DNA of 64,000 nucleotides, from the NCBI GenBank assembly GCA_016712355.1, contig JADJRF010000005.1, positions 2,449,562 through 2,513,561 on the forward strand. Reading direction: 5' to 3'. The DNA is from Vampirovibrionales bacterium (GTDB lineage Bacteria; Cyanobacteriota; Vampirovibrionia; Vampirovibrionales; Vampirovibrionaceae). A program made the translations under genes and the position numbers. Positions 1 through 64,000 of this stretch are shown one piece after another (positions within the stretch are counted from its first letter, which is position 1; each line of letters begins with the position of its first letter). The notes under the pieces are model-generated. The model searched no databases, had not been told where the DNA came from, and worked only from the letters and a program-made list of their open reading frames with translations.

Positions 1-1062
1 TCGACTCTGGGGCCTGCTTTAGCGCCCGTTTTACCAGCGGGATCGCGCGCGCTGCTTATCAGTGACGAAACCGTCTATGGCCTTTACGGCGAATCGGCTT
101 TGGCGCAGCTGGACGGGGCCGGTTATCAGGCGCAACGCTTTGTGATTCCCGATGGTGAAACGTCGAAGACGCTGTCAATGGTGGAATCGGCGTATGACGC
201 GGCGCTAAAATTCGGGCTGAGCCGTCGCGACGCCATCATCGCGCTGGGCGGCGGCGTCGTCGGCGATCTGGCGGGATTCTGCGCCGCGACGTATTATCGC
301 GGGACGACATTCGTGCAAATCCCGACCACGCTGCTCGCGCAGATTGATTCGTCGGTGGGCGGCAAGACGGCAGTGAATTTTCGCACGGTGAAAAATGGCG
401 TCGGGGCGTTCTATCAGCCAGCGCGCGTCCTTATTGACCCGGCGGCGCTCAGCACGCTGGATGCGCGCCAGGCCCGCGCCGGTCTGGCGGAAGCCGCCAA
501 GTACGCCTTGCTGGAAATCAGCGCCACGGGCGACAGCGGTCTGTTTGGCTTCTTGAGCGTACAGGCCGAGGCTTTGCGCCATTTGTCCAGCGCCAGCCCC
601 GCCACGCGGTGCGAATTAATCGCGCGCTGCTGCCAAATCAAGGCCGAGGTCGTGGCCGCAGACGAAACCGAACGCAGCGGCGCGCGGGCAATGCTGAATC
701 TGGGTCACACGTTTGGCCACGCGCTGGAGGCCGCCGCAGGCTACGGCACGCTCCTGCATGGAGAAGCCGTCGCCATGGGCATGGCGATGGCGCTGGAGAT
801 GTCGACGCAACTGGACCTGCTGGGCGCTGAAGAGGCCCGCCGCGCGCGCGCGTTGCTACGTGCGCTGGACTTGCCGCTCACCCCGCCCGCCGGCTTACGC
901 GCCGAAACCCTGCTGGCGCTGATGACCCAGGACAAAAAAGCCCACGACGGGCGCATCTCGTTTGTCCTGCCCGTGGAATGCGCAGGTCGGGTACGTCTGT
1001 GCGACGACGTGCCCCAGGCAACCGCGCTTGCAGTCGTCCGCGCAGCGCTGGCCGCCCGCTGA
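1..1062 (+). CDS. aroB: 3-dehydroquinate synthase, 5' end lies outside the window
   Basis: ORF 100..1062 stays open in-frame back to nt 1 (STLGPALAPVLPAGSRALLISDETVYGLYGE...). Motifs ALGGGVVGDLAGF, GGKTAVNF and LNLGHTFGHALE match the AroB/DHQS family. Confidence 0.85.
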   Translation, partial: STLGPALAPVLPAGSRALLISDETVYGLYGESALAQLDGAGYQAQRFVIPDGETSKTLSMVESAYDAALKFGLSRRDAIIALGGGVVGDLAGFCAATYYRGTTFVQIPTTLLAQIDSSVGGKTAVNFRTVKNGVGAFYQPARVLIDPAALSTLDARQARAGLAEAAKYALLEISATGDSGLFGFLSVQAEALRHLSSASPATRCELIARCCQIKAEVVAADETERSGARAMLNLGHTFGHALEAAAGYGTLLHGEAVAMGMAMALEMSTQLDLLGAEEARRARALLRALDLPLTPPAGLRAETLLALMTQDKKAHDGRISFVLPVECAGRVRLCDDVPQATALAVVRAALAAR

Positions 1063-1087
1063 CCAGTCGCTTTATCCACAACGGGGA

Positions 1088-1126
1088 AGGCTCCCGATCG
1101 ACTTTGCGATCGGGAGCCTCTTAAAA
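1088..1126 (+). terminator. Putative intrinsic terminator after aroB
   Basis: Perfect 13-bp inverted repeat aggctcccgatcg / cgatcgggagcct with a 6-nt loop, followed by a weak T/A tail (ttaaaag). Confidence 0.45.
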
Positions 1127-1340
1127 GTGCGCTTCAGAGACAACAGTTCAACCCCGTAATGTTGTTATGCCCGGCGCCGGCGTCCGCCAATCGCCTGATG
1201 TCCGGATTGTTACAATCGCGCGGCGTCGCAGGTCAGCAGGCAATTTCCGCCATAAAATTGTTTTTATTTTTGTATATCTTTCCAGATCAGTCTCTGGATT
1301 CCCTTGATGCGTTCCCCGATTCTTTGCGAAAGCGTTTGCC

Positions 1341-1841
1341 ATGAGCGTTTCTCCCTCCGGCTTTTATAACAGCTATCCCGCGACGACAAGCGAGAGCAGC
1401 AGCAAGCCGCCCAAGCCGCCGACTTACCGCCAGCGCAAGGCGCAGGCTGAAGCCGCGCAGACGTTCGCCAATGACGTGATGATGGCCCAGCAACTCACCG
1501 GCAAACAGTTGAGCGAAGAAGATGTGTCGGAAGCGATGACGCTGTTGGGGCAGATGCCCAAGAATTCCGACGTCAAGCTGAATCAGCGCGTCAGTTATGA
1601 GCAGCAGAAGGCGTGGTCGCTTTCGCAAGCCCAGCAGGACGCCAGCGACGGCAAAAGCGCCGGACAGGTTCTGGCCAACCTGATGTGGGGCGATCAGGCC
1701 CTGACGACCAAAAAAGCCGTCAACGAGAATTGGTCGTACATGATGAAAAGCTTTACCCAGGTAAAGGCCCCCGACTTCGTGAAGGTCCATAAGGACGGCG
1801 GCAGCGATCTGGGCCTCAACGACGAGGAATCCAGCGAATAA
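1341..1841 (+). CDS. Hypothetical protein (166 aa, soluble, Q/S-rich); no family recognised
   Basis: Intact ORF with ATG start in a well-spaced intergenic context and high-GC codon usage. I recognise no motif. Confidence 0.45.
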   Translation: MSVSPSGFYNSYPATTSESSSKPPKPPTYRQRKAQAEAAQTFANDVMMAQQLTGKQLSEEDVSEAMTLLGQMPKNSDVKLNQRVSYEQQKAWSLSQAQQDASDGKSAGQVLANLMWGDQALTTKKAVNENWSYMMKSFTQVKAPDFVKVHKDGGSDLGLNDEESSE

Positions 1842-1885
1842 GGCTGCGGGTTCGGGTCAATTGCAAACGATTCGCCACAAAACGC

Positions 1886-2070
1886 CCTCAACTGGGGGCG
1901 TTGCGGTAGAATCATATTGAAACGCACGTGATTATTACGAATCATCACGTACCGACCTCAATCAGGGGCGTTGCGATAAAATCCTATTGGAACGCGCTTG
2001 ATTATTACCAATCATCAAGCATATCCCTCGATTGGGGGCGTTGGCAGTAAAATCGGGTTCAAACGCCAAG
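1886..2070. repeat. Tandem ~70-bp imperfect direct repeats (2.6 copies) upstream of thyX, each with internal dyad symmetry
   Basis: Units begin cctcaactgggggcgttgcggtagaatc (1886), cctcaatcaggggcgttgcgataaaatc (1956) and cctcgattgggggcgttggcagtaaaatc (2026). The period is exactly 70 bp. Each unit has a gcgtt...aacgc stem and a tgattattac(g/c)aatcatca near-palindrome. Confidence 0.8.
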
Positions 2071-2133
2071 CGCGGCTGTCTGTTGGCGCGCTCTCGGCGT
2101 TGCTTTGCCCCAATTGCAGGAAGGTCGCTTGCG

Positions 2134-2907
2134 ATGTCCACCTCCGCCGTGTCCGAACAACCCGCCGCGTCCGCGATGCCAGACGCTAACGCTTCTCCCG
2201 CGCTGATTCGCGCCCTGGACCATGGCTTTGTCGAGCGCGTGGACGCGATGGGCAGCGATCTGACCGTGGTCAATTCGGCTCGCGTGTCGTTCGGCAAACG
2301 CAAGGACGCCCTTAGCGCCCAGGACGAGAAGCTGATTCGGTATCTGGCAGCGCACAAGCACTGGAGCCCGTTTCGGCATGTGCAGATTCAGTTCCACTGC
2401 AAAGTCCCGGAATTTGTCGCGCGGCAGTGGTACAAGCACGTGGTCGGCATCGCCTACAGCGAGGCGCCCACGGTGGATCATGCCTGGAACGAAATCAGCC
2501 AGCGGTATGTGGACGCGGGCGAGTTTGATTTTTATACGCCAGATGGCTTCCGCCAGCAATCGAGCGATAACAAGCAGGCGTCAACAGACGATTGCGTTCC
2601 GGATCCCGGCGGCGAGCTGATGCGGGCTTACGCGGCGCATTGTCGCGACGCGCTGGCGCTTTACCAGCGTCTGACCGAGGCGGGAGCCGCCCGCGAGCAG
2701 GCCCGAGGCGCGCTGCCGCTGAGCATTTACACCGAGTTTTACTGGACGGCCTCGTTACAGGCGATTGTCAATTTTATTCAACTGCGCAAGCATCCGGGGG
2801 CGCAATACGAGATTCGCGTTTACGCCGACGCCATTGAAACGCTTACGCGTCAGGTCGCGCCCTTGTCGCTTCAGGGTCTGCTGGGCGACGCGCCCCCGTC
2901 AGCCTGA
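2134..2907 (+). CDS. thyX: FAD-dependent thymidylate synthase ThyX
   Basis: ThyX signature region ...WSPFRHVQIQFH...SQRYV... (RHR/SQRY motifs) at the expected length. ATG at 2134 is preceded by gcaggaagg. The longer ORF from 2032 is probably an N-terminal over-extension. Confidence 0.85.
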   Translation: MSTSAVSEQPAASAMPDANASPALIRALDHGFVERVDAMGSDLTVVNSARVSFGKRKDALSAQDEKLIRYLAAHKHWSPFRHVQIQFHCKVPEFVARQWYKHVVGIAYSEAPTVDHAWNEISQRYVDAGEFDFYTPDGFRQQSSDNKQASTDDCVPDPGGELMRAYAAHCRDALALYQRLTEAGAAREQARGALPLSIYTEFYWTASLQAIVNFIQLRKHPGAQYEIRVYADAIETLTRQVAPLSLQGLLGDAPPSA

Positions 2908-4555
2908 ATCGGGATAAATCGCCCAGATGGGCGTCCATGGCCGTCGTGCGGTTCGAAAATCCGTCTACGACGTAAGGCCCGCGCAGACGATCGCGGCGCT
3001 GATACAGCGTGGCCACGGCGTCTGAATAAATCCGCGCCCAGCCGGGGAGACGGTCCAGCCTCTTGCGCAATTGCGCCGCCCCAGCGGGGATGACGATCAG
3101 GGTCGCGCCCGATCGCAGGGCGGGCCGCAGGTCATACGGCGGCATATAGAATGCCAGGTACGCCTGCATCTGGCGATCGTCGTAAACAGCCTCGTAACGC
3201 CCGTCTATCGACACGCGAACCGCTGGATACAGGCGCCAGAAGAAATATTGCCCCCATCCGAAAGTCGTCCACAGGTCGCCTTCAATTTTATTTTGCTGAA
3301 GAAAACGAACCAGCCCCTGAGGGTAAACCAGTTGGGTCTCCGCCTCTTGAGACGCCGCGCCCGTCGTCCCCAGAACCCGCACATAGAGAGGCGCTCCCTG
3401 CATATGCAATACGCCTGACACGAGCAGTAAAATCCCTGTAGAAAGGATGAGTTTAACCGCGTACGGCGCCTCTTGCCTTAAAGCGACCTGATTTTCCGGC
3501 GAAACGTTCGAACGGGTCCAAGCGAACGCGGGCGGCGTTTTTAAGCGCCACGCCAGCATTATCGCCGCAATAATGAAAAACGGAGCCAATTTAAAATGAA
3601 GCGTCCCGGCCACTGCCAATGCCACTAACATGAGTTCGACCACAGGAAACTGACGTGGGCGCGTCAGCGCCGAATAAATAGCCACGCCAGCAAAAAACAG
3701 GGCGACGAGCAGGTAACTCACGCCAAATCCCACGCTGTGGGTCAAAACATGACCCCATTCCATAATATAAGGTCGGGGCATTCCCCATGCGCCGAAAAGC
3801 TCGCGATGCAGATCCAGCCCATAGGGATTCAGCCATGTCGCCAATCCGCACGCGATTGTTGTGAGCAGCAGACGATTTGCCTGCCGCCAGTTTCTTTGCA
3901 AAGCCGACTTTAAATAGAATGCGCCTAACAGGCCAAATCCCATAATAAAACCGGCATGGAGATTCACCCAGAATGCCATCGCCAGCGGCAAGAACGCCAG
4001 CGTATTTTTCCAGGAATTCCCCTTGACGCGATCAAAGGCCAGTAAGCGATTCAGAAACAGCGTAAAGAAGAAGAAAGAAAAAAGATGGCAGCGAAACGTA
4101 CAGCCCAAGCCATTCCAGAGAACAAATGCAGTCAGTGGCGCCGAATACTTCAGAAAATCAGGAATAAAAGCGGACGGATTCGCATGACAGGCGCGCTCCT
4201 GCCGAAACGTCTGTAACATCATGGCGATGCAGGCAAAAACAAGGGTTAATTTAAAACAGAATATGCTCAAACTCCCCCAGTGTTTAAACAGATAAAAAAG
4301 CAGGAAGCCGCTGCCCCATTCATGATCGATCCACAGGCGCCCGCCAGCAACGCCGAATGAAAAAACATCGCGATAGGGAAAATAGCCGGGGTTTTGGTCT
4401 ATTAGGGCGCCGATGGCCATTTTTCCCCATAAATCCAGATCGGCGACATTTTGAACGTTCAGGCACAGCAATAAGACGCCAGCAAAGGACAAGCCATTCA
4501 GAACAGCCGGCAACTTTTGCCGCCACCGGGAATGCGCCAGATAAGAAACCATCAT
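2843..4555 (-). CDS. Large polytopic integral membrane protein (570 aa), possibly a glycosyltransferase-fold (GT39/ArnT/YfhO-like) membrane enzyme
   Basis: More than 10 predicted hydrophobic helices and a long uninterrupted ORF. Family assignment is inference only. The 3' end overlaps the convergent thyX by ~65 nt. Confidence 0.55.
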   Translation of the reverse strand: MMVSYLAHSRWRQKLPAVLNGLSFAGVLLLCLNVQNVADLDLWGKMAIGALIDQNPGYFPYRDVFSFGVAGGRLWIDHEWGSGFLLFYLFKHWGSLSIFCFKLTLVFACIAMMLQTFRQERACHANPSAFIPDFLKYSAPLTAFVLWNGLGCTFRCHLFSFFFFTLFLNRLLAFDRVKGNSWKNTLAFLPLAMAFWVNLHAGFIMGFGLLGAFYLKSALQRNWRQANRLLLTTIACGLATWLNPYGLDLHRELFGAWGMPRPYIMEWGHVLTHSVGFGVSYLLVALFFAGVAIYSALTRPRQFPVVELMLVALAVAGTLHFKLAPFFIIAAIMLAWRLKTPPAFAWTRSNVSPENQVALRQEAPYAVKLILSTGILLLVSGVLHMQGAPLYVRVLGTTGAASQEAETQLVYPQGLVRFLQQNKIEGDLWTTFGWGQYFFWRLYPAVRVSIDGRYEAVYDDRQMQAYLAFYMPPYDLRPALRSGATLIVIPAGAAQLRKRLDRLPGWARIYSDAVATLYQRRDRLRGPYVVDGFSNRTTAMDAHLGDLSRFRLTGARRPADPEATRARPDA

Positions 4556-4842
4556 CGCCCCGTCATTTCCGGACTATTTTGGAGGCCAAACGCCGTATTC
4601 CCATTATGGAGCGTCTTTTCTGCTTCCACGTCATCTGGCTATGGGATTCTGATCAGGCAAGTTTGCCATGCATGCGTTTTCACCCCTTCGGGTGATAAAA
4701 CGCATGCGCGCGCTACGATAAGATGACATTATCGGCAACCCCCCTCGGCCAGAAATCGCCTTTTCTCCTGAGAAGGATCTGAGCGTCGGACCGCTTGCCC
4801 CCACGAAGAATGAGATATAGAGCAACGAGTGAGGACTTCCTG

Positions 4843-5040
4843 ATGAAAATGATGCTTCGCAAATCCAGAAAAGGTCAATCGCTGGCCGAATACGGTTTGA
4901 TTCTGGCCCTGATCGCCATCGTGTGTATTGCGGCCCTGTCGTTCCTGGGAAGCCAAATCGGCAACTCCCTGAATGACGTCGGCAACAAACTGTTTACCGC
5001 CATTAGCAGCTCTAAACCCGGCTCGCCGCCCGCATCATAG
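4843..5040 (+). CDS. flp: Flp/Fap family type IVb prepilin
   Basis: MKMMLRKSRKG|QSLAEYGLILALIAIVCIAAL matches the Flp prepilin processing motif (G/xxxxEY followed by a hydrophobic stretch). ATG at 4843 follows gtgaggac. Confidence 0.7.
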   Translation: MKMMLRKSRKGQSLAEYGLILALIAIVCIAALSFLGSQIGNSLNDVGNKLFTAISSSKPGSPPAS

Positions 5041-5078
5041 AAGCTTATAAAATCAAGGTTTTTTCCAAACATTCTCCA

Positions 5079-5122
5079 CCAGCGCCGAACTAAATATTTT
5101 TAGGTCGGCGCTGGAGTTTTTT
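5079..5122 (+). terminator. Intrinsic terminator after flp
   Basis: 10-bp stem ccagcgccga / tcggcgctgg with an AT-rich loop, followed by agtttttt. Confidence 0.6.
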
Positions 5123-5140
5123 AAAAGAGAAAATTAATTT

Positions 5141-5389
5141 ATGCAAAATTATCGAAAAGCATCAAAAAAATTTCCCCCTCAAAAAAAGGGGGATAAATCT
5201 TGTAGAGGCTTGACGGGTAACACCCTCGCCGAGCTAGCGTGCATTACGGTTTTTATTGCTATTTTTTGCGTTGCCGCCCTCACTTTTCTTTCAAATCAAT
5301 TTTCTTCCATGTGCGATTACTTGGGAAACTTTTTTGCAAATACGATTAAAAATACTTCACCCGGATCTCCCGGCAGCGGAACAAGTTAA
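5141..5389 (+). CDS. Divergent second Flp-like prepilin in a locally AT-rich segment
   Basis: GLTG|NTLAELACITVFIAIFCVAALTFL resembles the Flp G/xxxxE(Y/L) hydrophobic core. The C-terminal SPGSPGSG echoes the KPGSPPAS tail of the first flp. Local GC is far below the chromosomal average. Confidence 0.5.
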   Translation: MQNYRKASKKFPPQKKGDKSCRGLTGNTLAELACITVFIAIFCVAALTFLSNQFSSMCDYLGNFFANTIKNTSPGSPGSGTS

Positions 5390-5423
5390 CGCCAACGCTT
5401 TACCACAGCTGAAATAAAATCCT

Positions 5424-6074
5424 TCAATATACCGCCGGAAACAGGCGGTATCGAACTTTTTGGAAATATTGCCTGTACTCTTCAGAAGACGCGCTCAAGA
5501 TACGCTCTTCCTCAAGAAGTCGCAGAATTTGGCACGTGATTAAAGTAAAAAACAAAACAATATTGAACCATGACAATTGAAGCAACACCAAGGAGAAGAA
5601 CCAGACCAGCTCAAAAGCATACAGAGGATGGCGAATCCAGCGATACAACCCTTGCGTTTTCACCTGTCGGCATGCCGCAACAATCCCAAACCCCTTGCCT
5701 AAACACCCGATAGCGACCAGTGAGCCCCCTGCGCCCACCACCCAGAGCGCGGCGGCAAGAATGCCCAGCCCAGGGGCAGGATGATGCGGGGCCGGTTGTA
5801 ACAATAAAGGCAGCAGACTGGTGGCAAACGCAATAATCCGATGCGTAATACGGCCTGACTCCGCTTGCGCCTCTTTGCGCGTAACAAATAATATCAACAT
5901 AAACATGTAAAATGCGAGAATAGCGATCGAACTAAAATCGCCGCGCAATACGCCCAAACCATAGGTATAAACCGCGTACGCCGTTAGACAGAACGCAAAC
6001 AGGGTAAAAAGCGCATTCAGGGGAATTCTTGATTTTCGCACGATGGGCACAATTGCAGGGGACGGCTCTGTCAT
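5424..6074 (-). CDS. Isoprenylcysteine carboxyl methyltransferase (ICMT)/phospholipid methyltransferase family membrane protein
   Basis: C-terminal GLYRWIRHPLYAFELVWFF is the ICMT-family signature. ORF 5424..6464 is trimmed to the internal ATG (MTEPSP...) because the upstream part overlaps purM on the other strand. Confidence 0.7.
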   Translation of the reverse strand: MTEPSPAIVPIVRKSRIPLNALFTLFAFCLTAYAVYTYGLGVLRGDFSSIAILAFYMFMLILFVTRKEAQAESGRITHRIIAFATSLLPLLLQPAPHHPAPGLGILAAALWVVGAGGSLVAIGCLGKGFGIVAACRQVKTQGLYRWIRHPLYAFELVWFFSLVLLQLSWFNIVLFFTLITCQILRLLEEERILSASSEEYRQYFQKVRYRLFPAVY

Positions 6075-6215
6075 GCCGGGACTCACCTCGCGAGTTGGGA
6101 CCGTCTCCCCATTGAAGCGGGTGGCGGGGCGGGCGTCATCCTCTGCGCGCAGGAGGCGTGTTTCTGGTATGCTGGGGCTTGTTTTTGAGAGCTTGAAAGT
6201 TTCTCCTGAGGCCCC

Positions 6216-7280
6216 ATGTCCCTTCCTCCCCGCTCCGATGAGGCGTATCGCCGGGCAGGCGTCGATTTGCTCCAGGCCGATGCGGTCGTTCAGATCGCGC
6301 GACGACTCGCCAAAACCACCGCCAGCCGCGCAAACGTCGGCGAGTTGGGCGGATTTTCCGGCGCATTTGAGCTGCCCGCGGGCTTTGAACGCCCTGTGCT
6401 TCTCAGCGCCTGCGATGGCGTCGGCACCAAGCTGAAACTCGCCGTCGAAAGCGGCATTCATCACACGGTCGGCATCGATCTGGTGGCCATGAGCGTCAAT
6501 GACATTCTGGTCTGCGGCGGCGAGCCGCTCGCGTTTCTGGATTACGTCGCCACCGGGGCGCTCAAGCCCGAGATGTTTGAGTCGATTCTGTCAGGCGTGG
6601 CTGAAGGCTGTCGTCAGGCGGCATGCGCGCTCGTTGGCGGCGAAACCGCTGAAATGCCGGGCCTGTACGCCGGAGATGACTACGATCTCGCCGGATTCTG
6701 CGTCGGGGTAGTCGAAAAAGAGCTGATGCTGCCGCAACCCGGCGGGGTTCAGGAAGGGCAAACGCTCATCGGGCTAGCGAGTTCAGGCCTGCATAGCAAC
6801 GGGTTCAGTCTGGTGAGGAAAATTCTTGCCGAGAGCGGCGCAACGCTCGACAGTCCCGCGCCTGCGCCCCAAGACGGATCCATCGCCGAGATGCTCCTGA
6901 CGCCGACGCGGATTTATGTTCAGCCTGTGCTTGCGCTGCTTCGACGCTTTGAAGGGGCGATTCGCGCGATGGCGCATGTGACGGGCGGCGGCTTTGTGGA
7001 TAATATTCCGCGCGTACTGCCCATGGGGCTATCCGCGCGCCTCGATGACAGCACGTGGACGCCGCCGCCCGTGTTTCCCTGGCTGGCGCGCCTTGGCGGG
7101 CTGGATGCGGCGACCATGCGCCATACGTTTAATTGCGGCATCGGGTATATTATTGTGGCAGAAGCCGCCCAAACGCTCGATATGCTGGCGTTTCTCAATG
7201 AAGGCTGGCCCGAATTGCAGGCGACCGTGATCGGCCAAGTCATCGACACCCCGGATCGCCGCGAGGTGGCGTTTTGCTGA
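6216..7280 (+). CDS. purM: Phosphoribosylformylglycinamidine cyclo-ligase (AIR synthetase)
   Basis: Conserved PurM blocks GVDLL, GELGGFSGAFEL, DGVGTKLKLA and GGETAEMPGLY. Confidence 0.9.
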   Translation: MSLPPRSDEAYRRAGVDLLQADAVVQIARRLAKTTASRANVGELGGFSGAFELPAGFERPVLLSACDGVGTKLKLAVESGIHHTVGIDLVAMSVNDILVCGGEPLAFLDYVATGALKPEMFESILSGVAEGCRQAACALVGGETAEMPGLYAGDDYDLAGFCVGVVEKELMLPQPGGVQEGQTLIGLASSGLHSNGFSLVRKILAESGATLDSPAPAPQDGSIAEMLLTPTRIYVQPVLALLRRFEGAIRAMAHVTGGGFVDNIPRVLPMGLSARLDDSTWTPPPVFPWLARLGGLDAATMRHTFNCGIGYIIVAEAAQTLDMLAFLNEGWPELQATVIGQVIDTPDRREVAFC

Positions 7281-7927
7281 ACGGCGTTCGACTGGGCGTC
7301 CTCTTGTCAGGGCGCGGCAGCAATCTGGTCGCCATCGCCGACGCGATTGACGCCGGGCGGATTCCGGGCGCGCGCATCGCGCTGACGCTGTCTAACCGGC
7401 CCTCTGCGCCGGGCGTGCTGATTGCCGAAGAACGCGGATTGCCCACCGCCGTGCTGGCGCCGAAAGCCTATGACGATCGCGAGGCCTACGACCGCGCCGT
7501 ATGCGACGCGTTACGCGATCAAGGCGTCGAGCTGGTGGTATTGGCCGGGTATGACCGGATTCTGACGCCGGGCTTTATTCGGGCCTTCGCCGGGCGGATT
7601 TTGAATATTCACCCCAGTCTGCTGCCCGCCTATGGCGGCAAAGGCATGGTGGGAGAACGCGTCCATGAGGCGGTGTTGGCGGCAGGCGAAACGCAATCGG
7701 GCTGCACGGCGCATCTGGTGACCGAAGCGGTGGACGAGGGGCCAATTCTGGGCCGGCGGGTCGTCGACGTGCTGCCGGGCGATACGCCGCAGACGCTGGC
7801 GGCGCGCATCTTACGCGAAGAACACCAGTTGTATCCCCTTGTCATCGCGCAGGCGGCGCAACGGCTGGCCCAAGGCGAAGCGATTGTTGCAGATAATTTT
7901 ATGGCGGAATCCGGGAGACCTTTATGA
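7274..7927 (+). CDS. purN: Phosphoribosylglycinamide formyltransferase
   Basis: LLSGRGSNL at the N-terminus and NIHPSLLPAYGG folate-binding motif. It overlaps the purM stop (coupled). Confidence 0.85.
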   Translation: MLNGVRLGVLLSGRGSNLVAIADAIDAGRIPGARIALTLSNRPSAPGVLIAEERGLPTAVLAPKAYDDREAYDRAVCDALRDQGVELVVLAGYDRILTPGFIRAFAGRILNIHPSLLPAYGGKGMVGERVHEAVLAAGETQSGCTAHLVTEAVDEGPILGRRVVDVLPGDTPQTLAARILREEHQLYPLVIAQAAQRLAQGEAIVADNFMAESGRPL

Positions 7928-8529
7928 CGCGCGTTTTTCAGAAACCTGTTGTAACAACGCTCTCGCTATGCGCCGCGTTGACGATCCTGTCGGGCTGTAA
8001 TGACAGTTTTGTCTATCAGCGTTCGGTATCGGAGCTGAATAACAAGGCCGCCGTGATGATTGCTCAGGGCGACGCCGCCGGAGCCGTGGCGCGCCTTGAA
8101 GCAGCGCGCGATCTGATGCCGAAAGAGCCCTCGCTGATGTATAATCTGGCGCTGGCCTATCAGGCAAACAAGCAGCCGGAAAAGGCGACCGCCTTACTGG
8201 CGCAGTTTATCGAGGAATTCCCCAATGATAAGCTTGCGCCGGGGGCGCTGAAATCGCTGGGGGTGATGGAAGAAGCCCAGGGCGACGCGTTTTTGGGACA
8301 GGCCCGCCAAGCCAAAGGCAAGAACGACGCCGCTGCAACCGCACGGTGGACGCAACAGGCTCAGGACTCCTATCAACGCGCCGAAAGCGCCTTCAGCGCT
8401 CTGGCAGAGAGAAGCAAAACGGCAGAAGAGCGTCAGGCGGTAGAGCAGCATCTGGTGGGGTTGCGCAAGATCATGAATAAAGCCGCCGCCGGAGAATTAT
8501 CGCCGCTAATGACGAGCGAGGGCGGCTAA
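7924..8529 (+). CDS. Lipoprotein with TPR-like helical repeats
   Basis: Signal peptide with lipobox LSGC and alpha-helical TPR-like repeats (LALAYQANKQPEKA...). Confidence 0.55.
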   Translation: MTRVFQKPVVTTLSLCAALTILSGCNDSFVYQRSVSELNNKAAVMIAQGDAAGAVARLEAARDLMPKEPSLMYNLALAYQANKQPEKATALLAQFIEEFPNDKLAPGALKSLGVMEEAQGDAFLGQARQAKGKNDAAATARWTQQAQDSYQRAESAFSALAERSKTAEERQAVEQHLVGLRKIMNKAAAGELSPLMTSEGG

Positions 8530-8535
8530 ACGGCG

Positions 8536-9609
8536 ATGACCTCTAACCTGAAAGCAAATCTGCTGGAGACCATGGCGAAATTCAGCCACGGGCGGGCGCT
8601 CGTGGTCGGAGACGCCGCCATTGACGAGATGATTTACGGCGCGACAGCCCGGCTTTCGCGCGAGGCCCCCGTGGTAATTCTGCGCCACGAGCGCACAGAC
8701 ATCGTGCTGGGAGCCGCTTCCAACGCGGCGCATAACATTGCGGCGCTCGGCGCGGGGCATACGGCGCTGGTGGGGGTTTGTGGAGACGATTACCATGGTC
8801 AGCGCCTGCGCGACGCGCTGGCGCGCGACGGCGTGGATCCCCAAGCCCTGATTATCGATCCCGATCGCCCGACGACGACCAAGACGCGGCTATCGGGCAT
8901 CGCGAATCATTCGGTGACCCAGCAAATCGTGCGCATTGACCGCGAGAGCGACGCGCCGATTACAGGGGCGGTTGAAAACGCGGTTCTGGATGCGATTTCG
9001 CGTCTGGCGCCGGACATGGACGCTTTGTTGATATCAGATTACGGGCTGGGCATGGCCACTGACGCCGTAATTGCGCATTGCAAGGCGATGGCAACGCGTC
9101 ATGGTCTGGTCTGGGCGGCAGATTCACAACGCGAGCTGGCGTTGTTTTCGGGCGCGGACGTGATTTCGCCGAATCAGCCCGAAGCCGAGCGCAATGCGGG
9201 CTTTGCGTTTGAAACCGAAGCCGATCTGCTGCGCGGCGGTCGCGAGTTGTTGCAGAGCACCGGCGTTCGCCGCCTGCTGATCACGCTCGGCGCGCAAGGC
9301 ATGATGCTCTTTGACGAGGACGGCAGCCATACGACAATCCCGGCATTTAACCGCAGCGAGGTGTTTGACGTCACCGGCGCCGGCGATACCGTCATTGGCG
9401 CGATGACGCTTGCGCTTGGCGTGGGCTCGGACATTTTGAGCGCGTGCCTGCTGGGGAATCTGGCGGCGAGCCTGACGGTTCGACGCTTTGGGGCGGCGGT
9501 CGCCTCGGTCGCGGAAATGCGCGCGGCGCTGGATTCGCTTCTCGATGAGCGCGGCGAGGCGCTGATAGCGCAGATCACGCGGCAAGACGCCGCTGCAAAA
9601 GCATCCTGA
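8536..9609 (+). CDS. hldE: PfkB-family sugar kinase resembling D-glycero-beta-D-manno-heptose-7-phosphate kinase (HldE/RfaE domain I); no adenylyltransferase domain
   Basis: ALVVGDAAIDEMIYG...REAPVVIL N-terminal region and VFDVTGAGDTVIGAMTLAL anion-hole/ATP motif typical of RfaE domain I. It is adjacent to a GT9 heptosyltransferase and an O-antigen-ligase-family gene. Confidence 0.7.
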   Translation: MTSNLKANLLETMAKFSHGRALVVGDAAIDEMIYGATARLSREAPVVILRHERTDIVLGAASNAAHNIAALGAGHTALVGVCGDDYHGQRLRDALARDGVDPQALIIDPDRPTTTKTRLSGIANHSVTQQIVRIDRESDAPITGAVENAVLDAISRLAPDMDALLISDYGLGMATDAVIAHCKAMATRHGLVWAADSQRELALFSGADVISPNQPEAERNAGFAFETEADLLRGGRELLQSTGVRRLLITLGAQGMMLFDEDGSHTTIPAFNRSEVFDVTGAGDTVIGAMTLALGVGSDILSACLLGNLAASLTVRRFGAAVASVAEMRAALDSLLDERGEALIAQITRQDAAAKAS

Positions 9610-9645
9610 CCCCTTCTCCCGTTACGTTTAAGAGGAAAATTCTCC

Positions 9646-10206
9646 ATGATTGACGCCACCGGTCGCCTGTTTGGCCGCTTCAACGTGATTGATTTTACCC
9701 TGATTGCCTTTCTGCTGGCGACAACGCTGGGGCTGCTCGCCGTGCAATCTGGCTGGCACAAGACATCTGGCCAGGTCATCGAAGGCGAGAGCGATATCAT
9801 CTACGCCATTTATCTGGGCAACGTCAAAACGCTTCGTCCTCAAGCGCTTTTCAAGCCGGGGGCCTTCGTCTCGATGACGGTGCGCAACCAGCCGCGCGGC
9901 AAAGTGAAAATTGAACAGGTCGTCGTCAAGCCCAAACAGGCGATGATCCCCAGCGGCGGCGGGAATTTCCGTCTCACAGCGGATCCTGAGGATCAATTCG
10001 GCTATAACTATCTGGTAACGCTGCGCGATCATGCGCAAGTGACGGAAGACGGCTACGTCACCAGCGGCGTCAAGATTAAAACCGGGATGAAGATTCTGGT
10101 GGAAGGCATGGACTTCCAGATTGCAGGCGTTATCGTTGACGTGCAAGCGGCGCCGGACGCTAAAAAGCCGGTCACAAAAGCGTCAGATGTAAAAAAGGCG
10201 TCTTAA
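9646..10206 (+). CDS. Hypothetical N-terminally membrane-anchored protein (DUF4330-like)
   Basis: MIDATGRLFGRFNVIDFTLIAFLL N-terminus with a single TM. DUF4330 is a hedged guess. Confidence 0.45.
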   Translation: MIDATGRLFGRFNVIDFTLIAFLLATTLGLLAVQSGWHKTSGQVIEGESDIIYAIYLGNVKTLRPQALFKPGAFVSMTVRNQPRGKVKIEQVVVKPKQAMIPSGGGNFRLTADPEDQFGYNYLVTLRDHAQVTEDGYVTSGVKIKTGMKILVEGMDFQIAGVIVDVQAAPDAKKPVTKASDVKKAS

Positions 10207-10209
10207 GCC

Positions 10210-11712
10210 GTGTCTGCGCTACGCGCTGCGCTTAAAAACTCCTGGGCGCTGGGAGGTCTGACCCGTCTGGCCACATTGCCGGCGTCCACGCTGACCGCAT
10301 GGGCGCAACTGTCGCGGCTCGGGCAATGGACGCTGGGGTTGTGCGAAGCGCTGGATCCCGGCATTGACGTGCGGGCGGTGCATCCGCTGATTCGTCGCGC
10401 GTGTCAGCCTGCGGTGCTGTTTACCGGCGTGTGCCTGCTGTTTGTGGTCGCCGCGTTTCAGGACACGGCGCGCATCGGGATGGTCGTGTGGCTGCTGTTT
10501 TTCATGAGCCTGATGGCCAGCCTGATTCCGGGGCGTCCGCTACTGCGGCGCATCACGATGATCGACGCGCTGGTGGGGCTGTTTTACCTGTCGGCGGTCG
10601 TGTCGACGGCGGCCTCCTCGTTTTTTCTGACGAGCTTGATGGGGTTGTTCAAGATGACAACCTTTCTGGCCGCTTATCTGCTGTTTCGCAACGCCCTGGA
10701 AGCCGAACGCCTGACGTGGTGGGTGGCATTGCTCTGGCTGCTGGCGTTACTGGGCGGTTGGGAGACGCTGGTCGGCTGGCATCAGTACACCGCCAATCTG
10801 GAGCCGCTGGCGACCTGGCAAGACCCGGACACGAATCCCGAACTGGTGATGACGCGCGTGTTTGGAACCCTTCAGCCGTCTAATCCCAATTTGCTGGCGG
10901 GTTATCTGGTCACATGTCTGTCGGCGGCCTTTGGCCTTGGGTTTTACCACTGGCGCGGATTGCGTCGCGAAAGCCTGCTCTCGGCGCTGGCATTTTTATT
11001 GGGCGGCGGCATTCTGGCGACGCTGGTTTTAACGGGATCGCGCGGCGGTTATCTGGCGCTGGCAGGGATGTTTCCGCTGGCGTTTTTGCTGGGGGGGCAT
11101 TTGTTATTTCATGAGCCCGCGCTGAGCGCGAGGCGCGGGCTGAAAACCCTGTGGCTGTCTATCTTGGCGCTGGGTCTTGGCAGTGTGGCGCTGGCTCTCA
11201 CGTTTTCTGAGAGTCTGCGGCACCGGCTGCTGTCCATTTTCGCGATGCGCGAGGATAGCAGCATCTCGTATCGCCTGAACGTCTACGATAGCGCCATGCA
11301 GATGGCGCGCGACAACTGGCTGCTGGGTATTGGGCCGGGTAACGATACGTTTAAACTGGTGTACGGCCTGTATATGGTGCCGGGCTACACGGCGCTGGGC
11401 GCGTATAGCGTACCGCTGGAGATTGCAGTCGAGCAGGGATTGCCTGGGCTGCTGATTTTCGGCGCGCTGTTGCTGGCGCTGGCCTTGCGCACGCTGTGGT
11501 TTCTGGATTCGGCGCGCGATATCCGCGAAAAGATTCTCGCCATCACGCTGTTGACGGCGGTGGCGGGTTCTGCGCTCTATGGCGCGTTTGACACGATCTG
11601 GTATCGCCCGGCGGTGAACATCGCCTTCTGGCTATGCGTGGCGGGTCTGGCCGCCCTGACGGAAAACGCGCTGGGACGCGAGGCCGCCAAGCGCGATGCG
11701 GCAAGCCGATGA
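10210..11712 (+). CDS. O-antigen ligase (WaaL/Wzy_C) family membrane protein
   Basis: Polytopic protein with the LTGSRGGYLALAGM loop typical of the O-antigen ligase family. GTG start. Its stop overlaps the next gene's start (ATGA). Confidence 0.6.
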   Translation: MSALRAALKNSWALGGLTRLATLPASTLTAWAQLSRLGQWTLGLCEALDPGIDVRAVHPLIRRACQPAVLFTGVCLLFVVAAFQDTARIGMVVWLLFFMSLMASLIPGRPLLRRITMIDALVGLFYLSAVVSTAASSFFLTSLMGLFKMTTFLAAYLLFRNALEAERLTWWVALLWLLALLGGWETLVGWHQYTANLEPLATWQDPDTNPELVMTRVFGTLQPSNPNLLAGYLVTCLSAAFGLGFYHWRGLRRESLLSALAFLLGGGILATLVLTGSRGGYLALAGMFPLAFLLGGHLLFHEPALSARRGLKTLWLSILALGLGSVALALTFSESLRHRLLSIFAMREDSSISYRLNVYDSAMQMARDNWLLGIGPGNDTFKLVYGLYMVPGYTALGAYSVPLEIAVEQGLPGLLIFGALLLALALRTLWFLDSARDIREKILAITLLTAVAGSALYGAFDTIWYRPAVNIAFWLCVAGLAALTENALGREAAKRDAASR

Positions 11713-12821
11713 TAACGGATAAGTCCGCCGCCGCGCCTGCGAATCAGGCGCACGCAATGCGCATCGGCCTGCTGAATTTTGGCGGCATCGGCGATGAAAT
11801 TTTGTTTTCGCCGGTGATTGCCGACCTGCGGCGGGTGTTGCCCGACGCCCGCCTGACGCTGATTCTGGAAGGCCGCAGCGCGTGCGTTGCCCCGCTGTTG
11901 CCGCCGCTCGATCACGTATTGAGCGTCGAAGTTCTGAAGCAATCGCGTCCCAGGCTGTTTGCCAGTCTCCTGAGTCTGCTGCGCCGCGAGCGGTTTGATG
12001 CGGTCATTGCCAGCGGCAGCACGCCGTTTATGGCCGTGTTGCTGGCTTTATCCGGCGCAAAGCGGCGTTTTGGCTTTGACAGCGGTCCGCTCAGCCGTGC
12101 GCTGCTGACCGGCGCCGCCCCGCTGGACACCCGCGCTTACGCCGCGCAGATGTACTACGCGCTGGCCCGCACGGCGCTCGCCTCGCTGGCGGGGCCCGAT
12201 TACACCCCGATGAGTCGCGTCGCGCCGATGCTGACGCCGCCTTCAGAGGCAGAATGCGCGTGGGCGCGCGGGCGACTGCGGCCCGATCCATCGGATACCC
12301 GCCCGCTTGCGCTGATTCATCCGGGGGTGAGTCTGGCGAGCGTGGCCAAAGGCATCGTCAAAAGCTGGTCGCCCGAAAACTGGGCGGCGCTGATTCAACG
12401 GCTGACGCCCGGCTGTCGCGTGGCGCTGACCGGCGGGCCGGACGATCGCGAGACCATCGACGCGATTTTGGCAGCCCTGCCGCCAGAAATGGCTTGCGGG
12501 AACGCAGATTTCACTCATTTATACGGCGAAACCGCGCGATTATCGCAACTGGGGGCGCTCATGACGGCGTCGGACGCGCTGGCGCTGGTGGATTCGGCGC
12601 CAATGCATCTAGCTGTCGGCCTGGGACGGCCGCTGACGGCGCTTTTTGGAGCAACGTCTCCAGAACGCTTGCTGCCACCGGACGATCCGCGCTTTATCGC
12701 CTTACGCGCCGCGCCCGCGCAAGGGCCTGACGCGCGATATCTGGCGATTCCCGTTGAGGTTGTGGCGTCGGCCATTGCGTCGCAATTGCAGGATCGGCGC
12801 GTCGGCCCTCCCACGACTTAG
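11709..12821 (+). CDS. Glycosyltransferase family 9 (ADP-heptose:LPS heptosyltransferase-like)
   Basis: GT9 hallmarks MRIGLLNFGGIGDEIL, IHPGVS...K.W and C-terminal D.AP.HLAVGLGRPL..LFG.T.P. Confidence 0.7.
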   Translation: MITDKSAAAPANQAHAMRIGLLNFGGIGDEILFSPVIADLRRVLPDARLTLILEGRSACVAPLLPPLDHVLSVEVLKQSRPRLFASLLSLLRRERFDAVIASGSTPFMAVLLALSGAKRRFGFDSGPLSRALLTGAAPLDTRAYAAQMYYALARTALASLAGPDYTPMSRVAPMLTPPSEAECAWARGRLRPDPSDTRPLALIHPGVSLASVAKGIVKSWSPENWAALIQRLTPGCRVALTGGPDDRETIDAILAALPPEMACGNADFTHLYGETARLSQLGALMTASDALALVDSAPMHLAVGLGRPLTALFGATSPERLLPPDDPRFIALRAAPAQGPDARYLAIPVEVVASAIASQLQDRRVGPPTT

Positions 12822-13756
12822 CCGTGGCGGGTGATGGCCGTAATCAGCTCTTGCAGCACGGCGTCAGCCGATTCGTTGGCAATCTGGCAGGTGCCAGCGT
12901 TGGCGTGGCCGCCGCCGCCGTAGGCCAGCATCAGCTCGCCGATGTTGGTTTTGGAAGTGCGGTTGACGATGGATTTGCCGACGGCAAAGACCGTATTTTG
13001 CTGCTTCAGGCCCCAAATACGATGGATTGAGATATTGCAGTCGGGGTAAAGCGCGTAAATCACAAAGCGATTGCCCGCGTAGATTGTCTCTTCTCGGGTC
13101 AAATCGAGAATGACCAGATTGCCATGAACCGTGGAGCAGCGCTTGATTTGATCCTTGAACATGGTTTCATGCTCAAAATACAGGTCCACGCGCTCACGCA
13201 CGTCGGAGATCTGGAAAATCTGCTCAATGCGGTGATCTTTGCAGTCATCGATGAGGCGCATCATCAGGTTATAATTGGAAATCGTGAAGTTACGAAAGCG
13301 CCCAAGCCCGGTGCGCGCGTCCATCAGGTAGTTGAGCAGCACCCAGCCCTTGGGATAGAGAATCTCTTCGATGCTGAACTGGGCGGAATCGGCCTTGTCG
13401 ACGGCCTGCATCATTTCGTCCCACGCCGCAGGAAAGCGCGTACGGCCGCCATAGTAATTATAAACGACCCGCGCGGCAGACGGCGCATAGGGATCGATAA
13501 TATGATTCCGCTGCAAGCCTTTGAGACGAACGGTTTCGCTGGCATGGTGATCGAAGGCCAGGTACACCCCATCGACATACGGCAAATTGGTCGTGATGTC
13601 GTGGGAATTAATCTCGATCAGGCCGTCCTGCATATCTTTGGGATGTACAAACTTGATCTCGTCGATGAGATCGAGGTGTTTCAGCAGGATGGCGCAGACC
13701 AGCCCGTCGAAGTCGCTTCGCGTGACGAGTCGATACCGCCGAAATGCCGCTGTCAT
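12818..13756 (-). CDS. nrnA: DHH-DHHA1 phosphoesterase (NrnA-like oligoribonuclease/pAp phosphatase)
   Basis: DHH motif (LAFDHHASE) and DHHA1 motif (GGGGHANAGT). Confidence 0.7.
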   Translation of the reverse strand: MTAAFRRYRLVTRSDFDGLVCAILLKHLDLIDEIKFVHPKDMQDGLIEINSHDITTNLPYVDGVYLAFDHHASETVRLKGLQRNHIIDPYAPSAARVVYNYYGGRTRFPAAWDEMMQAVDKADSAQFSIEEILYPKGWVLLNYLMDARTGLGRFRNFTISNYNLMMRLIDDCKDHRIEQIFQISDVRERVDLYFEHETMFKDQIKRCSTVHGNLVILDLTREETIYAGNRFVIYALYPDCNISIHRIWGLKQQNTVFAVGKSIVNRTSKTNIGELMLAYGGGGHANAGTCQIANESADAVLQELITAITRHG

Positions 13757-13965
13757 GTGCTGATCTGCCCCTTGAAGCGCTGAACCGGAATGGCTCTGAC
13801 ACGGGAGAAAGCGCGCTTGTCGAAACGACGCGCGCCATTTTTTCAGGTTCGCATATTCACGTTAGCATAGGACGCGCGCAAAGCGACACCCCCGGTCGAG
13901 GCGCGCGCGTCAACAATCCTGCGGGTGGAGGAGAAGGCGCGGGCGAGCGCAGAGCCGGTGAGCGC

Positions 13966-15165
13966 CTACCCGGCGATGGCAGCCTCGCAGGACGCAAACG
14001 CGCGCACGCGGCGGCGCGTCTGCGCATCCAGCGCCAGAATATCGCTCAACGAGGGGTCCGCGCATACGTCCTGATCCTGATAGGCGGTCAATGCGCGCTC
14101 AATCAGAAGGGGGATGTCGATAAAGCGGATGGATTCCTGTAAAAACAGCTCAACGGCGACTTCATCGGCGGCATTCAGGACCGTGGGCGCGCCGCCGCCC
14201 TGCTCGCCTGCGGCGCGCGCCAAAGGCAGGCACGGAAAAAGCCGAGGGTCCGGCGCGCGGAATTCCAGCGCGCCCAGCGTCGCCAGATCCAGCGGCGCAG
14301 GGCTGAAATCGTTTGGAAGGCGCTGCGGATAGCCCAGCGCGTACAGAATCGGCAGTCGCATATCGGGCGGCCCTAGCTGCGCCGTCGTTGAGCCATCGAC
14401 AAAACGCACTGCGCTGTGCACGACGCTTTGCGGGTGAATCACCACATCTATGATGTCGTAGGGGGCGTCAAAGAGCCAGTGCGCCTCGATGATTTCAAGC
14501 CCCTTGTTCATCATCGTCGCGGAATCGACGGTGATTTTAGGCCCCATCGACCAATTGGGGTGTCGCAGCGCGTCGGCCAGCGTCACGCGGGACAGATCAT
14601 CGGGTCGCGCATCGCGAAACGGGCCGCCGGAAGCCGTCAGGATCAGGCGATCGACTTCTGCGCGCGATTCGCCGCGCAAGCACTGGTGAATCGCCGAATG
14701 TTCGCTGTCCAGCGGGAGCAGACGCTCGGGAGAAGCCGCCAGATAGGGGGCGACTAGATGCCCGCCAGCGACGAAGGTTTCTTTGTTGGCCGTCAGGACT
14801 TTACGCCCGGCCTGCAGCGCCGCCAGCGTCGGGGCCAGGCCGCGCATCCCCACGACGCCGATGAGCGCGGCGTCGTAACCGTCCCAACAGGCCATGGTTT
14901 CCAGCGCATCGTCGCCGCTGAGGATCTGCCCTCGAAAATCGGGGGTGAGGCGCGCCAGAGCCTCGGCGTCGCGCGCGTGCGGCACGGCGACCTGCGCCGG
15001 GCAAAACTGCCTCATCTGCGCCGCCAGCGTTTCCAGCCGACGGCCGCCCGCCGCCAGCCCCACCACAGCAAAGCGCTCCGGAAAACGCGCCAGAACATCC
15101 AGCGCCTGCGAGCCAATTGAGCCCGTCGAGCCCAGCACAATCATCCGTTCGATGGAGCCGGTCAT
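13966..15165 (-). CDS. dxr: 1-deoxy-D-xylulose 5-phosphate reductoisomerase
   Basis: IVLGSTGSIGSQALDV NADPH-binding N-terminus, LTASGGPFR and NKGLEIIEAHWLF. The ORF is trimmed to the internal ATG (MTGSIERMIVLGSTGSIG); the 100-aa upstream extension is not Dxr-like. Confidence 0.9.
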   Translation of the reverse strand: MTGSIERMIVLGSTGSIGSQALDVLARFPERFAVVGLAAGGRRLETLAAQMRQFCPAQVAVPHARDAEALARLTPDFRGQILSGDDALETMACWDGYDAALIGVVGMRGLAPTLAALQAGRKVLTANKETFVAGGHLVAPYLAASPERLLPLDSEHSAIHQCLRGESRAEVDRLILTASGGPFRDARPDDLSRVTLADALRHPNWSMGPKITVDSATMMNKGLEIIEAHWLFDAPYDIIDVVIHPQSVVHSAVRFVDGSTTAQLGPPDMRLPILYALGYPQRLPNDFSPAPLDLATLGALEFRAPDPRLFPCLPLARAAGEQGGGAPTVLNAADEVAVELFLQESIRFIDIPLLIERALTAYQDQDVCADPSLSDILALDAQTRRRVRAFASCEAAIAG

Positions 15166-15391
15166 GGCAATCCTTGGCGAATGGCGCATAATACGATAGG
15201 ATAATACCATCAATTTCCTGAGGAGAGACGGACAAGGGGCGCGTTTTGGCGCCGGAGGGGATCCAGCCCGAGACGATCCGAGAAAATTCAACCTGAGGGG
15301 CTTTCTACATGGGATTCGACGCCGGGATTGCCTGGATGATGCTTCATTTAGCGCCTGAATGCCAACTGAAGAGTGACGCGGGGGGAGCGTA

Positions 15392-15646
15392 ATGACGATG
15401 TTTCGATGCAAAACCTGCGGTTGCCACGGCTTTAAGCTGGTGGTCCAGCCGGATTTCAATGGCAATATTGAAATCTATACCAATGGCCACGAAGACGTGA
15501 TGATCCGCGTGGGCAAACAGGAGTTCGTCGCGGATTTAGCTTTCATCAACCGCTTTGCCGCCTGCGAGGAGTGCGGTCAGACGCGCCAGTGGGAATATTT
15601 TTACCCGATGGCCGAAGAAACCGCCCAGCGGCGCTCTCACGGCTGA
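15392..15646 (+). CDS. Small zinc-ribbon protein (CxxC...CxxC), hypothetical
   Basis: CKTCGC ... CEECGQ; RBS-like ggggag upstream. Confidence 0.45.
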   Translation: MTMFRCKTCGCHGFKLVVQPDFNGNIEIYTNGHEDVMIRVGKQEFVADLAFINRFAACEECGQTRQWEYFYPMAEETAQRRSHG

Positions 15647-15664
15647 ATACCCAATCGCGCGGCT

Positions 15665-17869
15665 TTACCCGGAAGCGGAATGCCGGTCACGCGCGGCGAT
15701 AAAAAAGGCTTCGAGTTCGCGAACGGCTTCGGCGTCTTCAAATAACGCATCGCTGGCCGCCGCAATCTCGGCCCGCAAGGCGCGATTGCGAGCGCCATCC
15801 TGCGCCAGTGACACAGCGCAGGCGGCGTAATCGGCCAACGAATCGACCACAGGACCGTCCACGCCCATTTTAGCGTAGCATCCCGCCGTGATGCGGCCTC
15901 GCATAAAGGGGCCGGGCCAGGTGACGACCGGGACGCCCATCGCCATGGCCTCGTACGTCGTATTGCCCCCGCCCAGATGCGGCGGATCCAGCAATACGTC
16001 GCAATGACGCATCACGCGCAGGAAATCGTCTGTGGGCATGGGCGCCAGCCAGTGCAGCCGCGCCATCGCCTCGGGCGGCATCGCTTGGGTCAGACGATTT
16101 TCCAGCGCCTGACGAAGGCCGGGGCGATCGCCAGCGGGAATCAACAGGCGCGCCTGCGGATCGCGGGCCAGAATATCGGCCAGGACGGGATCAAAATCCG
16201 GGTGGAACTTGACGAGTTGTTGCAGGCAGCCGTAGAGCCGTCCGTCTGGCGGCAAGCCGAGATCGCCGCGCACGCGATCCTCTGGCGGCGTCGCCGGGCG
16301 GCGAAAACAGACCGGCAGCGCGTCAAACTCAATCAGGCGTTCGCGGTAATGTGCGGCGCCGTCGGGCGGTTCAATGAGGCGACTGCTCAGGAAATAATCG
16401 ACCGTCGCGATGCCGCTTGTCACCGGGAATCCCCACGAGGCGCACTGCGTCGGCGCGAGACGGAACAGGGGCATCCAATAATTCACGGGGTCCGTGCCGA
16501 TCTCAAAGTAAAACAGCGCATCGAAACGGCTCTGGCGCACGACATCGACTTTCTGAAGCAATCCGGCGGGCAGCGACGTCCATAAGGGCACGCTCCATGT
16601 GTCCATATCCAGCGCCAGAAGCTGTTCTCGGCTGGCAGGCGAGCAAACCAGCGTCAGTTGCGCGCGTTGGGGGGCGACATTGCGAAAGAATCCCCCCATA
16701 AAGGTGTTAAAGGCAATCTCATGGCCATCGCTCACCAGCATGGCCACGCGCGGCGGGCCGACAGGAGAGGGGCTCGCGAGCGATTCTGTCCCCAGCCAGC
16801 CGGATTCGGACAGCATGCGCGTCATGCGATCCGCAAAGCGACTGCGCAGCGCCCGATCGTCTTCTCCCTGAAAAGCCCAGTAATAGGGCGGATACACGTT
16901 GTATTCGAGCAGCGTGGATTCGTCCGCGCGCAGATCTTCGGACTCGAACGCCGCCAGCGCGCTTGCGGCCTGCGCGCGCGAGGCGTCGATGGCTGCCGCG
17001 TTAGCCGCAATGGGCGCAACCAGCGTCTCCAGCCGCAGGCGAATCAGCGGATGAGCTTGCAGAAAGGGCGTGACCTGGGCAAAACGGGCCCGCGCTTCTT
17101 CGATGCGATGCAGCTCAAACAGGCAGCCGCCCGCATTCAGAGCGACCATCGGCTCGCCCGGACGCAGGGCCGCCGCCTTTTCAAAGCATCCCAACGCATC
17201 TGCGTAAGCTTTGAGCGACTTGTGGATGACGCCGAGCTGATAATAAGGCTCAAAAAAGGCGGGATTCAAGGCGATGGCCTGATGATAGGCGTCAATGGCG
17301 CGCTCACCCTCGCCGCGCTTGAGAAACGCATTGCCCAGATTGAAAGCGGCTTGCGCGTTTTGCGGGTCGAGCGCCAGCGCCTTGCGATACCGCGCGATCG
17401 CTGTCTCGACGTCTCCCTGCGACAGCAAGGCATTGCCCCAGTGACTATAAAGCGCGCTGTTGGCGGGCTCCAGTCGCGCAGCCTTCTGAAAACAGGCGAT
17501 CGCCTCAGGCCCGCGACCGAGGTCTTTATACGTCGCGCCAAGGTTAATCCAGCCAACAGCATAGCGTTTCTGGCGATCGATCGCCGTTTGGTAGGCCTGT
17601 TGCGCGTCTTGCAAACGGCCCTCGTTTCGGGCGAGATTCCCCAGGGAATTCCACAGGTGCGGGTCTTGCGGGCATAAGGTCAGCGCCCGCTGGAGAAAGT
17701 CCAGCGCCATGGCCTGCTGGCCGAGAGCCTGGGCAATGAGAGCAATCAGGTGCAGGGCCTCGGTATCGTCAGGCGCGCTTGCCAGAATCCGCTGGCAGGC
17801 GTCGAGCGCTTGCAGATGCTGACCGCCCTGATAAGCGGCCCATGCGGCGTTAAAAGCGGATGTGGGCAT
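15665..17869 (-). CDS. TPR-repeat protein with C-terminal GT41-like (O-GlcNAc transferase-like) glycosyltransferase domain
   Basis: Multiple TPR units in the N-terminal half (AxxxYxxAL repeats). C-terminal ...HWLAPMPTDDFLRVMRHCDVLLDPPHLGGGNTTYEAMAMGVPVVTWPGPFMRGRITAG resembles the bacterial SPY/OGT C-terminal catalytic domain. Confidence 0.65.
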   Translation of the reverse strand: MPTSAFNAAWAAYQGGQHLQALDACQRILASAPDDTEALHLIALIAQALGQQAMALDFLQRALTLCPQDPHLWNSLGNLARNEGRLQDAQQAYQTAIDRQKRYAVGWINLGATYKDLGRGPEAIACFQKAARLEPANSALYSHWGNALLSQGDVETAIARYRKALALDPQNAQAAFNLGNAFLKRGEGERAIDAYHQAIALNPAFFEPYYQLGVIHKSLKAYADALGCFEKAAALRPGEPMVALNAGGCLFELHRIEEARARFAQVTPFLQAHPLIRLRLETLVAPIAANAAAIDASRAQAASALAAFESEDLRADESTLLEYNVYPPYYWAFQGEDDRALRSRFADRMTRMLSESGWLGTESLASPSPVGPPRVAMLVSDGHEIAFNTFMGGFFRNVAPQRAQLTLVCSPASREQLLALDMDTWSVPLWTSLPAGLLQKVDVVRQSRFDALFYFEIGTDPVNYWMPLFRLAPTQCASWGFPVTSGIATVDYFLSSRLIEPPDGAAHYRERLIEFDALPVCFRRPATPPEDRVRGDLGLPPDGRLYGCLQQLVKFHPDFDPVLADILARDPQARLLIPAGDRPGLRQALENRLTQAMPPEAMARLHWLAPMPTDDFLRVMRHCDVLLDPPHLGGGNTTYEAMAMGVPVVTWPGPFMRGRITAGCYAKMGVDGPVVDSLADYAACAVSLAQDGARNRALRAEIAAASDALFEDAEAVRELEAFFIAARDRHSASG

Positions 17870-18203
17870 CGAACGAGCCGCCAGCCTCCCGACAGAAGGC
17901 CCGCCATTGAACAGGGCCTTCTGTCAGTAAAGCCCGTCCCCGGCGCGGCAGCTTCCCCCGAACAATCGAGCGCGCGCCGTAGCGGGGCGGAATAAAACTG
18001 TTTCAAAACTTAAAAAATATTTTTTATATCTATGATAGTATATGCCTTAATGATCCGTCCCGCAGTCTGTGTCAGGCGCGACGGGCGGCGTCAGTGAGAG
18101 GCGTATATCCGGGACGGGCTTGCATGAGAGCGGGCCTGCGCTTGTGCGCGCTTTATCCGTGTTTTGTCGTAATTTGTGAGAATGCACTAAGGAGATTCGT
18201 GGG

Positions 18204-18890
18204 ATGTGTTATAAAAAATTCGCCGCCGAACTCTTCGGCACGATGACGCTGGTACTTGTGGGCTGCGGGGCGGCCGTCATCGCGGGTCCGCAGATTGGGT
18301 TTCTGGGCATCGGGGTTGCCTTCGGTCTGGCGCTCATCGGGGCGGCCTACGCCATCGGCTGGGTTTCTGGCTGCCATATTAACCCCGCCGTGAGCTTCGG
18401 CGCATGGATTGCCGGGCGCATGACGACCAGCGAAATGGTCCAGTACATGGTCGCGCAGTTTCTCGGCGGGATTCTGGGCGCCGTGGTGCTGTATATCATC
18501 GTGTCGCACCAGATTGCGCCTTATGATCTGGCGCATCAGGGGCTCGGCCAGAATGGCTGGGGACCGGGCTATCTGGGGCAGTTCGATATGACGGCGGCCT
18601 TCGTGTTCGAAATGGTGGCCACGTTTATCTTCGTCAGCGTGATTCTGGGCTCTACCGCCGCCGGCGCGCCGGTCGGTCTGGCGGGTCTGGCCATCGGCCT
18701 GACGCTGGTCGCCATTCACCTGTTCGGGATTCCCATCTCGGGCTCGAGTCTCAATCCGGCGCGCAGCCTGGGACCGGCCGTGCTGGTAGGCGGACAGGCG
18801 TTGTCGCAACTGTGGCTGTTCTTTGTCGCGCCCATGCTCGGCGCGGCGCTGGCCGGTATCTTCTATCGCCGTAACGTGATGAATCCGTAA
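18204..18890 (+). CDS. aqpZ: Aquaporin Z (MIP family)
   Basis: Two NPA boxes (HINPAVSFG, NPARSLGPA) and six TM segments. Confidence 0.9.
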   Translation: MCYKKFAAELFGTMTLVLVGCGAAVIAGPQIGFLGIGVAFGLALIGAAYAIGWVSGCHINPAVSFGAWIAGRMTTSEMVQYMVAQFLGGILGAVVLYIIVSHQIAPYDLAHQGLGQNGWGPGYLGQFDMTAAFVFEMVATFIFVSVILGSTAAGAPVGLAGLAIGLTLVAIHLFGIPISGSSLNPARSLGPAVLVGGQALSQLWLFFVAPMLGAALAGIFYRRNVMNP

Positions 18891-18965
18891 GCATCAGCGG
18901 CATTTTGATCATTCTGAGCAAGGGCTCGTCCGGGATGGGGCGAGCCCTTGTGATATACTCCCCCC

Positions 18966-19526
18966 ATGGAAACCTTCTTAATCGCCACTGGATTGGTCGC
19001 CCTTGCCGAACTGGGCGATAAAACCCAATTACTCGCCCTCATGCTGGCCGCGCGCTATCGTCAGCCGTTGCCGATTATTCTGGGCATTGCGGCGGCAACG
19101 CTGCTGAATCACGCGCTGGCGGCCTTTGCCGGTCAATGGCTGTCGGGGCTCGTGTCTTATGGGATTTTAAAATGGGGCGTCGGGCTGCTGTTTATCGCGC
19201 TGGGCGTCTGGACGCTGGTCCCAGACAAGCTGGACGATAAGGACGGCGCGGCCAGGCCCGAACGCCATGGCGTGTTTCTCACGACCCTCATCAGCTTTTT
19301 TCTGGTGGAAATGGGTGACAAGACCCAGGTCGCGACCGTTGCGCTGGCTGCGCGCTATGCCAGTTTACCCGCCATCGTCATGGGAACCACGGTCGGCATG
19401 TTGCTCGCCAATGCGCCGGTGGTGTTTGTGGGTCAAAAATTCGCCGATCGGCTGCCGTTGACATGGATTCGCCGGGCCGCAGCGGCGGTATTCATCGCGC
19501 TGGGGCTGTGGAGCATTCTCGCCTAG
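18966..19526 (+). CDS. GDT1/TMEM165 (UPF0016) family cation/H+ antiporter
   Basis: Two E-x-G-D-K-T motifs (ELGDKTQL, EMGDKTQV) in an internally duplicated membrane protein. Confidence 0.8.
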   Translation: METFLIATGLVALAELGDKTQLLALMLAARYRQPLPIILGIAAATLLNHALAAFAGQWLSGLVSYGILKWGVGLLFIALGVWTLVPDKLDDKDGAARPERHGVFLTTLISFFLVEMGDKTQVATVALAARYASLPAIVMGTTVGMLLANAPVVFVGQKFADRLPLTWIRRAAAAVFIALGLWSILA

Positions 19527-19585
19527 GTCGCCGGTTTGATTCGTCTAGCCGAGTTTTTCGGACGTAACCAAGAGGACAAGCGCTT

Positions 19586-20266
19586 GTGATTGACGCCGTC
19601 GTTTCTTTTGTTCAGGGCATGGTGGAAATGGTCTTGGCCTTCGTCCATGGCGGTATCCAGACACTGGGATACGTCGGCGTGGCGCTGATGATGGCCATTG
19701 AGTCGTGCAACATCCCGTTGCCCAGTGAGCTGATTATGCCTTATGCGGGCTATATGGCCCAACAAGGCCACATGAATATCCATCTGGCCGCGCTGGCCGG
19801 AGCGATTGGCTGTGTTGTGGGCTCAGCGCCGTCGTATTGGCTTGGATACGTTGGCGGCAGACCGTTTCTGGAAAAATATGGCAAGTGGCTGCTGCTCACG
19901 CCGCACGATTTAGACAGCGCCGAGCGCTGGGTGTCGCGCTACGGCGACTGGACGTTTTTCATCTGCCGGATGCTGCCGGTGGTGCGCACGTTTATTTCGC
20001 TGCCCGCCGGGGTGCTGAAAGCGCGATTCTGGCCGTTTATCGCCCTGACCTTCGTCGGTTCGCTGGTCTGGTGTTACGCGCTGGCCTACGTGGGCGTGGT
20101 TTTCGGTGAGAATCTGGAGCTGTTTCGCCATTACTGGCATCAGTTTGACGTGGCCATCGTGGCGGTGCTGCTGGCGTTGGGAGGCCTGTACGTGTGGAAG
20201 CACGTACGTCACTTTCAGACATCCTCGCGCCTGAACGCCCCCGCCATCGGCGGCGAGGGATCCTGA
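19586..20266 (+). CDS. DedA/VTT-domain family membrane protein
   Basis: GTG start and a DedA-like core (...GYVGGRPFLEKYGKWL...FFICRMLPVVRTFISLPAG...). Confidence 0.75.
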   Translation: MIDAVVSFVQGMVEMVLAFVHGGIQTLGYVGVALMMAIESCNIPLPSELIMPYAGYMAQQGHMNIHLAALAGAIGCVVGSAPSYWLGYVGGRPFLEKYGKWLLLTPHDLDSAERWVSRYGDWTFFICRMLPVVRTFISLPAGVLKARFWPFIALTFVGSLVWCYALAYVGVVFGENLELFRHYWHQFDVAIVAVLLALGGLYVWKHVRHFQTSSRLNAPAIGGEGS

Positions 20267-20378
20267 GGGAAGATCTTTTGTCGCGCTTTTCTCTCACTCA
20301 AAGGGTAGCGACCTGCCAAATCGCATGCTAAAATAGAGTGTATTACAAGAAAATACAGAATATTCAGAGGGGCGCCGC

Positions 20379-20657
20379 ATGGCAAAAGTCGATAAAGAAA
20401 TCGTTACCTTCCGCTTGAAGAAAGACATGAAGGAGGCTCTGGACGAAGTCGCCGCCTCTATGCAACGAGATAGAAGCTTCGTGCTGTCTGAAGCGGTAAC
20501 GCTTTATCTGGACGTACACCAGTGGCATATTGACGACGCCCGTAAGGGCCTGGAAGAAGCTCAAGCTGGAAAGTTTGCCTCCGAAACAGATGTTAGAGAA
20601 GTATTACGACGCTGGATTACAGATGAAGATACGCTGGACTCAAGGGGCGCTCTTTAA
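20379..20657 (+). CDS. Type II antitoxin (ribbon-helix-helix / ParD-RelB-like)
   Basis: Small acidic protein directly upstream of, and overlapping, a ParE/RelE-like toxin. AT-rich promoter upstream. Confidence 0.55.
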   Translation: MAKVDKEIVTFRLKKDMKEALDEVAASMQRDRSFVLSEAVTLYLDVHQWHIDDARKGLEEAQAGKFASETDVREVLRRWITDEDTLDSRGAL

Positions 20658-20901
20658 TTTAGAACAGGCCGCGGCCTATATCGCTCAAGACAATCCACAA
20701 GCGGCAGCTGCGATCGTAACCGCCATCTGGAAAACCGTCCAAACCCTCCGTACTTTTCCCATGATGGGTAAACCATGGCGATTACCGGATGTGTATTCCG
20801 TCGGCGTCGCCAGAACTCCCTATTCGATTCGCTACCGTCTTACGGAAGAGGGGGTGGAGATTATTCGGGTTCACCATAATTGCCGACGGTGGGAATCCTG
20901 A
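20623..20901 (+). CDS. ParE/RelE-family type II toxin
   Basis: MKIRWTQGALFNLEQAAAYIAQDNPQAAA...YRLTEEGVEIIRVHH is typical of ParE/RelE toxins. ATG at 20623 chosen; ORF 20530 is an extension. Confidence 0.6.
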   Translation: MKIRWTQGALFNLEQAAAYIAQDNPQAAAAIVTAIWKTVQTLRTFPMMGKPWRLPDVYSVGVARTPYSIRYRLTEEGVEIIRVHHNCRRWES

Positions 20902-20963
20902 TAAACAGGCTTGGCAACGCGGACGACGGGCGGGCGTTTTGGGCGTCCTTCTGGTAAGATCGC

Positions 20964-22388
20964 GTGATGCCCAGCCACTCGACAAGCGCCCCTGCTGACG
21001 ATTTACGCCCGACCCTCGGGCTGCCCTCAGCGGCGGCAGTGGTGGCGGGCTCAATGATAGGCTCGGGCATTTTTCTGGTGACGCCTGATGTGGCCCGACA
21101 CACGGGCTCTACCGGCATGACGCTGCTTATCTGGGCGGGTACGGGCGCCTTTACGGCGCTGGGGGCATGGTCCTATGGCAAGCTGGCGGGCGCGTACCCG
21201 GTGGCGGGCGGACAATACGCCTTTTTACGCGAAGCCTGGGGACGGATTCCGGCGTTTTTATATGGCTGGGTGTTTTTCTGGGTGCTGCAAACCGGCACGC
21301 TGGCCGCTGTGGCGGTCGCCTTTGCGCGCTATGCGGGCGTGTTGCTGCCCGCCGTTAACAGCGCGCCCATCGGCCCGCTGGGACTCTCGACGGAAAAACT
21401 CCTGTCGATCGCCTGCCTGGTTGGCCTGACGTTTTATAATACGCGCGGCATTCAGTATGGCGCGGCGCTCCAGAACGTGTTTACCGTATTGAAGACGCTG
21501 GCCCTGCTGGGACTCATCGCATGCGGACTAATGGCAGGCGGCGGGCTGCTATGGCAGAGCGGCGCGCACGACTGGACGCTCGCCCTGCCGCACGCGAGTG
21601 GCGACGGCGCATGGCTGGCCGCGCTGACGACGCTGGCGGCGGCGACCGTCGGGCCGTTGTTTGCGTCCGACTCCTGGAACACCGTGACGTTTATCGGCGC
21701 CGAGGTGAAGAATCCACGCCAGACGCTGCCCAAGGCCTTGGCGCTGGGAACAGGGCTGGTGGTGACGCTGTATTTTCTGGCGAATCTGGCGTACGTCAAT
21801 ACCCTGACGCTGCCGCAAATCCAATCGGCCCCAGACGACAAAGTCGCCGCGCTGATGATGACCACGATTTTCGGCCCGGCGGGCGCGGCGGCCATGGCAG
21901 CGATTATTCTGGTGTCGACGTTTGGTTGCCTGAATGGGATTCTACTCAGCGGGGCGCGCGTGTTTTACGCCATGGCGCGCGACGGGCTGCTGTTTCAGCG
22001 CTTTGCCGCGACGCATCCCACCACGCACAGCCCCAACACGTCGTTGTGGGCGCAATGCGGCTGGGCCTGCGCGCTGGCGCTGAGCGGCACGTACGGGCAA
22101 CTGCTGGGCTATATTATTTTTACGGCGCTGGCTTTTTATGCGCTGACCATCGGCGGGCTGTTCCGTCTGGCGCGTCGCGATACGGGCGCAGCGCACTTTA
22201 CTGGGTTTATGGATAAAGCAATGGCGGGGCTGTATATAGCCGGAGCCTCTGCGCTCGCCCTGTTGCTGCTGGTCAGCCCGGATCAGCGGCAAGCGAGTCT
22301 GGCGGGCATTGGCTTTACTTTGCTGGGACTTCCCGCCTACGCGCTCTGGCGTCGTTTTGCCCACAAAAAAGCCGCTGTGATAGAGTAA
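20964..22388 (+). CDS. APC-superfamily amino acid permease
   Basis: 12-TM transporter with an APC-type N-terminal GxG region (SMIGSGIFL). Confidence 0.8.
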   Translation: MMPSHSTSAPADDLRPTLGLPSAAAVVAGSMIGSGIFLVTPDVARHTGSTGMTLLIWAGTGAFTALGAWSYGKLAGAYPVAGGQYAFLREAWGRIPAFLYGWVFFWVLQTGTLAAVAVAFARYAGVLLPAVNSAPIGPLGLSTEKLLSIACLVGLTFYNTRGIQYGAALQNVFTVLKTLALLGLIACGLMAGGGLLWQSGAHDWTLALPHASGDGAWLAALTTLAAATVGPLFASDSWNTVTFIGAEVKNPRQTLPKALALGTGLVVTLYFLANLAYVNTLTLPQIQSAPDDKVAALMMTTIFGPAGAAAMAAIILVSTFGCLNGILLSGARVFYAMARDGLLFQRFAATHPTTHSPNTSLWAQCGWACALALSGTYGQLLGYIIFTALAFYALTIGGLFRLARRDTGAAHFTGFMDKAMAGLYIAGASALALLLLVSPDQRQASLAGIGFTLLGLPAYALWRRFAHKKAAVIE

Positions 22389-22442
22389 CAGAGCCCGCGT
22401 GACGCGCACGCGCATCCGGGAAAACAGGAGATTGTCAGGTTT

Positions 22443-22802
22443 ATGGCCGTTGCCGTTTCATCGCTGGTACTGTTCTTAATCGCGCTGGGCCTGGTGTTTC
22501 GGCGCAAGCGGCGCGCACACGTGGCGCTGATGCTCAGCGCCTTCGCCCTGGATTTCGGCCTGGTGCTGGCTATCGAACTCAATCGCCATGCGGTGGAGCA
22601 AGCGCTGGGCGGGGTTCACGGCCTGCTGCTGTTTCATATCATCATCTCGACGCTGGTGCTGGCGTTTTACGGCGCGCTCATCGTGTCCGGGATTAACTGG
22701 ATCAAGGGGAAGCCATGGGCCTTTCGCTGGCACCGATGGCTGGCAGCGGTTTTCTTACTGCTGCGCCTGTTGAATTACGTCACCAGTCTGTATATTGGCT
22801 AA
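22443..22802 (+). CDS. Small hypothetical membrane protein (3-4 TM)
   Basis: Hydrophobic ORF in its own intergenic space; no motif recognised. Confidence 0.4.
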   Translation: MAVAVSSLVLFLIALGLVFRRKRRAHVALMLSAFALDFGLVLAIELNRHAVEQALGGVHGLLLFHIIISTLVLAFYGALIVSGINWIKGKPWAFRWHRWLAAVFLLLRLLNYVTSLYIG

Positions 22803-22830
22803 ATATTGGCTAAATTTTAGCGACTAAAAT

Positions 22831-23271
22831 TTAACGTTCCGGGTCCTGCTCGGAGAATCCTGAGCCGCCGCCGCCCTGCGATTCGGTCACGGCGATTTTA
22901 TCGACGCCCGCCATTTGAGCAGCGTCCATGACCGTGGTGGTGGCGTTATGGCTGGATTGCGGATTACTGGCGATAATGACGCCATCCGGCTTTTGGGCTT
23001 TTTCCTGGCGCAGGAGGCTGACCAGCGACTGCTTGTCGGGAATCACGCGCCCGTCAACCGACAGTTGATCGTTGGCGTTCACGTTGACGGTAATGGTCTT
23101 GGGCTGGGTTTTAACCGTCGCATCTGGCCCCAGCGTCGGAACGGCCAGCTTGAGGCCCGGATAGTCGAGCATCGGGGCGACGACCATCATGATAATCAGC
23201 AGCACGAGGAAGATATCCGTTAGCGGGGTGATGTTAATCTCGTTAAAGACGCGTTTGCGGGCGGGGGTCAT
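22831..23271 (-). CDS. exbD: ExbD/TolR biopolymer transport protein (paralog 2)
   Basis: FNEINITPLTDIFLVLLIIMMVVAP ExbD N-terminal TM. The first ~30 codons are nearly identical to the upstream exbD paralog. Confidence 0.8.
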   Translation of the reverse strand: MTPARKRVFNEINITPLTDIFLVLLIIMMVVAPMLDYPGLKLAVPTLGPDATVKTQPKTITVNVNANDQLSVDGRVIPDKQSLVSLLRQEKAQKPDGVIIASNPQSSHNATTTVMDAAQMAGVDKIAVTESQGGGGSGFSEQDPER

Positions 23272-23768
23272 TAGAAGGCGTCTCCCTGCGCTTGCGGTTT
23301 AAAGGGATCGTCGGCGCGAAGCTTTTGCCCGGCGATGATCACCTTCTGGAAATGAGCGTCGCGGGCGGCTTCAAACACCTTCAGTACGGCGCCGCTGCGG
23401 GCCTGCTTGTCGGCGCGCACCACGACCACGCGGGTGGAGAGCTCTTTTGACGCGCTGCCAGCCGCCGCGCCCGCCGCTGCGGATTTCAGCGGGACAGCTT
23501 TTTCCAGCGCCTCGCTGAGAGAGGCCACGGGCACGGATTTGCCATTGAGAAAATATTCGCCGGACTTGCTGACTTCCACCGCGATTTTGGATTGATCGAC
23601 GGGTTGTCCGCCCTGTACGGATGGCGGCTTGATATCGCCTCGAAGCGACTGCATCATGGGCGCGACGACCATCATGATAATCAGCAGCACGAGGAAGATA
23701 TCCGTCAGCGGCGTGATGTTAATCTCGTTAAAGACCTGACGCCGTGCGTCAGAGGCGGTCGCGTTCAT
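23271..23768 (-). CDS. exbD: ExbD/TolR biopolymer transport protein (paralog 1)
   Basis: Same N-terminal ExbD signature; stop/start is coupled to the downstream paralog. Confidence 0.8.
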   Translation of the reverse strand: MNATASDARRQVFNEINITPLTDIFLVLLIIMMVVAPMMQSLRGDIKPPSVQGGQPVDQSKIAVEVSKSGEYFLNGKSVPVASLSEALEKAVPLKSAAAGAAAGSASKELSTRVVVVRADKQARSGAVLKVFEAARDAHFQKVIIAGQKLRADDPFKPQAQGDAF

Positions 23769-23835
23769 AGGGCGCTCGTTTCCTGTCTGTCCAAAATCTG
23801 CGGCTTCTTGGGCCGAGCGGGGTTTTTATGCCCCC

Positions 23836-24513
23836 TTAAACCGTCCGGTAACCGCCGCCGCCAGCGCCGGCAGAGGCCCGCACGTCACCCTGCTGGGCAT
23901 CCATAAAGCTCAGGAAGAGCAGCTTGAGCAGTTGGAAGTCATCTTCGTAACGATTCACGGTCGATTGGAACCAGTTATTGAGCGCAACGGCGGAAATGGC
24001 GACAAACAAGCCGAGGGCCGTCGCGATCAGGGCCGAGCCAATCCCGAACATGACCTGAGGGGCGGCGTTGGCGGATTGCGACTGCGCCAGCTCGCCGAAC
24101 GTCAGCAGAATCCGCACGACGGTGGCAAACAGACCGAGATAGGGCGAGACCGTGGCGATCGTGCCAATAATCGAGAGCCGCGATTCCAGCTTGCGGCGCG
24201 CCAGCGAGGCGGTGATGTCGAATGCGCGGTCAAAGCTTTCTTTCTGCTCGGACAGAATGCGGATGCCTTCTTCGGCGACTTCGCCGACCACGCCGCCGAG
24301 CTGGCTGCTGATGACTTGCGCGTTATCCAGACTGCCGCGATTCATTTCGCGTTGCAGGCGGTGGATGAACTGCACGACGTCGCGCTTGTTGCGGTTGTAG
24401 AAGATGATGCGGTCGACGGCGGCGGCGACCAGCAGAATCGAGCAGATGAAGATGGGGATCAGGACGGCCCAATCGTTCTGGATCGCGTATAGGAAGACGT
24501 TTTGGCTTTCCAT
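23836..24513 (-). CDS. exbB: ExbB/TolQ/MotA-family proton channel
   Basis: Three TM segments with conserved ...LGLFATVVRILLTF... Confidence 0.85.
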   Translation of the reverse strand: MESQNVFLYAIQNDWAVLIPIFICSILLVAAAVDRIIFYNRNKRDVVQFIHRLQREMNRGSLDNAQVISSQLGGVVGEVAEEGIRILSEQKESFDRAFDITASLARRKLESRLSIIGTIATVSPYLGLFATVVRILLTFGELAQSQSANAAPQVMFGIGSALIATALGLFVAISAVALNNWFQSTVNRYEDDFQLLKLLFLSFMDAQQGDVRASAGAGGGGYRTV

Positions 24514-24540
24514 GAGAAACTCCTGTGACAGGGGGAACGG

Positions 24541-25599
24541 TTATGGACGTCGGCTGTCGCCGAAGACAGTATAGTCAAAGGTAAACAGGATGGGAACAGT
24601 TTCGCCCGTATAGGCGGCAGGCAAGGGCTCGAAGGGAGCGGAAACGCGCACGGCGTTCATGGCGGCTTCATCTGAGCGGGGTTCGCCCGAGGATTGGTCG
24701 ACCTGCATGGCCTTGACCGAGCCGTCGCGCGCGACCTCCACCAGCAGCGTCACCTTGCGGCGGCGCTCGCCGCGCGGCGGAACCCAGTTACGCGACAGAC
24801 GCCGTTTGAAAACGCCCATCCACGGACCGAAATCGGACGCCTGGATGGCGACGCCCTCTTGCGCAGACGGCCCTTCTTCTCCCACGACCCGGCGATCGGC
24901 GCTGGCGGGAGCGTCTGAAGCGGCGGCGGCGGGGGGCTGTGCAGACGGCAGACTCGCGGCGTCCACGGCATTGACAGCGGGATCCGTGAGGCTGGTCATC
25001 AGCACCGGGCCTTCCGGCGTAATGGGCTTGGGCGGATCGGGTTTAGCCAGGGCGATGGCGGCCGGTTGTGGCGGGGGCGGATTTTTCGCGGAAACCGGCT
25101 GGGGCGTCGGCGGCGCAGCCGCAGACTGGGGCGGGGGCTTGGGCGCAGGCTGAACAGGCGGCGCCGGTTGCGGCGGCGGCGCGTGAAGCGTCTGCTTCGA
25201 GGCGTTTTCCGGCGGTTGCGGCTGTTTGCGCGCATGACGGGGATTGCCCGCCTGTTGATTTTTCTCGCCGAAAAAGGACGCCTTGCGCGGCGCTTCTTGC
25301 GAAGGGGTTTGCGCCAGCGTGAATTCCATTGCGCGCTCGGGCGGCGTGCGCCACTGCGCCGACAGTAACGGCGCCAGCGCCAGCATGAGCGTCAGCGCGG
25401 CGTGAATCGCTGCGGAAAGGCCTAAGGCGCGCTTAAATGGCGTTGACTGCAAACTTTTAGCAGCCATCAGGCGCGTAGGACCGATCACCGAACGACTCGC
25501 CGCAGGACGCGCCGGGCGAGGCGACGAGGAGATGACAAAAAGAGCAGGTTTCGGCACGTCGGGCGGGGCTCCGCAGGCAGGCGAAAAGCGGAAAAGCAT
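24541..25599 (-). CDS. tonB: TonB-like energy transducer (Pro-rich linker plus C-terminal TonB domain)
   Basis: N-terminal TM, long PxP-rich region (PPPQPAPPVQPAPKPPPQ...) and C-terminal beta-rich domain. It lies immediately upstream of exbB-exbD-exbD. Confidence 0.65.
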   Translation of the reverse strand: MLFRFSPACGAPPDVPKPALFVISSSPRPARPAASRSVIGPTRLMAAKSLQSTPFKRALGLSAAIHAALTLMLALAPLLSAQWRTPPERAMEFTLAQTPSQEAPRKASFFGEKNQQAGNPRHARKQPQPPENASKQTLHAPPPQPAPPVQPAPKPPPQSAAAPPTPQPVSAKNPPPPQPAAIALAKPDPPKPITPEGPVLMTSLTDPAVNAVDAASLPSAQPPAAAASDAPASADRRVVGEEGPSAQEGVAIQASDFGPWMGVFKRRLSRNWVPPRGERRRKVTLLVEVARDGSVKAMQVDQSSGEPRSDEAAMNAVRVSAPFEPLPAAYTGETVPILFTFDYTVFGDSRRP

Positions 25600-25736
25600 C
25601 GGGCGCAGCGCCTCTAAAAGCGCAGGGCGGCGCGCGAAAGGAAATGCATCGCGGGCATGGATTCCTTATTATACGCGTAACACGGCAAACGGCGCCGTCG
25701 TCTGTTAAAAGGAAGTCAAATCGCGCAGAAAGTTCC

Positions 25737-25776
25737 GCAAACCCACGCAAACCCGCGCGAACCCGCGAAAACCCGT
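25737..25776. repeat. Four tandem 10-bp repeats in the tonB / acyltransferase divergent intergenic region
   Basis: gcaaacccac / gcaaacccgc / gcgaacccgc / gaaaacccgt, helically phased (10 bp). Confidence 0.7.
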
Positions 25777-25820
25777 AAGTCACGCGAACACGCCTCGGGG
25801 CTCGTTATAAAATAAACAGG

Positions 25821-27116
25821 ATGAAAGCCAAAGCCGCCTTTCGCCCGCCTGTTGAAAACCCGTTGATCGAGTCGCTGACGCGCGCCTGCGTCCCGCTGCT
25901 GCTGAAAGGGATGTTCCACGACCTGCGCGTGACGTTTCGCCCTGACGATCTGCGCCGCCTCGGCGAGTTGCGCGGCGAGCGGATGCTGCTACTGCCGAAT
26001 CATCCCAGCACAGAAGACCCCATTACGATGTTTGAACTGGCTCGCCAACTGGGAGAGCCGATGCATTACGTCGCCGCGCGCGAGGTGTTTGACTTCGATC
26101 ATGGGGTGCGGGGATGGCTGTTTCAGCGCTGCGGCGTGTATTCGGTGATTCGCGGCGCGCCGGATCGCGAGTCATTCCGAATGACGCGCCAGATTCTGAC
26201 GCGTGGGTCGCGGCGGCTGGTGATATTTGTCGAAGGGGAAATCTCGTATCGCAATGATATCCTGATTCCGTTTCAGCAAGGCGTGCTGCAACTGGCGCTG
26301 TCGGCGCAGGAAGACGTCTGCGAGCAATTTGAAAGCGCGCCGCCGGTGTACGTCGCGCCGGTCGCCATTCGGTATTTTTACGCGCCGGGCGTGGAAGCGG
26401 CCATGCGTCAGAGCGTCGAACGCCTCGAAGAGGCGCTGGGCCTGGAAACCCCTGACTCCGAAGTGTCAGGATCAGATGCTTTCGGGGACTCGTCTGCTGC
26501 TTGTGGCGAAGCGTCCACCGGTCTGTTCCGGCGTATTGTGGCCATCGGCGAGCGGATCGTGGGGATGCAGGAAGCGCTTATGCGCCTGTCCGGTGAAGGC
26601 AAGACCATGAACGAGCGCGTGTCGCAGCTCAAAAACAAGCTGCTCGCCAAGATGGAGCATTACCTTGAGCTTGAAACGCCTTCTGGCGAGAACCCGCTGG
26701 ATCGCGTGCGCGCCATTCGCAACCGCATGGACAAGGTTCTATACGCCTATGACGACCCCGACGGCCTGTGCGCTTACGAACGCGAGGGGATTCAGGGCCG
26801 CAGCCGCGCTTTCGCCGAATTTTACGACGATCTCGATCGCGTGGTGAACTTCATGACGTACAAAGAAGAAGACTTCACGGCTAAGTCGCCGTCAGAACGC
26901 TTTGTTGAGATGATCTACCGGCTGGAGAAAGAAGTCTTCGGCGAGCGTCGGCTGAGTCATCCGCGCACCGCAGCGATTCAGATCGGCGAATGCGAAGATC
27001 TGCGCGCGCGCATGCCGCAGTGGCAAGCCTCTCGCAAGCAGGCCGTCGCCGACCTCTGTCGCTCGCTGGAAGCCGACATGCGCGCCTTACTCCAAACCGC
27101 CCAACCGCCGGGTTAG
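25821..27116 (+). CDS. Lysophospholipid acyltransferase (PlsC/LPLAT) family protein with C-terminal extension
   Basis: H(x)4D catalytic motif (LLPNHPSTEDP) and FVEGEISYRND acyl-acceptor pocket block. Confidence 0.65.
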   Translation: MKAKAAFRPPVENPLIESLTRACVPLLLKGMFHDLRVTFRPDDLRRLGELRGERMLLLPNHPSTEDPITMFELARQLGEPMHYVAAREVFDFDHGVRGWLFQRCGVYSVIRGAPDRESFRMTRQILTRGSRRLVIFVEGEISYRNDILIPFQQGVLQLALSAQEDVCEQFESAPPVYVAPVAIRYFYAPGVEAAMRQSVERLEEALGLETPDSEVSGSDAFGDSSAACGEASTGLFRRIVAIGERIVGMQEALMRLSGEGKTMNERVSQLKNKLLAKMEHYLELETPSGENPLDRVRAIRNRMDKVLYAYDDPDGLCAYEREGIQGRSRAFAEFYDDLDRVVNFMTYKEEDFTAKSPSERFVEMIYRLEKEVFGERRLSHPRTAAIQIGECEDLRARMPQWQASRKQAVADLCRSLEADMRALLQTAQPPG

Positions 27117-27552
27117 GGGGACGGCTTTTCTGCTTTACGCCAGCAGACCATTTTGAGAGCTTTTGAAAGTAGCCTGCTTGGCGTTATCGTGATGAGTCGG
27201 TCATCAACGGTCTTCTGAATACCCAGGCAAACGGTTGACGGGCCTTTGTCATGAGGGGTGTTATTTCCCCCCAGAACCGTCACTAAGCCGGGCGCATCAG
27301 GCTTGTGCGCGAGTTCTTCAGCAAGACGATCGCTTAGAACCAGCAAGCCGGCTTGGTGTTGAATGGGAGTGATTTCTTTCAGATAATCGACAGACACAAT
27401 AGGGGGGGGAGATGGCTGTCTCGAGCTCGAAGAAGAGGGAGGCGGTATCTTCATTGCGGTTTAGGGCTCCTAAAAGAGTAGGCTATCCAGAGGCCTCTCG
27501 TTGAGAGGCGCACGATCCATCAAGGCCGCGAGCGGCGGGAAATTGCGCGGCC

Positions 27553-28287
27553 TTAGGTTCCAAGCCACTCCAAGCCGCCGGGCAAGGCGTCGGGGGAGAA
27601 TTCGAGGTGCAAAATACGCCGGTGATGCGGCGATCCGCCGGAAGCCGACGCATGCAGCACGAGCGGACGCATCGCCAGAATATCGCCGCGCTGGGCGACG
27701 CACAGCACGGGAGCAGTCTCGGCGATAACGGCGCGGGTCTGCTCGTCGGACAGGCGTCCCGCGCGATGAGAACCGGGAATCAGGCGAAGCGCGCCATTAT
27801 CGGCGTCGGCGGCGTCCAAATGAATGCGCAGGGTCAGCATGCGGCGCAGAATCTCGACAGGCGGCTGCACGGACGCGCCCCATGAACGGATGCGCCAGTT
27901 CTCAAAACCGGCGCACTCGCGGCGATGCCGCACGTTAATGGTTAAATCCTGATGCCACGGGACTTTCCAATTAGATTGCGGCGTTTTATCAAAGAGAATC
28001 GCCCGGACAATGGGCGGGGGATCTCCAAACACTGGCGTTAAAGAGGCATGAATCGACGGCCGTTCGAGCCAGCGCCGCAACTCGGGCAGGGCCTTCAGCA
28101 GGTTTCGCTCGGCAAACCCGCGGCGGACGACATCGCCCCCTTGATTCGGGCGCGTTGGCCGTGTGAGCATCGACAGCAACGCGTCCGTCTCGCCCACGTC
28201 GAGCGCCGCAGGACGCAAGGTGAATCCGTCGCGGTCCAGCGCGGCGCGACAGGCGTGGGCATCGCCGAGCGCAATCGGGCTTATCAT
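27553..28287 (-). CDS. Phytanoyl-CoA dioxygenase (PhyH) family Fe(II)/2-oxoglutarate dioxygenase
   Basis: PhyH-like blocks ...WHQDLT... and ...LRLIPGSHR... Start trimmed to the internal ATG (MISPIALG) that overlaps the upstream gene's stop. Confidence 0.6.
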   Translation of the reverse strand: MISPIALGDAHACRAALDRDGFTLRPAALDVGETDALLSMLTRPTRPNQGGDVVRRGFAERNLLKALPELRRWLERPSIHASLTPVFGDPPPIVRAILFDKTPQSNWKVPWHQDLTINVRHRRECAGFENWRIRSWGASVQPPVEILRRMLTLRIHLDAADADNGALRLIPGSHRAGRLSDEQTRAVIAETAPVLCVAQRGDILAMRPLVLHASASGGSPHHRRILHLEFSPDALPGGLEWLGT

Positions 28288-28571
28288 GGCGGATTCAGCG
28301 CCTTGCGTTCGGCGGTCCACTGGCTCCAGTGGGTTTTTTCACCCGTTTGCGCTTCGTGGATCGCCGCGCGAAAGACGTCGCGCACGCACGGATCATGACG
28401 CGCGCCCGTCAGGCTAGCCAGACGCCGGTAGAGATCATCGGCGTCGCACGCCGCCAACGCCGCGATGGTCTCGATGCCCAGCACGCTGAAATCGCGCAAG
28501 GCCGCCGGGCCGATGTTGGCAAGAGACCCAAGGCCGCTGGCGGGTTTTCGAGAGGCAGGACGTCGACTCAT
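28284..28571 (-). CDS. TfoX C-terminal-domain (helix-hairpin-helix) protein
   Basis: LGSLANIGPAALRDFSVLGIETIAALAACDADDLYRRL matches the TfoX_C / competence-associated HhH pattern. Confidence 0.5.
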   Translation of the reverse strand: MSRRPASRKPASGLGSLANIGPAALRDFSVLGIETIAALAACDADDLYRRLASLTGARHDPCVRDVFRAAIHEAQTGEKTHWSQWTAERKALNPP

Positions 28572-28680
28572 CTCGCAGAGGTTTTCTCAGGAAAAGCGCC
28601 CATTTGCGGCAGCCACACAAAACGAAAGCCGCCGAATAGCGCGTTCCACAGGAGGGGCCACCCTGAAAATGGCTAAAAAC

Positions 28681-28753
28681 TGGGCGTTGACGGGCTCGAA
28701 CCGCCGACATCTTCCGTGTAAAGGAAGCGCTCTACCAACTGAGCTAAACGCCC
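28681..28753 (-). tRNA. tRNA-Val (anticodon TAC)
   Basis: Reverse complement gggcgtttagctcagttggtagagcgcttcctttacacggaagatgtcggcggttcgagcccgtcaacgccca folds as a cloverleaf: 7-bp acceptor, D-arm agctcagttggtagagc, anticodon stem cttcc/ggaag with loop tttacac, T-arm ggttcgagccc. Confidence 0.85.
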
Positions 28754-28802
28754 GCGAATGCGTCTGAGCATAGCGCCCTGAGGCGGCGCGCGTCAAGCGG
28801 AG

Positions 28803-29414
28803 TCAGCGGCGCGCGTCAAGCGGGGTCAGCAGCTCGCGCCGCTGAGTCCGCGCCTCGGTGACGATCCAGTCGACCGGATAATCCCACGGGGCCAGCGCCA
28901 CAGGCAGACGCTCGCAGAACAAGGCTTCTGGAATCGCGGCGATGGCGGTCAGACCCGCCGCCAGCGACCCGGCCAGAAATCGATCGTAACAGGCCTTGCC
29001 GTAGCCCAGACGATGGCCGCGCGCGTCGACCATCAGCGCCGGGGCGATCAGCGCGTCGCCGGGACGCGGAACATACGGGGGCGCCTGCGCAGACGGCTCG
29101 CGGATGCCGTAGGCGTTTTCGATCAGCGGCGTCTCGGGCTCGTAGCGGTGAAAGGTCAGCGCCTCGTCAGCGCCGTCCATGCGCGGCAAATAGAGGGCGG
29201 CCTGCGGCACGCGCGTGGTGAGCGGCCACAGGTCGATTTCATCTGATGTGGCGCAAAACAGCAACAGCGAGGGAGCCGACTGGACACAGGTCATCGCCGC
29301 CAGTCGCGCGATCAGGGCGGCGCCCAGCGCCTCGCGATCCAGGGTTCGACGCACGGCGCGCGCTTGGCGACGAAGCGCCTTCTTATCGCAGAATCGCGCG
29401 GTGATGTCTGACAT
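28803..29414 (-). CDS. 5-formyltetrahydrofolate cyclo-ligase
   Basis: GYGKACYDR (GYGxGYYDR-like) MTHFS signature and length ~200 aa. Confidence 0.8.
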   Translation of the reverse strand: MSDITARFCDKKALRRQARAVRRTLDREALGAALIARLAAMTCVQSAPSLLLFCATSDEIDLWPLTTRVPQAALYLPRMDGADEALTFHRYEPETPLIENAYGIREPSAQAPPYVPRPGDALIAPALMVDARGHRLGYGKACYDRFLAGSLAAGLTAIAAIPEALFCERLPVALAPWDYPVDWIVTEARTQRRELLTPLDARR

Positions 29415-29578
29415 TAGCGACAGGCCAAGCGCAAACGCGCCATCATTGGGGGGTCTCCGGGGTGAGGGAAGGGGAATGGGGAAGATTTAAAGGGATTTCA
29501 AGGGGATTTTTTGATTCTGGGTCGTTGAATTTTATTGTACAGTGAGGGCGCGCGCCGTATGAAAACGATAGTGCTGGT

Positions 29579-29899
29579 ATGACGCCTTCATCATCTTCTT
29601 CGTCATCGTCTTCCTCTTCGTCATCGCCCGGCGATTCTTCCGCATCGGTATGGGTGTCGCTGGGGGCCAGACTCAAACAGGCGCGCCAGCAACGCGGGCT
29701 CAAACAGGCGGATGCTGCGCGGCGCGTGGGCGTCTCAGTTTCCAGTATGTCGGCCATGGAGAACGGTCAGCGCAAAGTCGACGCCTTCGAGCTGTTCGCC
29801 TTGGCGCGCCTGTACCGTCAGCCGATGGACTGGTTCTTCAGCGGACACCCGGAACTGTGGAACGATTCGCACAAGCGCGCGCCAGCCGGACGCCTTTGA
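29579..29899 (+). CDS. XRE-family HTH transcriptional regulator with an N-terminal poly-serine tract
   Basis: HTH_3 core LKQARQQRGLKQADAARRVGVSVSSMSAMENGQR, preceded by 14 consecutive Ser codons (tca/tct/tcg/tcc mix). The antisense acidic ORF 29443..29757 is judged spurious. Confidence 0.6.
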   Translation: MTPSSSSSSSSSSSSSPGDSSASVWVSLGARLKQARQQRGLKQADAARRVGVSVSSMSAMENGQRKVDAFELFALARLYRQPMDWFFSGHPELWNDSHKRAPAGRL

Positions 29900-30063
29900 C
29901 GTAAAATAGGGATAGACCGCCCATGAGGGTCCAGCCCCAGCCCTCAAGATTCTCGCCAGACGACCGATACCGCTTGCGTCTGGTAACTTGTCCGGGTTTG
30001 AATTCCACGGTTTGTCACGTCTGTTTCGCTTGATGGATTCCCCTGTCTGAATGGCCTCGCCTG

Positions 30064-31029
30064 ATGCGACTGATTGAAACGCTGACCGGCCCGTCTTTAG
30101 CGCCCTCGTCCTGCGCGATGGGGATGTTTGACGGCGTGCATACGGGTCATCGCATGGTGCTGGAAAACGCCCTGCGCGAGGCCCGCGCCAACGGCTGGAT
30201 GAGCGTGGCGTTCAGCTTCGCCAATCATCCGCAGGCGCTGTTGTCGGCCACGCCCACCCAATTGCTGTCTTCGCGCGAGGAGCGGCTCGAGGCCTTCGCC
30301 GCCATGGGGTTTGACGCCGCCGTGATTCTGCCGTTCGATGAGGCCATGCGCGCCATTGAAGCGCCGGTCTTCGTCCAGCGGATTTTACGGGGATTTCTGA
30401 ACGTCAGAAGCGTCTCAGTCGGCTACGACTATCGCTTCGGGGCCGGGCGGCGCGGCGATTGCGATTATTTACGACAGTGCGCGGCCCGCGAGGGCTTTCA
30501 AGCGCAGATTGTCGACCCGGTGCGCGCGCCGGATGCCGATGGTCACGCGATTGTCAGCAGTACGCTGATTCGCAAGCTCCTCAATTTTGGCGACGTGAAG
30601 CAGGCCAATAGCTTGCTGGGGCAGCCTTACGCCCTGACAGGCCGCGTGACGGCCGGGGTGCAGCGCGGGCGTCAGTTGGGTTTTCCGACCGCGAATCTGG
30701 ACGTGGCGCCTCAGCGGCTGATTCCGGCGATTGGCGCGTATGCGGCTCAGGCGCGCGTGTGCGGCAAGACGTATCGCGCCGTGTGCAACATTGGCCATGC
30801 GCCTACGTTCGAGGACGCCTTTCCGCGCCGGGTGGAAGCGCATCTGCTGGACTATGACGGCCCGTCCTTCTACGACGAGACGATGCGCATCGCCTTTCTT
30901 GCCCGCCTTCGCGACGAGCGCGCATTCCCCAGCGCCGACGCGTTGGTTGAGCAGATCCGTCGCGATTGCGCCTCTGCGCGCGCGCTGACTGACGACGCTT
31001 CCGTTGTCGCCCATCCAGAACACGCCTGA
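30064..31029 (+). CDS. ribF: Bifunctional riboflavin kinase / FMN adenylyltransferase
   Basis: GMFDGVHTGH nucleotidyltransferase motif and C-terminal riboflavin kinase domain (PTANL, GR.LGFPTAN). Confidence 0.9.
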   Translation: MRLIETLTGPSLAPSSCAMGMFDGVHTGHRMVLENALREARANGWMSVAFSFANHPQALLSATPTQLLSSREERLEAFAAMGFDAAVILPFDEAMRAIEAPVFVQRILRGFLNVRSVSVGYDYRFGAGRRGDCDYLRQCAAREGFQAQIVDPVRAPDADGHAIVSSTLIRKLLNFGDVKQANSLLGQPYALTGRVTAGVQRGRQLGFPTANLDVAPQRLIPAIGAYAAQARVCGKTYRAVCNIGHAPTFEDAFPRRVEAHLLDYDGPSFYDETMRIAFLARLRDERAFPSADALVEQIRRDCASARALTDDASVVAHPEHA

Positions 31030-31760
31030 TGAAAATAAGCATCGCGTCAAAAATAGGAGCGGAGCTTGAGAGAGAGATCCGCATCTTCGAGCGCGACGAC
31101 ATTGACAGAGCCGTCGGGCGAATGCGTAACGGCTGCATTCAGGTGCAGGTGCCCAAACGCTGGTCGCAGCGGCACAAGGCGTCGGTCGCCGAAGAATTGG
31201 CGCGCAAGGTAAAAGAGCGCGAAGAAGAGCGCCGTCGCATCCTGCAGGAAATTGACCTCAGCCAGTCGCCGCGCGTCACCATTGAGACGAACGAGGCGCT
31301 TCAGGCGCTGGTGGACGAAATCAACGCGCAGACCTTTCGAATCGACGGCGTCCGGGCCGAAATCGGCAGTTCGCGCTATACCCGCCTCGCCCAGATGAAC
31401 ATCCGCACGCGGGTCATGCGGGTGTCGCGCTTCAGCCTGCGCAACGTCCCCCAGCAAAGCCTGCGGTATCTGCTGGTACATGAGCTGGCGCATTGTCTGG
31501 AAGCCAATCATAACAAACGCTTCTGGAAGCATGTGGAGCGCTTTGTACCCGATTATGAGCGCCAGAGCCGTATTATTCGGGCTGTTCACGCGCAGTCGGT
31601 GGCGGATGAAGAGCGCCTGCATCCTGCGCCGCCGCCCAAGAAACGCCAGCCCCGGCCCTTACCCACGCCTCCCACCCAGGAAGAATGGGCGCGGATGCCG
31701 GATTACATCAAAAAATTGATGCCCCCCTGGCATGAGTTGATCAAGATGTACTGGCCATGA
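31029..31760 (+). CDS. DUF45/YgjP-like (WLM/SprT-type) metal-dependent hydrolase
   Basis: HExxH motif in LLVHELAHCLEANH. Its stop/start is coupled with ribF upstream and glgA downstream. Confidence 0.7.
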   Translation: MKISIASKIGAELEREIRIFERDDIDRAVGRMRNGCIQVQVPKRWSQRHKASVAEELARKVKEREEERRRILQEIDLSQSPRVTIETNEALQALVDEINAQTFRIDGVRAEIGSSRYTRLAQMNIRTRVMRVSRFSLRNVPQQSLRYLLVHELAHCLEANHNKRFWKHVERFVPDYERQSRIIRAVHAQSVADEERLHPAPPPKKRQPRPLPTPPTQEEWARMPDYIKKLMPPWHELIKMYWP

Positions 31761-33172
31761 CGCGCGTCGTTTTCGCGGCGGCGGAAGCGGCTCCCTTCGT
31801 CAAGGTCGGCGGATTGGCCGATGTTGCGGGAAGTCTGCCCCCGGCGCTGGCCAGACTGGGCGCTTCCGTACTGCTAATACTCCCGAAATACGGCTTTATG
31901 GACCCCTCGGCCCACGGATTTGAACCCAGTTCGGAGCCCTTAATGGTCTCTTTCGACGGCCAGGCCTATCCGGTTCGACTCTGGCGCGGGCATCTGCCCA
32001 ATGGGGCGGGGCAAGCCGGGCCGCCGGCGTTGTGGATTGAGAACGACACGTTTTTTACGCCATGTCAGCAGGCGTATCCCGCAGAACATCCGACGTTTTC
32101 GATTGGGCGCTATTTGTTTTTCAGCGAATGCGTGTTCGCGGCGCTGCGACATCTGGATTTTCGGGCAGACATCCTGCATGCGCATGATTGGCATCTGGCC
32201 CCGGCCATTGACCGGCTGGCGGCCAAACGGCGGCAGATTCATCTGTTTCAGCAGACGGGCGCCGTGCTGACGATTCATAATCTGGCGTATCAGGGCCAAT
32301 GGGGCGACGAGAACTGGCTGGCGCGCGGCATTCGCTTTGCCGACGCCGTTACCACCGTCTCGCCCACGTACGCATGGGAAATTCAGACGCCAGAAGGCGG
32401 CTATGGCCTTGATGGGCTTCTGCGCGCCACGCCCGGCGGCGTTCGCGGGATTCTCAACGGCATTGATCCCGCCCTGTTTGATCCGGCGACAGACCCGCAT
32501 CTGAGCGCGCCGTATGACGCGACGGGTTTTGACGCAGGCAAGGCCGCCTGTAAGCGCTTCCTGCAAGAGCGCTTCGACCTGGCCGTCGATGCCAGCCGCC
32601 CCGTATTTGCGATGATCAGCCGCCTGGTCGAGCAAAAAGGGCTCGATATCCTGCTGCCCGCCCTAGCGCGCCTGGCCGACCCGCAATCGTCTGAGTATCT
32701 AAACGCCCAGTGGGTGATTCTCGGCAGCGGAGAACCCGCTTACGAAGAGGCGCTCGAAGCGATGGCGCAGCGTTTGCCGGACCTGCGGATTTGTCGGGGG
32801 TATCAGGCCGCGCTTAGTCAGCAAATTTACGCCGGATGCGATTTTTTCGTGATGCCAAGCCGCTTTGAGCCTTGCGGCCTGAGCCAGCTGATTGCCATGC
32901 GCTATGGCGCGCCGCCGGTCGTGCGCGCCACGGGCGGCCTTGCCGACACGGTGACGGATATTCGAGATGAGCCAAAAACCGGCGTCGGCGTCCGTTTTGG
33001 CGATTACAACGCCGATGCGCTCGTAGACGCGCTGAAAACCGCCGCCGCCCTGTACCCCGATCCGTGGCGACGCATGGCGCTCAACGGCATGGCGCGCGAT
33101 TTCAGTTGGACCCAGAGCGCCCGGGCTTATTGTGATTTATACGAAGAGCTCGCCAGCCGGGGCGAGCGGTAA
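31757..33172 (+). CDS. glgA: Glycogen (starch) synthase
   Basis: N-terminal AAEAAPFVKVGGLADVAGSLP (K-x-GGL motif) and GT5/GT1 C-terminal domain. Confidence 0.9.
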   Translation: MTRVVFAAAEAAPFVKVGGLADVAGSLPPALARLGASVLLILPKYGFMDPSAHGFEPSSEPLMVSFDGQAYPVRLWRGHLPNGAGQAGPPALWIENDTFFTPCQQAYPAEHPTFSIGRYLFFSECVFAALRHLDFRADILHAHDWHLAPAIDRLAAKRRQIHLFQQTGAVLTIHNLAYQGQWGDENWLARGIRFADAVTTVSPTYAWEIQTPEGGYGLDGLLRATPGGVRGILNGIDPALFDPATDPHLSAPYDATGFDAGKAACKRFLQERFDLAVDASRPVFAMISRLVEQKGLDILLPALARLADPQSSEYLNAQWVILGSGEPAYEEALEAMAQRLPDLRICRGYQAALSQQIYAGCDFFVMPSRFEPCGLSQLIAMRYGAPPVVRATGGLADTVTDIRDEPKTGVGVRFGDYNADALVDALKTAAALYPDPWRRMALNGMARDFSWTQSARAYCDLYEELASRGER

Positions 33173-34800
33173 CGCATCAGCTTGCCGCCGTAGCCAAGCC
33201 GGGGTTCTTCAATCAGAAAAGCATCGCGCAGGGCCTGACGCAAGGCGTGCGACCCGTGGGCCTGCCGACTGCGGTAGAAAAACAGCCAGACCCGCGACCA
33301 GCTCGCCAGTTGCGGCGTTGACGGCGCCGCAGTCCCAGCGGGAAAAAGCCCTCCGCGCGCCCAGTAGAGAATCGGCGTCTGCGGCCGATAGCGCATGAGG
33401 TAATAGGCCGCCTCACAGGGCGTGGCCAACGGGCCATTGATGGCCAGCAAGTCCGAAGGGGCGGCCTTGCCCGCCAATTGCGCCATCATCGCCCGGGCGG
33501 GGAATTTGGCTTTGTATCGCAGCGGCGCGCCCGGCCATACGGCCAATACGCCTGTGGCCAGCAGCGCCAGCGTCAGGACCGTCGCCGCGCTGCGCGAAAC
33601 CGCCCGCCGAAGCGGCAGCGCGCCCAAACCGAAAGCGGCCAGCACAATCGTGAGCGGGGCAATCAACATGGCATAACGGACGATCGTCAGGGTATGCGTG
33701 TCACCGAACCAGTCGACCACGCCCTGCGCCGCCAGCGGCAGTAAAATCCCCATAAACAGAAAGCCTTCGCGCGCAAGGGCGGGCTTGCGCCGCCTCATCG
33801 TCAGCGCGATAACAGCCAACGCGGCCAACAGCAGCACGCCGTAAAAAATACGCCCCCCGATGGTTTCGCCACCCAGCGTCGTCAGCGGCTCCCAGCCGAG
33901 CATACCCAACATACGCAACGGCGGCAGCAATCCCAGCGAGAAATGATCGCCGCCACTGGAGACGCCCGTGCGCTGCGCAAGCAAAATCGGGCTCCAGGCA
34001 GCCATCGCCAGCGTCAATGCCAGTCCTGCGCCCATCAGGGCCCGTCGCCGCGCCGCCCGCAGAGGGTCATCGCCGGAAGCGGCCAGCGCGCTGAAGGCGA
34101 ACAGCGCGTAAAACGGCGTCTGAAACCAGAAACTGTAGTGGGTGAAACACCCCGCAATGGCAGACAACGCCAAAACAACGGCCCATCGTTGAAAGCGCGC
34201 CCCGTACAGCGTCTGCCACAAGGCCAGAGCAGCCAAGGCCGACTCAAACAGAGCAAGCGCATACATGCGCCCTTCCTGAGCAAAGGCAAGCTGAAAAGGG
34301 CTGACGGCAGCCAGCAGCGCCGCCCATCGCGCGGTCCGGCGAGCTGCGCCCGGCGGGGCGACGGCAAACGCCAGCCCGTAAACCGGGACAATCATCAGAA
34401 CCGAAAACAGGACCGAGAATCCGCGTAAACTGGCCTCGGACAGGCCCCACGCGCCCAGCCACGGGTTCAGCAGCAGATAGTACAATGGCGCGTGGACGTT
34501 TTGCTTGAGCATCGCCGTCAACGCAGCCAGATCGAGCGGGCGCCAGGCAAGATGCCGCTCAAAAAACCACTGGGCCGTTTGCGCCCCTTCCGGCGGATGA
34601 CTGGGATAACCGCGCGCGGCGGCGACAATCAGCGAATTAATCTCGTCGAGCCACAGGCTGTCGTGCGACAGAAACAACAGGCGCAGCGCCAAGCCCAAGG
34701 CCATCAGCGCGATTAAAACCGGATCTATCGATCGAAAGGGGGCGATCGCACGGGTCAGCAACGCAGCCATTGTAGACGTTACGGACGTTGCGGACATCAT
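33127..34800 (-). CDS. GT39/ArnT-like (PMT_2) polytopic membrane glycosyltransferase
   Basis: 12+ TM helices and an N-terminal D-E containing loop (SLWLDEINSLIVAA) typical of the GT-C ArnT/PMT family. Confidence 0.6.
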   Translation of the reverse strand: MMSATSVTSTMAALLTRAIAPFRSIDPVLIALMALGLALRLLFLSHDSLWLDEINSLIVAAARGYPSHPPEGAQTAQWFFERHLAWRPLDLAALTAMLKQNVHAPLYYLLLNPWLGAWGLSEASLRGFSVLFSVLMIVPVYGLAFAVAPPGAARRTARWAALLAAVSPFQLAFAQEGRMYALALFESALAALALWQTLYGARFQRWAVVLALSAIAGCFTHYSFWFQTPFYALFAFSALAASGDDPLRAARRRALMGAGLALTLAMAAWSPILLAQRTGVSSGGDHFSLGLLPPLRMLGMLGWEPLTTLGGETIGGRIFYGVLLLAALAVIALTMRRRKPALAREGFLFMGILLPLAAQGVVDWFGDTHTLTIVRYAMLIAPLTIVLAAFGLGALPLRRAVSRSAATVLTLALLATGVLAVWPGAPLRYKAKFPARAMMAQLAGKAAPSDLLAINGPLATPCEAAYYLMRYRPQTPILYWARGGLFPAGTAAPSTPQLASWSRVWLFFYRSRQAHGSHALRQALRDAFLIEEPRLGYGGKLMRYRSPRLASSSYKSQ

Positions 34801-35525
34801 GGACGCAAGGCGAGCGCACGCTGATGCGCGTCGTTTTCGAGCGTATCGGGCAGCGACGACAACGTAAGCGGGCCATACCGGCGCTTGAGCGCCTTGAAAA
34901 TCAGCTCGTCGGCCAGCGCCGGGTTTTTGGGCAGCAGCGATCCATGCAGATACGTGCCGTAAATGCCGCCCACCGCGACGCCTTCGGTTTTATCGCGGCC
35001 ATTGTTGCCGCCCCCGCGTATCACGGTTCCCAATGGCGAGACGCCCGGCCCCAAAAAGGTTTGTCCGCTGTGATTCTCAAAGCCCGCCACGGTCGAGCCG
35101 TCCGGGCGGCGGATAGACACGTTGCCAATCATGCGTTTATCGCCTGCGATCGTATGGGCGTCGATCAGGCTGATGCCGGGAAGTTCTGGTCCTTGATGCG
35201 GACGGTAATAATGCCCGAGTAATTGATAGCCGCCGCAGATCGCCAGTATCACCGCGCCGAGCGCCACCGCCTCGCGCAGCGCGTCGGCCTTATGCGCGCG
35301 CAGATCCTCGCTGACGCGGATTTGCTGGCAGTCCTGCCCTCCGCCGATAAAATACAGATCGCAGGCCTCTGGATCCAGCGGCTCATCCGGCCCAATGGCG
35401 ACGATTTGCGCGTCGAATCCACGCCAGCGGGCGCGTTGCAACAGCGTCAGCAAATTGCCGCGATCCCCGTAGATATTCAACAGATCCGGATATAAATGGC
35501 CAATGACAAGCCGGATGTGAGCCAT
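34797..35525 (-). CDS. gatD: GatD-like glutamine amidotransferase (CobQ/GATase_3 family; lipid II isoglutaminyl synthase subunit-like)
   Basis: MAHIRLVIGHLYPDLLNIYGDRGN N-terminus and catalytic Cys in AICGGYQLLG. Start trimmed to the MAHIRL ATG. Confidence 0.6.
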   Translation of the reverse strand: MAHIRLVIGHLYPDLLNIYGDRGNLLTLLQRARWRGFDAQIVAIGPDEPLDPEACDLYFIGGGQDCQQIRVSEDLRAHKADALREAVALGAVILAICGGYQLLGHYYRPHQGPELPGISLIDAHTIAGDKRMIGNVSIRRPDGSTVAGFENHSGQTFLGPGVSPLGTVIRGGGNNGRDKTEGVAVGGIYGTYLHGSLLPKNPALADELIFKALKRRYGPLTLSSLPDTLENDAHQRALALRP

Positions 35526-35689
35526 AAAACAATCAACCCAGAAATCTACCCGGAAGCAACCGATTGTCAGGGCTTGCCCTGATTCTCTGCTCAGCATTCT
35601 ATCTCAGAAATAATGCGCGTGAGGCGGCAGGACCTGCCGCCGCGCCGGATGAAACGCGCTAAGGGCTTAGCCTGCGAGAATTCAGGCGT

Positions 35690-36706
35690 TTAAAGCCAAT
35701 GCTTCAGATACAGGTCCACCAGCCATGGGCCCGCAAACAGCGCAATCAGGGTTCCCAATACCAGCGCCGGGCCCAGAGGCATATACGTCAGGCTCTCGCT
35801 GCACTTCATCTGACGCAGGAACAGCAGAAGACAAACCAGACACAGCAGCAGGCTTGCCATGGCCAGCGCGCTGCGCCAGCCGCCCGCAAGCGGCAGTCTC
35901 ACCAGCCAGATCGGCAGCAAGCCGAACACGACGCCCAGCGCGCCCGCCGACAACGACACGTAATCGCGACGCTGAATCCACTGGATCAGCAGCGCCGGAA
36001 TGGCCAGCGCGGATTGCAGAATGAAGCCAAGCCCTAACGCCAGCGCCATCATCGGCCAGCCCAGAAACGCGCCGACGCCCATCATCAAGTGCGTGTCGCC
36101 ATGGCCGAAGCCTTCAGCGCCCAGGCATTTCTGACTGAGGAGAATCAACCCCTCAAAGAACACGAACGCCGCCGCGATGGCAATCAGCGCAGAAATCAGC
36201 CCGTCGGGAATCGCCGCGCCCAGGACCAGCGTCCTGGAAGCCGCCGGATTCCAGAAATTCAGCGCATGATACGCCAGTCCTGCCGGGATCAACGACAGCG
36301 AATTCACCTGGAAAATCAGGCTCTCCTTGAGATCGGTCAGCGTGATGACCACCAGATTGCAGACCAGAAAGAGCAACAACAGGGCCTGCCAGCTCAGCCC
36401 GGCAAACAGCAGCACGCCGACAAACAGACCAGCGGTCGCCAGTTCGGTCAGCGGATGCTCCCAGCCGATGGACGCCCCGCACGTGCGGCAGCGACCGCGC
36501 AAGGCCAGCCATGACGCAAGCGGAATATTCTCAAACCACGCCAGCGGACGCTTACAGGCCGGACAATGCGAAGCGGGAAACGTAATCGGCTGATCCGTCA
36601 GGAAGCGATGCGCCACGACATTCAGGAAACTCCCGAAGCACAGGCCCAAAATGGCGGCGAGGGCGTATAAATAGGGCCAATAGGCGGGTTCAGGCGTTAT
36701 CATCAT
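35690..36706 (-). CDS. pilD: Type IV prepilin peptidase (A24 family)
   Basis: N-terminal Zn-binding CPACKRPL...CRTCGASIGWEHPLTE and the catalytic polytopic DUF/peptidase_A24 core. Confidence 0.85.
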   Translation of the reverse strand: MMITPEPAYWPYLYALAAILGLCFGSFLNVVAHRFLTDQPITFPASHCPACKRPLAWFENIPLASWLALRGRCRTCGASIGWEHPLTELATAGLFVGVLLFAGLSWQALLLLFLVCNLVVITLTDLKESLIFQVNSLSLIPAGLAYHALNFWNPAASRTLVLGAAIPDGLISALIAIAAAFVFFEGLILLSQKCLGAEGFGHGDTHLMMGVGAFLGWPMMALALGLGFILQSALAIPALLIQWIQRRDYVSLSAGALGVVFGLLPIWLVRLPLAGGWRSALAMASLLLCLVCLLLFLRQMKCSESLTYMPLGPALVLGTLIALFAGPWLVDLYLKHWL

Positions 36707-36787
36707 AGAAATTCAGGGAGCGTTCCAGCAAAAAGGGCGTTGGGGAGGACTCTGGCAAAGCCTGTGGATGAGGCTATTATAGAGGGC

Positions 36788-37609
36788 TTACGTCTTGGCA
36801 GGCTGCGACAGGCGGCGCGACAGCAAGTCGAGGGCTTTGCGCAAACGGCGACTCACCTGCATCTGAGAGATGCCCAGGCGCTGGGCGATCTCATTCTGGC
36901 TGAGATCGTCGTAGTACGTCATTTGCACCACGGCGCGCAGCTCGTCGCTGAGACGCACCAGCTCGTTTTCCAGCGTGATTTTGTTTTCGCTGTGGCTGAG
37001 CACTTCAAAATATTTGTCGTCTACCAGCGTTTCGAGATAGACGGTCTCGCCGCCGCCGGAGGTGACGAATTGATCGAGCGAAATGGGCGCGCGGCGCCGG
37101 TCGGCCTCTTGCGCCTGGGTCACTTTGGAAAGCGGGCATTCGAGAAATTCGGCGATTTCGACGTCCGTCGGCATCCGGCCCAGATCTTCGCTGAGGCGAT
37201 GCACGATTTGATTGACCCGGTAATATAATTCGTAAATCTGACGCGGGGCTTTGATCATGCCGGTCTTATCGCGCAGATAATGCCGGATTTCGCCCGTAAT
37301 GAGATACGTGGCGTATGTCTTGAAACTCGCCCCGGAAGCGGGATTATACTTGTCGATGGCCTTGAGCAGGCCGATGCTGCCGGTCTGGATGATGTCATCG
37401 ACCGGGTCGGTATTGCGTCGGGCGAGACCGCGCGCGATTTTCGTGACATAGGGCATTACGCGCGAGACGATTTCGTTTCGCAGACGGGTCTTAACGGGAG
37501 AGGCTTCCTGCAAACGAGAATAGCGCAAGAGCATTTCGTTCAGCTCTGGCGTAAAAACCTTGTCCGAAAGAGATTTTCGGGGCATGTTGGACTCGACTCC
37601 GGCTCGCAT
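36788..37609 (-). CDS. Sigma-70 family RNA polymerase sigma factor (group 3, SigF/SigB-like)
   Basis: Region 2 (IQTGSIGLLKAIDKYNP...FKTYATYLITGEIRHYLRD), region 3 and region 4 HTH (LSQNEIAQRLGISQMQVSRRLRKAL). Confidence 0.85.
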   Translation of the reverse strand: MRAGVESNMPRKSLSDKVFTPELNEMLLRYSRLQEASPVKTRLRNEIVSRVMPYVTKIARGLARRNTDPVDDIIQTGSIGLLKAIDKYNPASGASFKTYATYLITGEIRHYLRDKTGMIKAPRQIYELYYRVNQIVHRLSEDLGRMPTDVEIAEFLECPLSKVTQAQEADRRRAPISLDQFVTSGGGETVYLETLVDDKYFEVLSHSENKITLENELVRLSDELRAVVQMTYYDDLSQNEIAQRLGISQMQVSRRLRKALDLLSRRLSQPAKT

Positions 37610-37797
37610 CCGGCGCGAGACGCGCCTTGTTGGGGTCTCCCTTCTGCCACGGTAACATTGCGCGGCGCGGCGGCGCCCCGTCTATTTTGATGATTCCGCG
37701 CGCACGCGACCTCTTTTTGGGGCGAGGCGCTCTTGACGTATAATCGGCTGGCCGCCTGTGGCGGCGCGTGCCCCTTTCAACCGTCAGGACCCTGTTT

Positions 37798-40500
37798 ATG
37801 CCCACTCCTCCCGCGCTGGGCGGCGCTGAGATTCGCCGCAAGTTTCTGGATTTCTTCTGCGACAAATACGGGCATCGACGCGCCGCCAGCGCCAGCCTGA
37901 CGCCTTCCAACCCCACGGTGCTGCTAACGCCGGCGGGCATGTTGCCGTTTGTGCCCATTTTTCTGGGGATTGAGCCGCCGCCTGCGCCGCCGCGCGCCGC
38001 CTCGTCCCAAAAATGCGCCCGCGTCAGCGGCAAAGCCAGCGATCTGGAAAACGTCGGTCGCACGCCGCATCATCATACGTTTTTCGAAATGCTGGGCAAC
38101 TTCAGCTTCGGCGATTACTTCAAAGCGCAGGCGATTCCATGGGCGTGGGAATTCATTACCCAGGAGCTCGGCCTCTCGCCGCATCATTTATGGGTGTCGG
38201 TTCTCAAAACAGAGCGTCAATTCGATGAAGAAGCCTTCACGATTTGGCGCGATCAGGTCGGCGTCCCCGAAAGCCGGATTTTATTTCTGGGCGAAAAAGA
38301 CAATTTCTGGGGTCCGCCCGGCCCGACGGGTCCGTGCGGCCCGTGTTCTGAGATTCATTACGACCGTCACCCGGACGGCCCCAGCCCCAAGGACGATCTC
38401 GCCTTGCTGGATACGGATCGCTTTACGGAGATCTGGAATCTGGTGTTTATGGAGCTGTTTCAGGACGCGGCCGGGACGCGGACGCCGCTTGAAAAGAAAA
38501 ATATCGATACAGGAATGGGCCTTGAGCGCATTACCATGGTCTGCCAAGGCGTCGCCAACACGTTTGAAACCGATCTACTGCGTCCTCTCGTCGAACGGGC
38601 TGCGCAGGAGACGGGCGCAACCCTCGGAGCCGATCCGGAAACAGACGTTGCGCTGCGAATCATTGCCGATCATGCGCGCTTTACGGCGTTTGCGCTCGCT
38701 GACGGCATCACGCCCAGCAACGAAGGGCGGGGGTACGTCGCGCGGATGATTCTACGGCGAGCCATGCGCTTCGCCCGCCAGCGTCTGGGCGCGCAGGAAC
38801 CGGTCATCTGGCGCGTGATTTCTGCCGTGGCGTCGCTTTACGGCGAAACCTATCCCGAATTAAAGAAGCCGGGCCTGGCGCAGCAGGTTCAGGAAGAGGA
38901 AAAGCGCTTTCTCGCGACGCTGGATCGCGGCGCAGCCTTTCTGGATGAGATTATCGCCCGTCTCCCACGGCCAAAAGCGGGCGAACAGCTCTTGATTCCC
39001 GGGGAAAGCGTGTTTAAGCTCTATGATACCTATGGCTTCCCCAAGGAACTGACCGCCGATATCGCCGCTGAAAAAGGATTCGGCATCGACGAGGCGGGAT
39101 TTGACGCCGCCATGGACGCCCAGCGAGACGCCGCCCGCAAGGCCCGCAAAGGCGAAGCGATTGTGGCCGATCAGTTATTCGCCACCCTGCTGGACGCCAT
39201 CGGCCCGACGCGTTTTGTCGGGTATGAGACGCTTTCTGCGCCTGCCATCGTCAAAGCGCTAATCGTCGACGGCCAGTCGGTCGACTCTGTCGGCGGGGTC
39301 AACCAGCCTTTCTCTTTGATTCTGGATCAGACGCCGTTTTATGCGGAATCTGGCGGTCAGGTCGGCGATCACGGCACGCTGTCGCGCGAAGAAGGCCCGC
39401 ACGGGCTCACGGTGGTCGTGCGCGACACCGTAAAAGTGGGCGAACTCATCGTCCATCACTGCCTGTTTGATAACGGCGACGTCCTGCGCGTGGGCGAGCC
39501 CGTCAGCGCCCAGGTCGAGCCTGATGCGCGCCAGCAGACGGCGATTCATCACACGGCGACGCATTTGCTCAACGCTGCGTTACGCCAGGTGCTTGGCGAG
39601 GGCGTCTCTCAGGCCGGGTCGCGCGTGGCCCCCGATGGGGCCCGTTTTGACTTTACCTTCTCGCGCGGTCTCACGTCAGACGAGCTGAACCGCACCGAAT
39701 CGCTGATGAACTTCTGGATTCGCGAGAATATTCCGCGCGCCATTGACGTGATGGACGTGGCGGCTGCCAAAGCCTCGGGGGCCGTGGCCGCCTTTGACGA
39801 GAAATACGGCGACACGGTGCGCGTGCTGAGCTATGGCCCGCGCAGTCGCGAGCTGTGCGGCGGCACCCACGTTTCGGCGCTGGGCGAAATCGCGCTGGTA
39901 AAGATTCTGTCGGAAGGCGCCATCGCCGCGGGCGTTCGCCGAATTGAGCTGGCGGCGGGCGAAACGGCCTATAAAGCCTTCAAGCTGACCGAAAGCGCAC
40001 TACTGAAAACGGCGGAACTTCTCAAATCGCCGCCGCAGGAAGCGCCTCAGCGCGTCGAACGCTTGCAGGAAAGCGTCAAAACGCTTGAAAAACGACTCAA
40101 AACCTTTGAGGCCGCTCAAGCCGAACAGTTCGCGGAAACGCTGGCGAGAGAAGTCGAAGCCGCTCCCCCGCGCCTGTTTCGCTTTGTCGGCGACCTCGAC
40201 GCCGATGGCTTGCGCCTGCTGGCGGAACGCTTGTTGACGCATCACGGCTCGTTGTTTGCGCTGCTGGCCAGCGCCTGGGACGGTCGCGCGCAATTTGTCT
40301 GCGTCGCGTCAGAAGACTACGTCCAAAAAGGATTCAAGGCGGGCGACTGGGTAAAAAAAGCAGCCGCCATGGCAGAAGGCGGCGGCGGCGGCAAGCCGGG
40401 CTTCGCGCAGGCGGGCGGCAAGCGCGCCGATCTGGCAGAATCTGCCGTTGCGGCCATTCGCACGGCGTTTCTAAAGGCCTGGGAAGAAGGCGGCGCTTAA
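37798..40500 (+). CDS. alaS: Alanine--tRNA ligase
   Basis: Class II aaRS motifs (FFEMLGNFSFGDYFK), editing-domain HxxxH...CGGTHV, and C-terminal DHHA1-like GGGGG. ATG at 37798 chosen (MPTPPALGGAEIRRKFLDFF). Confidence 0.95.
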   Translation: MPTPPALGGAEIRRKFLDFFCDKYGHRRAASASLTPSNPTVLLTPAGMLPFVPIFLGIEPPPAPPRAASSQKCARVSGKASDLENVGRTPHHHTFFEMLGNFSFGDYFKAQAIPWAWEFITQELGLSPHHLWVSVLKTERQFDEEAFTIWRDQVGVPESRILFLGEKDNFWGPPGPTGPCGPCSEIHYDRHPDGPSPKDDLALLDTDRFTEIWNLVFMELFQDAAGTRTPLEKKNIDTGMGLERITMVCQGVANTFETDLLRPLVERAAQETGATLGADPETDVALRIIADHARFTAFALADGITPSNEGRGYVARMILRRAMRFARQRLGAQEPVIWRVISAVASLYGETYPELKKPGLAQQVQEEEKRFLATLDRGAAFLDEIIARLPRPKAGEQLLIPGESVFKLYDTYGFPKELTADIAAEKGFGIDEAGFDAAMDAQRDAARKARKGEAIVADQLFATLLDAIGPTRFVGYETLSAPAIVKALIVDGQSVDSVGGVNQPFSLILDQTPFYAESGGQVGDHGTLSREEGPHGLTVVVRDTVKVGELIVHHCLFDNGDVLRVGEPVSAQVEPDARQQTAIHHTATHLLNAALRQVLGEGVSQAGSRVAPDGARFDFTFSRGLTSDELNRTESLMNFWIRENIPRAIDVMDVAAAKASGAVAAFDEKYGDTVRVLSYGPRSRELCGGTHVSALGEIALVKILSEGAIAAGVRRIELAAGETAYKAFKLTESALLKTAELLKSPPQEAPQRVERLQESVKTLEKRLKTFEAAQAEQFAETLAREVEAAPPRLFRFVGDLDADGLRLLAERLLTHHGSLFALLASAWDGRAQFVCVASEDYVQKGFKAGDWVKKAAAMAEGGGGGKPGFAQAGGKRADLAESAVAAIRTAFLKAWEEGGA

Positions 40501-40503
40501 GCC

Positions 40504-41379
40504 ATGTCGTTTCAGGCCACGGGCGCCCTCGCCTTACTGTTGCTTGCGCCGCTGATTGCCGGCGGGTTTCTGTGGTTTGAGCGCGGCGCGCTGTATCACC
40601 CGGAAATGGCCGAGGAGCGCGACCCGTGGAAGGCGCTGGCGGGGATTGCCATCCGCGATCGCCTGCGTGAGGTTGAGTTTGAGACCGCCGACGGCAAGCG
40701 GATTCATGCCGTGTATTTACCGGCGCCGTCGGCATCGGCGTATACCATGGTGTTTGCGCATGGCAATGCGGGGAATCTGGCCAATCGCTGGGCTGTTTTG
40801 CAAGCCTGCCTAGAGGAAGGCTACGGCATTCTGGCATTTGACTATCGCGGGTACGGGAAAAGCCAGGGCAAGCCGTCTGAGAAAGGTCTCTACCGCGATA
40901 TGGAAGCGGCAAGCCGTTATCTGGCCGCCCACAATACGCCGATCGAACGGCAAATCGCGCTGGGCGAGTCGCTGGGAACCGGCGTTGCGGTTGATGTCGC
41001 AACGCGCCTGCCGTATCGGGCAGTAGCGCTGTATTCGGCGTATACGTCGATTCCGGCGGTCGTGGCGCATCTACGCCAGACGGGACAATTGGGCCTTCTG
41101 GGGCGGTTGCCGGTTGATCGCATCATCACGCAACGTTTCGATTCGCTCTCCAAAATTCCCCGCGTGACCTGCCCGCTCTTACTGATGCAGGGCGAGCGCG
41201 ATGCCATGATGCCGCTTGCCATGCCCCAAGCGCTATACGACCACGCGGGCGCGCCGTATAAAACGACGCTGGTGATTCCCGGCGCCGGTCACAACGAGGC
41301 GTTTACCGCAGGGCGTCGCGCGTTTTTTGACGCGCTGGCGGCTTTGCTGAAGGCATCAGAGAAGCAGTCAGCCCAGTAG
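40504..41379 (+). CDS. Alpha/beta hydrolase-fold protein
   Basis: Nucleophile elbow GESLG (ALGESLGTGVAV), HGNAGN oxyanion region, and Asp/His in the C-terminal third. Confidence 0.65.
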   Translation: MSFQATGALALLLLAPLIAGGFLWFERGALYHPEMAEERDPWKALAGIAIRDRLREVEFETADGKRIHAVYLPAPSASAYTMVFAHGNAGNLANRWAVLQACLEEGYGILAFDYRGYGKSQGKPSEKGLYRDMEAASRYLAAHNTPIERQIALGESLGTGVAVDVATRLPYRAVALYSAYTSIPAVVAHLRQTGQLGLLGRLPVDRIITQRFDSLSKIPRVTCPLLLMQGERDAMMPLAMPQALYDHAGAPYKTTLVIPGAGHNEAFTAGRRAFFDALAALLKASEKQSAQ

Positions 41380-41396
41380 CGCCCAGCGCCTCGCGC

Positions 41397-41894
41397 CTAG
41401 CGATAATTGGTAAACTGGAGCGGCACGTTCCATTCTTCGCCCTTGGGCCGCAAGAAGGCGATGACCTGCTGCAAGTCGTCTTTGTCTTTGCCGCTGACGC
41501 GGACCTGATCGCCCTGAATGCTGGCCTGAACCTTGAGCTTGGCGCTCTTGATCTCAGCGACGATTTTTTTGGCGAGATCGGTTTCGATGCCCCGACGCAG
41601 CTTGACATGCTCGCGAACGCGCCCGCCGAGCGACTCTTCCACCTTGCCGCGTTCGAGGATCAGGGGACTGAGGCCGCGCTTGGTCACCTTAATCGCCAGA
41701 ATCTCGAAGATACTATTGAGGGAATATTCGTCAGTCGTGTTAATGGCAATGCTGTCTTTTTCAAGCGTAACCGTGCTGTTGGAATCCTTCAGATCGTAGC
41801 GGGCGGTCAGGTCGCGACAGGTTTGATCCACGGCGTTGACCAGCTCTTGCTGATCGAATTCGGAAACCACGTCAAAACTGCAATCTTTCGCCAT
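41397..41894 (-). CDS. yajQ: YajQ-family (UPF0234) nucleotide/c-di-GMP-binding protein
   Basis: MAKDCSFDVVSEFDQQELVNAVDQ N-terminus, typical of YajQ; 165 aa. Confidence 0.85.
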   Translation of the reverse strand: MAKDCSFDVVSEFDQQELVNAVDQTCRDLTARYDLKDSNSTVTLEKDSIAINTTDEYSLNSIFEILAIKVTKRGLSPLILERGKVEESLGGRVREHVKLRRGIETDLAKKIVAEIKSAKLKVQASIQGDQVRVSGKDKDDLQQVIAFLRPKGEEWNVPLQFTNYR

Positions 41895-42104
41895 CGCGAC
41901 AATCCTCCCGTTTATTTTATGATGGTATGCGGTGCGGCATGATATCGAAAATGGTACCGAAAAACGGTAACGGAAAAAATGCGTCCTGTACAGACTTAAC
42001 GACGCTTTCAGCGATTTTGCCGCCTTCGGACGCTGATTTTTCAGATTTTTCTCTTTTATATTTTTTAGATTTTCCCTGCTTCAGAATGGCCTCGTCCCGC
42101 CAGA

Positions 42105-42458
42105 TTGCGCTTCGATATGGAATACGCCCTGCAATTGCTCATCCCCGTTGGTCTGGGGCTTTGGCTGGGCATGTGGCTGCACGACCAGTTCGGAGCATCG
42201 TCTCTGTGGTCGGTCGTTCTGGCGGCGCTGGGCATGGCGGCGGGCATCGGCATCCTGTACAAGCGCTCCGCGATGCTCTATCCGCGTCGCGACCCGAAAA
42301 CCATTATTCGCCGCGCGCAAGACGATGATGACTCAGACGATGACGGGTCAGACGATGCAGAGTCAGACAACAGAAATCCGGGTGAGAAAAAACATTCAGA
42401 GCAACGCGCGCGCGACCTCTGGCGAGATCTGTACGACGAAAACGAGTCCCCCAAATGA
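42105..42458 (+). CDS. AtpZ/AtpR-like small membrane protein preceding the ATP synthase operon, with an acidic D/E-rich tail
   Basis: Two TM helices (LLIPVGLGLWLGMWL, VVLAALGMAAGIGILY) as in PF09527-type proteins, at the operon-leading position. The D/S-rich C-terminal tail is unusual. Confidence 0.45.
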   Translation: MRFDMEYALQLLIPVGLGLWLGMWLHDQFGASSLWSVVLAALGMAAGIGILYKRSAMLYPRRDPKTIIRRAQDDDDSDDDGSDDAESDNRNPGEKKHSEQRARDLWRDLYDENESPK

Positions 42459-42850
42459 CCCCTCCTGACCCAGTCATTCAAAACCCCTTTCCTCAGCGCG
42501 CCATGTGGGTGGGCTGGGCCCTCTGGAGCGCGCTGTTACTGGCAGGAGTCGCCCTGCTGGCGCCCACTCTGCTGCGCTCGGCCTGTATTGGCATCGTTCT
42601 GGGGGGCGCGTATCAGTTCAGCCTGTTCTGGAACGCGCGACATCCGCGCGCCGTTCAGGGCCAGCTCACCTTCTCGGCGCTGCGCGTGATCACCTTCGCT
42701 CTGATGATTGCGGCAGCTTCGCACAGCATCGGGGTGAATCTGGCGATTGTCATTTTCGGTTTTTTAAGTTACAAAGGGGGCGTCGCGGCCATTGGCGCGG
42801 TTCAGCTTTGGAAAGCGCGCCGCCTGAAAGCCTCGCGACCCGCCGGATAG
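42455..42850 (+). CDS. atpI: ATP synthase protein I
   Basis: 4-TM small protein immediately upstream of atpB with coupled start; family call by position and topology. Confidence 0.55.
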   Translation: MTPPDPVIQNPFPQRAMWVGWALWSALLLAGVALLAPTLLRSACIGIVLGGAYQFSLFWNARHPRAVQGQLTFSALRVITFALMIAAASHSIGVNLAIVIFGFLSYKGGVAAIGAVQLWKARRLKASRPAG

Positions 42851-42931
42851 CAAGAAAAAGCCCGCAACCGGGCCTGTCGCCGCTGCTGACGTCGTCTCGT
42901 ATCGCGCTTTAGAGAGATCCCGTCCCCGCGT

Positions 42932-43696
42932 ATGAATCATTTCTGGAACATCACCCTGTTCAACGGCTTTACCGTTCACCTCAACACGCTGATTATGACG
43001 TGGGCGGCGATGGGCCTACTGCTGGCGCTGGCTTGGCTCGCCACGCGCGAATTGCGCGTTTCGCCCTCTTTGCGCCAAACCGTGGGCGAAGGGTTTTATG
43101 ATTTCTGCCGCAGCATCACGATGGCCACCGCCGGACCGCGCGGCGACGGCTACCTGTTTTTTATCGGCTCGCTGTTTCTGTTCATCCTCACCGCGAACCT
43201 CATGGGCCAACTGCCCCTGCGCCTGGCGGATCCGCTGCTGCCCCATGGCAGCCTGATTGCGGCTACCGGCGATATCAACACGACCACGGCGCTCGCGCTG
43301 CTGTCGCTGGCAATGTATATAGGCGTCGCCATCAAGCGGACAGGCCTGAAGGGCTTTATCAAGCATCATTTCCAGCCGCACTGGGCGTTTTTTCCGCTGA
43401 ATCTGCTGGAACATATTACGCGGCCCGGTTCGCTGCTAATCCGGTTGTACTTCAATATCCTGGTCGGCGAGATTCTCTCGCATCTGGCCCTGACAATCGC
43501 CCCGCTGATGGTCCCTGCCGCCGTCATTGGGCTGGAACTGTTTGTCGCCGTGGTGCAGGCGTATATTTTCGCCATTCTCAGCGCGGTGTATATCGCCTTG
43601 ATGAGCGAAACGCATGACGATCACGCGCATTCAGAACCACACGCTGCCCAGACGCCCGCTGCGCTGAGCGAAACGCCATCCGTCCGCGCCGCCTGA
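42932..43696 (+). CDS. atpB: F0F1 ATP synthase subunit a
   Basis: Conserved Arg region LIRLYFNILVGEIL (LRLFGNILAGE-like) and 5 TM. Confidence 0.9.
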   Translation: MNHFWNITLFNGFTVHLNTLIMTWAAMGLLLALAWLATRELRVSPSLRQTVGEGFYDFCRSITMATAGPRGDGYLFFIGSLFLFILTANLMGQLPLRLADPLLPHGSLIAATGDINTTTALALLSLAMYIGVAIKRTGLKGFIKHHFQPHWAFFPLNLLEHITRPGSLLIRLYFNILVGEILSHLALTIAPLMVPAAVIGLELFVAVVQAYIFAILSAVYIALMSETHDDHAHSEPHAAQTPAALSETPSVRAA

Positions 43697-43752
43697 GGCG
43701 CAGGTCCCCGTATATCCCCGTTCCCATTTAGAGACAGGAGATTCACCCGATT

Positions 43753-44013
43753 ATGGAATCGATCGCGCAACCCGATATGCTTAAAGCCTTTGCCATGCTG
43801 GGCGTTCCCTTTGCCGTCGGACTGGCGGGCATTGGCCCGGGCATCGGCATCGGCATCATGACCGGCCATTACTTTGACAGCGTCGCGCGGCAGCCGGAAG
43901 TTCAAGGCAATATCACGCCCCAGTACTTTATTACGCTGGGCGTCGTGGAACTGCTGGGCCTTTTCGGCTTTGTGTCGTTCTTCCTCGTCTTCAGCAAGTA
44001 CGTCGGATTTTAG
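43753..44013 (+). CDS. atpE: F0F1 ATP synthase subunit c
   Basis: GIGPGIGIGIMTG glycine zipper and proton-binding hairpin. Confidence 0.9.
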   Translation: MESIAQPDMLKAFAMLGVPFAVGLAGIGPGIGIGIMTGHYFDSVARQPEVQGNITPQYFITLGVVELLGLFGFVSFFLVFSKYVGF

Positions 44014-44028
44014 GACGCGCTTGCGACC

Positions 44029-44469
44029 ATGCAGTTCGACGGCACCCTGATTCTGGTTTTGCTGAGCTTTGTCGGCTTTATGCTGGCGATGCGGACGATT
44101 TATTTCGAGCCCATTCGCCGTATCAAAGCTGAACGCGAGGCGCTCTTGCGCCACGAGCAGCAGGAGGCAGCTGCGTTTGCCGCTCAGTGCGAACGTTTGC
44201 AAGCGGAACTTGAAGCCCGCCTGCGTCAGGCGCGTCAGGAGGCGCAGCAGCGCATTCAGGCCAAGCGCCAATCGGCCAAGGACAGCGCCCGGGGCATGAT
44301 GGCCTCGGCGCGCGAATCCGCTCGCCAGACGCTTGACGCCCAGCTTGAAGAATTATCACGCTGGCAAGCCCAAACGTACGAGGAGCTGGGCGTAGAACGT
44401 CGTCATCTGGCGACGTTGGCGCTGGAGCGTATTACCCGCCGACCGGCGGTTGCGGCGGCTTCTTCGTAA
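44029..44469 (+). CDS. atpF2: F0F1 ATP synthase subunit b' (cyanobacterial/chloroplast-type second b subunit)
   Basis: Single N-terminal TM plus long A/E/Q/R-rich helix, located between atpE and atpF. Confidence 0.7.
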   Translation: MQFDGTLILVLLSFVGFMLAMRTIYFEPIRRIKAEREALLRHEQQEAAAFAAQCERLQAELEARLRQARQEAQQRIQAKRQSAKDSARGMMASARESARQTLDAQLEELSRWQAQTYEELGVERRHLATLALERITRRPAVAAASS

Positions 44470-44502
44470 CGTCGACCGCCCCGCTTTTCTCTGGAGCCCT
44501 TC

Positions 44503-45087
44503 ATGTCGTTTCCTTCCCTGTTTCCCTTTCACCCCGTTCTGCTGACGGCGAGCGCCTCCGCAGAAGGCGATGGCTCGCTGCTGTCATGGCTGTTGTCCAG
44601 CAACGTCTTTAATATTGCGCTGGTCGCCGTTTTATTGGGCTTTTTGATCAAGCGGCTGAACCTTTTTAAGGGGTTCGCAGACAAGCAGCGGGCGGTTGCG
44701 CAAGAGATTGAATCGGCTCAACGCCGAAAACAGGAAGCGCTCAGCGCGCTGGAGCAGATTCAGGGCCGGATGCAGACGATTCAGGGCGACATTGACGCTA
44801 TTCTGTCGCAGGCGCAATCGGCGGCCGAAACCCTTTCAACCCAAATGCTGACGGATGCGCAGGCGGAAGCGCAGAAGATCGTCGACGCGGCGCGCGCGCG
44901 CATTGAAGTTGAACAGAAAACCGCTGCCAAAATGCTGGAAACCCGTCTGCTGAAAGAAGCGCTCAGCGATACGCGCCAGGAACTCAAGCGTTTACCGCAA
45001 GATGCGCAGCAACGCGCAATTGATGACTTTATCGACGCGCTGCCCACAGCGCGCGCGCAAGGCCAGCTCGAACAGGAGGCCCGCTGA
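44503..45087 (+). CDS. atpF: F0F1 ATP synthase subunit b
   Basis: N-terminal TM (NIALVAVLLGFLIKRL) plus an extended charged coiled-coil helix. Confidence 0.75.
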   Translation: MSFPSLFPFHPVLLTASASAEGDGSLLSWLLSSNVFNIALVAVLLGFLIKRLNLFKGFADKQRAVAQEIESAQRRKQEALSALEQIQGRMQTIQGDIDAILSQAQSAAETLSTQMLTDAQAEAQKIVDAARARIEVEQKTAAKMLETRLLKEALSDTRQELKRLPQDAQQRAIDDFIDALPTARAQGQLEQEAR

Positions 45088-45647
45088 TGACGGTTCTGGC
45101 TGACGATCTGGCGCTCGCCCAGCGATACGCCCGGCCCCTATTTGATCAGGCGAAGCAGAGCGAGGCTCCTGACGCCACGCTGGATCAGACGCTGGCGGAT
45201 TTACGCCTGCTCAGCGAGCTGGGAACCCAATTGCCAGAACTCGCCGCCTTCCTGTCGCATCCTACGACGGCGATTGAACGCAAGCGCGCGTTGATGGAAG
45301 CGGACGTGGCGCCGCATCTGTCGCCTTTAGGCGCGAATCTGGCCCGCCTGTTGCTTGAAAACGGTCGGATGGCGCTATTGCCCGCCATTAAGCAGGCGCT
45401 TTCGGACCTCATCGCCCAAGCGCGTCGTGAAGGCGAAGCCTGGGTCACAACCGCCGTTGCGCTCAGTGACGCGCAACGCGAGCGGCTGGCGGAGGCGGTC
45501 TGTCGCCGCTGGGGATTCCAGCGCGCGATTCTCCACGAACGTCTGGATCCGGCCCTGTTAGGCGGCGTGGTCGTTCGCGTAGGCGACTCAGTGGTCGACG
45601 GCAGCTTTGAAGAGCGCCTCATGCAACTGGAGAAAGCCTCTGGTTAA
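45087..45647 (+). CDS. atpH: F0F1 ATP synthase subunit delta (OSCP)
   Basis: OSCP-family length and position between b and alpha; start coupled to the atpF stop. Confidence 0.8.
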   Translation: MTVLADDLALAQRYARPLFDQAKQSEAPDATLDQTLADLRLLSELGTQLPELAAFLSHPTTAIERKRALMEADVAPHLSPLGANLARLLLENGRMALLPAIKQALSDLIAQARREGEAWVTTAVALSDAQRERLAEAVCRRWGFQRAILHERLDPALLGGVVVRVGDSVVDGSFEERLMQLEKASG

Positions 45648-45756
45648 CCCGACTTCTCTCTCATCGCTCTCCCGGTTATGATTTTTCCGTTTTTTGATGA
45701 TTCTTCCGGTATTTCCCCTCGTATTTCCCTTCGGCAAATAAAAGGAATCCCCACCG

Positions 45757-47283
45757 ATGGCCACCTTGCGCGCAGATGAAATCAGTTCCATTCTCAAAGC
45801 CAAACTGGCCGGGTTTGAAAGCGAACTGTCGGTCAGCAACGTCGGCAGCGTAATGGAAGTCGGCGACGGGATCGTCCGCATCCACGGCCTGCGCGGCGCG
45901 ATGGCAGGCGAACTGATTGCCTTCGAGGACGGCCATCAGACGATGGGCATGGTGCTGAACCTCGAAGAAAACAACGTCGGCGCCGTTGTATTAGGCGAAT
46001 TCACCCACGTGCAGGAAGGTCAGCTCGTTCGCGCCACCGGCCGGATCGCATCAACGCCCGTCGGCGACGCCTTAATGGGCCGCGTCCTTGACCCGCTTGG
46101 CCGTCCGCTCGACAACAAAGGGCCGATCGAAGCGCAGGGTTATGCGCCCATCGAGCAAAAAGCGCCCGGCATTATCGCCCGCAAGTCGGTGCATCAGCCG
46201 CTGCAAACCGGCATTACCGCCATTGATTCGATGACGCCCATCGGTCGCGGCCAGCGCGAGCTGATTATCGGCGATCGCCAGACGGGTAAAACCGCCATTG
46301 CCCTGGATACCATCCTGAACCAGAAGGGACAGGACGTCATCTGCATTTATTGCGCTATTGGGCAAAAATCCAGCTCGGTCGCGCAAACCGTCAAAACGCT
46401 TGAAGATTACGGCGCGATGGCGTATACGATTATCGTCGCGGCCAGCGCGATTGATCCGGCGCCGCTGCAGTATCTGGCGCCGTTTTCCGCCGTTGCGATG
46501 GGCGAGCATTTTATGCGTCAGGGCAAGCACGTGCTGTGCGTGTACGACGATTTAACCAAGCACGCATGGGCCTATCGCGCCACCAGCCTGCTGCTGCGGC
46601 GTCCGCCGGGCCGCGAAGCCTATCCGGGCGACGTGTTTTATCTGCACTCACGCTTGCTGGAGCGCGCCGCCAAGCTCAGTGACGAGTTAGGCGCTGGCAG
46701 CCTTACGGCGCTTCCGATTATTGAGACGCAGGCGGGCGACGTGTCGGCGTATATTCCCACCAACGTGATTTCCATCACCGACGGCCAGATCTTTCTGGAA
46801 ACCGATCTGTTTAATGCGGGCGTGCGCCCGGCAATTAACGTCGGGATTTCGGTATCGCGGGTCGGCGGCGCCGCGCAGACCAAGGCCATTAAATCGGTTG
46901 CCGGCAAGCTCCGGCTGGATTTGGCCCAATATCGCGAACTGGAAGCCTTCGCGCAATTCGCCAGCGATCTGGATAAGGCCACGCAACAACAATTGCGGCG
47001 CGGCTCCAAGCTGGTTGAAATCCTGAAACAGCCACAATATTCGCCATTGTCGGTCGCCCTGCAGTACACGCTGCTGTTTGCCGGCAATCAGGGCGTGCTG
47101 GACGAGCTGGACAAAGCCCAGATTGCGCAATTCAAGGAGCAATGGGGGCTGTATTTCTCAGCGAATCTGGCGTCACTGGAAGCCTCGCTGAACAAAGGCG
47201 AAAAACCGGACGCCGAAGGCGAGAAGCAACTGCTGGCGGAATTAGTCAAATTCAGAGACAGCGCCTTTACGCCGGGAGCCTAA
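45757..47283 (+). CDS. atpA: F0F1 ATP synthase subunit alpha
   Basis: P-loop GDRQTGKT, and ...[22 protein letters not shown]; 508 aa. Confidence 0.95.
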
Positions 47284-47288
47284 GCGCA

Positions 47289-48236
47289 ATGCCAAACCTC
47301 AAGGATATCCGCCGACGCATTAAAAGCGTCCGCAACACGCAGAAAATCACGCAGGCGATGCGCATGGTAGCGGCGGCCAAGGTCAAACGCGCCGAAGCCC
47401 GCCTGAAAGCTGCACGCCCCTTTGGCGAATATCTCGAAAGCGTCTTCGCCAGCGTGTATCAGGAGGCTTCGCGCAACCGGCGTTCACTGGAAGGCACGCG
47501 GTATCTTGAATTGTTTAATCCACGCCCGCCGCAAAAGGTCGGGGTGGTCGTTATCAGTTCAGATCGCGGCTTATGCGGCGCGTTTAACGCGACGATTATC
47601 CGCCAGGCCTTCAAGTTGGAGCGGTCTATCCGCGAGCGCGGTCTGTCGCCCTCGTTTTATCTGGTCGGACGCAAGGCGGCGACTGCCTTCCAACGCTATA
47701 GCGACGCGCCTGCGCTGGGACGTATGGTGGATATGACGGCCACGCCGTCTTCTCATGACGCCGATGTGATTGCAGAGACCCTCACCCAGGCGTTTTTGAG
47801 CGGCGAAATTGACAGCATCGCCATCCTGTCGACGCACTTTAAGTCTATGATTTCGTATCGGGCGATGATGACCCCGGTCCTCCCGCTTCAAGGCAGCATC
47901 ACGCAGCTTTCGTCTGACATTGCGCTGGATGCGATTGGCGATCGCGTCAACCCGATGTTCTCGCCCGGCAAGGCGCACCCGCAACTCGAACTGGAGCCCA
48001 CGCCTGCCTTGGCGCTGGAGCGGCTCACGCCGCTGTACCTGTCTAATATCCTGTATATTCGGCTGCTGGAATCTGCGGCCAGCGAACTGGCGGCGCGTAT
48101 GACGGCCATGGCGAGCGCTACCAGCAATGCGGCGGATATCATCCAGAAGCTGACGCTGCAATATAACAAGGCGCGGCAAGCGGCCATTACGCAAGAAATT
48201 CTCGAAGTCGTCAGCGGGGCGCAGGCCTTGGCGTAA
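47289..48236 (+). CDS. atpG: F0F1 ATP synthase subunit gamma
   Basis: MPNLKDIRRRIKSVRNTQKITQAMRMVAAAKVKRAE N-terminal helix. The ORF from 47142 overlaps atpA and is trimmed. No atpD/atpC follows, as in cyanobacterial split operons. Confidence 0.9.
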   Translation: MPNLKDIRRRIKSVRNTQKITQAMRMVAAAKVKRAEARLKAARPFGEYLESVFASVYQEASRNRRSLEGTRYLELFNPRPPQKVGVVVISSDRGLCGAFNATIIRQAFKLERSIRERGLSPSFYLVGRKAATAFQRYSDAPALGRMVDMTATPSSHDADVIAETLTQAFLSGEIDSIAILSTHFKSMISYRAMMTPVLPLQGSITQLSSDIALDAIGDRVNPMFSPGKAHPQLELEPTPALALERLTPLYLSNILYIRLLESAASELAARMTAMASATSNAADIIQKLTLQYNKARQAAITQEILEVVSGAQALA

Positions 48237-48321
48237 CGGGCGCTTGAAGCTGACGCGGCGTCGCGCTATTCTGTGAGAAATCCCATTTTCAACACGATTC
48301 ACCGCCCGCGAGGCTTTTGAA

Positions 48322-49296
48322 GTGACGTCTTTTTCCCCTGCGTCCTCTGCCCTGCCCCAGCGTCCTGACGGCGCTCCTGTCGCCCGCCTGCCGTTTGTGA
48401 AGATGCACGGCCTGGGCAATGATTTTGTCATGCTGCGAGCCGACGCCCTGCCCCCGCAGACAGATCTGGCGACGCTGGCCCAGACGCTATGCGATCGGCA
48501 TTTCGGCATTGGCGCTGACGGCCTGATTATCGCGGGTCCGCCGAGTGACGCGGCGCGCGCCGACGCCCGCTTTACGTATTACAACGGCGACGGCAGCCGC
48601 GCCGAGATGTGCGGCAACGGCATCCGCTGCTTTGCGCGCTTTGTACGGGCGCAGGGGCTTGTTTCGAGCGATATCATGCGCGTGGAAACCGACGCGGGCG
48701 TCTTAACGCCGCAGCTCAACGCCGACGGCAGCGTGACAGTGGATATGGGCGCGCCGCGATTGAGGGCGCAAGACATCCCCTTTGCCGGCGAGCATCAGGC
48801 GCCGGACGCACCCGTGCGCAATTATCCGCTGAGCGCGCTGGGACGCTCGTTTGGGGTATCGCTGGTGAGTATGGGAAATCCGCATTGCGTGATTCTGCAA
48901 GACTCGCTCAGCTCGCCGCTGGATCCAGCCGTCTTTGGCCCGGCGATCGAAACCCATCCGGGTTTTCCTCATAAAACCAACGTGGAATTTGTTGATATTC
49001 TGGATCGCCAGACCGTACGCGCCATTGTCTGGGAACGCGGCTGTGGCTTCACGCTGGCTTGCGGCACCGGCGCATGCGCCATTGCTGTTGTCTGCGCATT
49101 AGAGGATCGGACAGATGCCGAAACGACGGTGCTGTTGCCCGGCGGCGCGCTGCGCATTCAGTGGGACAAAACCGACCCGGCCTCGCGCGTCCTGATGACC
49201 GGCCCCGCCGAAACGACATTTGAAGGGAGCATTGATTGGCCGCTGCGCGTCGCGTCGCCGGAACGAACGTCGACGCCCGGCGTCATGGCTTCGTAA
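48322..49296 (+). CDS. dapF: Diaminopimelate epimerase
   Basis: FVKMHGLGNDFVML and the two catalytic Cys blocks (MCGNGIRC, ACGTGACA). Confidence 0.9.
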   Translation: MTSFSPASSALPQRPDGAPVARLPFVKMHGLGNDFVMLRADALPPQTDLATLAQTLCDRHFGIGADGLIIAGPPSDAARADARFTYYNGDGSRAEMCGNGIRCFARFVRAQGLVSSDIMRVETDAGVLTPQLNADGSVTVDMGAPRLRAQDIPFAGEHQAPDAPVRNYPLSALGRSFGVSLVSMGNPHCVILQDSLSSPLDPAVFGPAIETHPGFPHKTNVEFVDILDRQTVRAIVWERGCGFTLACGTGACAIAVVCALEDRTDAETTVLLPGGALRIQWDKTDPASRVLMTGPAETTFEGSIDWPLRVASPERTSTPGVMAS

Positions 49297-49398
49297 AGCC
49301 CGTCCGAAAGGCCTCTTTGCAATTGGGGCGAACCTCTCTATAATGGGCCCACTGCTTTTTCGTTTATCGTATTGATGATTTAGGCGACCCTGCGTTCT

Positions 49399-50916
49399 AT
49401 GAAACCGATGATTTCGCGCCTTGCGTTTTCGCTGATTGTATCAGCCTTCTTTGCGCTTAGCCCGATGGCTCTGTGCTGGGCGACCGATTTACCGCCTACG
49501 GTGCTGTCGTATTTAAGAAAGCGCGATCCGGCCGTCAAGATTCGCTTTGACGGCATGGTGACGCTGAGCAATCATGACGTATATTTGCCCGTTTTCCCGC
49601 AGGATCCGTCGCACCCGCCCAATCCGTCGCAAGTCCTGCGTGAATATCCACAACAGGCGAAATCGCCGGATTTGATTCAATTTGATAATCACTTCTTTTT
49701 GATTCGGCTGGTCAATACGAGTTCTGGAAAGCTGGCGCTGGCGCGTATGGACGCCTATCCCATCGAACTGAAGGAAGGTCTGTTGCCGCAGGATTTATTG
49801 CTGCCGCCCAATTTATTTCTTCCAAACGAATTAAAAGTCATTCTAGGGGATTTGCCCTATAATCCGATTGAAACCGTGATGGGCGATAATTCCGCCGCGT
49901 CGCTCGCCTCCAGCAATTTTACCAACGCCGCCCGCACGGCCGTTAAAAAAACATTGTACGTAGCCGATCTCGATCGTCAGGCGCTCGCCGTGATCGAGCC
50001 GACCACCGGCCAGAAGCGCGAAAATATTGATTTAAACTGCGTCGCCTCTAACGTGCTGGCCTCGCCGGACGGTCACTCGGTTTTTGTGAGCTGTCTGACG
50101 ACAGACGAAGTCGTGGTCGTGGACACGCGATCCAGTCTGGTGCGCACGCGCATTCTGGTCGGGGCGAAACCCACGGGCCTGTTGTATCTACCGGCGTCAA
50201 AAGCAGGCGGACGCGAGACGCTGGCGGTGAGTCACCGGTTTTCGAATTTTCTGACGCTGGTTCCTGCCGATGAGCTGGTGAGCGGCGCTCAGGCGCAGTT
50301 ACCCGGCAACGGAGGTCCCATGGCGGCTCTTCCTGCGCTGAATCTGCTCTATGTCGCCGATTACACCGAAAATAAGATTTACGAACTGGATTTCGCCACC
50401 CGCAAAGTGCTGCGGACGCTTAACGGCCTGCGCAATATGTCGGCCCTGTGGATTGACGATCGTACGCCGGGCGCGGCCACGATTTGGGCGATTAGCCGCA
50501 CTGAAGACAAGATTCAGGCGCTGGATCTGCGCAGCGGCGAAATTGTCGCCAGTCTGGCCGTCGGTAAAAAGCCGGTAGGCATGGTCTCCTGCGGCGGAAA
50601 ACTCTACGTCGTCTCGGCTGGCGGCGATTTGGTGGACGTGATTGATTTGACCACGCGCGCCGCCCTGCATCCCATTACCTTGCCCGATGGCAGTTTCCCC
50701 ACTGGCATTGTGGCGTCAGAATCTGACTTGAGAGCGTATCTTTCTGCCGCCGGAAGCGATCAGTTATTTGTGCTGGATTTAAATGCGCAGCAACTCGAAA
50801 AAACCGTATCGCTCAATACGCGCGGCGCCGGCATCGCCATGGTCGGCGCGACGCCCGATGCGACGGCGGCCTCGTTCCCCATTAAAACCACCACCCCGCT
50901 CAAACAAACGCCGTAA
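49399..50916 (+). CDS. Secreted beta-propeller (YVTN/YncE-like repeat) protein
   Basis: Signal peptide and repeated ~40-aa units (YVADLDRQALAVIEPTTGQ..., LYVADYTENKIYELD..., LYVVSAGGDLVDVIDLTT...). Confidence 0.5.
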   Translation: MKPMISRLAFSLIVSAFFALSPMALCWATDLPPTVLSYLRKRDPAVKIRFDGMVTLSNHDVYLPVFPQDPSHPPNPSQVLREYPQQAKSPDLIQFDNHFFLIRLVNTSSGKLALARMDAYPIELKEGLLPQDLLLPPNLFLPNELKVILGDLPYNPIETVMGDNSAASLASSNFTNAARTAVKKTLYVADLDRQALAVIEPTTGQKRENIDLNCVASNVLASPDGHSVFVSCLTTDEVVVVDTRSSLVRTRILVGAKPTGLLYLPASKAGGRETLAVSHRFSNFLTLVPADELVSGAQAQLPGNGGPMAALPALNLLYVADYTENKIYELDFATRKVLRTLNGLRNMSALWIDDRTPGAATIWAISRTEDKIQALDLRSGEIVASLAVGKKPVGMVSCGGKLYVVSAGGDLVDVIDLTTRAALHPITLPDGSFPTGIVASESDLRAYLSAAGSDQLFVLDLNAQQLEKTVSLNTRGAGIAMVGATPDATAASFPIKTTTPLKQTP

Positions 50917-50955
50917 CGGCGCCATACGACTGGGTCTGCTCAGGAGGTCTTTGCG

Positions 50956-53190
50956 ATGACGTCATGTTTTACCCCCCGTCTCGGGGCGCCTTCGCGGTTG
51001 TTGCTTCAGGCGCTCGTGATCACGGCGATGCTGGGCCCAGTCTGTCCCGGCGCGTCACCGCCTGCATGGGGGCAATTGGGCGATTACGCCTATTATTACG
51101 CTCAAGGGAACAGCTTTTTTGAAAAAGGCGAACTCACAAAAGCGATTGAGATGTATGAAAAGGCTATCACGCTTGCCGAAGGCCCCAGCATCCCCATCGC
51201 CTACAATAACCTAGCGGCGATTTATATGCGTCGGGGCAATTATTTTATTGGCGTCAAACAATTGGAAAATGCGCTGTCGGATTTTCGGCGCGCGTATTAT
51301 TTATTAGAACCCGCCTGGCCGGATGGCATGGAGCGTTCTGAAAAGCAGGACGCCAACCGCAAGATTTCACGCGAGAACCTTAAAATCGGTTACGGCAATC
51401 TACAAATCAGCCTAAACGATGCGTCTGCGCACCGTGAGCTCGCCAAAAAACTGCGATTTTCCGGGAAATTCCAGGAAGCCGTTGTCGAGTACGCCCGCGT
51501 ACTGGAATTAAGCCCCTCCGACGCCGATTCCGCCAAGGCGATGGGTGATTTATTTAACGTGTTAGGCGTCGCCGAGAAATCCAAGAAATATTACGCGATC
51601 GCCGTTAAAAATGGCGCAGGCGGGCAAGACGGCGATTTACTGACGCGCCTGGCGGACGCCCAAAGCAAGAGCGGCGAAACAGACGCAGCGGTTCAAAGTC
51701 TTAACAAGGCGCTCGAAGCCGATCCCAATAATCAGACTGCCCTGCGTCAGCTTGAAGATATCTGGATGCGCGAATTAAAGTACAATCCAAAAAGCGTCCT
51801 GGCGCACGCCAATCTGGCAGGAGTGTTCCAAAAACGCAAACTTTATGATCAGGCGCTTAAAGCCTATAACAATGCAGAACTATACGCCAGTCAGGATCCG
51901 GCGACGACGCTGGACGTCAAAAAATTAATCCGCCTGAATATGGGGACGCTATATCAGGAAATGCGCGATTTCCCGATGGCGGAAAAGGCCTATACGACCG
52001 TCCTTCAAATTGAGCCGGGCAACCGTCTGGCGAATTATTATCTGGCCGCCATGTACCGTGATTCCGGGCGCGTGGATCAGGCCATGGGTCAATACCGTCG
52101 TCTCCTGGCGGCAGACCCGGACAATACTGACGCGATGAAAGATCTGCTGGAATTAATTCGTCGCCAGCCGCCCGAGAAGGCTGCGCCTCAGTTGCAAGCC
52201 TATGCCGATCAGTTTGCGGGCAACGCCTTAGCGCAATCGCGCGTGGGCGAGGAATTCCACGCCATGAAAAATTATGAGTCCGCCGCCGCCTATTATCAGC
52301 GCGCGCTCGCTATTAATCCGGAGTTGGCCTCGGCAAACGCCAATTTAGGCGTCTTATTACAGTCTCAAGGCAAGCTCGACGAAGCGCTCCCTTACCTGCA
52401 GAAGGCCGCGCGACTGGATCCGCAGAATCAGACAGTAACAGGCCTGCTCAAAGACGCCCAATCGGCTGCGGGCCAGGACGCGCTCTCCAAAGCCGGGGAT
52501 TTACTTCACGCCGGCCGCTATGAAGACGCTGCCGGCGCGTACCAGCGCGCGCTACAAACAGCCGGAGCGGACACCCCTGAGGCCCGGGCCTCTTACGGCA
52601 TTGCGCTTCAGAATTTGCAGCGCCTGCCCGAGGCGATTGCTCAGTACCAGAAAGCAATCGCTGCCGCGCCTGACAAAGGGGATTTTCGCTATTATCTGGC
52701 CACCGCCTATCATCAGTCCGGCGACTTAACCAAGGCCGCCGCAGAGTATCGTCGGGCGCTTGCGGCCCCCTCGCTCGACGACGCGCTCAAACCCCAGGCG
52801 CAGCAGGCGCTGGACGGCTTAACCCAAGCGCACGCGGCCGATACGCTTAATAAGGCGGTCGATGCCTACAACCGAAAAGCTTACGCCCAAGCCTTAACAC
52901 TGGTCGAGCAAGCCTTGCGGGAGTCTCCGCGCAACGCGACGGCGCTCTACTACCGGGCGATGATATATAGCGATCAGGGCAAGCTGCCGCAGGCCATCAG
53001 TGGCTATCAGGACACCCTGCGCGCAGACCCAGGCTTCAAGGACGCTTATTTTGGCCTGGCGGTTGCATTAGAGAAGAAGTCGGATCGCGCAGGCGCGCGC
53101 GGAGCTTTTCAGAAGTTCGTGGAATTATCGGCAGGTCAGCCCGACGACGACTTCACCCGTTATGCGCGCGAGCGCCTGAAAGCCTTATAG
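50956..53190 (+). CDS. Secreted multi-TPR repeat protein
   Basis: Signal peptide and more than 12 TPR units (W-LG-Y-A-F-P consensus positions, AxxxYxxAL). Confidence 0.6.
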   Translation: MTSCFTPRLGAPSRLLLQALVITAMLGPVCPGASPPAWGQLGDYAYYYAQGNSFFEKGELTKAIEMYEKAITLAEGPSIPIAYNNLAAIYMRRGNYFIGVKQLENALSDFRRAYYLLEPAWPDGMERSEKQDANRKISRENLKIGYGNLQISLNDASAHRELAKKLRFSGKFQEAVVEYARVLELSPSDADSAKAMGDLFNVLGVAEKSKKYYAIAVKNGAGGQDGDLLTRLADAQSKSGETDAAVQSLNKALEADPNNQTALRQLEDIWMRELKYNPKSVLAHANLAGVFQKRKLYDQALKAYNNAELYASQDPATTLDVKKLIRLNMGTLYQEMRDFPMAEKAYTTVLQIEPGNRLANYYLAAMYRDSGRVDQAMGQYRRLLAADPDNTDAMKDLLELIRRQPPEKAAPQLQAYADQFAGNALAQSRVGEEFHAMKNYESAAAYYQRALAINPELASANANLGVLLQSQGKLDEALPYLQKAARLDPQNQTVTGLLKDAQSAAGQDALSKAGDLLHAGRYEDAAGAYQRALQTAGADTPEARASYGIALQNLQRLPEAIAQYQKAIAAAPDKGDFRYYLATAYHQSGDLTKAAAEYRRALAAPSLDDALKPQAQQALDGLTQAHAADTLNKAVDAYNRKAYAQALTLVEQALRESPRNATALYYRAMIYSDQGKLPQAISGYQDTLRADPGFKDAYFGLAVALEKKSDRAGARGAFQKFVELSAGQPDDDFTRYARERLKAL

Positions 53191-53312
53191 CGCACCGAAA
53201 GCCGTCCATGCCCGCGCGCATTGACAAGCCGCCCCCTGATTGTGCTATCGTGGTTGCACATCCTGTTTTTACCCCCGTTAATCCCAACTCCCTAATAGCT
53301 GAAACAGACGAT

Positions 53313-53351
53313 GGGCCTGTAGCTCAGTTGGCTAGAGCGCACCCCTGATAA
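53313..53351 (+). pseudogene. Partial tRNA-Ile(GAT): 5' half ending in the anticodon loop
   Basis: gggcctgtagctcagttggctagagcgcacccctgataa is identical to nt 1-39 of the intact tRNA-Ile 212 bp downstream. The 21-bp leader is also duplicated with 3 mismatches (53292-53312 vs 53504-53524). Confidence 0.7.
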
Positions 53352-53524
53352 CGTAGAGCCCATGAGCTTGAGTCAGGAAAGAGAGACTAGGCCAAAAGCA
53401 GTCCCATTCAGGATCTCGAATCTCCGGTTCTCTTATGATACAACATGGATTCTCCGATGTAAAAAAACCGATGACTCACTTTTTACTCAGTTTTCCTCGC
53501 TCCAAAATGGCTGAAACGCACGAT

Positions 53525-53601
53525 GGGCCTGTAGCTCAGTTGGCTAGAGCGCACCCCTGATAAGGGTGAGGTCCGGTGTTCGAGTCACCGCAGGCCCACC
53601 A
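53525..53601 (+). tRNA. tRNA-Ile (anticodon GAT), CCA encoded
   Basis: gggcctgtagctcagttggctagagcgcacccctgataagggtgaggtccggtgttcgagtcaccgcaggcccacca is a canonical cloverleaf with anticodon stem caccc/gggtg and loop ctGATaa. Confidence 0.9.
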
Positions 53602-53768
53602 TCCACGCCACTTTCAGCCGATCCAAGCCAGAAACGAGAGAAAAATCCCGACAAAAATGACTCAGTTTTACAATCAAAAAACCTCTAGAAGCTCCTCCTT
53701 GAGGGGCTTTTCACGTTTTTACGGATTACTCAGTTTTCACAACCCAACTGAGTCATAAGGGTGAGGCC

Positions 53769-54530
53769 ATGAACACCGATAGCCGAATCACAGACTGCGA
53801 GGCGCTTAAGGCGGAAATCGACAGCTATCGTCCGTTGGATGAATACACCCTCAACCAGCTCAAGGCCTACTACCGGGTAGGGTTGACGTATGCCAGCAAC
53901 GCCCTGGAAGGCAACACCCTGACCGAGACTGAAACCAAGGTGGTACTGGAGGACGGCATTACCATTGGCGGTAAGCCCATGAAGGATCACCTGGAAGCCA
54001 TTGGTCACGCCAAAGCGTATGACCTACTGTATGACCTGATTCAAAATCCGAGCGTGACCGAGGCCGATTTACTGGCCCTTCATCGTTTGGTCGTGGAAGG
54101 CATTGACGGCACCAAACCAGGGCAATATCGAAGCAAGCCCGTCATCATTACCGGAACCGCCTACGTCCCCCCTCAACCTGCCGACGTTCCAGGACAGATG
54201 CAGACATTCATTGAGGACAAGCTTCCCAACTGGATCAAGGCCGAACATCCCATTCATACGGCGGCGCTGGCCCACCTGGAATTGGTGACCATCCACCCGT
54301 TTCTGGATGGCAATGGCCGGACGGCCCGGCTGCTCATGAATCTTCTGTTGCTGAAGACAGGCTACCCCATCACGATTATCCCGCCGGTGTTGCGGTCGGA
54401 TTACATGGCTTGCCTACGGTCATTTCAGGAAAGCCAGGACAACACGCCGTTTCTGAACTTCATTTCCAACGTGGTAGTTGAGTCGTCCAAGGATATGCTC
54501 CGGCTACTCAAGCACCTCCAACCCCGTTAA
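53769..54530 (+). CDS. fic: Fic-family protein (class II; N-terminal inhibitory motif present)
   Basis: Fic active-site motif HPFLDGNGRTARLL (HxFx(D/E)GNGRxxR) and N-terminal SNALEGN matching the (S/T)xxxE(G/N) auto-inhibitory helix. First gene of the low-GC island. Confidence 0.85.
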   Translation: MNTDSRITDCEALKAEIDSYRPLDEYTLNQLKAYYRVGLTYASNALEGNTLTETETKVVLEDGITIGGKPMKDHLEAIGHAKAYDLLYDLIQNPSVTEADLLALHRLVVEGIDGTKPGQYRSKPVIITGTAYVPPQPADVPGQMQTFIEDKLPNWIKAEHPIHTAALAHLELVTIHPFLDGNGRTARLLMNLLLLKTGYPITIIPPVLRSDYMACLRSFQESQDNTPFLNFISNVVVESSKDMLRLLKHLQPR

Positions 54531-54974
54531 ACGTCCATCCAGCGGTCATGTTTGGGCTTGTCGCCAAAGACGTTGCTCATGAAGTTTTCCAAGGCTTCCT
54601 TGAGACGACGTTCCTTTTCATCGCTCATCGCCTTGTCCACATCGCGGGCCATCGCTTCCACCCAGTACCCGACGGCGATTGCCAAGGCGTCCAGACGGTC
54701 ATCCTGGGCCAAGGCTCCCCGTTCTCGGGTAATACGGCTCATCTGGTAGAAAAGCTGGTACTTCAACGCCTGCTCTGGCGGTAGGTGCTGGGTCGATTTG
54801 TAGTCCCGGTCAATGAGCTTTCGATTCACAATCAAGCGGTGCTGGTTCATCACGGGTTCGAGGGTATCAATAATCCGCTTCTCTTTCTGGATACTGTGCT
54901 TCACCTCCTCGGTGGTCACCGGGTAAATGCGGGTTAGGAAAGGCTTGAGGAGTTGCTCGAACATCCCATCCCCG
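54527..54974 (-). pseudogene. 3' gene fragment truncated by IS insertion, possibly the C-terminal nuclease region of a phage terminase large subunit
   Basis: Native sequence begins exactly at the IS end (54975); the first 24 codons of ORF 54527..55048 are IS-derived. ...AQDDRLDALAIAVGYW resembles the terminal HDDxxDAL metal-binding motif of terminase nuclease domains (weak inference). Confidence 0.35.
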
Positions 54975-55038
54975 TGGTCAACCCCCAAAATATGATCCAG
55001 TTGTAAGTCAGTGGTTTGGTGTTGATGGGGTTCAGTAT

Positions 55039-55872
55039 TCAGGCGCATGGAGCGGAGCGGAATGGGACTGAATACTGAAGTCGCGCAGCCGGAGCTGGTG
55101 GCTTGTATCCCAGTGAGCTGTGCGGCCTGACGTGATTGTAATGCTCACGCCAGTCTTCAATAACCGTCTGTGCTTCTTTGAGCGTATAGAACAACTCCCC
55201 ATTCAGCAATTCATCGCGTAACCTTCCATTAAAGCTCTCGTTGTAACCGTTTTCCCAAGGGCTGCCCGGCTCAATGTAGGCCGTCTTTACCCGCAGTTGA
55301 TACAGCCACTCCTTGAGTGTGGCAGCGGTAAATTCGCTGCCGTTGTCTGAACGGATATAATCCGGCAATCCTTCTCTCAGAAACAAGTCACTCAGAACAT
55401 CCAGCACATCATCACTGTTCAGACGATAATCCACACGGATGGCAAGGCATTTGCGGGTAAACTCGTCAATCACGGTGAGCATCCGTATCTTCTTGCCACA
55501 GGCCAGCCGGTCTGCCACAAAGTCATAGCTCCACACATGGCCCGGCCAGCAGGGACGAAGCCGAATGCAGGAGCCATCATTCAAATACAGACGGCTCCGC
55601 TTCTTCTGGCGTTTAGGAACCTTCAGACCTTCCTCGCGCCAAATACGTTCCACTCGCTTGTGGTTAACCCGCCAGCCCTCAGCACGAAGCAAGGCGGTGA
55701 TGCGCTTGTAACCGTAGCGACCATACCGACGGGCCAAACGGATAATATCACCCCGAAGCGCCTCTTCATCATCGGGCTTTCGTTTGAGATAGCGCTGAAC
55801 GGAACGGCAAACGCCGAGCGCATGACACGCCCGGCGCTCCGATATACCATAGCGTTGCTGGCTTTTTACCAC
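55039..55872 (-). CDS. IS3-family transposase OrfB (DDE integrase core)
   Basis: rve-domain blocks HVWSYDFV...[11 protein letters not shown]...[11 protein letters not shown]...[16 protein letters not shown]. Confidence 0.85.
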
Positions 55873-55895
55873 ACAACGACGCTTCCGCTCAGCGC

Positions 55896-56174
55896 TTAAA
55901 AGTTTCCCGCTGCCGCGTCCCTGAGGATCTGCTTGTCCAGAGTTAAATCGGCTACCACACGCTTTAACCGCGCATTCTCAGCCTCCAGCTCTTTAAGCCG
56001 CTTTGCCTGAGAGATACCCATGCCCCCATACTCCTTGCGCCATTTGTAATAGGTCGCATCCGAAACACCCAGCTCCCGGCATATCTCTTCTACCGTCTTC
56101 CCCTGACCCGATAATACCTCCGCCTGGCGCAGCTTGCGAATAATCTGCTCCGGCCTGTGACGCAGTTTGCTCAT
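55896..56174 (-). CDS. IS3-family transposase OrfA (HTH, leucine zipper)
   Basis: [20 protein letters not shown]...TYYKWRKEY...[25 protein letters not shown]. Confidence 0.85.
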
Positions 56175-56254
56175 ATCTCCCTCCTATTTGTCGGTCTCTT
56201 CTTTTTACCTCAACTACGAGATAATTTCTGGACCGAATTATAGGGGGCGGGTCA

Positions 56255-56883
56255 CCTTTTCGTTTCACCCATGTATAGAGGTTGACAGTCTTTTCCGGGG
56301 CTTCATCGGTCTTACCCAAAACGAGTTGACGAATCTTCTCCGGTAATGCCGCCGGGGCAACGGTTTCATGAATCACGATTTCCAGTACATGACCCATCGG
56401 GTCGCGCACGACCACGTAACGGTCCAAGTGGAAGACCCGCATCCCGTCGGGCTGGGACATATCCATCAGGACATTCCCGGCCACAAGCAAGTGCTTCAGG
56501 ATTTCAAAGACGGCCACGCGATCCGCTGAGACCTCAATCTCGGTCATCACGGCCTGTTCGACTCGGGAGAGCGCCGTCTCCAGTTCGGTTTTCAATCCGG
56601 GATCCGTCTGACCCTGGATAAACTCGTCCACCCGTAGCCGAAAGAAGGGACTGTTTGGCGGCAACAAAGCCAACAATAGTTTGGAAGCTAAATTGTTGAC
56701 CCCTCTGGCTCCTACTCCTTGATAGGGTGTTTCCAGCTTCGTTGTGGAATTATGTCCGTTGGGTGGGAGCAGGCTAGGGATGGTATATTTCGAGGCTTCC
56801 CGCGCCCGGTCCAGGTAGACAAAGCGGCGGGTTTCCAGCTCCCGATACCGAGCTTCGGCGGTTCCGACCACAGCGCTATCCAT
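56255..56883 (-). pseudogene. T7-like phage portal (head-to-tail connector, gp8-like) N-terminal fragment, interrupted by IS copy 1
   Basis: YTIPSLLPPNGHNSTTKLETPYQGVGARGVNNLASKLLLALLPPNSPFFRLRVDEF aligns to the T7 gp8 N-terminus (YTIPSLFPKD...DYQTPWQAVGARGLNNLASKLMLALFP...). The reading frame runs straight into IS sequence at 56254. Confidence 0.7.
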
Positions 56884-57281
56884 ACTAATTGGGCACGTTC
56901 AGCCCCGAGCCTGGACCCGGAATCAATAAATCAATCCGAAGAGACCGGGTGCCACTCCGACGAGCGGACGCCAAATTGCTATCCGTCTTCCTTTTACGGG
57001 CTTGTTCATCTTCTTGAGATAAAGGCGCGGTCGGTGTGGGCTCTGGAGGGGGCGGGACCGGCGGGAGCGGTGTGGGTTGTACGGCAGGAATCTTTGGCAT
57101 TTTAGGTTTGGATCCGCACATCTACACATTCTCCAAAAGGTTTTCTTGCTGACGTTTTGATTGTTCGATGAGAAAGCGCACGACCCGACGCTCTCCGACG
57201 GTGACCCGCCCCCTATAATTCGGTCCAGAAATTATCTCGTAGTTGAGGTAAAAAGAAGAGACCGACAAATAGGAGGGAGAT

Positions 57282-57560
57282 ATGAGCAAACTGCGTCACA
57301 GGCCGGAGCAGATTATTCGCAAGCTGCGCCAGGCGGAGGTATTATCGGGTCAGGGGAAGACGGTAGAAGAGATATGCCGGGAGCTGGGTGTTTCGGATGC
57401 GACCTATTACAAATGGCGCAAGGAGTATGGGGGCATGGGTATCTCTCAGGCAAAGCGGCTTAAAGAGCTGGAGGCTGAGAATGCGCGGTTAAAGCGTGTG
57501 GTAGCCGATTTAACTCTGGACAAGCAGATCCTCAGGGACGCGGCAGCGGGAAACTTTTAA
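57282..57560 (+). CDS. IS3-family transposase OrfA
   Basis: Identical in amino-acid sequence to 55896..56174. Confidence 0.85.
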
Positions 57561-57583
57561 GCGCTGAGCGGAAGCGTCGTTGT

Positions 57584-58417
57584 GTGGTAAAAAGCCAGCA
57601 ACGCTATGGTATATCGGAGCGCCGGGCGTGTCATGCGCTCGGCGTTTGCCGTTCCGTTCAGCGCTATCTCAAACGAAAGCCCGATGATGAAGAGGCGCTT
57701 CGGGGTGATATTATCCGTTTGGCCCGTCGGTATGGTCGCTACGGTTACAAGCGCATCACCGCCTTGCTTCGTGCTGAGGGCTGGCGGGTTAACCACAAGC
57801 GAGTGGAACGTATTTGGCGCGAGGAAGGTCTGAAGGTTCCTAAACGCCAGAAGAAGCGGAGCCGTCTGTATTTGAATGATGGCTCCTGCATTCGGCTTCG
57901 TCCCTGCTGGCCGGGCCATGTGTGGAGCTATGACTTTGTGGCAGACCGGCTGGCCTGTGGCAAGAAGATACGGATGCTCACCGTGATTGACGAGTTTACC
58001 CGCAAATGCCTTGCCATCCGTGTGGATTATCGTCTGAACAGTGATGATGTGCTGGATGTTCTGAGTGACTTGTTTCTGAGAGAAGGATTGCCGGATTATA
58101 TCCGTTCAGACAACGGCAGCGAATTTACCGCTGCCACACTCAAGGAGTGGCTGTATCAACTGCGGGTAAAGACGGCCTACATTGAGCCGGGCAGCCCTTG
58201 GGAAAACGGTTACAACGAGAGCTTTAATGGAAGGTTACGCGATGAATTGCTGAATGGGGAGTTGTTCTATACGCTCAAAGAAGCACAGACGGTTATTGAA
58301 GACTGGCGTGAGCATTACAATCACGTCAGGCCGCACAGCTCACTGGGATACAAGCCACCAGCTCCGGCTGCGCGACTTCAGTATTCAGTCCCATTCCGCT
58401 CCGCTCCATGCGCCTGA
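57584..58417 (+). CDS. IS3-family transposase OrfB
   Basis: Identical to 55039..55872. The frame is open upstream into the orfA end (-1 frame), consistent with frameshift fusion. Confidence 0.85.
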
Positions 58418-58493
58418 ATACTGAACCCCATCAACACCAAACCACTGACTTACAACTGGATCATATTTTGGGGGTTGACCAAACCTTAACATA

Positions 58494-58994
58494 TTAACCT
58501 TTGAGATTGCCTAGCTTTAATTCGGGATGCCGGTAGACCCAGGGATAGAGGGGTTGATCCTTCTTACACCAGAATCCAAGACATTGGCTCTTTGCTTGTT
58601 CCTCTTCAGTTTCAAACTCAAATGAATACTTCAGATACGCATAAGAATAGCCATTAGCCACGAGGGCTTGGTTAATATCCTTATCTTCAGCGTAAATATA
58701 CCCAAGCAACCTTTTGTATTTGTCTCGGCCCGTTATCTGTACGAAAATTTGTTTTTCATTTAGCTGGTCTTGTAGATAGGTAGTGGCTCTTTGTCCCCAG
58801 ACTCCTTGAGATTCTTCAGGGGCATCAATCCCTTCCAATCTCAATTTTTCCCGTTTGCCATGATATATGAGTTCTATAGTATCTCCATCGACAACCCTCA
58901 GTAGGGTAACCGACTCTCTTGGCAGTCCCTGAGCATAACAAAATGATGCCATAGCCAAGTAGAGGGCTATGACCAGCCCCTTTAGTTTCCTCAT
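58494..58994 (-). CDS. Secreted thermonuclease (staphylococcal nuclease/SNase-like)
   Basis: Signal peptide, then VVDGDTIEL...LRLEGIDAPE...DKYKRLLGYIYAEDKDINQALVANGYS matching SNase Ca-binding and catalytic blocks. Confidence 0.85.
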   Translation of the reverse strand: MRKLKGLVIALYLAMASFCYAQGLPRESVTLLRVVDGDTIELIYHGKREKLRLEGIDAPEESQGVWGQRATTYLQDQLNEKQIFVQITGRDKYKRLLGYIYAEDKDINQALVANGYSYAYLKYSFEFETEEEQAKSQCLGFWCKKDQPLYPWVYRHPELKLGNLKG

Positions 58995-59008
58995 TTATAT
59001 TCTCCTAG

Positions 59009-59251
59009 TTAGACTTTACTTTTCCTAAAACCTTGTTTTTGTGCCTCTTGTTCACTTTTAAAGCATCGCCGATTGTCTTTGCCTTTATTCCTAACCAACA
59101 TCCGATCATAGTATTTCTGCCCTGGCGCGTGATAAATCATCGAAGCTGTATTACCGACTACGGGGCAGTCATTTGGACTGTAGTCCTTGGCAAAAGCCAC
59201 GCCCGAAAAGAGTAAAGACATTGTTACCAGCGTAGAGATTAAAAGTTGCAT
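59009..59251 (-). CDS. Small secreted protein with a Cys/His Ada-like (Ada_Zn_binding-like) motif
   Basis: Signal peptide, then DCPVVGNTASMIYHAPGQKYY...DNRRCFKSEQEAQKQGFRKSK. The same motif recurs in ORF 59875..60270. The pattern resembles the Ada N-terminal metal-binding domain (CxxxC...N-R-x-F-x-S-x-x-E-A-x-x-x-G-x-R). Confidence 0.45.
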   Translation of the reverse strand: MQLLISTLVTMSLLFSGVAFAKDYSPNDCPVVGNTASMIYHAPGQKYYDRMLVRNKGKDNRRCFKSEQEAQKQGFRKSKV

Positions 59252-59343
59252 CTGCGATTACCTTTACGAGATAATATACAAGTTTCTATTTATTAAACTT
59301 CAGGAACTTACATTGATAAAAGTTCACATAATGAGATAATATA

Positions 59344-59356
59344 TCACAAATTGTGA
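59344..59356. promoter_or_regulatory. Perfect palindrome TCACAA-A-TTGTGA immediately upstream of the XRE regulator gene (candidate operator)
   Basis: 6-bp arms are exact reverse complements. Flanked by two direct repeats GAGATAATATA (59268, 59333) in the divergent intergenic region. Confidence 0.3.
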
Positions 59357-59383
59357 CAATGCAAGTTTTGTGAAGGAGCGTAT

Positions 59384-59878
59384 ATGGGCAAGTACAGAAC
59401 AGCTTTCGGCGACTTATTGGACGATCTCCTTTATGAAAAGGGGATGAAGTCTCTTACGGAGTTTGGAGAACGTATTGGTGTAGCTAAAAATGCCTTGTCG
59501 CAATACTGCACAGGCGCACGGGAACCAGGGGATGAGATTCTGATCAGGATGGCTTTATTCCTGGACGTGGATTACATCACCTTGAAGAGAGCCGCCCTCT
59601 TAGATCGGTATCCGTTGTGGCAACTGATTACCATTGGGGTCTTTGACTCTTTCTTGACCAAAGAACAAGTAGGGGAACTCCAAAGCCTGATTGACAATGA
59701 GGATGATCTGGAAGAATTGTTGAAACAGCTTCACCGAGACTTAGATTTGCAGAAACAATACGTTTCCGTTGGATGGAAAGATTTTTTAGAATCGTTGAAG
59801 TCTGCGGGGTTTCTGCACAAACAGAAAACGAAACCTCCCCTGAGCAAGACCCATGAAAAGAGGGTTAATGCTCTATGA
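59384..59878 (+). CDS. XRE-family HTH transcriptional regulator (first gene of island operon)
   Basis: HTH_3-like LTEFGERIGVAKNALSQYCTGAREPGDEIL. Confidence 0.65.
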   Translation: MGKYRTAFGDLLDDLLYEKGMKSLTEFGERIGVAKNALSQYCTGAREPGDEILIRMALFLDVDYITLKRAALLDRYPLWQLITIGVFDSFLTKEQVGELQSLIDNEDDLEELLKQLHRDLDLQKQYVSVGWKDFLESLKSAGFLHKQKTKPPLSKTHEKRVNAL

Positions 59879-60270
59879 CACAAGATACAGAAAAGGTTAT
59901 CCCCATCAGTCAGAGACAAGACAAGATGAGCAGATATGACCTGCTGAAAAGCCTTATGAGCACTAAAGAAATAACAACAAACGCCAGTAAAGCTCGTCGC
60001 TACGGCCTTTTTCTCACAATTCTTACCCTGTTAGTTATTGCTGGCCTGTATGGGCGTTCCCAACTTGGCTATAAACCTACCGCTATAGATGAGGCGCTGG
60101 GTGCAAAGCAGTGTCCAATCATCGGAAATGTCGATTCAAAGTTGTATCACACTCCTAAGGAACACCACTATCTTGAACTACTCCAAAGAAATAAAGCCCG
60201 CGAAAACAGAATCTGTTTTTCTCAAGAATGGGAAGCATGGCTAGCAGGCTATAAGAAGAGTAAATTTTGA
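59875..60270 (+). CDS. Membrane-anchored protein with C-terminal Ada-like Cys/His motif (paralog of 59009..59251)
   Basis: One TM (LFLTILTLLVIAGLYG), then QCPIIGNVDSKLYHTPKEHHY...ENRICFSQEWEAWLAGYKKSKF. Its start overlaps the upstream stop (ATGA). Confidence 0.45.
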   Translation: MTQDTEKVIPISQRQDKMSRYDLLKSLMSTKEITTNASKARRYGLFLTILTLLVIAGLYGRSQLGYKPTAIDEALGAKQCPIIGNVDSKLYHTPKEHHYLELLQRNKARENRICFSQEWEAWLAGYKKSKF

Positions 60271-60626
60271 AAGAAATGGTTTTAGCAATGAGCGATACGT
60301 CTTATAAAACATTTAAAAAGGTGCTGGGCATTATTTCTATTTTAATGCTGTTAGGTACTTTGGCAGATAATCCTTATAGCTACTATGTTTTGCTTCGCTG
60401 GGTTGTTTGCATTGCAGCCATTAGTATAGCTCTTTCTTTTAAGGCATTAAATAAGGAAGGCTGGTTTATCACATTGCTAATTACTGCCTTCTTATTCAAT
60501 CCCCTGATCCCGGTTCACTTAAACAAGCAATTGTGGACAGTTCTGGATTTAGTAACTGCTGCTATCTTTTTGGTGTCTATTTTCAAACTTGAAAACAATA
60601 CCAAGAGGTTCCCAGCCAATGAGTGA
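60267..60626 (+). CDS. Small polytopic membrane protein, hypothetical
   Basis: 3-4 hydrophobic helices; start/stop overlaps with neighbours. Confidence 0.4.
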   Translation: MKEMVLAMSDTSYKTFKKVLGIISILMLLGTLADNPYSYYVLLRWVVCIAAISIALSFKALNKEGWFITLLITAFLFNPLIPVHLNKQLWTVLDLVTAAIFLVSIFKLENNTKRFPANE

Positions 60627-61284
60627 TCATTTAGATGTACTGAGGCAGATGCGACAAAGCCAGACTCAAGAGCTTGCTCTTGTAGAAGATATAGCACCTC
60701 AAAAGCAGTGCCCTTTCTGTGCAGAGAGTATTTTAATAGATGCGATAAAGTGCAAACATTGTGAGGAATGGCTTATCGATCAAAGTAATTCTGGCAAGAA
60801 GCTTTATAGCAACAAACAAAGTCTTATTTTCTTATTTTTACTATCCTTCCTTTCGATTGGTATATATGACCTGTACTGGTTCTATAAGAACTGGAGACAG
60901 CTAAAGTCTATTGGTTATAAAATTTCCCCTGGATTGAGACTATTAGGTCTTTTTGTTCCCTTTCTCAATCTCTACCTACTCGATAACTTTATTCGTGAGG
61001 TTAAAAAACTGGGAGACAGTGTTGGCAATAAGACCTACCCTTATCCCTTTTTGGTAGGGTTCTGCTATATATTCTCAAATATAGTTTCCCGCTATGTAAT
61101 CTTTCATTTTGGCTTCTGGGCTCCGGTTTACCTGCAAGGAAAACTTAACGCTTATTGGGATAAAACACAGCCGTCGCTCGAAACGAGAAAGTTTCCCACT
61201 GTCTGGGAATGGGTATTCTTAATAGTATTAGGACTATTCTGGCTTCTCTGTATTGTGGGTGCTCTAGTGGGAGGTAATAACTAA
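60619..61284 (+). CDS. Zinc-ribbon (CPxC...CxHC) plus DUF4234-like membrane domain protein
   Basis: N-terminal QCPFCAESILIDAIKCKHCEEWL zinc ribbon. A membrane domain with IGIYDLYWFYKNW resembles DUF4234. ATG at 60619 overlaps the upstream stop; an alternative start is 60589. Confidence 0.6.
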   Translation: MSDHLDVLRQMRQSQTQELALVEDIAPQKQCPFCAESILIDAIKCKHCEEWLIDQSNSGKKLYSNKQSLIFLFLLSFLSIGIYDLYWFYKNWRQLKSIGYKISPGLRLLGLFVPFLNLYLLDNFIREVKKLGDSVGNKTYPYPFLVGFCYIFSNIVSRYVIFHFGFWAPVYLQGKLNAYWDKTQPSLETRKFPTVWEWVFLIVLGLFWLLCIVGALVGGNN

Positions 61285-63329
61285 TGCCAAATACAGTCAA
61301 GCAAACGAAGCTTTGTCCTAATTGCAATAATGAAATATTGGCTGAAGCCATTAAGTGCAAACATTGTAAAAGTTTCATAGAACAATCTTTAGAAAAAGCG
61401 TCAAACATTTCTGAGTCTAATGTTGGGATAGAAATCCATAATACTCCTGTAAGGCATTCATTTGATTTAATTAATAACAATGCCTATAGGGTGTTAGGAC
61501 TTCCTGCTGATGCCTCTCAGGAATCGATTCATGAAGCTAATAGCTCTATTCGTAGAGTTCTAAAGATTGGGGTAAGCAAATCCTCTCCCTGGGATTTGGC
61601 TTGGATTGGCCCAATCAATAGGAGCGAGAAAGATTTACAGTCTGCTATAGGCAGGCTTATGAATCCAGTTCAACGTCTTCAGGAACGCTTATTTTGGTTT
61701 TCAAGTAATACGCCTCTACTTAATGAAGCAACCATAGAATCTCTATCGTCCGTCATTTCTGAGCTTGAAACAAAAGCCAATAGCCATGATCTTGCAGTGG
61801 TAAAGCTTGCCTACGCTAATTTGATTGATCCTGAACTCAAAAATATAAAACTTTGGATAGAAGCAATAACTCTTTGGGAAACAGTCATTTCTTCAGACGA
61901 CTATTGGGCCTCTTTGCTCGATATGGAAATGGACGGTGAATTTGAGCCTTTTGCCACCATAGAAGAGGTAGAGAACCTAAAACTGAATGTTTACAGGTTG
62001 GTCTGCTCAAAGCTATTAGCCCTAGCAAATGAGGGTATAGTTGCCAAGAATGAAGGGATTTGTAGGCAAGTTTTTAGCATTCTTAAAGATTCAAAAATAC
62101 CCAGAAATATTTTTTACGAATTTGAAACTCAAGCCTTTGGAAGTTTGGAAGATCAACTCACTGAATTATGTGAACAGATTCGGAATGATTCAAATAGTAT
62201 TCTTAACAAGCAGGATACCAATGCGCCAGATAATATCAAAGCCTGTACTACAGCCTTAAACCGATTTAATAATGAGGTTCGGCCTCTCTTAAGCAAATTG
62301 CTGAATGTAGCTGGTCAAAATACGGAACTTGCTAATCGTGTTAAAGAAGAAGCCGCCGGTTGTCTAAGGGGCATTGCTATAAACTTTACTTGGGCAGATG
62401 AGTTTATCCGTTCTAAAGAGTTGCTTGAACAGGCTATAACTATTGCTCCTAAAGATTCTTCCGTCTATCATCGACTGCTAGAGGACTCAGGAGATGTTGA
62501 AAAAACTTCTGAGAAGCAGAAGATATGGAAAGACTTAAAACCTATCAAGAGTGCTCCTGTCCTTCAAACCATTAACGCCTGCGGCTTCACTTTATATGGT
62601 TGTACTAATGTTGATCCTGAAACACAGTCTGGCTTGTCAACATATTACTTTGTAATTTTAGGTATTCCTATATTCCCCATTTGTCGATACAGAGTAATTT
62701 CAACAGGTGATAGGAGCTATAGATTTTTAGGAAAAGCCCCCTTAAGAAAGGGGGATAAGTGGCACCTAGGCATATCACTGTGCCTGATTCTTATTGCTTT
62801 TCTGTGGATTTCAGCTAGCTCATCAACAAGCTCATCGAATTATTCTTCAAACTACTCCTCTGCTCCTAGTGAAACAACAAACTATTCTTCTACTCCCAGT
62901 GAAACATACACAGATCCTGAATCCACTTCGACCTCCACAAATGAACCAGCGACTCAGGAAATTCAAACTCCTCCAGAGGGTATAATACCCACCAATCAAT
63001 TCAGCTCTACTTACAAAATCGACTTGAAAGCAAAGATAGATGCGGGTAGAGCCAAATTGGCCTCTCTGGAAGCCTCTTATAATCAATTAGCGGATGAGGT
63101 GCAGAGCATGAAGCTTGAACTTAATCAGAAACAAGCTGAAGTTGAAAAGCTTGAAACCCAAGCCAAGTATGGCATTGATGTTGAACAGTATGAATCTAAG
63201 AGACAAGCTTATAATCAGTTCGTTGAAAAGCATAATCAAACGCTTTCCAGGGCTAAAAAAGCTGAGCAAGAATACAATGCAGTTCTCGAAGAGGATCACA
63301 GGATGGTTCAGGAATATAATTCGCTATAA
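61284..63329 (+). CDS. Large multi-domain protein: N-terminal zinc ribbon, degenerate J-like helical domain (no HPD), central TM segments, S/T/N-Y-rich linker, C-terminal coiled coil
   Basis: LCPNCNNEILAEAIKCKHCKSFI is a paralog of the previous gene's ribbon. AYRVLGLPADASQESIHEANSSIRRVL is J-domain helix II/III-like but lacks HPD. TM stretches lie around residues 440-520. NYSS repeats are present. The last ~110 aa have heptad periodicity. Confidence 0.55.
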   Translation: MPNTVKQTKLCPNCNNEILAEAIKCKHCKSFIEQSLEKASNISESNVGIEIHNTPVRHSFDLINNNAYRVLGLPADASQESIHEANSSIRRVLKIGVSKSSPWDLAWIGPINRSEKDLQSAIGRLMNPVQRLQERLFWFSSNTPLLNEATIESLSSVISELETKANSHDLAVVKLAYANLIDPELKNIKLWIEAITLWETVISSDDYWASLLDMEMDGEFEPFATIEEVENLKLNVYRLVCSKLLALANEGIVAKNEGICRQVFSILKDSKIPRNIFYEFETQAFGSLEDQLTELCEQIRNDSNSILNKQDTNAPDNIKACTTALNRFNNEVRPLLSKLLNVAGQNTELANRVKEEAAGCLRGIAINFTWADEFIRSKELLEQAITIAPKDSSVYHRLLEDSGDVEKTSEKQKIWKDLKPIKSAPVLQTINACGFTLYGCTNVDPETQSGLSTYYFVILGIPIFPICRYRVISTGDRSYRFLGKAPLRKGDKWHLGISLCLILIAFLWISASSSTSSSNYSSNYSSAPSETTNYSSTPSETYTDPESTSTSTNEPATQEIQTPPEGIIPTNQFSSTYKIDLKAKIDAGRAKLASLEASYNQLADEVQSMKLELNQKQAEVEKLETQAKYGIDVEQYESKRQAYNQFVEKHNQTLSRAKKAEQEYNAVLEEDHRMVQEYNSL

Positions 63330-63334
63330 AGAGG

Positions 63335-63718
63335 TTGATAATGTCTTCAAAAGGAACAATCGAATGTTCTGTCGAACAGCTATCAGAGCTTTCGGTTGAG
63401 GCATGGCGTTTAGGCCAATGGCTCTCAAGGCTTGACTCACAAAGCTCTATTGGCAGGCATGTTCTTAGAAAGTATGAAAGGTTCTTCCAAGACCTTGGAA
63501 TTGAGGTTTTGGATATGACAGGAAAGACTTATGATCCTGGAATGGCCTTGGATATTATTGATTCTATTCAGGATGACACTCTTGAATCGGGTATTGAAGT
63601 TATAGACGAAACCATTGCTCCCATTGTGGTTTACCAAGAGCAGGTAATCAGGCATGGGCAGGTAGTCACTCGTAAAAGAGCAGAAGTTTTAGAGCAAGCG
63701 ACGGCTGAGGAGCAATAA
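63335..63718 (+). CDS. Short GrpE-like nucleotide-exchange-factor homolog (C-terminal four-helix/beta-wing region only)
   Basis: LGIEVLDMTGKTYDPGMALDIIDS...ESGIEVIDETIAPIVVYQEQVIRHGQVVTRK parallels the E. coli GrpE block [21 protein letters not shown]...[27 protein letters not shown]. Confidence 0.55.
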   Translation: MIMSSKGTIECSVEQLSELSVEAWRLGQWLSRLDSQSSIGRHVLRKYERFFQDLGIEVLDMTGKTYDPGMALDIIDSIQDDTLESGIEVIDETIAPIVVYQEQVIRHGQVVTRKRAEVLEQATAEEQ

Positions 63719-63721
63719 GGA

Positions 63722-64000
63722 ATGAACCAATTTATTAATTACGGCATCGATCTTGGCACAACCAATTCTTGTACCGCCTCCTGGGACGGTAACGATGTCC
63801 GAATCTATCAAAATAATGATTTGATGAATGTCACTCCTTCCGTTGTCAGAGTCCAAAAGAATAATCGGGTTCTTATTGGTAAACGTGCATACAACGCTAT
63901 TGTGGAGGATCCTGATAATGTGGTCTCTGAATTCAAACGCTGGATGGGACAGAAAGATAAAAAGTCTTTTTCGGCTTCTGGCCGAAGCATGTCTGCTGAA
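63722..64000 (+). CDS. Hsp70 (DnaK-like) family ATPase, 3'-truncated by the window end
   Basis: N-terminal Hsp70 signature YGIDLGTTNSCTA...VTPSVV...LIGKRAYNAI...KRWMGQ; RBS aagga 5 nt upstream. Confidence 0.8.
   Translation, partial: MNQFINYGIDLGTTNSCTASWDGNDVRIYQNNDLMNVTPSVVRVQKNNRVLIGKRAYNAIVEDPDNVVSEFKRWMGQKDKKSFSASGRSMSAE

Follow-up and report, generated by a model that had tools for sequence, protein, structure and literature searches.

A split tRNA-Ile gene beside a complete copy as the probable left junction of a decayed T7-like prophage with tRNA-dependent lysogeny in a Vampirovibrionales bacterium

Positions 53221-53770 of a 64-kb stretch of Vampirovibrionales DNA (the window, meaning here the whole 64,000 nucleotides analysed) very probably represent attL, the left junction of a T7-like prophage, now decayed, which used tRNA-dependent lysogeny. 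Since attL is the only junction that the window shows, the reading for this locus rests on homology. In the proposed mechanism, a tyrosine integrase would recombine a core of 7-8 bp, equal to the anticodon loop CTGATAA of tRNA-Ile(GAT), with the host gene. Owing to an attP without a tRNA 3' half next to the core, the host gene would be split and not rebuilt. Its 5' half (53313-53351) would stay behind the host promoter, and its 3' half would go to the far end, where the integrase lies. All DNA to the right of the 5' half, the intact tRNA-Ile included, would be phage. The phage would compensate for the loss with its own complete tRNA-Ile(GAT) (53525-53601), carried in the P' arm at about 170 nt from the junction, with an arm-type pair (53472-53495) on one side and, on the other, two single sites that flank a terminator. 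Subsequent IS3-associated deletions would have gutted the prophage and left the phage tRNA as the sole intact copy at the locus.

The locus holds one intact tRNA-Ile(GAT) gene on the forward strand (53525-53601), on which ARAGORN and Rfam agree (Rfam 69.4 bits). A repeat search revealed a direct repeat of 88 nt (53288-53375 and 53500-53587) with a start-to-start distance of 212 nt. Its tRNA part consists of positions 1-39 of the tRNA, down to the last base of the anticodon loop (ctgataa), and is identical at 39/39 positions between 53313-53351 and 53525-53563 on the forward strand; the upstream copy would be the orphan 5' half of the host gene and the B-O part of attL. The 14-nt leader of this half, gctgaaacagacgat at 53299-53312 (forward strand), shows 2 mismatches to the leader of the intact copy at 53511-53524 (12/14 identical), and a repeat of 53 nt is far above chance expectation. 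Past the anticodon loop the copies part ways, the half continuing with cgtagagccc and the intact gene with gggtgaggtc. The original prediction had correctly described a 5' tRNA block duplicated 212 bp upstream and ending in the anticodon loop. It had also given two almost equal spacers of ~153 bp, which the measured distances contradict: the half end lies 173 nt from the tRNA start and 159 nt from the repeated leader, and the downstream spacer is 153 nt long. A group I intron in the anticodon loop was rejected as an origin of the split, as there is no Rfam match and a whole tRNA, not a 3' exon, follows.

Upstream of the half, 32 nt past the stop of a TPR gene, a host tRNA promoter-like site TTGACA-N19-TATCGT can be read from the sequence at 53221-53251 on the forward strand. 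It was missed by the promoter scan because of its 19-nt spacer. An element TTGACA...TAT(C/G)(G/T)T with a 17-nt spacer is also present 3' of the TPR gene in the related loci L001 and L003, and the same promoter element stands directly upstream of the intact tRNA-Ile in the phage-free locus L002. The 5' half had been taken for one of several nested relics; it is better read as the orphaned 5' part of the host tRNA-Ile, still behind the host promoter, from which the intact tRNA of the window would now be transcribed. As the half equals the intact copy over 39 nt and shares its leader, the sequence of the window alone cannot tell the host copy from the phage copy, and the assignment comes from the homologous loci.

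Five attL loci from four assemblies were compared, namely the window, L001 (on contig JBDIVN010000002.1) and L003 at tRNA-Ile, L263 at tRNA-Val(TAC), and L265 at tRNA-Val(CAC). All five have a common layout of host promoter, 5' half, spacer of about 170 nt, motif pair, intact tRNA, motif, terminator, motif, cargo, and T7-like large terminase, with the terminase on the opposite strand and the cargo variable. In each of them attB overlaps a host tRNA gene, and the 5' halves of the four relatives stop at the same loop position. The earlier proposal that the anticodon-loop breakpoint is the crossover of a site-specific (tyrosine) integrase is upheld. Directly after the core, 5/5 attL sites carry an unrelated spacer and not the tRNA 3' part by which classical tRNA-rebuilding integration is recognized, and a cognate intact phage tRNA is present in every case (Ile-GAT three times, Val-TAC, Val-CAC). 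L002, which has the same upstream TPR gene and no phage, contains the promoter and the tRNA only.

In the window the spacer, the putative phage P' arm from the crossover to the phage tRNA, occupies 53352-53524 (forward strand) and aligns as a homologue with the spacers of L003, L001, L263, and L265; the alignment of the window to L003 extends over 435 columns at 69%. The spacers of L003 and L263 are 76% identical over 142 nt even though one lies at an Ile and the other at a Val gene, which indicates that the spacer follows the phage rather than the host tRNA. A peptide gene or a 5' remnant of the integrase was rejected as its content, given that its ORF has 9 codons and its reverse-strand translations are broken by stops. 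Another explanation holds that half tRNA and spacer form a conserved host regulatory leader, such as a tRNA-like decoy or a processing signal. The segment does sit between a conserved promoter and a tRNA and is kept in three genomes, but it always comes with the terminase module of the phage, L002 and 9/9 intact tRNA-Ile copies in metagenome contigs lack it, and its spacer is common to phages at tRNA-Val, so that hardly any credence can be given to this idea.

The tRNA halves themselves point in the same direction as the phage junction reading. In L001 the orphan half begins with GGGCCAT and the intact gene has GGGCCTG...CAGGCCC; in L003 the half begins with GGGCCTT and the intact gene has GGGCCAT...ATGGCCC. 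In L265 the two differ throughout the D arm and the anticodon stem, and the loop alone is shared. Judged by these sequences, half and intact copy are of separate origin. Simple decay of one of two tandem tRNA-Ile duplicates is accordingly very improbable. Such a duplication would take in the leader, as the 14 nt in the repeat of the window do. This leader similarity is peculiar to the window, the leaders of L001, L003, L263, and L265 being unrelated. Decay is at odds with 39/39 identity up to the loop followed by abrupt loss, with a breakpoint that is identical at three different tRNAs, and with halves that differ from the intact genes at paired positions in L001, L003, and L265. It is already contradicted by the relatives: two intact tandem tRNA-Ile genes, proposed in the original prediction as a refutation test, were found in none.

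The fate of the host gene can be followed in a complete lysogen on a single 78.8-kb contig, where a prophage of 42.7 kb lies between L263 as attL and L259 as attR. The attL holds the 5' half of tRNA-Val, and the intact tRNA-Val copy is internal to the prophage. The attR, 42.7 kb away, has the order integrase, about 100 nt, and CTTACAAG with the 3' half of tRNA-Val. When joined, the two halves are recognized by ARAGORN as tRNA-Val(TAC) and fold into a full cloverleaf, whereas the half together with the spacer of this lysogen gives no ARAGORN tRNA. The rebuilt gene and the internal gene show 4 differences that make up 2 compensatory pairs (A6:T67 versus T6:A67, and G52:C62 versus A52:T62), and attL and attR have CTTACAAG alone in common. 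The host gene is thus split in this relative. By homology with L263, the intact tRNA-Ile of the window falls inside the prophage boundary and is read as a phage-borne replacement; the earlier view of it as the host's own gene is the opposite of what the homologous loci and the complete lysogen show. The lysogen also excludes a mini-element with the 5' half in attP.

A complete lysogen was seen at tRNA-Val, and none was retrieved at tRNA-Ile. For tRNA-Ile, the integrase ends L250 and L261 present an Int protein (HTH_17 + Phage_integrase), a motif pair, about 150 nt, and CTGATAAG with the tRNA-Ile 3' half. Integrases with PF00589 adjoin the 3' halves in L259, L257, L261, and L250. As had been predicted, the window contains no integrase within its 64 kb (Pfam). 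It also contains no second tRNA-Ile 3' half (GGGTGAGGTCCGGTGTTCGAGTCACCGCAGGCCCACCA) within 64 kb; such a half is likewise absent within 10 kb downstream in L001 and L003, and the L001 contig gave no integrase or exonuclease match. The distal border of the prophage, whose lack of a matching repeat was the other refutation test proposed in the original prediction, would lie beyond the window or have been lost. For the far end of L001 the model would expect CTGATAAG plus GGTGAGG...GATGGCCCACCA, with an acceptor strand that pairs with the orphan half GGGCCAT. One further junction, L160, has the order structural genes, core, 3' half, motifs, and terminase with no integrase nearby, and lies outside the predictions of the simple model. 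The upstream region of the phage L161, whose portal is 82% identical, carries no tRNA fragment, and scans of viral contigs found neither the half/spacer junction, nor the motif pair, nor core plus spacer, nor the L250 integrase.

A different account would combine classical, tRNA-rebuilding integration with an older scar. The phage would supply only the 3' half and the downstream motifs, and the upstream half with its spacer would be left from a first tandem prophage, deleted from its attL core to a point close to its integrase gene. In other islands at this tRNA-Ile the core is indeed followed directly by the 3' half (L241, L247, L249, L253-L256), and a P-type pair on the left with P'-type single motifs on the right of the intact tRNA has the look of the middle junction of a tandem lysogen. 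However, the scar would need the same deletion, from the anticodon loop to the same phage position, in 5 loci, 4 assemblies, and 3 tRNAs. In the complete lysogen, the partner of the orphan 5' half is the far-end 3' half and not the adjacent intact copy, the junctions share 8 bp only, and core, spacer, and complete tRNA are already seen in succession in the integrated form (L263/L259). This account is therefore quite improbable, and tRNA-dependent lysogeny remains the preferred reading.

The spacer and the flanks of the intact tRNA also carry short motifs at fixed positions. All 4 occurrences of the motif ACTCASTTT in the 64 kb fall within 53474-53736, against an expectation of 0.38; a count of 4 was reached in 0/100 shuffles, and the motif is restricted to att regions. 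The motif pair TGACTCACTTTTTACTCAGTTTTC at 53472-53495 (forward strand) comprises two ACTCA(C/G)TTT sites 11 bp apart. A single motif ACTCAGTTT lies between the tRNA and the terminator (53660-53668, forward strand), at a position where L001, L003, L263, L265, and L160 also have a motif. The intrinsic terminator-like hairpin with its T run (53687-53721, forward strand) is kept in the same five loci. A second single motif ACTCAGTTT at 53728-53736 (forward strand) is accompanied by an inverted copy at 53746-53756 on the reverse strand, as found by repeat and motif search. Measured from the crossover, the pair stands at +120/+131 in the window, +122/+133 in L003 and L263, and +121/+132 in L265, where the motif is altered as a set to CCACA(G/C)T. 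At the integrase ends it stands at -149/-138 in L259 and L257 and at -158/-147 in L250; L261 has one scored site at -148, the partner being outside the search pattern. Position-locked pairs hence flank the core at +120 to +133 in attL and -138 to -158 in attR. They are putative arm-type sites, those of the window belonging to the P' arm, and may be bound by the integrase or an RDF.

On the reverse strand of the spacer, the promoter scan found a putative sigma-70-like promoter, TTTACA-17-TATCAT (53435-53463), which points to the crossover and, in a circular phage, would point to int. Equivalents stand at the same place in L003 (TTGAAC-17-TATAAT), L263 (TTGCGA-17-TATAAT), and L001 (TTGCAA-16-TATAGT). 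In L003, L263, and L265 a sense promoter overlaps the motif pair; the window has no detectable counterpart. The sequence ACTCACTTT resembles the T7/T3 promoter core. T7/T3-type phage promoters were rejected as an identity of the ACTCACTTT motifs, which occur in att regions only and are absent from the rest of some 60 kb of related phage sequence.

Downstream of the tRNA, the original prediction had pointed to a 12-mer that recurs after 153 bp, and this holds exactly. ATAAGGGTGAGG, corresponding to tRNA positions 36-47, is found exactly twice in the window, at 53560-53571 within the tRNA and at 53755-53766 (forward strand), 3 nt before the fic ATG at 53769. The prediction took it as a second breakpoint, the remnant of another att event among nested relics of successive integrations and excisions. 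The match is exact and starts inside the anticodon loop. By the authors' estimate, the recurrence of any tRNA 12-mer in the following 250 nt or so has a probability of roughly 0.001-0.002. Furthermore, a fic homologue (69% nt identity) adjoins tRNA-Ile 3' fragments in L247, so the fic cassette may once have adjoined such a site. Against nested relics, the match ends after 12 nt and overlaps a Shine-Dalgarno-like GGTGAGG located 5 nt before the fic ATG, and the four homologous attL loci L001, L003, L263, and L265, as well as L160, have no counterpart and no tRNA fragment at this position. The 12-mer is outside the conserved layout and is not needed to explain the 5' half, which is fully accounted for without it. 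A second att event is for these reasons unlikely. Overall, what stands of the original prediction is an integrase crossover with foreign DNA behind it; the nested relics do not.

The foreign DNA is what is left of a T7-like prophage and comprises fic cargo, an IS3 pair, and pieces of terminase and portal genes. The cargo gene fic (Fic/DOC, PF02661, 1.1e-23) lies at 53769-54530 on the forward strand. It is followed on the reverse strand by the C-terminal piece of a T7-like large terminase (54527-54979; PF22530), 72% identical by tblastn to residues 414-561 of the L001 protein. Two copies of an IS3-family element of 1282 bp follow, at 54975-56256 (reverse strand; HTH_Tnp_1 + rve) and 57200-58481 (forward strand; also matched by Pfam), which are inverted and 100% identical. 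Between them, at 56257-57199 on the reverse strand, a prophage piece contains the N-terminal 211 residues of the portal (to 56883; PF12236) and two small ORFs, one at 56888-57121 and one (57125-57205) of which the C-terminal 27 residues remain. By tblastn the portal piece and the two ORFs show 90%, 67%, and 81% amino acid identity to the L160 portal and its two preceding ORFs. The prophage of the window is a wreck made up of these parts. At the position of fic, L001 has an HTH gene, L003 a 99-aa ORF, and L263 a 137-aa ORF. In the viral contig L080 a gene with the Fic motif (HPYMDGNGR) is inserted after the terminase and gives a 51-nt blastn match to the fic of the window. An exact-protein search with two ORFs of the window gave no match.

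T7-type genes are found in T7 order, including a terminase with a T7 RNaseH-like domain, a head-tail connector, a T7 tail fibre, gp13, gp14, and a nozzle protein, together with a T7 capsid assembly protein and a Gp10A-like capsid. No gene for a phage single-subunit RNA polymerase was found within the retrieved stretches. Transcription of the replication module (DNA pol A, exonuclease) runs opposite to that of the structural module. Full-length prophages of T7-like relatives are present in assembled genomes. Two descriptions of the island need revision. The GC content does not drop sharply at the tRNA but falls in two steps, from about 0.60 upstream to 0.53-0.55 between 53 and 58 kb and then to 0.39-0.46 between 58 and 64 kb, and the 681-aa ORF at 61284-63329, called Hsp70, has no Pfam match. 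No downstream genes are common to L002, L003, and the window, and the right border of the island is not set by synteny.

If the junction is read correctly, a host whose prophage has died keeps a phage-derived tRNA and an orphan half gene, and would depend on the former if tRNA-Ile(GAT) is single-copy. Such events can fix remnants and replace chromosomal tRNA genes. The design would be compact, with the replacement tRNA built into the attachment site. In annotation, such junctions can be recognized by a 5' tRNA fragment that precedes an intact cognate tRNA; here tools that seek downstream 3' fragments will misplace island borders. Tentatively, the phage family may even retarget between tRNA genes as a cassette. 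The 7-nt overlap in its attP would equal the target's anticodon loop, its cognate tRNA would sit in the P' arm and be read from the captured host promoter, and one type of integrase would tolerate different anticodon stems (Ile-GAT and Val-TAC, as well as Val-CAC with an altered arm motif). Once the prophage decays, for which the window and L003 are examples, the host gene would be permanently replaced by the phage tRNA. Were this possible scenario true, phages would cause chromosomal tRNA genes of Vampirovibrionales to turn over and would lock remnants in position.

A crossover in the anticodon loop is classical for integration into tRNA genes, as by HP1 and 16-3. The crossover proposed here is of the same kind, in a 7-nt anticodon loop flanked by the inverted repeat of the anticodon stem and with a tyrosine integrase, and tRNA-Ile is also used by other islands (L241, L247, L249, and others). 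Islands at tRNA genes are catalogued in Islander (PMC4383910). In classical elements attP carries the tRNA 3' part, attL regenerates the gene, and a 3' fragment remains at attR, whereas here there is no regeneration and a 5' fragment stands beside a complete foreign copy.

T7-like phages are usually regarded as lytic. T7-like cyanophages and pelagiphages such as P-SSP7 and S-TIP37 resemble the present phages in carrying an integrase and in having their att site within a tRNA gene; the attP of the cyanophages, immediately downstream of int, matches part of tRNA-Leu perfectly over tens of bp, and no stable lysogens or intact prophages are known (PMC8776855; 10.1101/410191). By contrast, the phages described here occur as full-length prophages in assembled genomes and carry a whole tRNA. 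The Lactobacillus johnsonii prophage Lj965 has been reported to lack tRNA rebuilding at the junction and to encode a cognate tRNA (as cited in PMC10865867); it is of another phage type in another host phylum.

The closest parallel is tRNA-dependent lysogeny as demonstrated experimentally in actinobacteriophages (Guerrero-Bustamante & Hatfull, mBio 2024, PMC10865867), for the phages Fionnbharth/K4, Cluster L, CQ2, DL, and Gaia. Both systems have a tyrosine integrase (here seen in the relatives) with attB inside a host tRNA gene, a very short common core (8-17 bp there, 7-8 bp here), a tRNA rebuilt at neither junction, a phage tRNA with the same anticodon, and paired arm-type sites, putative here, flanking the core. 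In both, close relatives switch the target tRNA together with their own tRNA. The actinobacteriophages are siphoviruses of Actinobacteria, whereas the present phages have T7-like structural and replication modules and Vampirovibrionales-like hosts (Cyanobacteriota). Their targets are Ile-GAT, Val-TAC, and Val-CAC, and their tRNA lies in the P' arm, directly downstream of the captured host promoter and separated from the crossover by about 170 nt. Moreover, the window would represent an end state, a dead prophage with a persisting tRNA. The authors of PMC10865867 raise the question of how common tRNA-dependent lysogeny is elsewhere; the present loci would extend a lifestyle shown only in actinobacteriophages to a T7-like phage type and another bacterial phylum.

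The window carries a single intact tRNA-Ile(GAT) at 53525-53601, on which ARAGORN and Rfam are concordant. A repeat search revealed a direct repeat with an offset of 212 bp, covering this gene and an orphan 5' half upstream of it. The half (53313-53351) copies the first 39 nt of the tRNA with 0 mismatches, and the 14-nt leader preceding it is also repeated, with 2 mismatches. Both copies diverge immediately 3' of the final anticodon-loop base, where ctgataa is followed by cgtagag in the half and by gggtgag in the intact gene. A 12-mer of the tRNA, ATAAGGGTGAGG, has one further copy at 53755-53766, 3 nt 5' of the fic start codon. The 39-nt copy, the duplication and the downstream 12-mer are present as described in the original prediction; its spacer lengths needed small corrections. 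The 12-mer is unlikely to be of chance origin and could also serve as a putative ribosome-binding site; no counterpart was found in the relatives. As previously noted, the 64 kb contain no integrase, and no additional tRNA-Ile piece was found there. The feature is very probably the attL, or left junction, of a T7-like prophage, now decayed, that relied on tRNA-dependent lysogeny, in which a phage splits a host tRNA without rebuilding it and carries its own cognate tRNA.

The closest relatives of the TPR protein encoded directly upstream (50956-53190) come from two Vampirovibrionales MAGs, L001 (57% amino acid identity) and L003 (53%), and from a third, more distant MAG, L002 (47%). tRNA-Ile(GAT) follows the TPR gene in all three. 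L002 provides the comparison with a phage-free relative that had been proposed: a TTGACA-N17-TATCGT promoter precedes the tRNA, and neither half nor motifs are present. In L001 and L003, the promoter is followed by a 5' half of tRNA-Ile ending in ...CTGATAAG, then by 162-226 nt and an intact tRNA-Ile, and the window (53311-53736) aligns with L003 at 69% identity over 435 columns. A recent accident confined to the window locus would not be expected to show such conservation. The motif ACTCA(C/G)TTT occurs at four sites in the window, all within 53474-53736, against an expectation of 0.38 and with none of 100 shuffles reaching four. One pair, 11 bp apart, lies upstream of the intact tRNA, and two single motifs lie on either side of the downstream terminator hairpin; L001 and L003 share this arrangement. 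Downstream of the motif block, a T7-type terminase is encoded on the opposite strand in all three loci; it is full length in L001, together with tail fibre and internal proteins, and L003 and the window each retain a C-terminal piece. At 45757-49296, the genes for ATP synthase alpha and gamma have dapF after them in place of the beta subunit, which we take to be the cyanobacterial-type split of the atp operon and which fits a Vampirovibrionia/Cyanobacteriota origin of the window.

The half and the intact gene can be told apart in the relatives. The orphan half of L001 begins with GGGCCAT, the acceptor type also seen in L002 and in several metagenome copies, and its intact gene reads GGGCCTG...CAGGCCC; in L003, the half begins with GGGCCTT and the intact gene reads GGGCCAT...ATGGCCC. 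These differences are confined to acceptor positions that are variable among functional tRNA-Ile genes, and both intact genes are self-complementary; half and intact copy thus have separate origins, and the intact gene is no hybrid holding the half's partner. The leader likeness between half and intact tRNA is restricted to the window among the compared loci. It could have arisen by gene conversion between these direct repeats, or the phage may have picked up its tRNA cassette from a similar host.

A search with the L001 terminase yielded a clade of proteins 78-100% identical, one of which is encoded on a 78.8-kb contig along with an integrase related to that of L250, an integrase end (attR) adjoining a tRNA-Ile 3' half. 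This contig holds both ends of a complete prophage at tRNA-Val(TAC). At the terminase end (L263), in tRNA orientation, the host aconitase gene and promoter region are followed by the 5' half of tRNA-Val(TAC) (GGGCGAT...CCTTACAAG), a spacer 76% identical to that of L003, the motif pair ACTACTCACTTTTTACTCAGTT, the intact tRNA-Val(TAC) (GGGCGTT...AACGCCCACCA), and finally a motif, a terminator, a motif, a small cargo gene and the terminase. The integrase end (L259) lies at a distance of 42.7 kb; there, an integrase gene with ACTACTCACTTTGTACTCACTT in its 5' coding end is followed after ~100 nt by ...CATGG, CTTACAAG and GAGGATGTCGGCGGTTCGAGCCCGTCATCGCCCACCA, and then by host DNA. When the L263 5' half and the L259 3' half are joined, ARAGORN calls a tRNA-Val(TAC) with a full cloverleaf, differing from the internal copy at 4 positions that form two compensatory pairs. 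Since the joined halves make a complete tRNA distinct from the internal one, and CTTACAAG is the sole sequence common to both junctions, the prophage divides the host gene without rebuilding it, and the intact copy belongs to the phage. The original prediction of an integrase recombining in the anticodon loop is upheld. Its reading of the nested fragments as scars of successive events is contradicted by the layout conserved in L001 and L003, and by the split host gene with a phage-borne intact copy at L263/L259.

The layout is repeated at tRNA-Val(CAC) in L265, a second prophage in the MAG of L001, where half and intact tRNA differ throughout, loop excepted, and the motif is altered as a set to CCACA(G/C)T. 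One MAG (L265 on JBDIVN010000001.1, L001 on JBDIVN010000002.1) hence holds two related prophages with terminases 91% identical, at Val-CAC and Ile-GAT, each having its own cognate tRNA and different arm motifs. The window also has a tRNA-Val(TAC) (28681-28753, minus strand), with no encoded CCA, which is unoccupied, neither a half copy nor motifs being present in its vicinity. This type of gene is the target of a related phage in L263; the anticodon loops differ (TTTACAC vs phage core CTTACAA).

Counted from the crossover to the pair start, the motif pairs of attL lie at +120/+131 in the window, +122/+133 in L003 and L263, +121/+132 in L265, and +120, with an additional inverted pair, in L001. 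Those of attR lie at -149/-138 in L259 and L257, -158/-147 in L250, and -148 in L261, where one site was scored and its partner ACTCAGTC falls outside the search pattern. Single motifs are found at about +280 to +375. Both arms thus have a pair spaced by one helical turn, and the two pairs are about equally far from the 7-8-bp core, as in a lambda-type attP. We infer that they are putative arm-type sites, bound either by the integrase, whose N-terminal domain is HTH_17, or by an RDF. The motifs were also considered as T7/T3-type promoters, a reading rejected because they are missing from the remaining phage DNA examined. On the opposite strand, the spacer carries a conserved sigma-70-like promoter directed towards the core (window, TTTACA-17-TATCAT; L003, TTGAAC-17-TATAAT; L263, TTGCGA-17-TATAAT). 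In the circular phage it would read through attP into int, and integration would cut it off from int, which would be a plausible means of control. A sense promoter over the motif pair is predicted in L003, L263 and L265; the window has neither such a predicted promoter nor a terminator that would separate the intact tRNA from the host promoter, which suggests that its tRNA-Ile is probably transcribed from the host promoter.

Downstream of the window tRNA-Ile follow fic, the terminase piece, an IS3 copy, a portal piece with two small ORFs, an inverted IS3 copy and a low-GC block. GC content, originally described as dropping sharply right after the tRNA, falls in two steps, from 0.60 to ~0.54 to ~0.40. 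Residues 414-561 are all that is left of the T7-type large terminase (minus strand), and the T7-type portal retains its N-terminal 211 residues (1-211), with the two small ORFs upstream. The IS3-family copies (54975-56256 and 57200-58481) are 1282 bp each, inverted and 100% identical. The first links terminase residues 414-561 to portal residues 1-211, the second interrupts a small ORF upstream of the portal, and together they enclose 943 bp of prophage, with the portal N-terminus and both small ORFs, in a segment that resembles a composite transposon or may be invertible. These copies are the probable cause of the deletions by which most of the prophage was lost. In the window (54973-54979) and in L003 (13510-13516), the terminase remnant starts at the same residue of the full protein, 414; the DNA breakpoints are ~6 nt apart at most, and an IS is present there only in the window; both keep open reading frames (173 and 175 codons, respectively). 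An ancestral deletion in common, a hot spot or a retained function may explain this. The low-GC block (58494-64000, GC 0.39-0.46) encodes a staphylococcal-nuclease homologue, an HTH protein, and DUF6804 and DUF4234 proteins; a 681-aa ORF (61284-63329) has no Pfam match, and the earlier label of an Hsp70 operon was not confirmed by the Pfam scan. The window prophage is dead, and its replication genes, integrase and attR either lie beyond 64000 or have been lost. As the prophage is reduced to remnants, the intact tRNA-Ile is most likely of phage origin and has survived the loss of its phage.

A metagenome scan with the tRNA-Ile 3' half returned 17 loci. Eight are 3'-half-only junctions of the ordinary gene-rebuilding kind, beginning at or near CTGATAAGGG and accompanied by an imperfectly copied 5' strand of the anticodon stem. 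Half and motifs are absent from all nine intact copies, four of which are 100% identical to the window tRNA with unrelated flanks. This tRNA-Ile is an integration hot spot; the layout with half and spacer is peculiar to the family of T7-like phages. Other elements were also observed. The viral contig IMGVR_UViG_3300037310_000613 (L159/L160, 1-1230) carries two small ORFs and a portal 90% identical to the window fragment, the start of the structural module, and after the next ~230 nt, CCTGATAAG with the tRNA-Ile 3' half, followed by motif, terminator and second motif; the contig ends in a terminase C-terminus. Structural genes, instead of an integrase, adjoin the core and 3' half, and the junction looks like a phage inserted in another phage's tRNA-Ile. 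In the viral contig L080 (8000-9800), a Fic-family gene directly follows the terminase gene, flanked by a duplicate of the last ~65 nt of that gene, so the fic cassette looks like mobile cargo here. At the metagenome locus L247 (4087-4850, reverse strand), the tRNA-Ile 3' half is followed by a 168-aa membrane-protein gene, a shorter 3'-end fragment (GTCACCGATGGCCCGCCA) and a fic homologue (69% nucleotide identity to window fic), which looks like tandem islands at tRNA-Ile with fic as first gene. Between integrases and phage exonuclease, L257 (12121-18794), L259 (16417-19312) and L261 (10048-17332) carry variable defence-type cargo, namely a methylase with a BsobI-like endonuclease, a SAVED/SMODS CBASS-like pair, HipA, CTD10/DUF2326/MC6 genes and a 1624-aa helicase-like protein.

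In tRNA-dependent lysogeny, a tyrosine integrase acts at a common core of ~8-17 bp in a host tRNA that is left unrebuilt, a cognate phage tRNA complements the loss, arm-type pairs surround the core, and related phages change target and tRNA jointly (Guerrero-Bustamante & Hatfull 2024, PMC10865867). That work covered actinobacteriophages, plus one possible Lactobacillus case, and left wider spread as a question. The present loci match this mechanism and, as far as sequence can tell, agree with it in all criteria. Unlike the actinobacteriophages, they have structural and replication modules of T7-like type, one transcribed in the opposite direction to the other, a different host phylum, and the tRNA placed inside the P' arm (PMC10865867). 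In integrase-bearing T7-like cyanophages, the match used is to tRNA-Leu, perfect over tens of bp, and these phages are not known to form stable prophages (PMC8776855). The window locus would extend the recently described tRNA-dependent lysogeny to a new phage and host setting.

Follow-up and report, generated by a model that had tools for sequence, protein, structure and literature searches.

In E. coli, HscC represents a specialised Hsp70 subfamily alongside which the membrane-anchored J-proteins DjlB and DjlC are encoded, both of them with canonical HPD J-domains, and we know of no dedicated GrpE-like nucleotide-exchange factor (NEF) nor of any AAA or kinase partner in this system. The motor of the mitochondrial presequence translocase is made of mtHsp70, Tim44, Pam18, the J-like Pam16 and Mge1/GrpE. 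Kaur, Burroughs, Iyer and Aravind described in 2020 GTPase-centric conflict systems that include HSP70, GrpE and DnaJ-fused FNIII/TPR proteins and are built around GAP1-N2 or DO-type GTPases, some of them with tubulin, and found mainly in Actinobacteria and Firmicutes (PMC7159879). Bell et al. reported in 2024 the Hsp70-like CnuD/CnuCD in Type III CoCoNuT and NxD-McrB systems; the Hsp70-like domains of CoCoNuT, with degenerate Walker-like motifs, have McrB/McrC homologues as fusion or separate partners, and RNA binding has been proposed for them (PMC11090510). The locus presented here lies at the end of a 64,000-nucleotide stretch of Vampirovibrionales DNA, the window of our analysis, and we read it with moderate confidence as a copy of a widespread, mobile and so far unnamed cassette: a self-contained, non-canonical Hsp70 machine at the inner membrane, most likely devoted to defence against phages or mobile elements.

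Seven co-directional genes, overlapping or abutting each other, run on the plus strand from 59384 to the window end at 64000, and all the ORFs of the original prediction were found in their places:

59313-59340 (L038 862-889), plus strand: best sigma-70-like promoter match, TTGATA-16-TG-GATAAT, weak
59384-59878, plus strand: gene 1, XRE-type HTH regulator, 164 aa (PF01381 HTH_3 at 2.4e-8, above cut-off)
59875-60270, plus strand: gene 2, bitopic membrane protein, 131 aa, 'sunset'/Ada-Zn-binding-like domain at the C-terminus, accessory; ATGA overlap with gene 1
60267-60626, plus strand: gene 3, DUF6804 small polytopic membrane protein, 119 aa (PF20619 at 3.1e-23); 4-nt overlap with gene 2
60619 (or 60589)-61284, plus strand: gene 4, zinc-ribbon and DUF4234-like membrane protein, 221 aa (231 aa from 60589); 8-nt overlap with gene 3
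61284-63329, plus strand: gene 5, J-like membrane anchor, 681 aa, core component; 1-nt overlap with gene 4
63341-63718, plus strand: gene 6, mini-GrpE, 125 aa (127 aa from TTG 63335), core component; 5-11 nt after gene 5
63722-64000 (window end), plus strand: gene 7, Hsp70-like protein, first 93 of 837 codons, core component (PF00012 at 1.7e-17); 3 nt after gene 6
L038 5271-7784, continuing beyond the window end: Hsp70-like gene
L038 7787-9352, past the window end: eighth gene, AAA ATPase, 521 aa

The extension of the contig suggested at the outset came from the public contig L038, which is 100% identical to window positions 58452-64000 and, continuing past the window end, supplied the complete 837-aa Hsp70-like gene and the downstream gene of the AAA ATPase. 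Since L038 extends the operon and the gene order recurs in other genomes, a chance pattern of ORFs is ruled out. The best promoter match stands 44 nt upstream of the XRE gene, the first of the operon, in a region where promoter-like sites (23 observed, 19.2 expected after shuffling) are not above expectation. The operon was horizontally acquired and sits on a low-GC island: the block of ~40% GC proposed earlier measures 0.405 (58482-64000) versus 0.599 over 1-54974, so that the genome of the Vampirovibrionales host has ~60% GC and not the ~65% originally claimed. The nuclease, Fic and phage remnants noted earlier beside the operon were upheld, and the island also adjoins IS3 copies and prophage debris.

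The last ORF of the window, taken from the start as Hsp70-like, encodes a protein that matches DnaK at 2.4e-60 in its full length, with an NBD 35-40% identical and intact Hsp70 ATPase motifs (GIDLGTTNS, DLGGGTLD and LVGGPTQIP), which settles the proposed check of its catalytic residues. The profile of the family (~830 aa) aligns to the NBD and SBD-beta of DnaK, with a ~100-aa insert replacing the DVLLLD linker, and a ~230-aa helical tail follows SBD-beta. The degree of NBD identity would fit an ordinary dnaK-grpE-dnaJ heat-shock locus, but such a reading is refuted and keeps practically no probability: the protein reaches 278 bits where the DnaK equivalog cut-off stands at 822, only its NBD matches, and it stays below the HscA equivalog cut-off as well. 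Moreover, the operon shows no Pfam GrpE or DnaJ match and no HPD, lies on a low-GC island and has a patchy, mobilome-borne distribution, plasmids included, in agreement with the non-housekeeping locus initially claimed. The mini-GrpE is composed of two helices and a beta domain, without the long dimerisation helix, and is presumed to be the nucleotide-exchange factor; the short GrpE-like protein of the original prediction was upheld at the level of fold only.

The 681-aa anchor shows, in this order, a zinc ribbon, a disordered linker, a J-like domain, a TPR-like alpha-solenoid, a conserved juxtamembrane beta module, one TM helix, an S/T-rich linker and a coiled-coil hairpin. Its AlphaFold2 (AF2) model has a pLDDT of 84, and no Pfam domain covers the family among 162 homologues. 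The parts with defined limits are the following:

61305-61373, plus strand: N-terminal CPxC...CKHC zinc ribbon, residues 8-30 (weak Zn-ribbon Pfam matches)
61464-61691, plus strand: J-like domain without HPD, residues 61-136 (profile and hhalign matches to DnaJ J-domains)
61713-62528, plus strand: TPR-like alpha-helical solenoid, residues 144-415 (AF2 helices, pLDDT >90)
62541-62738, plus strand: four-stranded beta module beside the membrane, residues 420-485 (AF2 beta strands)
62748-62819, plus strand: single predicted TM helix, residues 489-512 (AF2 model)
62997-63323, plus strand: C-terminal coiled-coil hairpin, residues 572-680 (AF2; conserved 'D.YN..V..YN' motif)

The zinc ribbon, modelled as two beta-hairpin strands, is missing from many homologues. 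In the J-like domain, 'KIG' closes helix II, and a loop of ~20 residues comes next. A profile of this region compared with the PDB gave DnaJ J-domains as best matches (E 7.6e-4), with J-domain proteins making up most of the 25 matches, and its hhalign comparison to the J-domain of E. coli DnaJ gave E 1.4e-5 (probability 80%); PF00226 did not match the protein at E<=1. HPD was present in 0/73 homologues, which bears out the J-like domain devoid of this tripeptide that had been proposed, and such a domain may provide no ATPase stimulation at all. Foldseek with the solenoid returned TPR proteins as best but weak matches, every one with E>1e-3, and we presume that this region is a scaffold for binding clients or partners. 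The most conserved block of the family is the beta module (SAPxLxTxNGxGFxLYG...IPIFPIxRYRV...FLGKxPL), which holds most of the invariant columns (P425, G434, Y455, P462, P465, R468, Y469, R470 and F481), and whose pattern was used for the search that led to 33 genomes. The abundance of K/R before the TM helix and of S/T/E/D after it (positive-inside) suggests an N-in/C-out topology, with a hairpin that is probably periplasmic; both this topology and any periplasmic sensing derive from one AF2 model, the charge bias and a motif of 13-19 columns. In some cassettes the anchor stops after the TM helix, and the 'D.YN..V..YN' motif occurs in separate TM or peptidoglycan (PG)-binding partners (hhalign E 5e-4 to 0.15 over 13-19 columns; PG_binding_1 at 3.8e-16). 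From the earlier description of this protein, the S/T-rich linker and the coiled coil stood, whereas the several TM helices are reduced to the one predicted by AlphaFold2.

The conserved core of the cassette is the J-like anchor, the GrpE-like and the Hsp70-like proteins, plus an AAA ATPase or a kinase. The first three keep their order in at least eight phyla, and the same arrangement of genes was found in 33 species-representative genomes and many metagenome contigs; the search for this neighbourhood in other genomes, as proposed, showed it to be widely conserved. The order J-like, GrpE-like, Hsp70 and AAA occurs in Melainabacteria, Acidobacteria, Alpha-, Delta- and Gammaproteobacteria, Elusimicrobia and Polyangiaceae, and a second, permuted one (GrpE-like, Hsp70, AAA, PG-binding protein and J-like) in Pseudomonas, Cupriavidus, Verminephrobacter, Leptothrix, Aeromonas, Shewanella, Vibrio, Polaromonas and E. 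coli. The cassette is rare and patchy, as illustrated by 1-2 of 5,426 E. coli genomes; E. coli HeN100 carries a copy (WP_076487106 to WP_133301086). Its fourth component is exchangeable, and in the window's own cassette it is the AAA ATPase, a single-ring protein with a ~260-aa N-domain and one Cdc48/p97-D2-like domain (3e-90; Walker A GPPGCGKT, Walker B ILFIDE). Elsewhere its place is taken by an active Ser/Thr kinase fused to that AAA, or by a PD-T4-6-like kinase encoded separately, in some cassettes together with a ClpB-like ATPase; kinase variants without AAA occur in Planctomycetes, Verrucomicrobia, Smithella and others. A Pkinase-AAA fusion, together with a canonical DnaK SBD and lid joined to the J-like protein, supports functional links among the parts.

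The four upstream genes (XRE, sunset-TM, DUF6804 and ZnR/DUF4234) are lineage-specific accessories. In relatives, the XRE position is taken instead by a divergent S24/LexA-like or M78-HTH regulator. The 131-aa protein, whose sunset-like domain is predicted to lie outside the cytoplasm, is paralogous to a secreted 80-aa ORF at 59009-59251, and the related cassette L041 keeps an Ada_Zn_binding protein at the same position. The Ada-like and DUF4234 calls of the original prediction found matches, both of them below the curated cut-offs: 5.6e-5 and 23.1 bits for NF051437 sunset (cut-off 27), and 5.6e-5 and 23.6 bits for DUF4234 (cut-off 25.3), with Zn_ribbon_3 at 0.004 in the latter protein. The zinc ribbon claimed to be common to this protein and the adjacent 681-aa anchor (CPFCAESILIDAIKCKHC and CPNCNNEILAEAIKCKHC) proved to be a case of paralogy, with a tblastn cross-match at E 7e-7. 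DUF6804 is a recurrent accessory, which also adjoins the cassette in L001/L005 and L011, and L001 has a ZnR/DUF4234 orthologue (59% identity) upstream of its cassette. Several translationally coupled small membrane proteins upstream in the window, with DUF6804 and the ZnR protein recurring in the closest relatives, could point to a chaperone-controlled toxin module similar to toxin-antitoxin-chaperone systems, where toxicity would lie in these small proteins (DUF6804, ZnR/DUF4234, sunset-TM) or in the anchor itself and Hsp70 would restrain them; chaperone-addicted systems of this kind with a role in defence are known (10.1101/2024.02.24.581848). We find this quite improbable: the small membrane proteins are missing from most cassettes and therefore cannot be the essential effector, and the profile matches revealed no likeness to a known toxin or antitoxin.

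On the Polaromonas plasmid pPNAP01 the cassette sits between zorA and brxD plus helicases, and in a CP4-like island of E. coli it adjoins RADAR rdrB, an integrase and a remnant of dptF. Other neighbours are BrxC/D, McrBC and HsdM with conjugation genes, MmeI, NmeDI with a DUF4011 helicase, and Bil; ordinary metabolic genes also appeared in the flank survey, and context L042 has no defence gene near the cassette. The carriers are plasmids, integrative and conjugative elements, and Tn7-like elements with the cassette as cargo. PADLOC models did not match the Hsp70, J-like or GrpE-like parts, no description of the cassette was found in PADLOC, NCBIfam or the literature, and its core has no recognisable classical effector (nuclease, NADase or pore-former). 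From its presence in defence islands and mobile elements of many phyla, the cassette is probably a chaperone-based conflict system not described before, and the role in conflict or defence initially suggested receives strong contextual support, qualitative and from the contexts listed, for a function that is inferred.

Transmissible heat-resistance and protein-quality-control islands confer stress tolerance, and stress-tolerance cargo also rides on mobile elements; the cassette might instead be a mobile proteostasis or envelope-stress module, with Hsp70, NEF, J-like protein and an AAA (or ClpB-like) disaggregase extracting, refolding or removing damaged membrane and periplasm-facing proteins for tolerance rather than immunity. 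Every core part is indeed a chaperone or unfoldase homologue with intact ATPase motifs, Cdc48-like and ClpB-like partners are interchangeable as in the DnaK-ClpB bi-chaperone logic, a membrane anchor and PG-binding partners are present, and a classical toxic effector is absent. We regard it as unlikely, because the recurrent neighbours are true defence genes (Zorya, BREX, RADAR, McrBC, RM and Bil) and not quality-control genes of the sHsp, FtsH or DegP type, a PD-T4-6-like Ser/Thr kinase as alternative fourth component is hard to explain by proteostasis alone, and both the very patchy distribution and the HPD-less J-like domain point to a specialised client and not to general folding. The same carriage on plasmids, as Tn7-like cargo, near conjugation genes and in integrative islands could also mean that the cassette serves its mobile element, as an exclusion or addiction module (of plasmids, integrative elements or Tn7-like transposons) or as a membrane translocation or extraction motor by analogy with the mtHsp70-Tim44-Pam16/18-Mge1 import motor or Cdc48-driven ERAD. 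An HPD-less, membrane-tethered J-like protein with Hsp70 and a GrpE-type NEF is exactly the set of parts that makes up the mitochondrial PAM motor, and a Cdc48-like AAA gene stands beside a membrane adaptor. However, the core has no channel or component of a secretion system conserved alongside it, the neighbours vary by locus, the anchor has one TM helix only, and unrelated kinds of elements carry the cassette as cargo outside the backbone of any one of them, all of which makes this idea distinctly unlikely.

Under the preferred reading of a chaperone-based defence, the J-like domain of the anchor would bring the cassette's own Hsp70 to the membrane and trigger it, the mini-GrpE would reset it, and Hsp70 would either deliver clients to its partner, the AAA unfoldase or the kinase, or keep this AAA/kinase effector in check, with XRE, sunset-TM, DUF6804 and ZnR/DUF4234 as local accessories or regulators. 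How infection is sensed and what the effector then does is speculation: envelope perturbation might be reported by the extracytoplasmic coiled-coil or PG-binding module, or abundant phage proteins might titrate Hsp70, and the freed effector would then act on proteins of the phage or the host, unfolding or phosphorylating them, so that infection is blocked or aborted.

Compared with the DnaK-DnaJ-GrpE plus ClpB machinery, the cassette keeps an Hsp70 with intact NBD and SBD-beta, a GrpE-fold partner, a J-type partner and a co-encoded AAA+ unfoldase, ClpB-like in some variants. It is nevertheless mobile and rare instead of housekeeping, and its parts differ: an Hsp70 with insert and helical tail and no DVLLLD linker, a 125-aa GrpE stub without the long dimerisation helix, a J-like domain lacking HPD on a membrane protein and, in the window, a single classic-clade (Cdc48-D2-like) AAA domain and not a two-ring Hsp100. 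HscC-DjlB/DjlC shares a dedicated non-housekeeping Hsp70 gene beside its own membrane-anchored J-type co-chaperone, but the cassette's J-like protein has no HPD and is accompanied by GrpE-like and AAA/kinase proteins. The mitochondrial motor also combines a membrane-tethered Hsp70, a J-like protein without HPD and a GrpE-type nucleotide-exchange factor, a likeness of shared folds with no evidence of homology beyond them; the cassette has no conserved translocation channel or second, HPD-bearing J protein, and adds AAA/kinase. Among single components, the AAA domain matches IetA models of IetAS (1e-30), although it misses the IteA equivalog cut-off (107 vs 510 bits) and the IetS protease partner is absent. 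Similarly, the neighbouring kinases of the kinase variant, which the window's own cassette lacks, match models of PD-T4-6, from the PD-T4-6 / Stk2-type defence kinases, at 1e-57, but PD-T4-6 is a single-gene system, whereas the cassette kinase is one module of an Hsp70-centred set. CnuD/CnuCD are likewise divergent Hsp70 NBD/SBD units inside predicted defence operons, in contrast with the intact ATPase motifs, the dedicated NEF-like and J-like partners and the absence of McrBC in the cassette. Finally, the GTPase-centric systems are also predicted conflict systems that recruit Hsp70, GrpE and a J-domain or TPR protein, and despite the AAA/kinase and membrane anchor found in place of any GTPase in the cassette and the relatives examined, they offer a precedent for chaperone-centred immunity (PMC7159879).

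The operon at 59384-64000 is not the housekeeping dnaK locus and encodes a conserved, mobile and self-contained Hsp70 module that has its own J-like and NEF-fold partners and a membrane anchor, plus an ATPase or kinase component that is exchangeable. Since all the folds of the cassette are known ones, it is classed as a kind of Hsp70 system. Seven translationally coupled ORFs had originally been proposed for this region, and the coordinates and plus strand of all seven were confirmed, with stops and starts that either overlap or nearly abut.

Features of the operon and of the island edge
53769-54530: protein of the Fic/DOC family (PF02661, 1.1e-23), flanked by a large TPR protein and prophage debris
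54975-56256 and 57200-58481: two copies of an IS3-family element in inverted orientation, each of 1,282 nt, 100% identical
58494-59251, minus strand: secreted staphylococcal-nuclease homologue and 80-aa secreted protein, at the edge of the low-GC island
59384-59878, plus strand: ORF 1, stop/start overlap with ORF 2
59875-60270, plus strand: ORF 2, overlapping ORF 1 and ORF 3
60267-60626, plus strand: ORF 3, overlapping ORF 4
60619 (or 60589)-61284, plus strand: ORF 4, overlapping ORF 5
61284-63329, plus strand: ORF 5, 681-aa anchor, with ORF 6 nearly abutting
63335/63341-63718, plus strand: ORF 6, GrpE-like, with ORF 7 nearly abutting
63722-window end, plus strand: ORF 7, Hsp70-like, completed on the public contig L038

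The original prediction placed these genes in a block of ~40% GC within a genome of ~65% GC. The block was recovered as described (GC 0.405 at 58482-64000), but the host value has to be lowered to ~60%, because GC over 1-54974 is 0.599. A second GC dip, of 0.46-0.50 against ~0.60, occurs at 4001-6000 and suggests another acquired segment. The low-GC island begins exactly where the second IS3 copy ends. Between the two copies lies a 943-nt piece of a T7-like gene for the portal (head-tail connector), and the pair may represent a composite-transposon-like or an inversion structure. A T7-like terminase fragment (54527-55048) is cut by an IS3 copy, with the Fic gene beside this prophage debris, and upstream of Fic we find ordinary chromosomal genes (ATP synthase b/delta/alpha/gamma and DapF). 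The nuclease homologue at the island edge has 166 aa, a signal peptide and a PF00565 match at 2.5e-18, and the C-terminal domain of the adjoining 80-aa protein is clearly paralogous to the sunset/Ada-like domain in the 131-aa TM protein; neither of the two is conserved with the cassette elsewhere. A scan for promoters and terminators gave no excess over the shuffled background.

Extension of the contig, which had been advised for the incomplete last gene, was possible through a 125-aa form of the sixth protein (P0121) on record from a Vampirovibrionales MAG, which led to L038; an exact-sequence look-up of the 127-aa form, with a TTG start, found no record. L038 is 100% identical to positions 58452-64000, continues 3.7 kb further and breaks exactly inside the IS3 repeat. 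On this contig the Hsp70-like gene is complete (837 aa) and is followed by an eighth coupled gene, for a 521-aa AAA ATPase, after which comes a convergent gene.

The assignment of the seventh product to the Hsp70 family was borne out, with PF00012 above its cut-off on the 93 aa inside the window (63.3 bits, cut-off 20.6) and reaching 263.7 bits in the orthologue from the locus of a relative (L001). Inspection of the catalytic residues showed every ATPase motif in place (GIDLGTTNS, K72, QEP(E), DLGGGTLD and LVGGPTQIP), and DnaK NBDs were matched at 2e-60. In canonical DnaK, the hydrophobic interdomain linker DVLLLD is directly followed by SBD-beta and the helical lid. Comparison of the family profile with E. 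coli DnaK recovered the NBD and SBD-beta (residues ~476-600), with an insert of ~100 residues (375-470) at the position of the DVLLLD linker and a C-terminal helical tail of ~230 aa. A housekeeping dnaK locus was considered and rejected: the protein scored 277.8 bits against the canonical DnaK equivalog (NCBIfam TIGR02350 / NF001413; cut-off 822.55) and 230.7 bits against that of HscA (TIGR01991; cut-off 708.55), in matches limited to NBD residues 8-372. Such an arrangement had already been discounted in the original prediction, in agreement with the missed DnaK cut-off and with the absence of PF01025 and PF00226 matches in the partner proteins.

For the GrpE-like protein, neither Pfam (PF01025) nor NCBIfam gave a match at E<=1, and no GrpE was found among the matches of a profile search of PDB sequences; hhalign returned a local match to residues 124-165 of E. 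coli GrpE (E 0.006, probability 6%). The C-terminal fold of GrpE consists of four-helix-bundle helices and then a compact beta domain contacting the Hsp70 NBD, whereas its long N-terminal paired helix forms the asymmetric dimer and thermosensor. The structural model of the cassette protein has the first of these elements, detected by fold search only, which sustains the early description of a short GrpE-like protein. The second is lacking: the protein has only 125-127 aa, and two helices of ~20 residues are modelled before the beta domain.

The 681-aa anchor was modelled with a pLDDT of 84 as a zinc ribbon, a disordered linker, a four-helix J-like domain and a TPR-like solenoid, followed by a juxtamembrane beta module, one TM helix, an S/T-rich disordered linker of 57 residues and a coiled-coil hairpin. 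The four-stranded beta module holds most of the invariant residues of the anchor family. TM helices, an S/T/N-Y-rich linker and a coiled coil had been foreseen, and the model agrees in all but the number of helices, since a single TM helix is predicted. A Foldseek search with the full-length model, in which the J-like domain was not isolated, gave weak TPR-like matches only, and PF00226 had no match at E<=1 in this protein or its orthologue. When the family profile of residues 60-142 was compared with the PDB, J-domains of DnaJ came out on top (E 7.6e-4) and J-domain proteins made up the majority of the 25 matches. Moreover, hhalign aligned the region with the J-domain of E. coli DnaJ (E 1.4e-5, probability 80%), and the AF2 helices agree with the four-helix (I-IV) J-domain pattern. 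In sequence comparison, the similarity to J-domains is weak but specific. The HPD tripeptide, invariant between helices II and III of J-domains, is needed for stimulation of the Hsp70 ATPase. In 73 homologues carrying the J-like start motif, no HPD occurs within 80 residues, its position being occupied by (K/L)(I/L)G and then a loop of ~15-20 residues, so that the notion of a J-like domain devoid of HPD has stood up well. A short motif, D.YN..V..YN, is common to the type 1 coiled coil and to the separate membrane partners of type 2 cassettes (see the architectures below), which, taken with the bias of charges flanking the TM helix, suggests that the coiled coil is extracytoplasmic.

The AAA protein carries a single classic-clade domain (residues ~260-500; PF00004 at 8e-35 in the L001 orthologue) with Walker A (GPPGCGKT), Walker B (ILFIDE), an aromatic pore loop (PYI) and an arginine-finger region (RRTGRLD), and its best PDB matches are D2 domains of Cdc48/p97 (3e-90). 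Cdc48/p97 itself combines its N-domain with a tandem of AAA rings, D1 and D2; the corresponding subfamily model (TIGR01243) gave 177.6 bits, under its cut-off of 802.65. The N-terminal 260 aa matched no family, and a homology search with this N-domain returned nothing. On the idea that the N-domain may be a pseudokinase, a weak hhalign similarity to Pkinase (E 0.002 for the N-lobe, 0.0086 for the full and colinear alignment, 0.54 for the reversed control) accompanies a best kinase match of E 0.92 in the PDB profile search. One orthologous cassette (L041) has a bona fide Pkinase fused at the position of the N-domain, and cassette variants without the AAA protein have a separate kinase.

Regarding the remaining genes, the HTH_3 regulator and DUF6804 have solid Pfam assignments, and the DUF4234 and sunset/Ada-like matches stay under their cut-offs. 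The XRE, sunset-TM, DUF6804 and ZnR/DUF4234 proteins are accessories that, apart from single occurrences, recur in just the closest relatives.

Conservation of the neighbourhood, an expectation of the original prediction, was found in other genomes, where anchor, GrpE-like and Hsp70-like genes occur together. The anchor has 162 detectable homologues, for which Pfam holds no covering family; with a single strict peptide pattern and one genome per species, it was located in 33 genomes, and the GrpE-like marker comprises 1,786 clusters at 50% identity. Mapping of the parts across all loci revealed three architectures.

Architectures of the cassette and their taxa
Type 1 (that of the window): J-like anchor with predicted periplasmic coiled coil, GrpE-like, Hsp70 and AAA; Melainabacteria, Acidobacteria, Alpha- and Deltaproteobacteria, Elusimicrobia, Polyangiaceae
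Type 2: GrpE-like, Hsp70, AAA, separate TM or peptidoglycan-binding protein and J-like protein; Pseudomonas, Cupriavidus, Verminephrobacter, Leptothrix, Polaromonas, Aeromonas, Shewanella, Vibrio, E. coli
Type 3: Ser/Thr kinase, J-like anchor, GrpE-like and Hsp70, without the Cdc48-like AAA and sometimes with a ClpB-like ATPase nearby; Planctomycetes, Verrucomicrobia, Smithella and others

The type 2 J-like protein mostly ends shortly past the TM helix. At two type 2 loci (L045 12046-15853, on Aeromonas pKAM471_1, and L027 10630-12853), its gene is followed by five to six co-directional small genes, including those for an RDD-family membrane protein and a T2SS-M-like protein; further membrane components may be encoded by these genes. 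E. coli strain HeN100 has a natural copy (L049; NZ_CP044443.1, 4115537-4122320), which comprises the proteins WP_076487106, WP_076487107, WP_076487108, WP_133301085 and WP_133301086. Its anchor-family protein (580 aa) has retained the J-like and helical regions, but ends in a soluble beta-rich domain instead of the beta module and TM helix, and is accompanied by a separate 228-aa TM protein with a predicted periplasmic YN motif. Plasmid-borne copies are found in Aeromonas, Vibrio and Shewanella. The kinase of L041 (9167-18023) is an active Ser/Thr kinase-AAA ATPase fusion, encoded together with an FHA-domain protein, an upstream Ada_Zn_binding protein, a 335-aa protein at the GrpE-like position and an A24 prepilin peptidase, which hints at phospho-signalling inside the system. 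In two metagenomic anchor homologues, the anchor N-terminus is fused to the C-terminal part of a canonical DnaK, namely SBD-beta plus lid in P0008 (L048 2-2722, truncated by the contig end) and duplicated lid segments in P0010. The cassette's own GrpE-like, Hsp70-like and AAA genes lie downstream of the L048 fusion. The fused anchors could be either a real 'second Hsp70' fusion or the product of recombination with the host dnaK.

The cassette is a cargo of mobile DNA accompanied by immune genes. On a Polaromonas conjugative plasmid it sits between zorA and brxD plus helicases, and in an E. coli integrative island it adjoins RADAR rdrB, a dptF remnant, an integrase, an antirestriction gene and CbtA/YeeU. 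Single loci have, beside the cassette, BrxC/D and a DEAD helicase; McrBC, HsdM and conjugation genes; MmeI and an integrase; NmeDI and a DUF4011 helicase; or a Bil-type ThiF/BilD cluster. On an Aeromonas IncP plasmid, the TnsD and TnsE genes of a Tn7-like element immediately precede it. When 128 ORFs flanking the cassette in 24 genomes were surveyed without bias, protein kinases, which match PD-T4-6 of PADLOC at 1e-57, and ClpB-like ATPases were the commonest families; transposases, resolvases, reverse transcriptases and ordinary metabolic genes occurred as well. Within species the cassette is rare (1-2 of 5,426 complete E. coli genomes), and the anchor protein is absent from the phage genome collection searched. 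From this we infer that the module is a defence system. The main rival, a mobile proteostasis or envelope-stress module, agrees with the parts list but fits poorly with these neighbours and with the kinase variant.

As for how a defence module of this kind would work, the J-like anchor may recruit and trigger Hsp70 at the membrane, the mini-GrpE, a predicted NEF, would recycle it, and Hsp70 would either pass clients to the AAA or kinase effector or restrain that effector. The trigger could be a disturbance of the envelope perceived by the predicted extracytoplasmic module, or the titration of Hsp70 by phage proteins. Tentatively, and at somewhat less than an even chance, the cassette would represent a new immune class, where a membrane-anchored Hsp70 cycle (HPD-less J-like anchor, mini-GrpE and linker-less Hsp70) gates an exchangeable effector through chaperone-titration or envelope-coupled phage sensing. 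The effector would be a Cdc48-like unfoldase whose N-domain derives from a kinase, a fusion of kinase and AAA, or a kinase of the PD-T4-6-like type, in some cases accompanied by ClpB. Such a class, if real, would be a prokaryotic counterpart of the eukaryotic membrane-tethered Hsp70/J-like/GrpE motors and of the Hsp70-Cdc48 extraction machinery.

Altogether, the cassette offers a defined parts list for one Hsp70 derivative, with its own NEF, J-like partner, membrane anchor and unfoldase or kinase output, whose J-like partner breaks the HPD rule and whose genomic context points to immunity. If it protects from phage, it would count as the first anti-phage system centred on an Hsp70, as well as a tractable model for Hsp70 action without the canonical linker/HPD allosteric switch, for chaperone gating of kinases or unfoldases in bacteria, and for the question whether membrane-tethered Hsp70/J-like/GrpE motors predate mitochondria. 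The HeN100 copy and the plasmid-borne ones make this idea directly testable.

Among known systems, PADLOC-DB v2.0.0 gave no match for the Hsp70-like, GrpE-like or J-like proteins, and the AAA protein hit only the generic IetA and TRIP13 AAA models there; the IteA_antiphage model reached 107 bits, under its cut-off of 510. NCBIfam (June 2026), which includes named anti-phage families, has no models for the cassette core, and RefSeq names its components 'hypothetical protein / Hsp70 family protein / ATP-binding protein'. A full-text search of the openly accessible literature found no description of a cassette of Hsp70, GrpE-like, J-like and AAA or kinase components. GTPase-centric conflict systems, which use Hsp70/GrpE/DnaJ, have a GAP1-N2 or DO-type TRAFAC GTPase as core gene (PMC7159879), whereas our cassette has none: by Pfam and NCBIfam models, no GTPase appears among the eight genes of the operon, all of which are accounted for, and in ~45 loci that were inspected no GTPase accompanies the core as a conserved neighbour. 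Hsp70-like units are also contained in CoCoNuTs (PMC11090510); identity of the cassette with these or with the GTPase/tubulin/Hsp70 systems was rejected because the defining partners differ. Host DnaJ is reported to take part in bNACHT25 sensing (PMC12169576). The bNACHT25, GTPase-centric and CoCoNuT cases are precedents for chaperones in immunity, but different systems.
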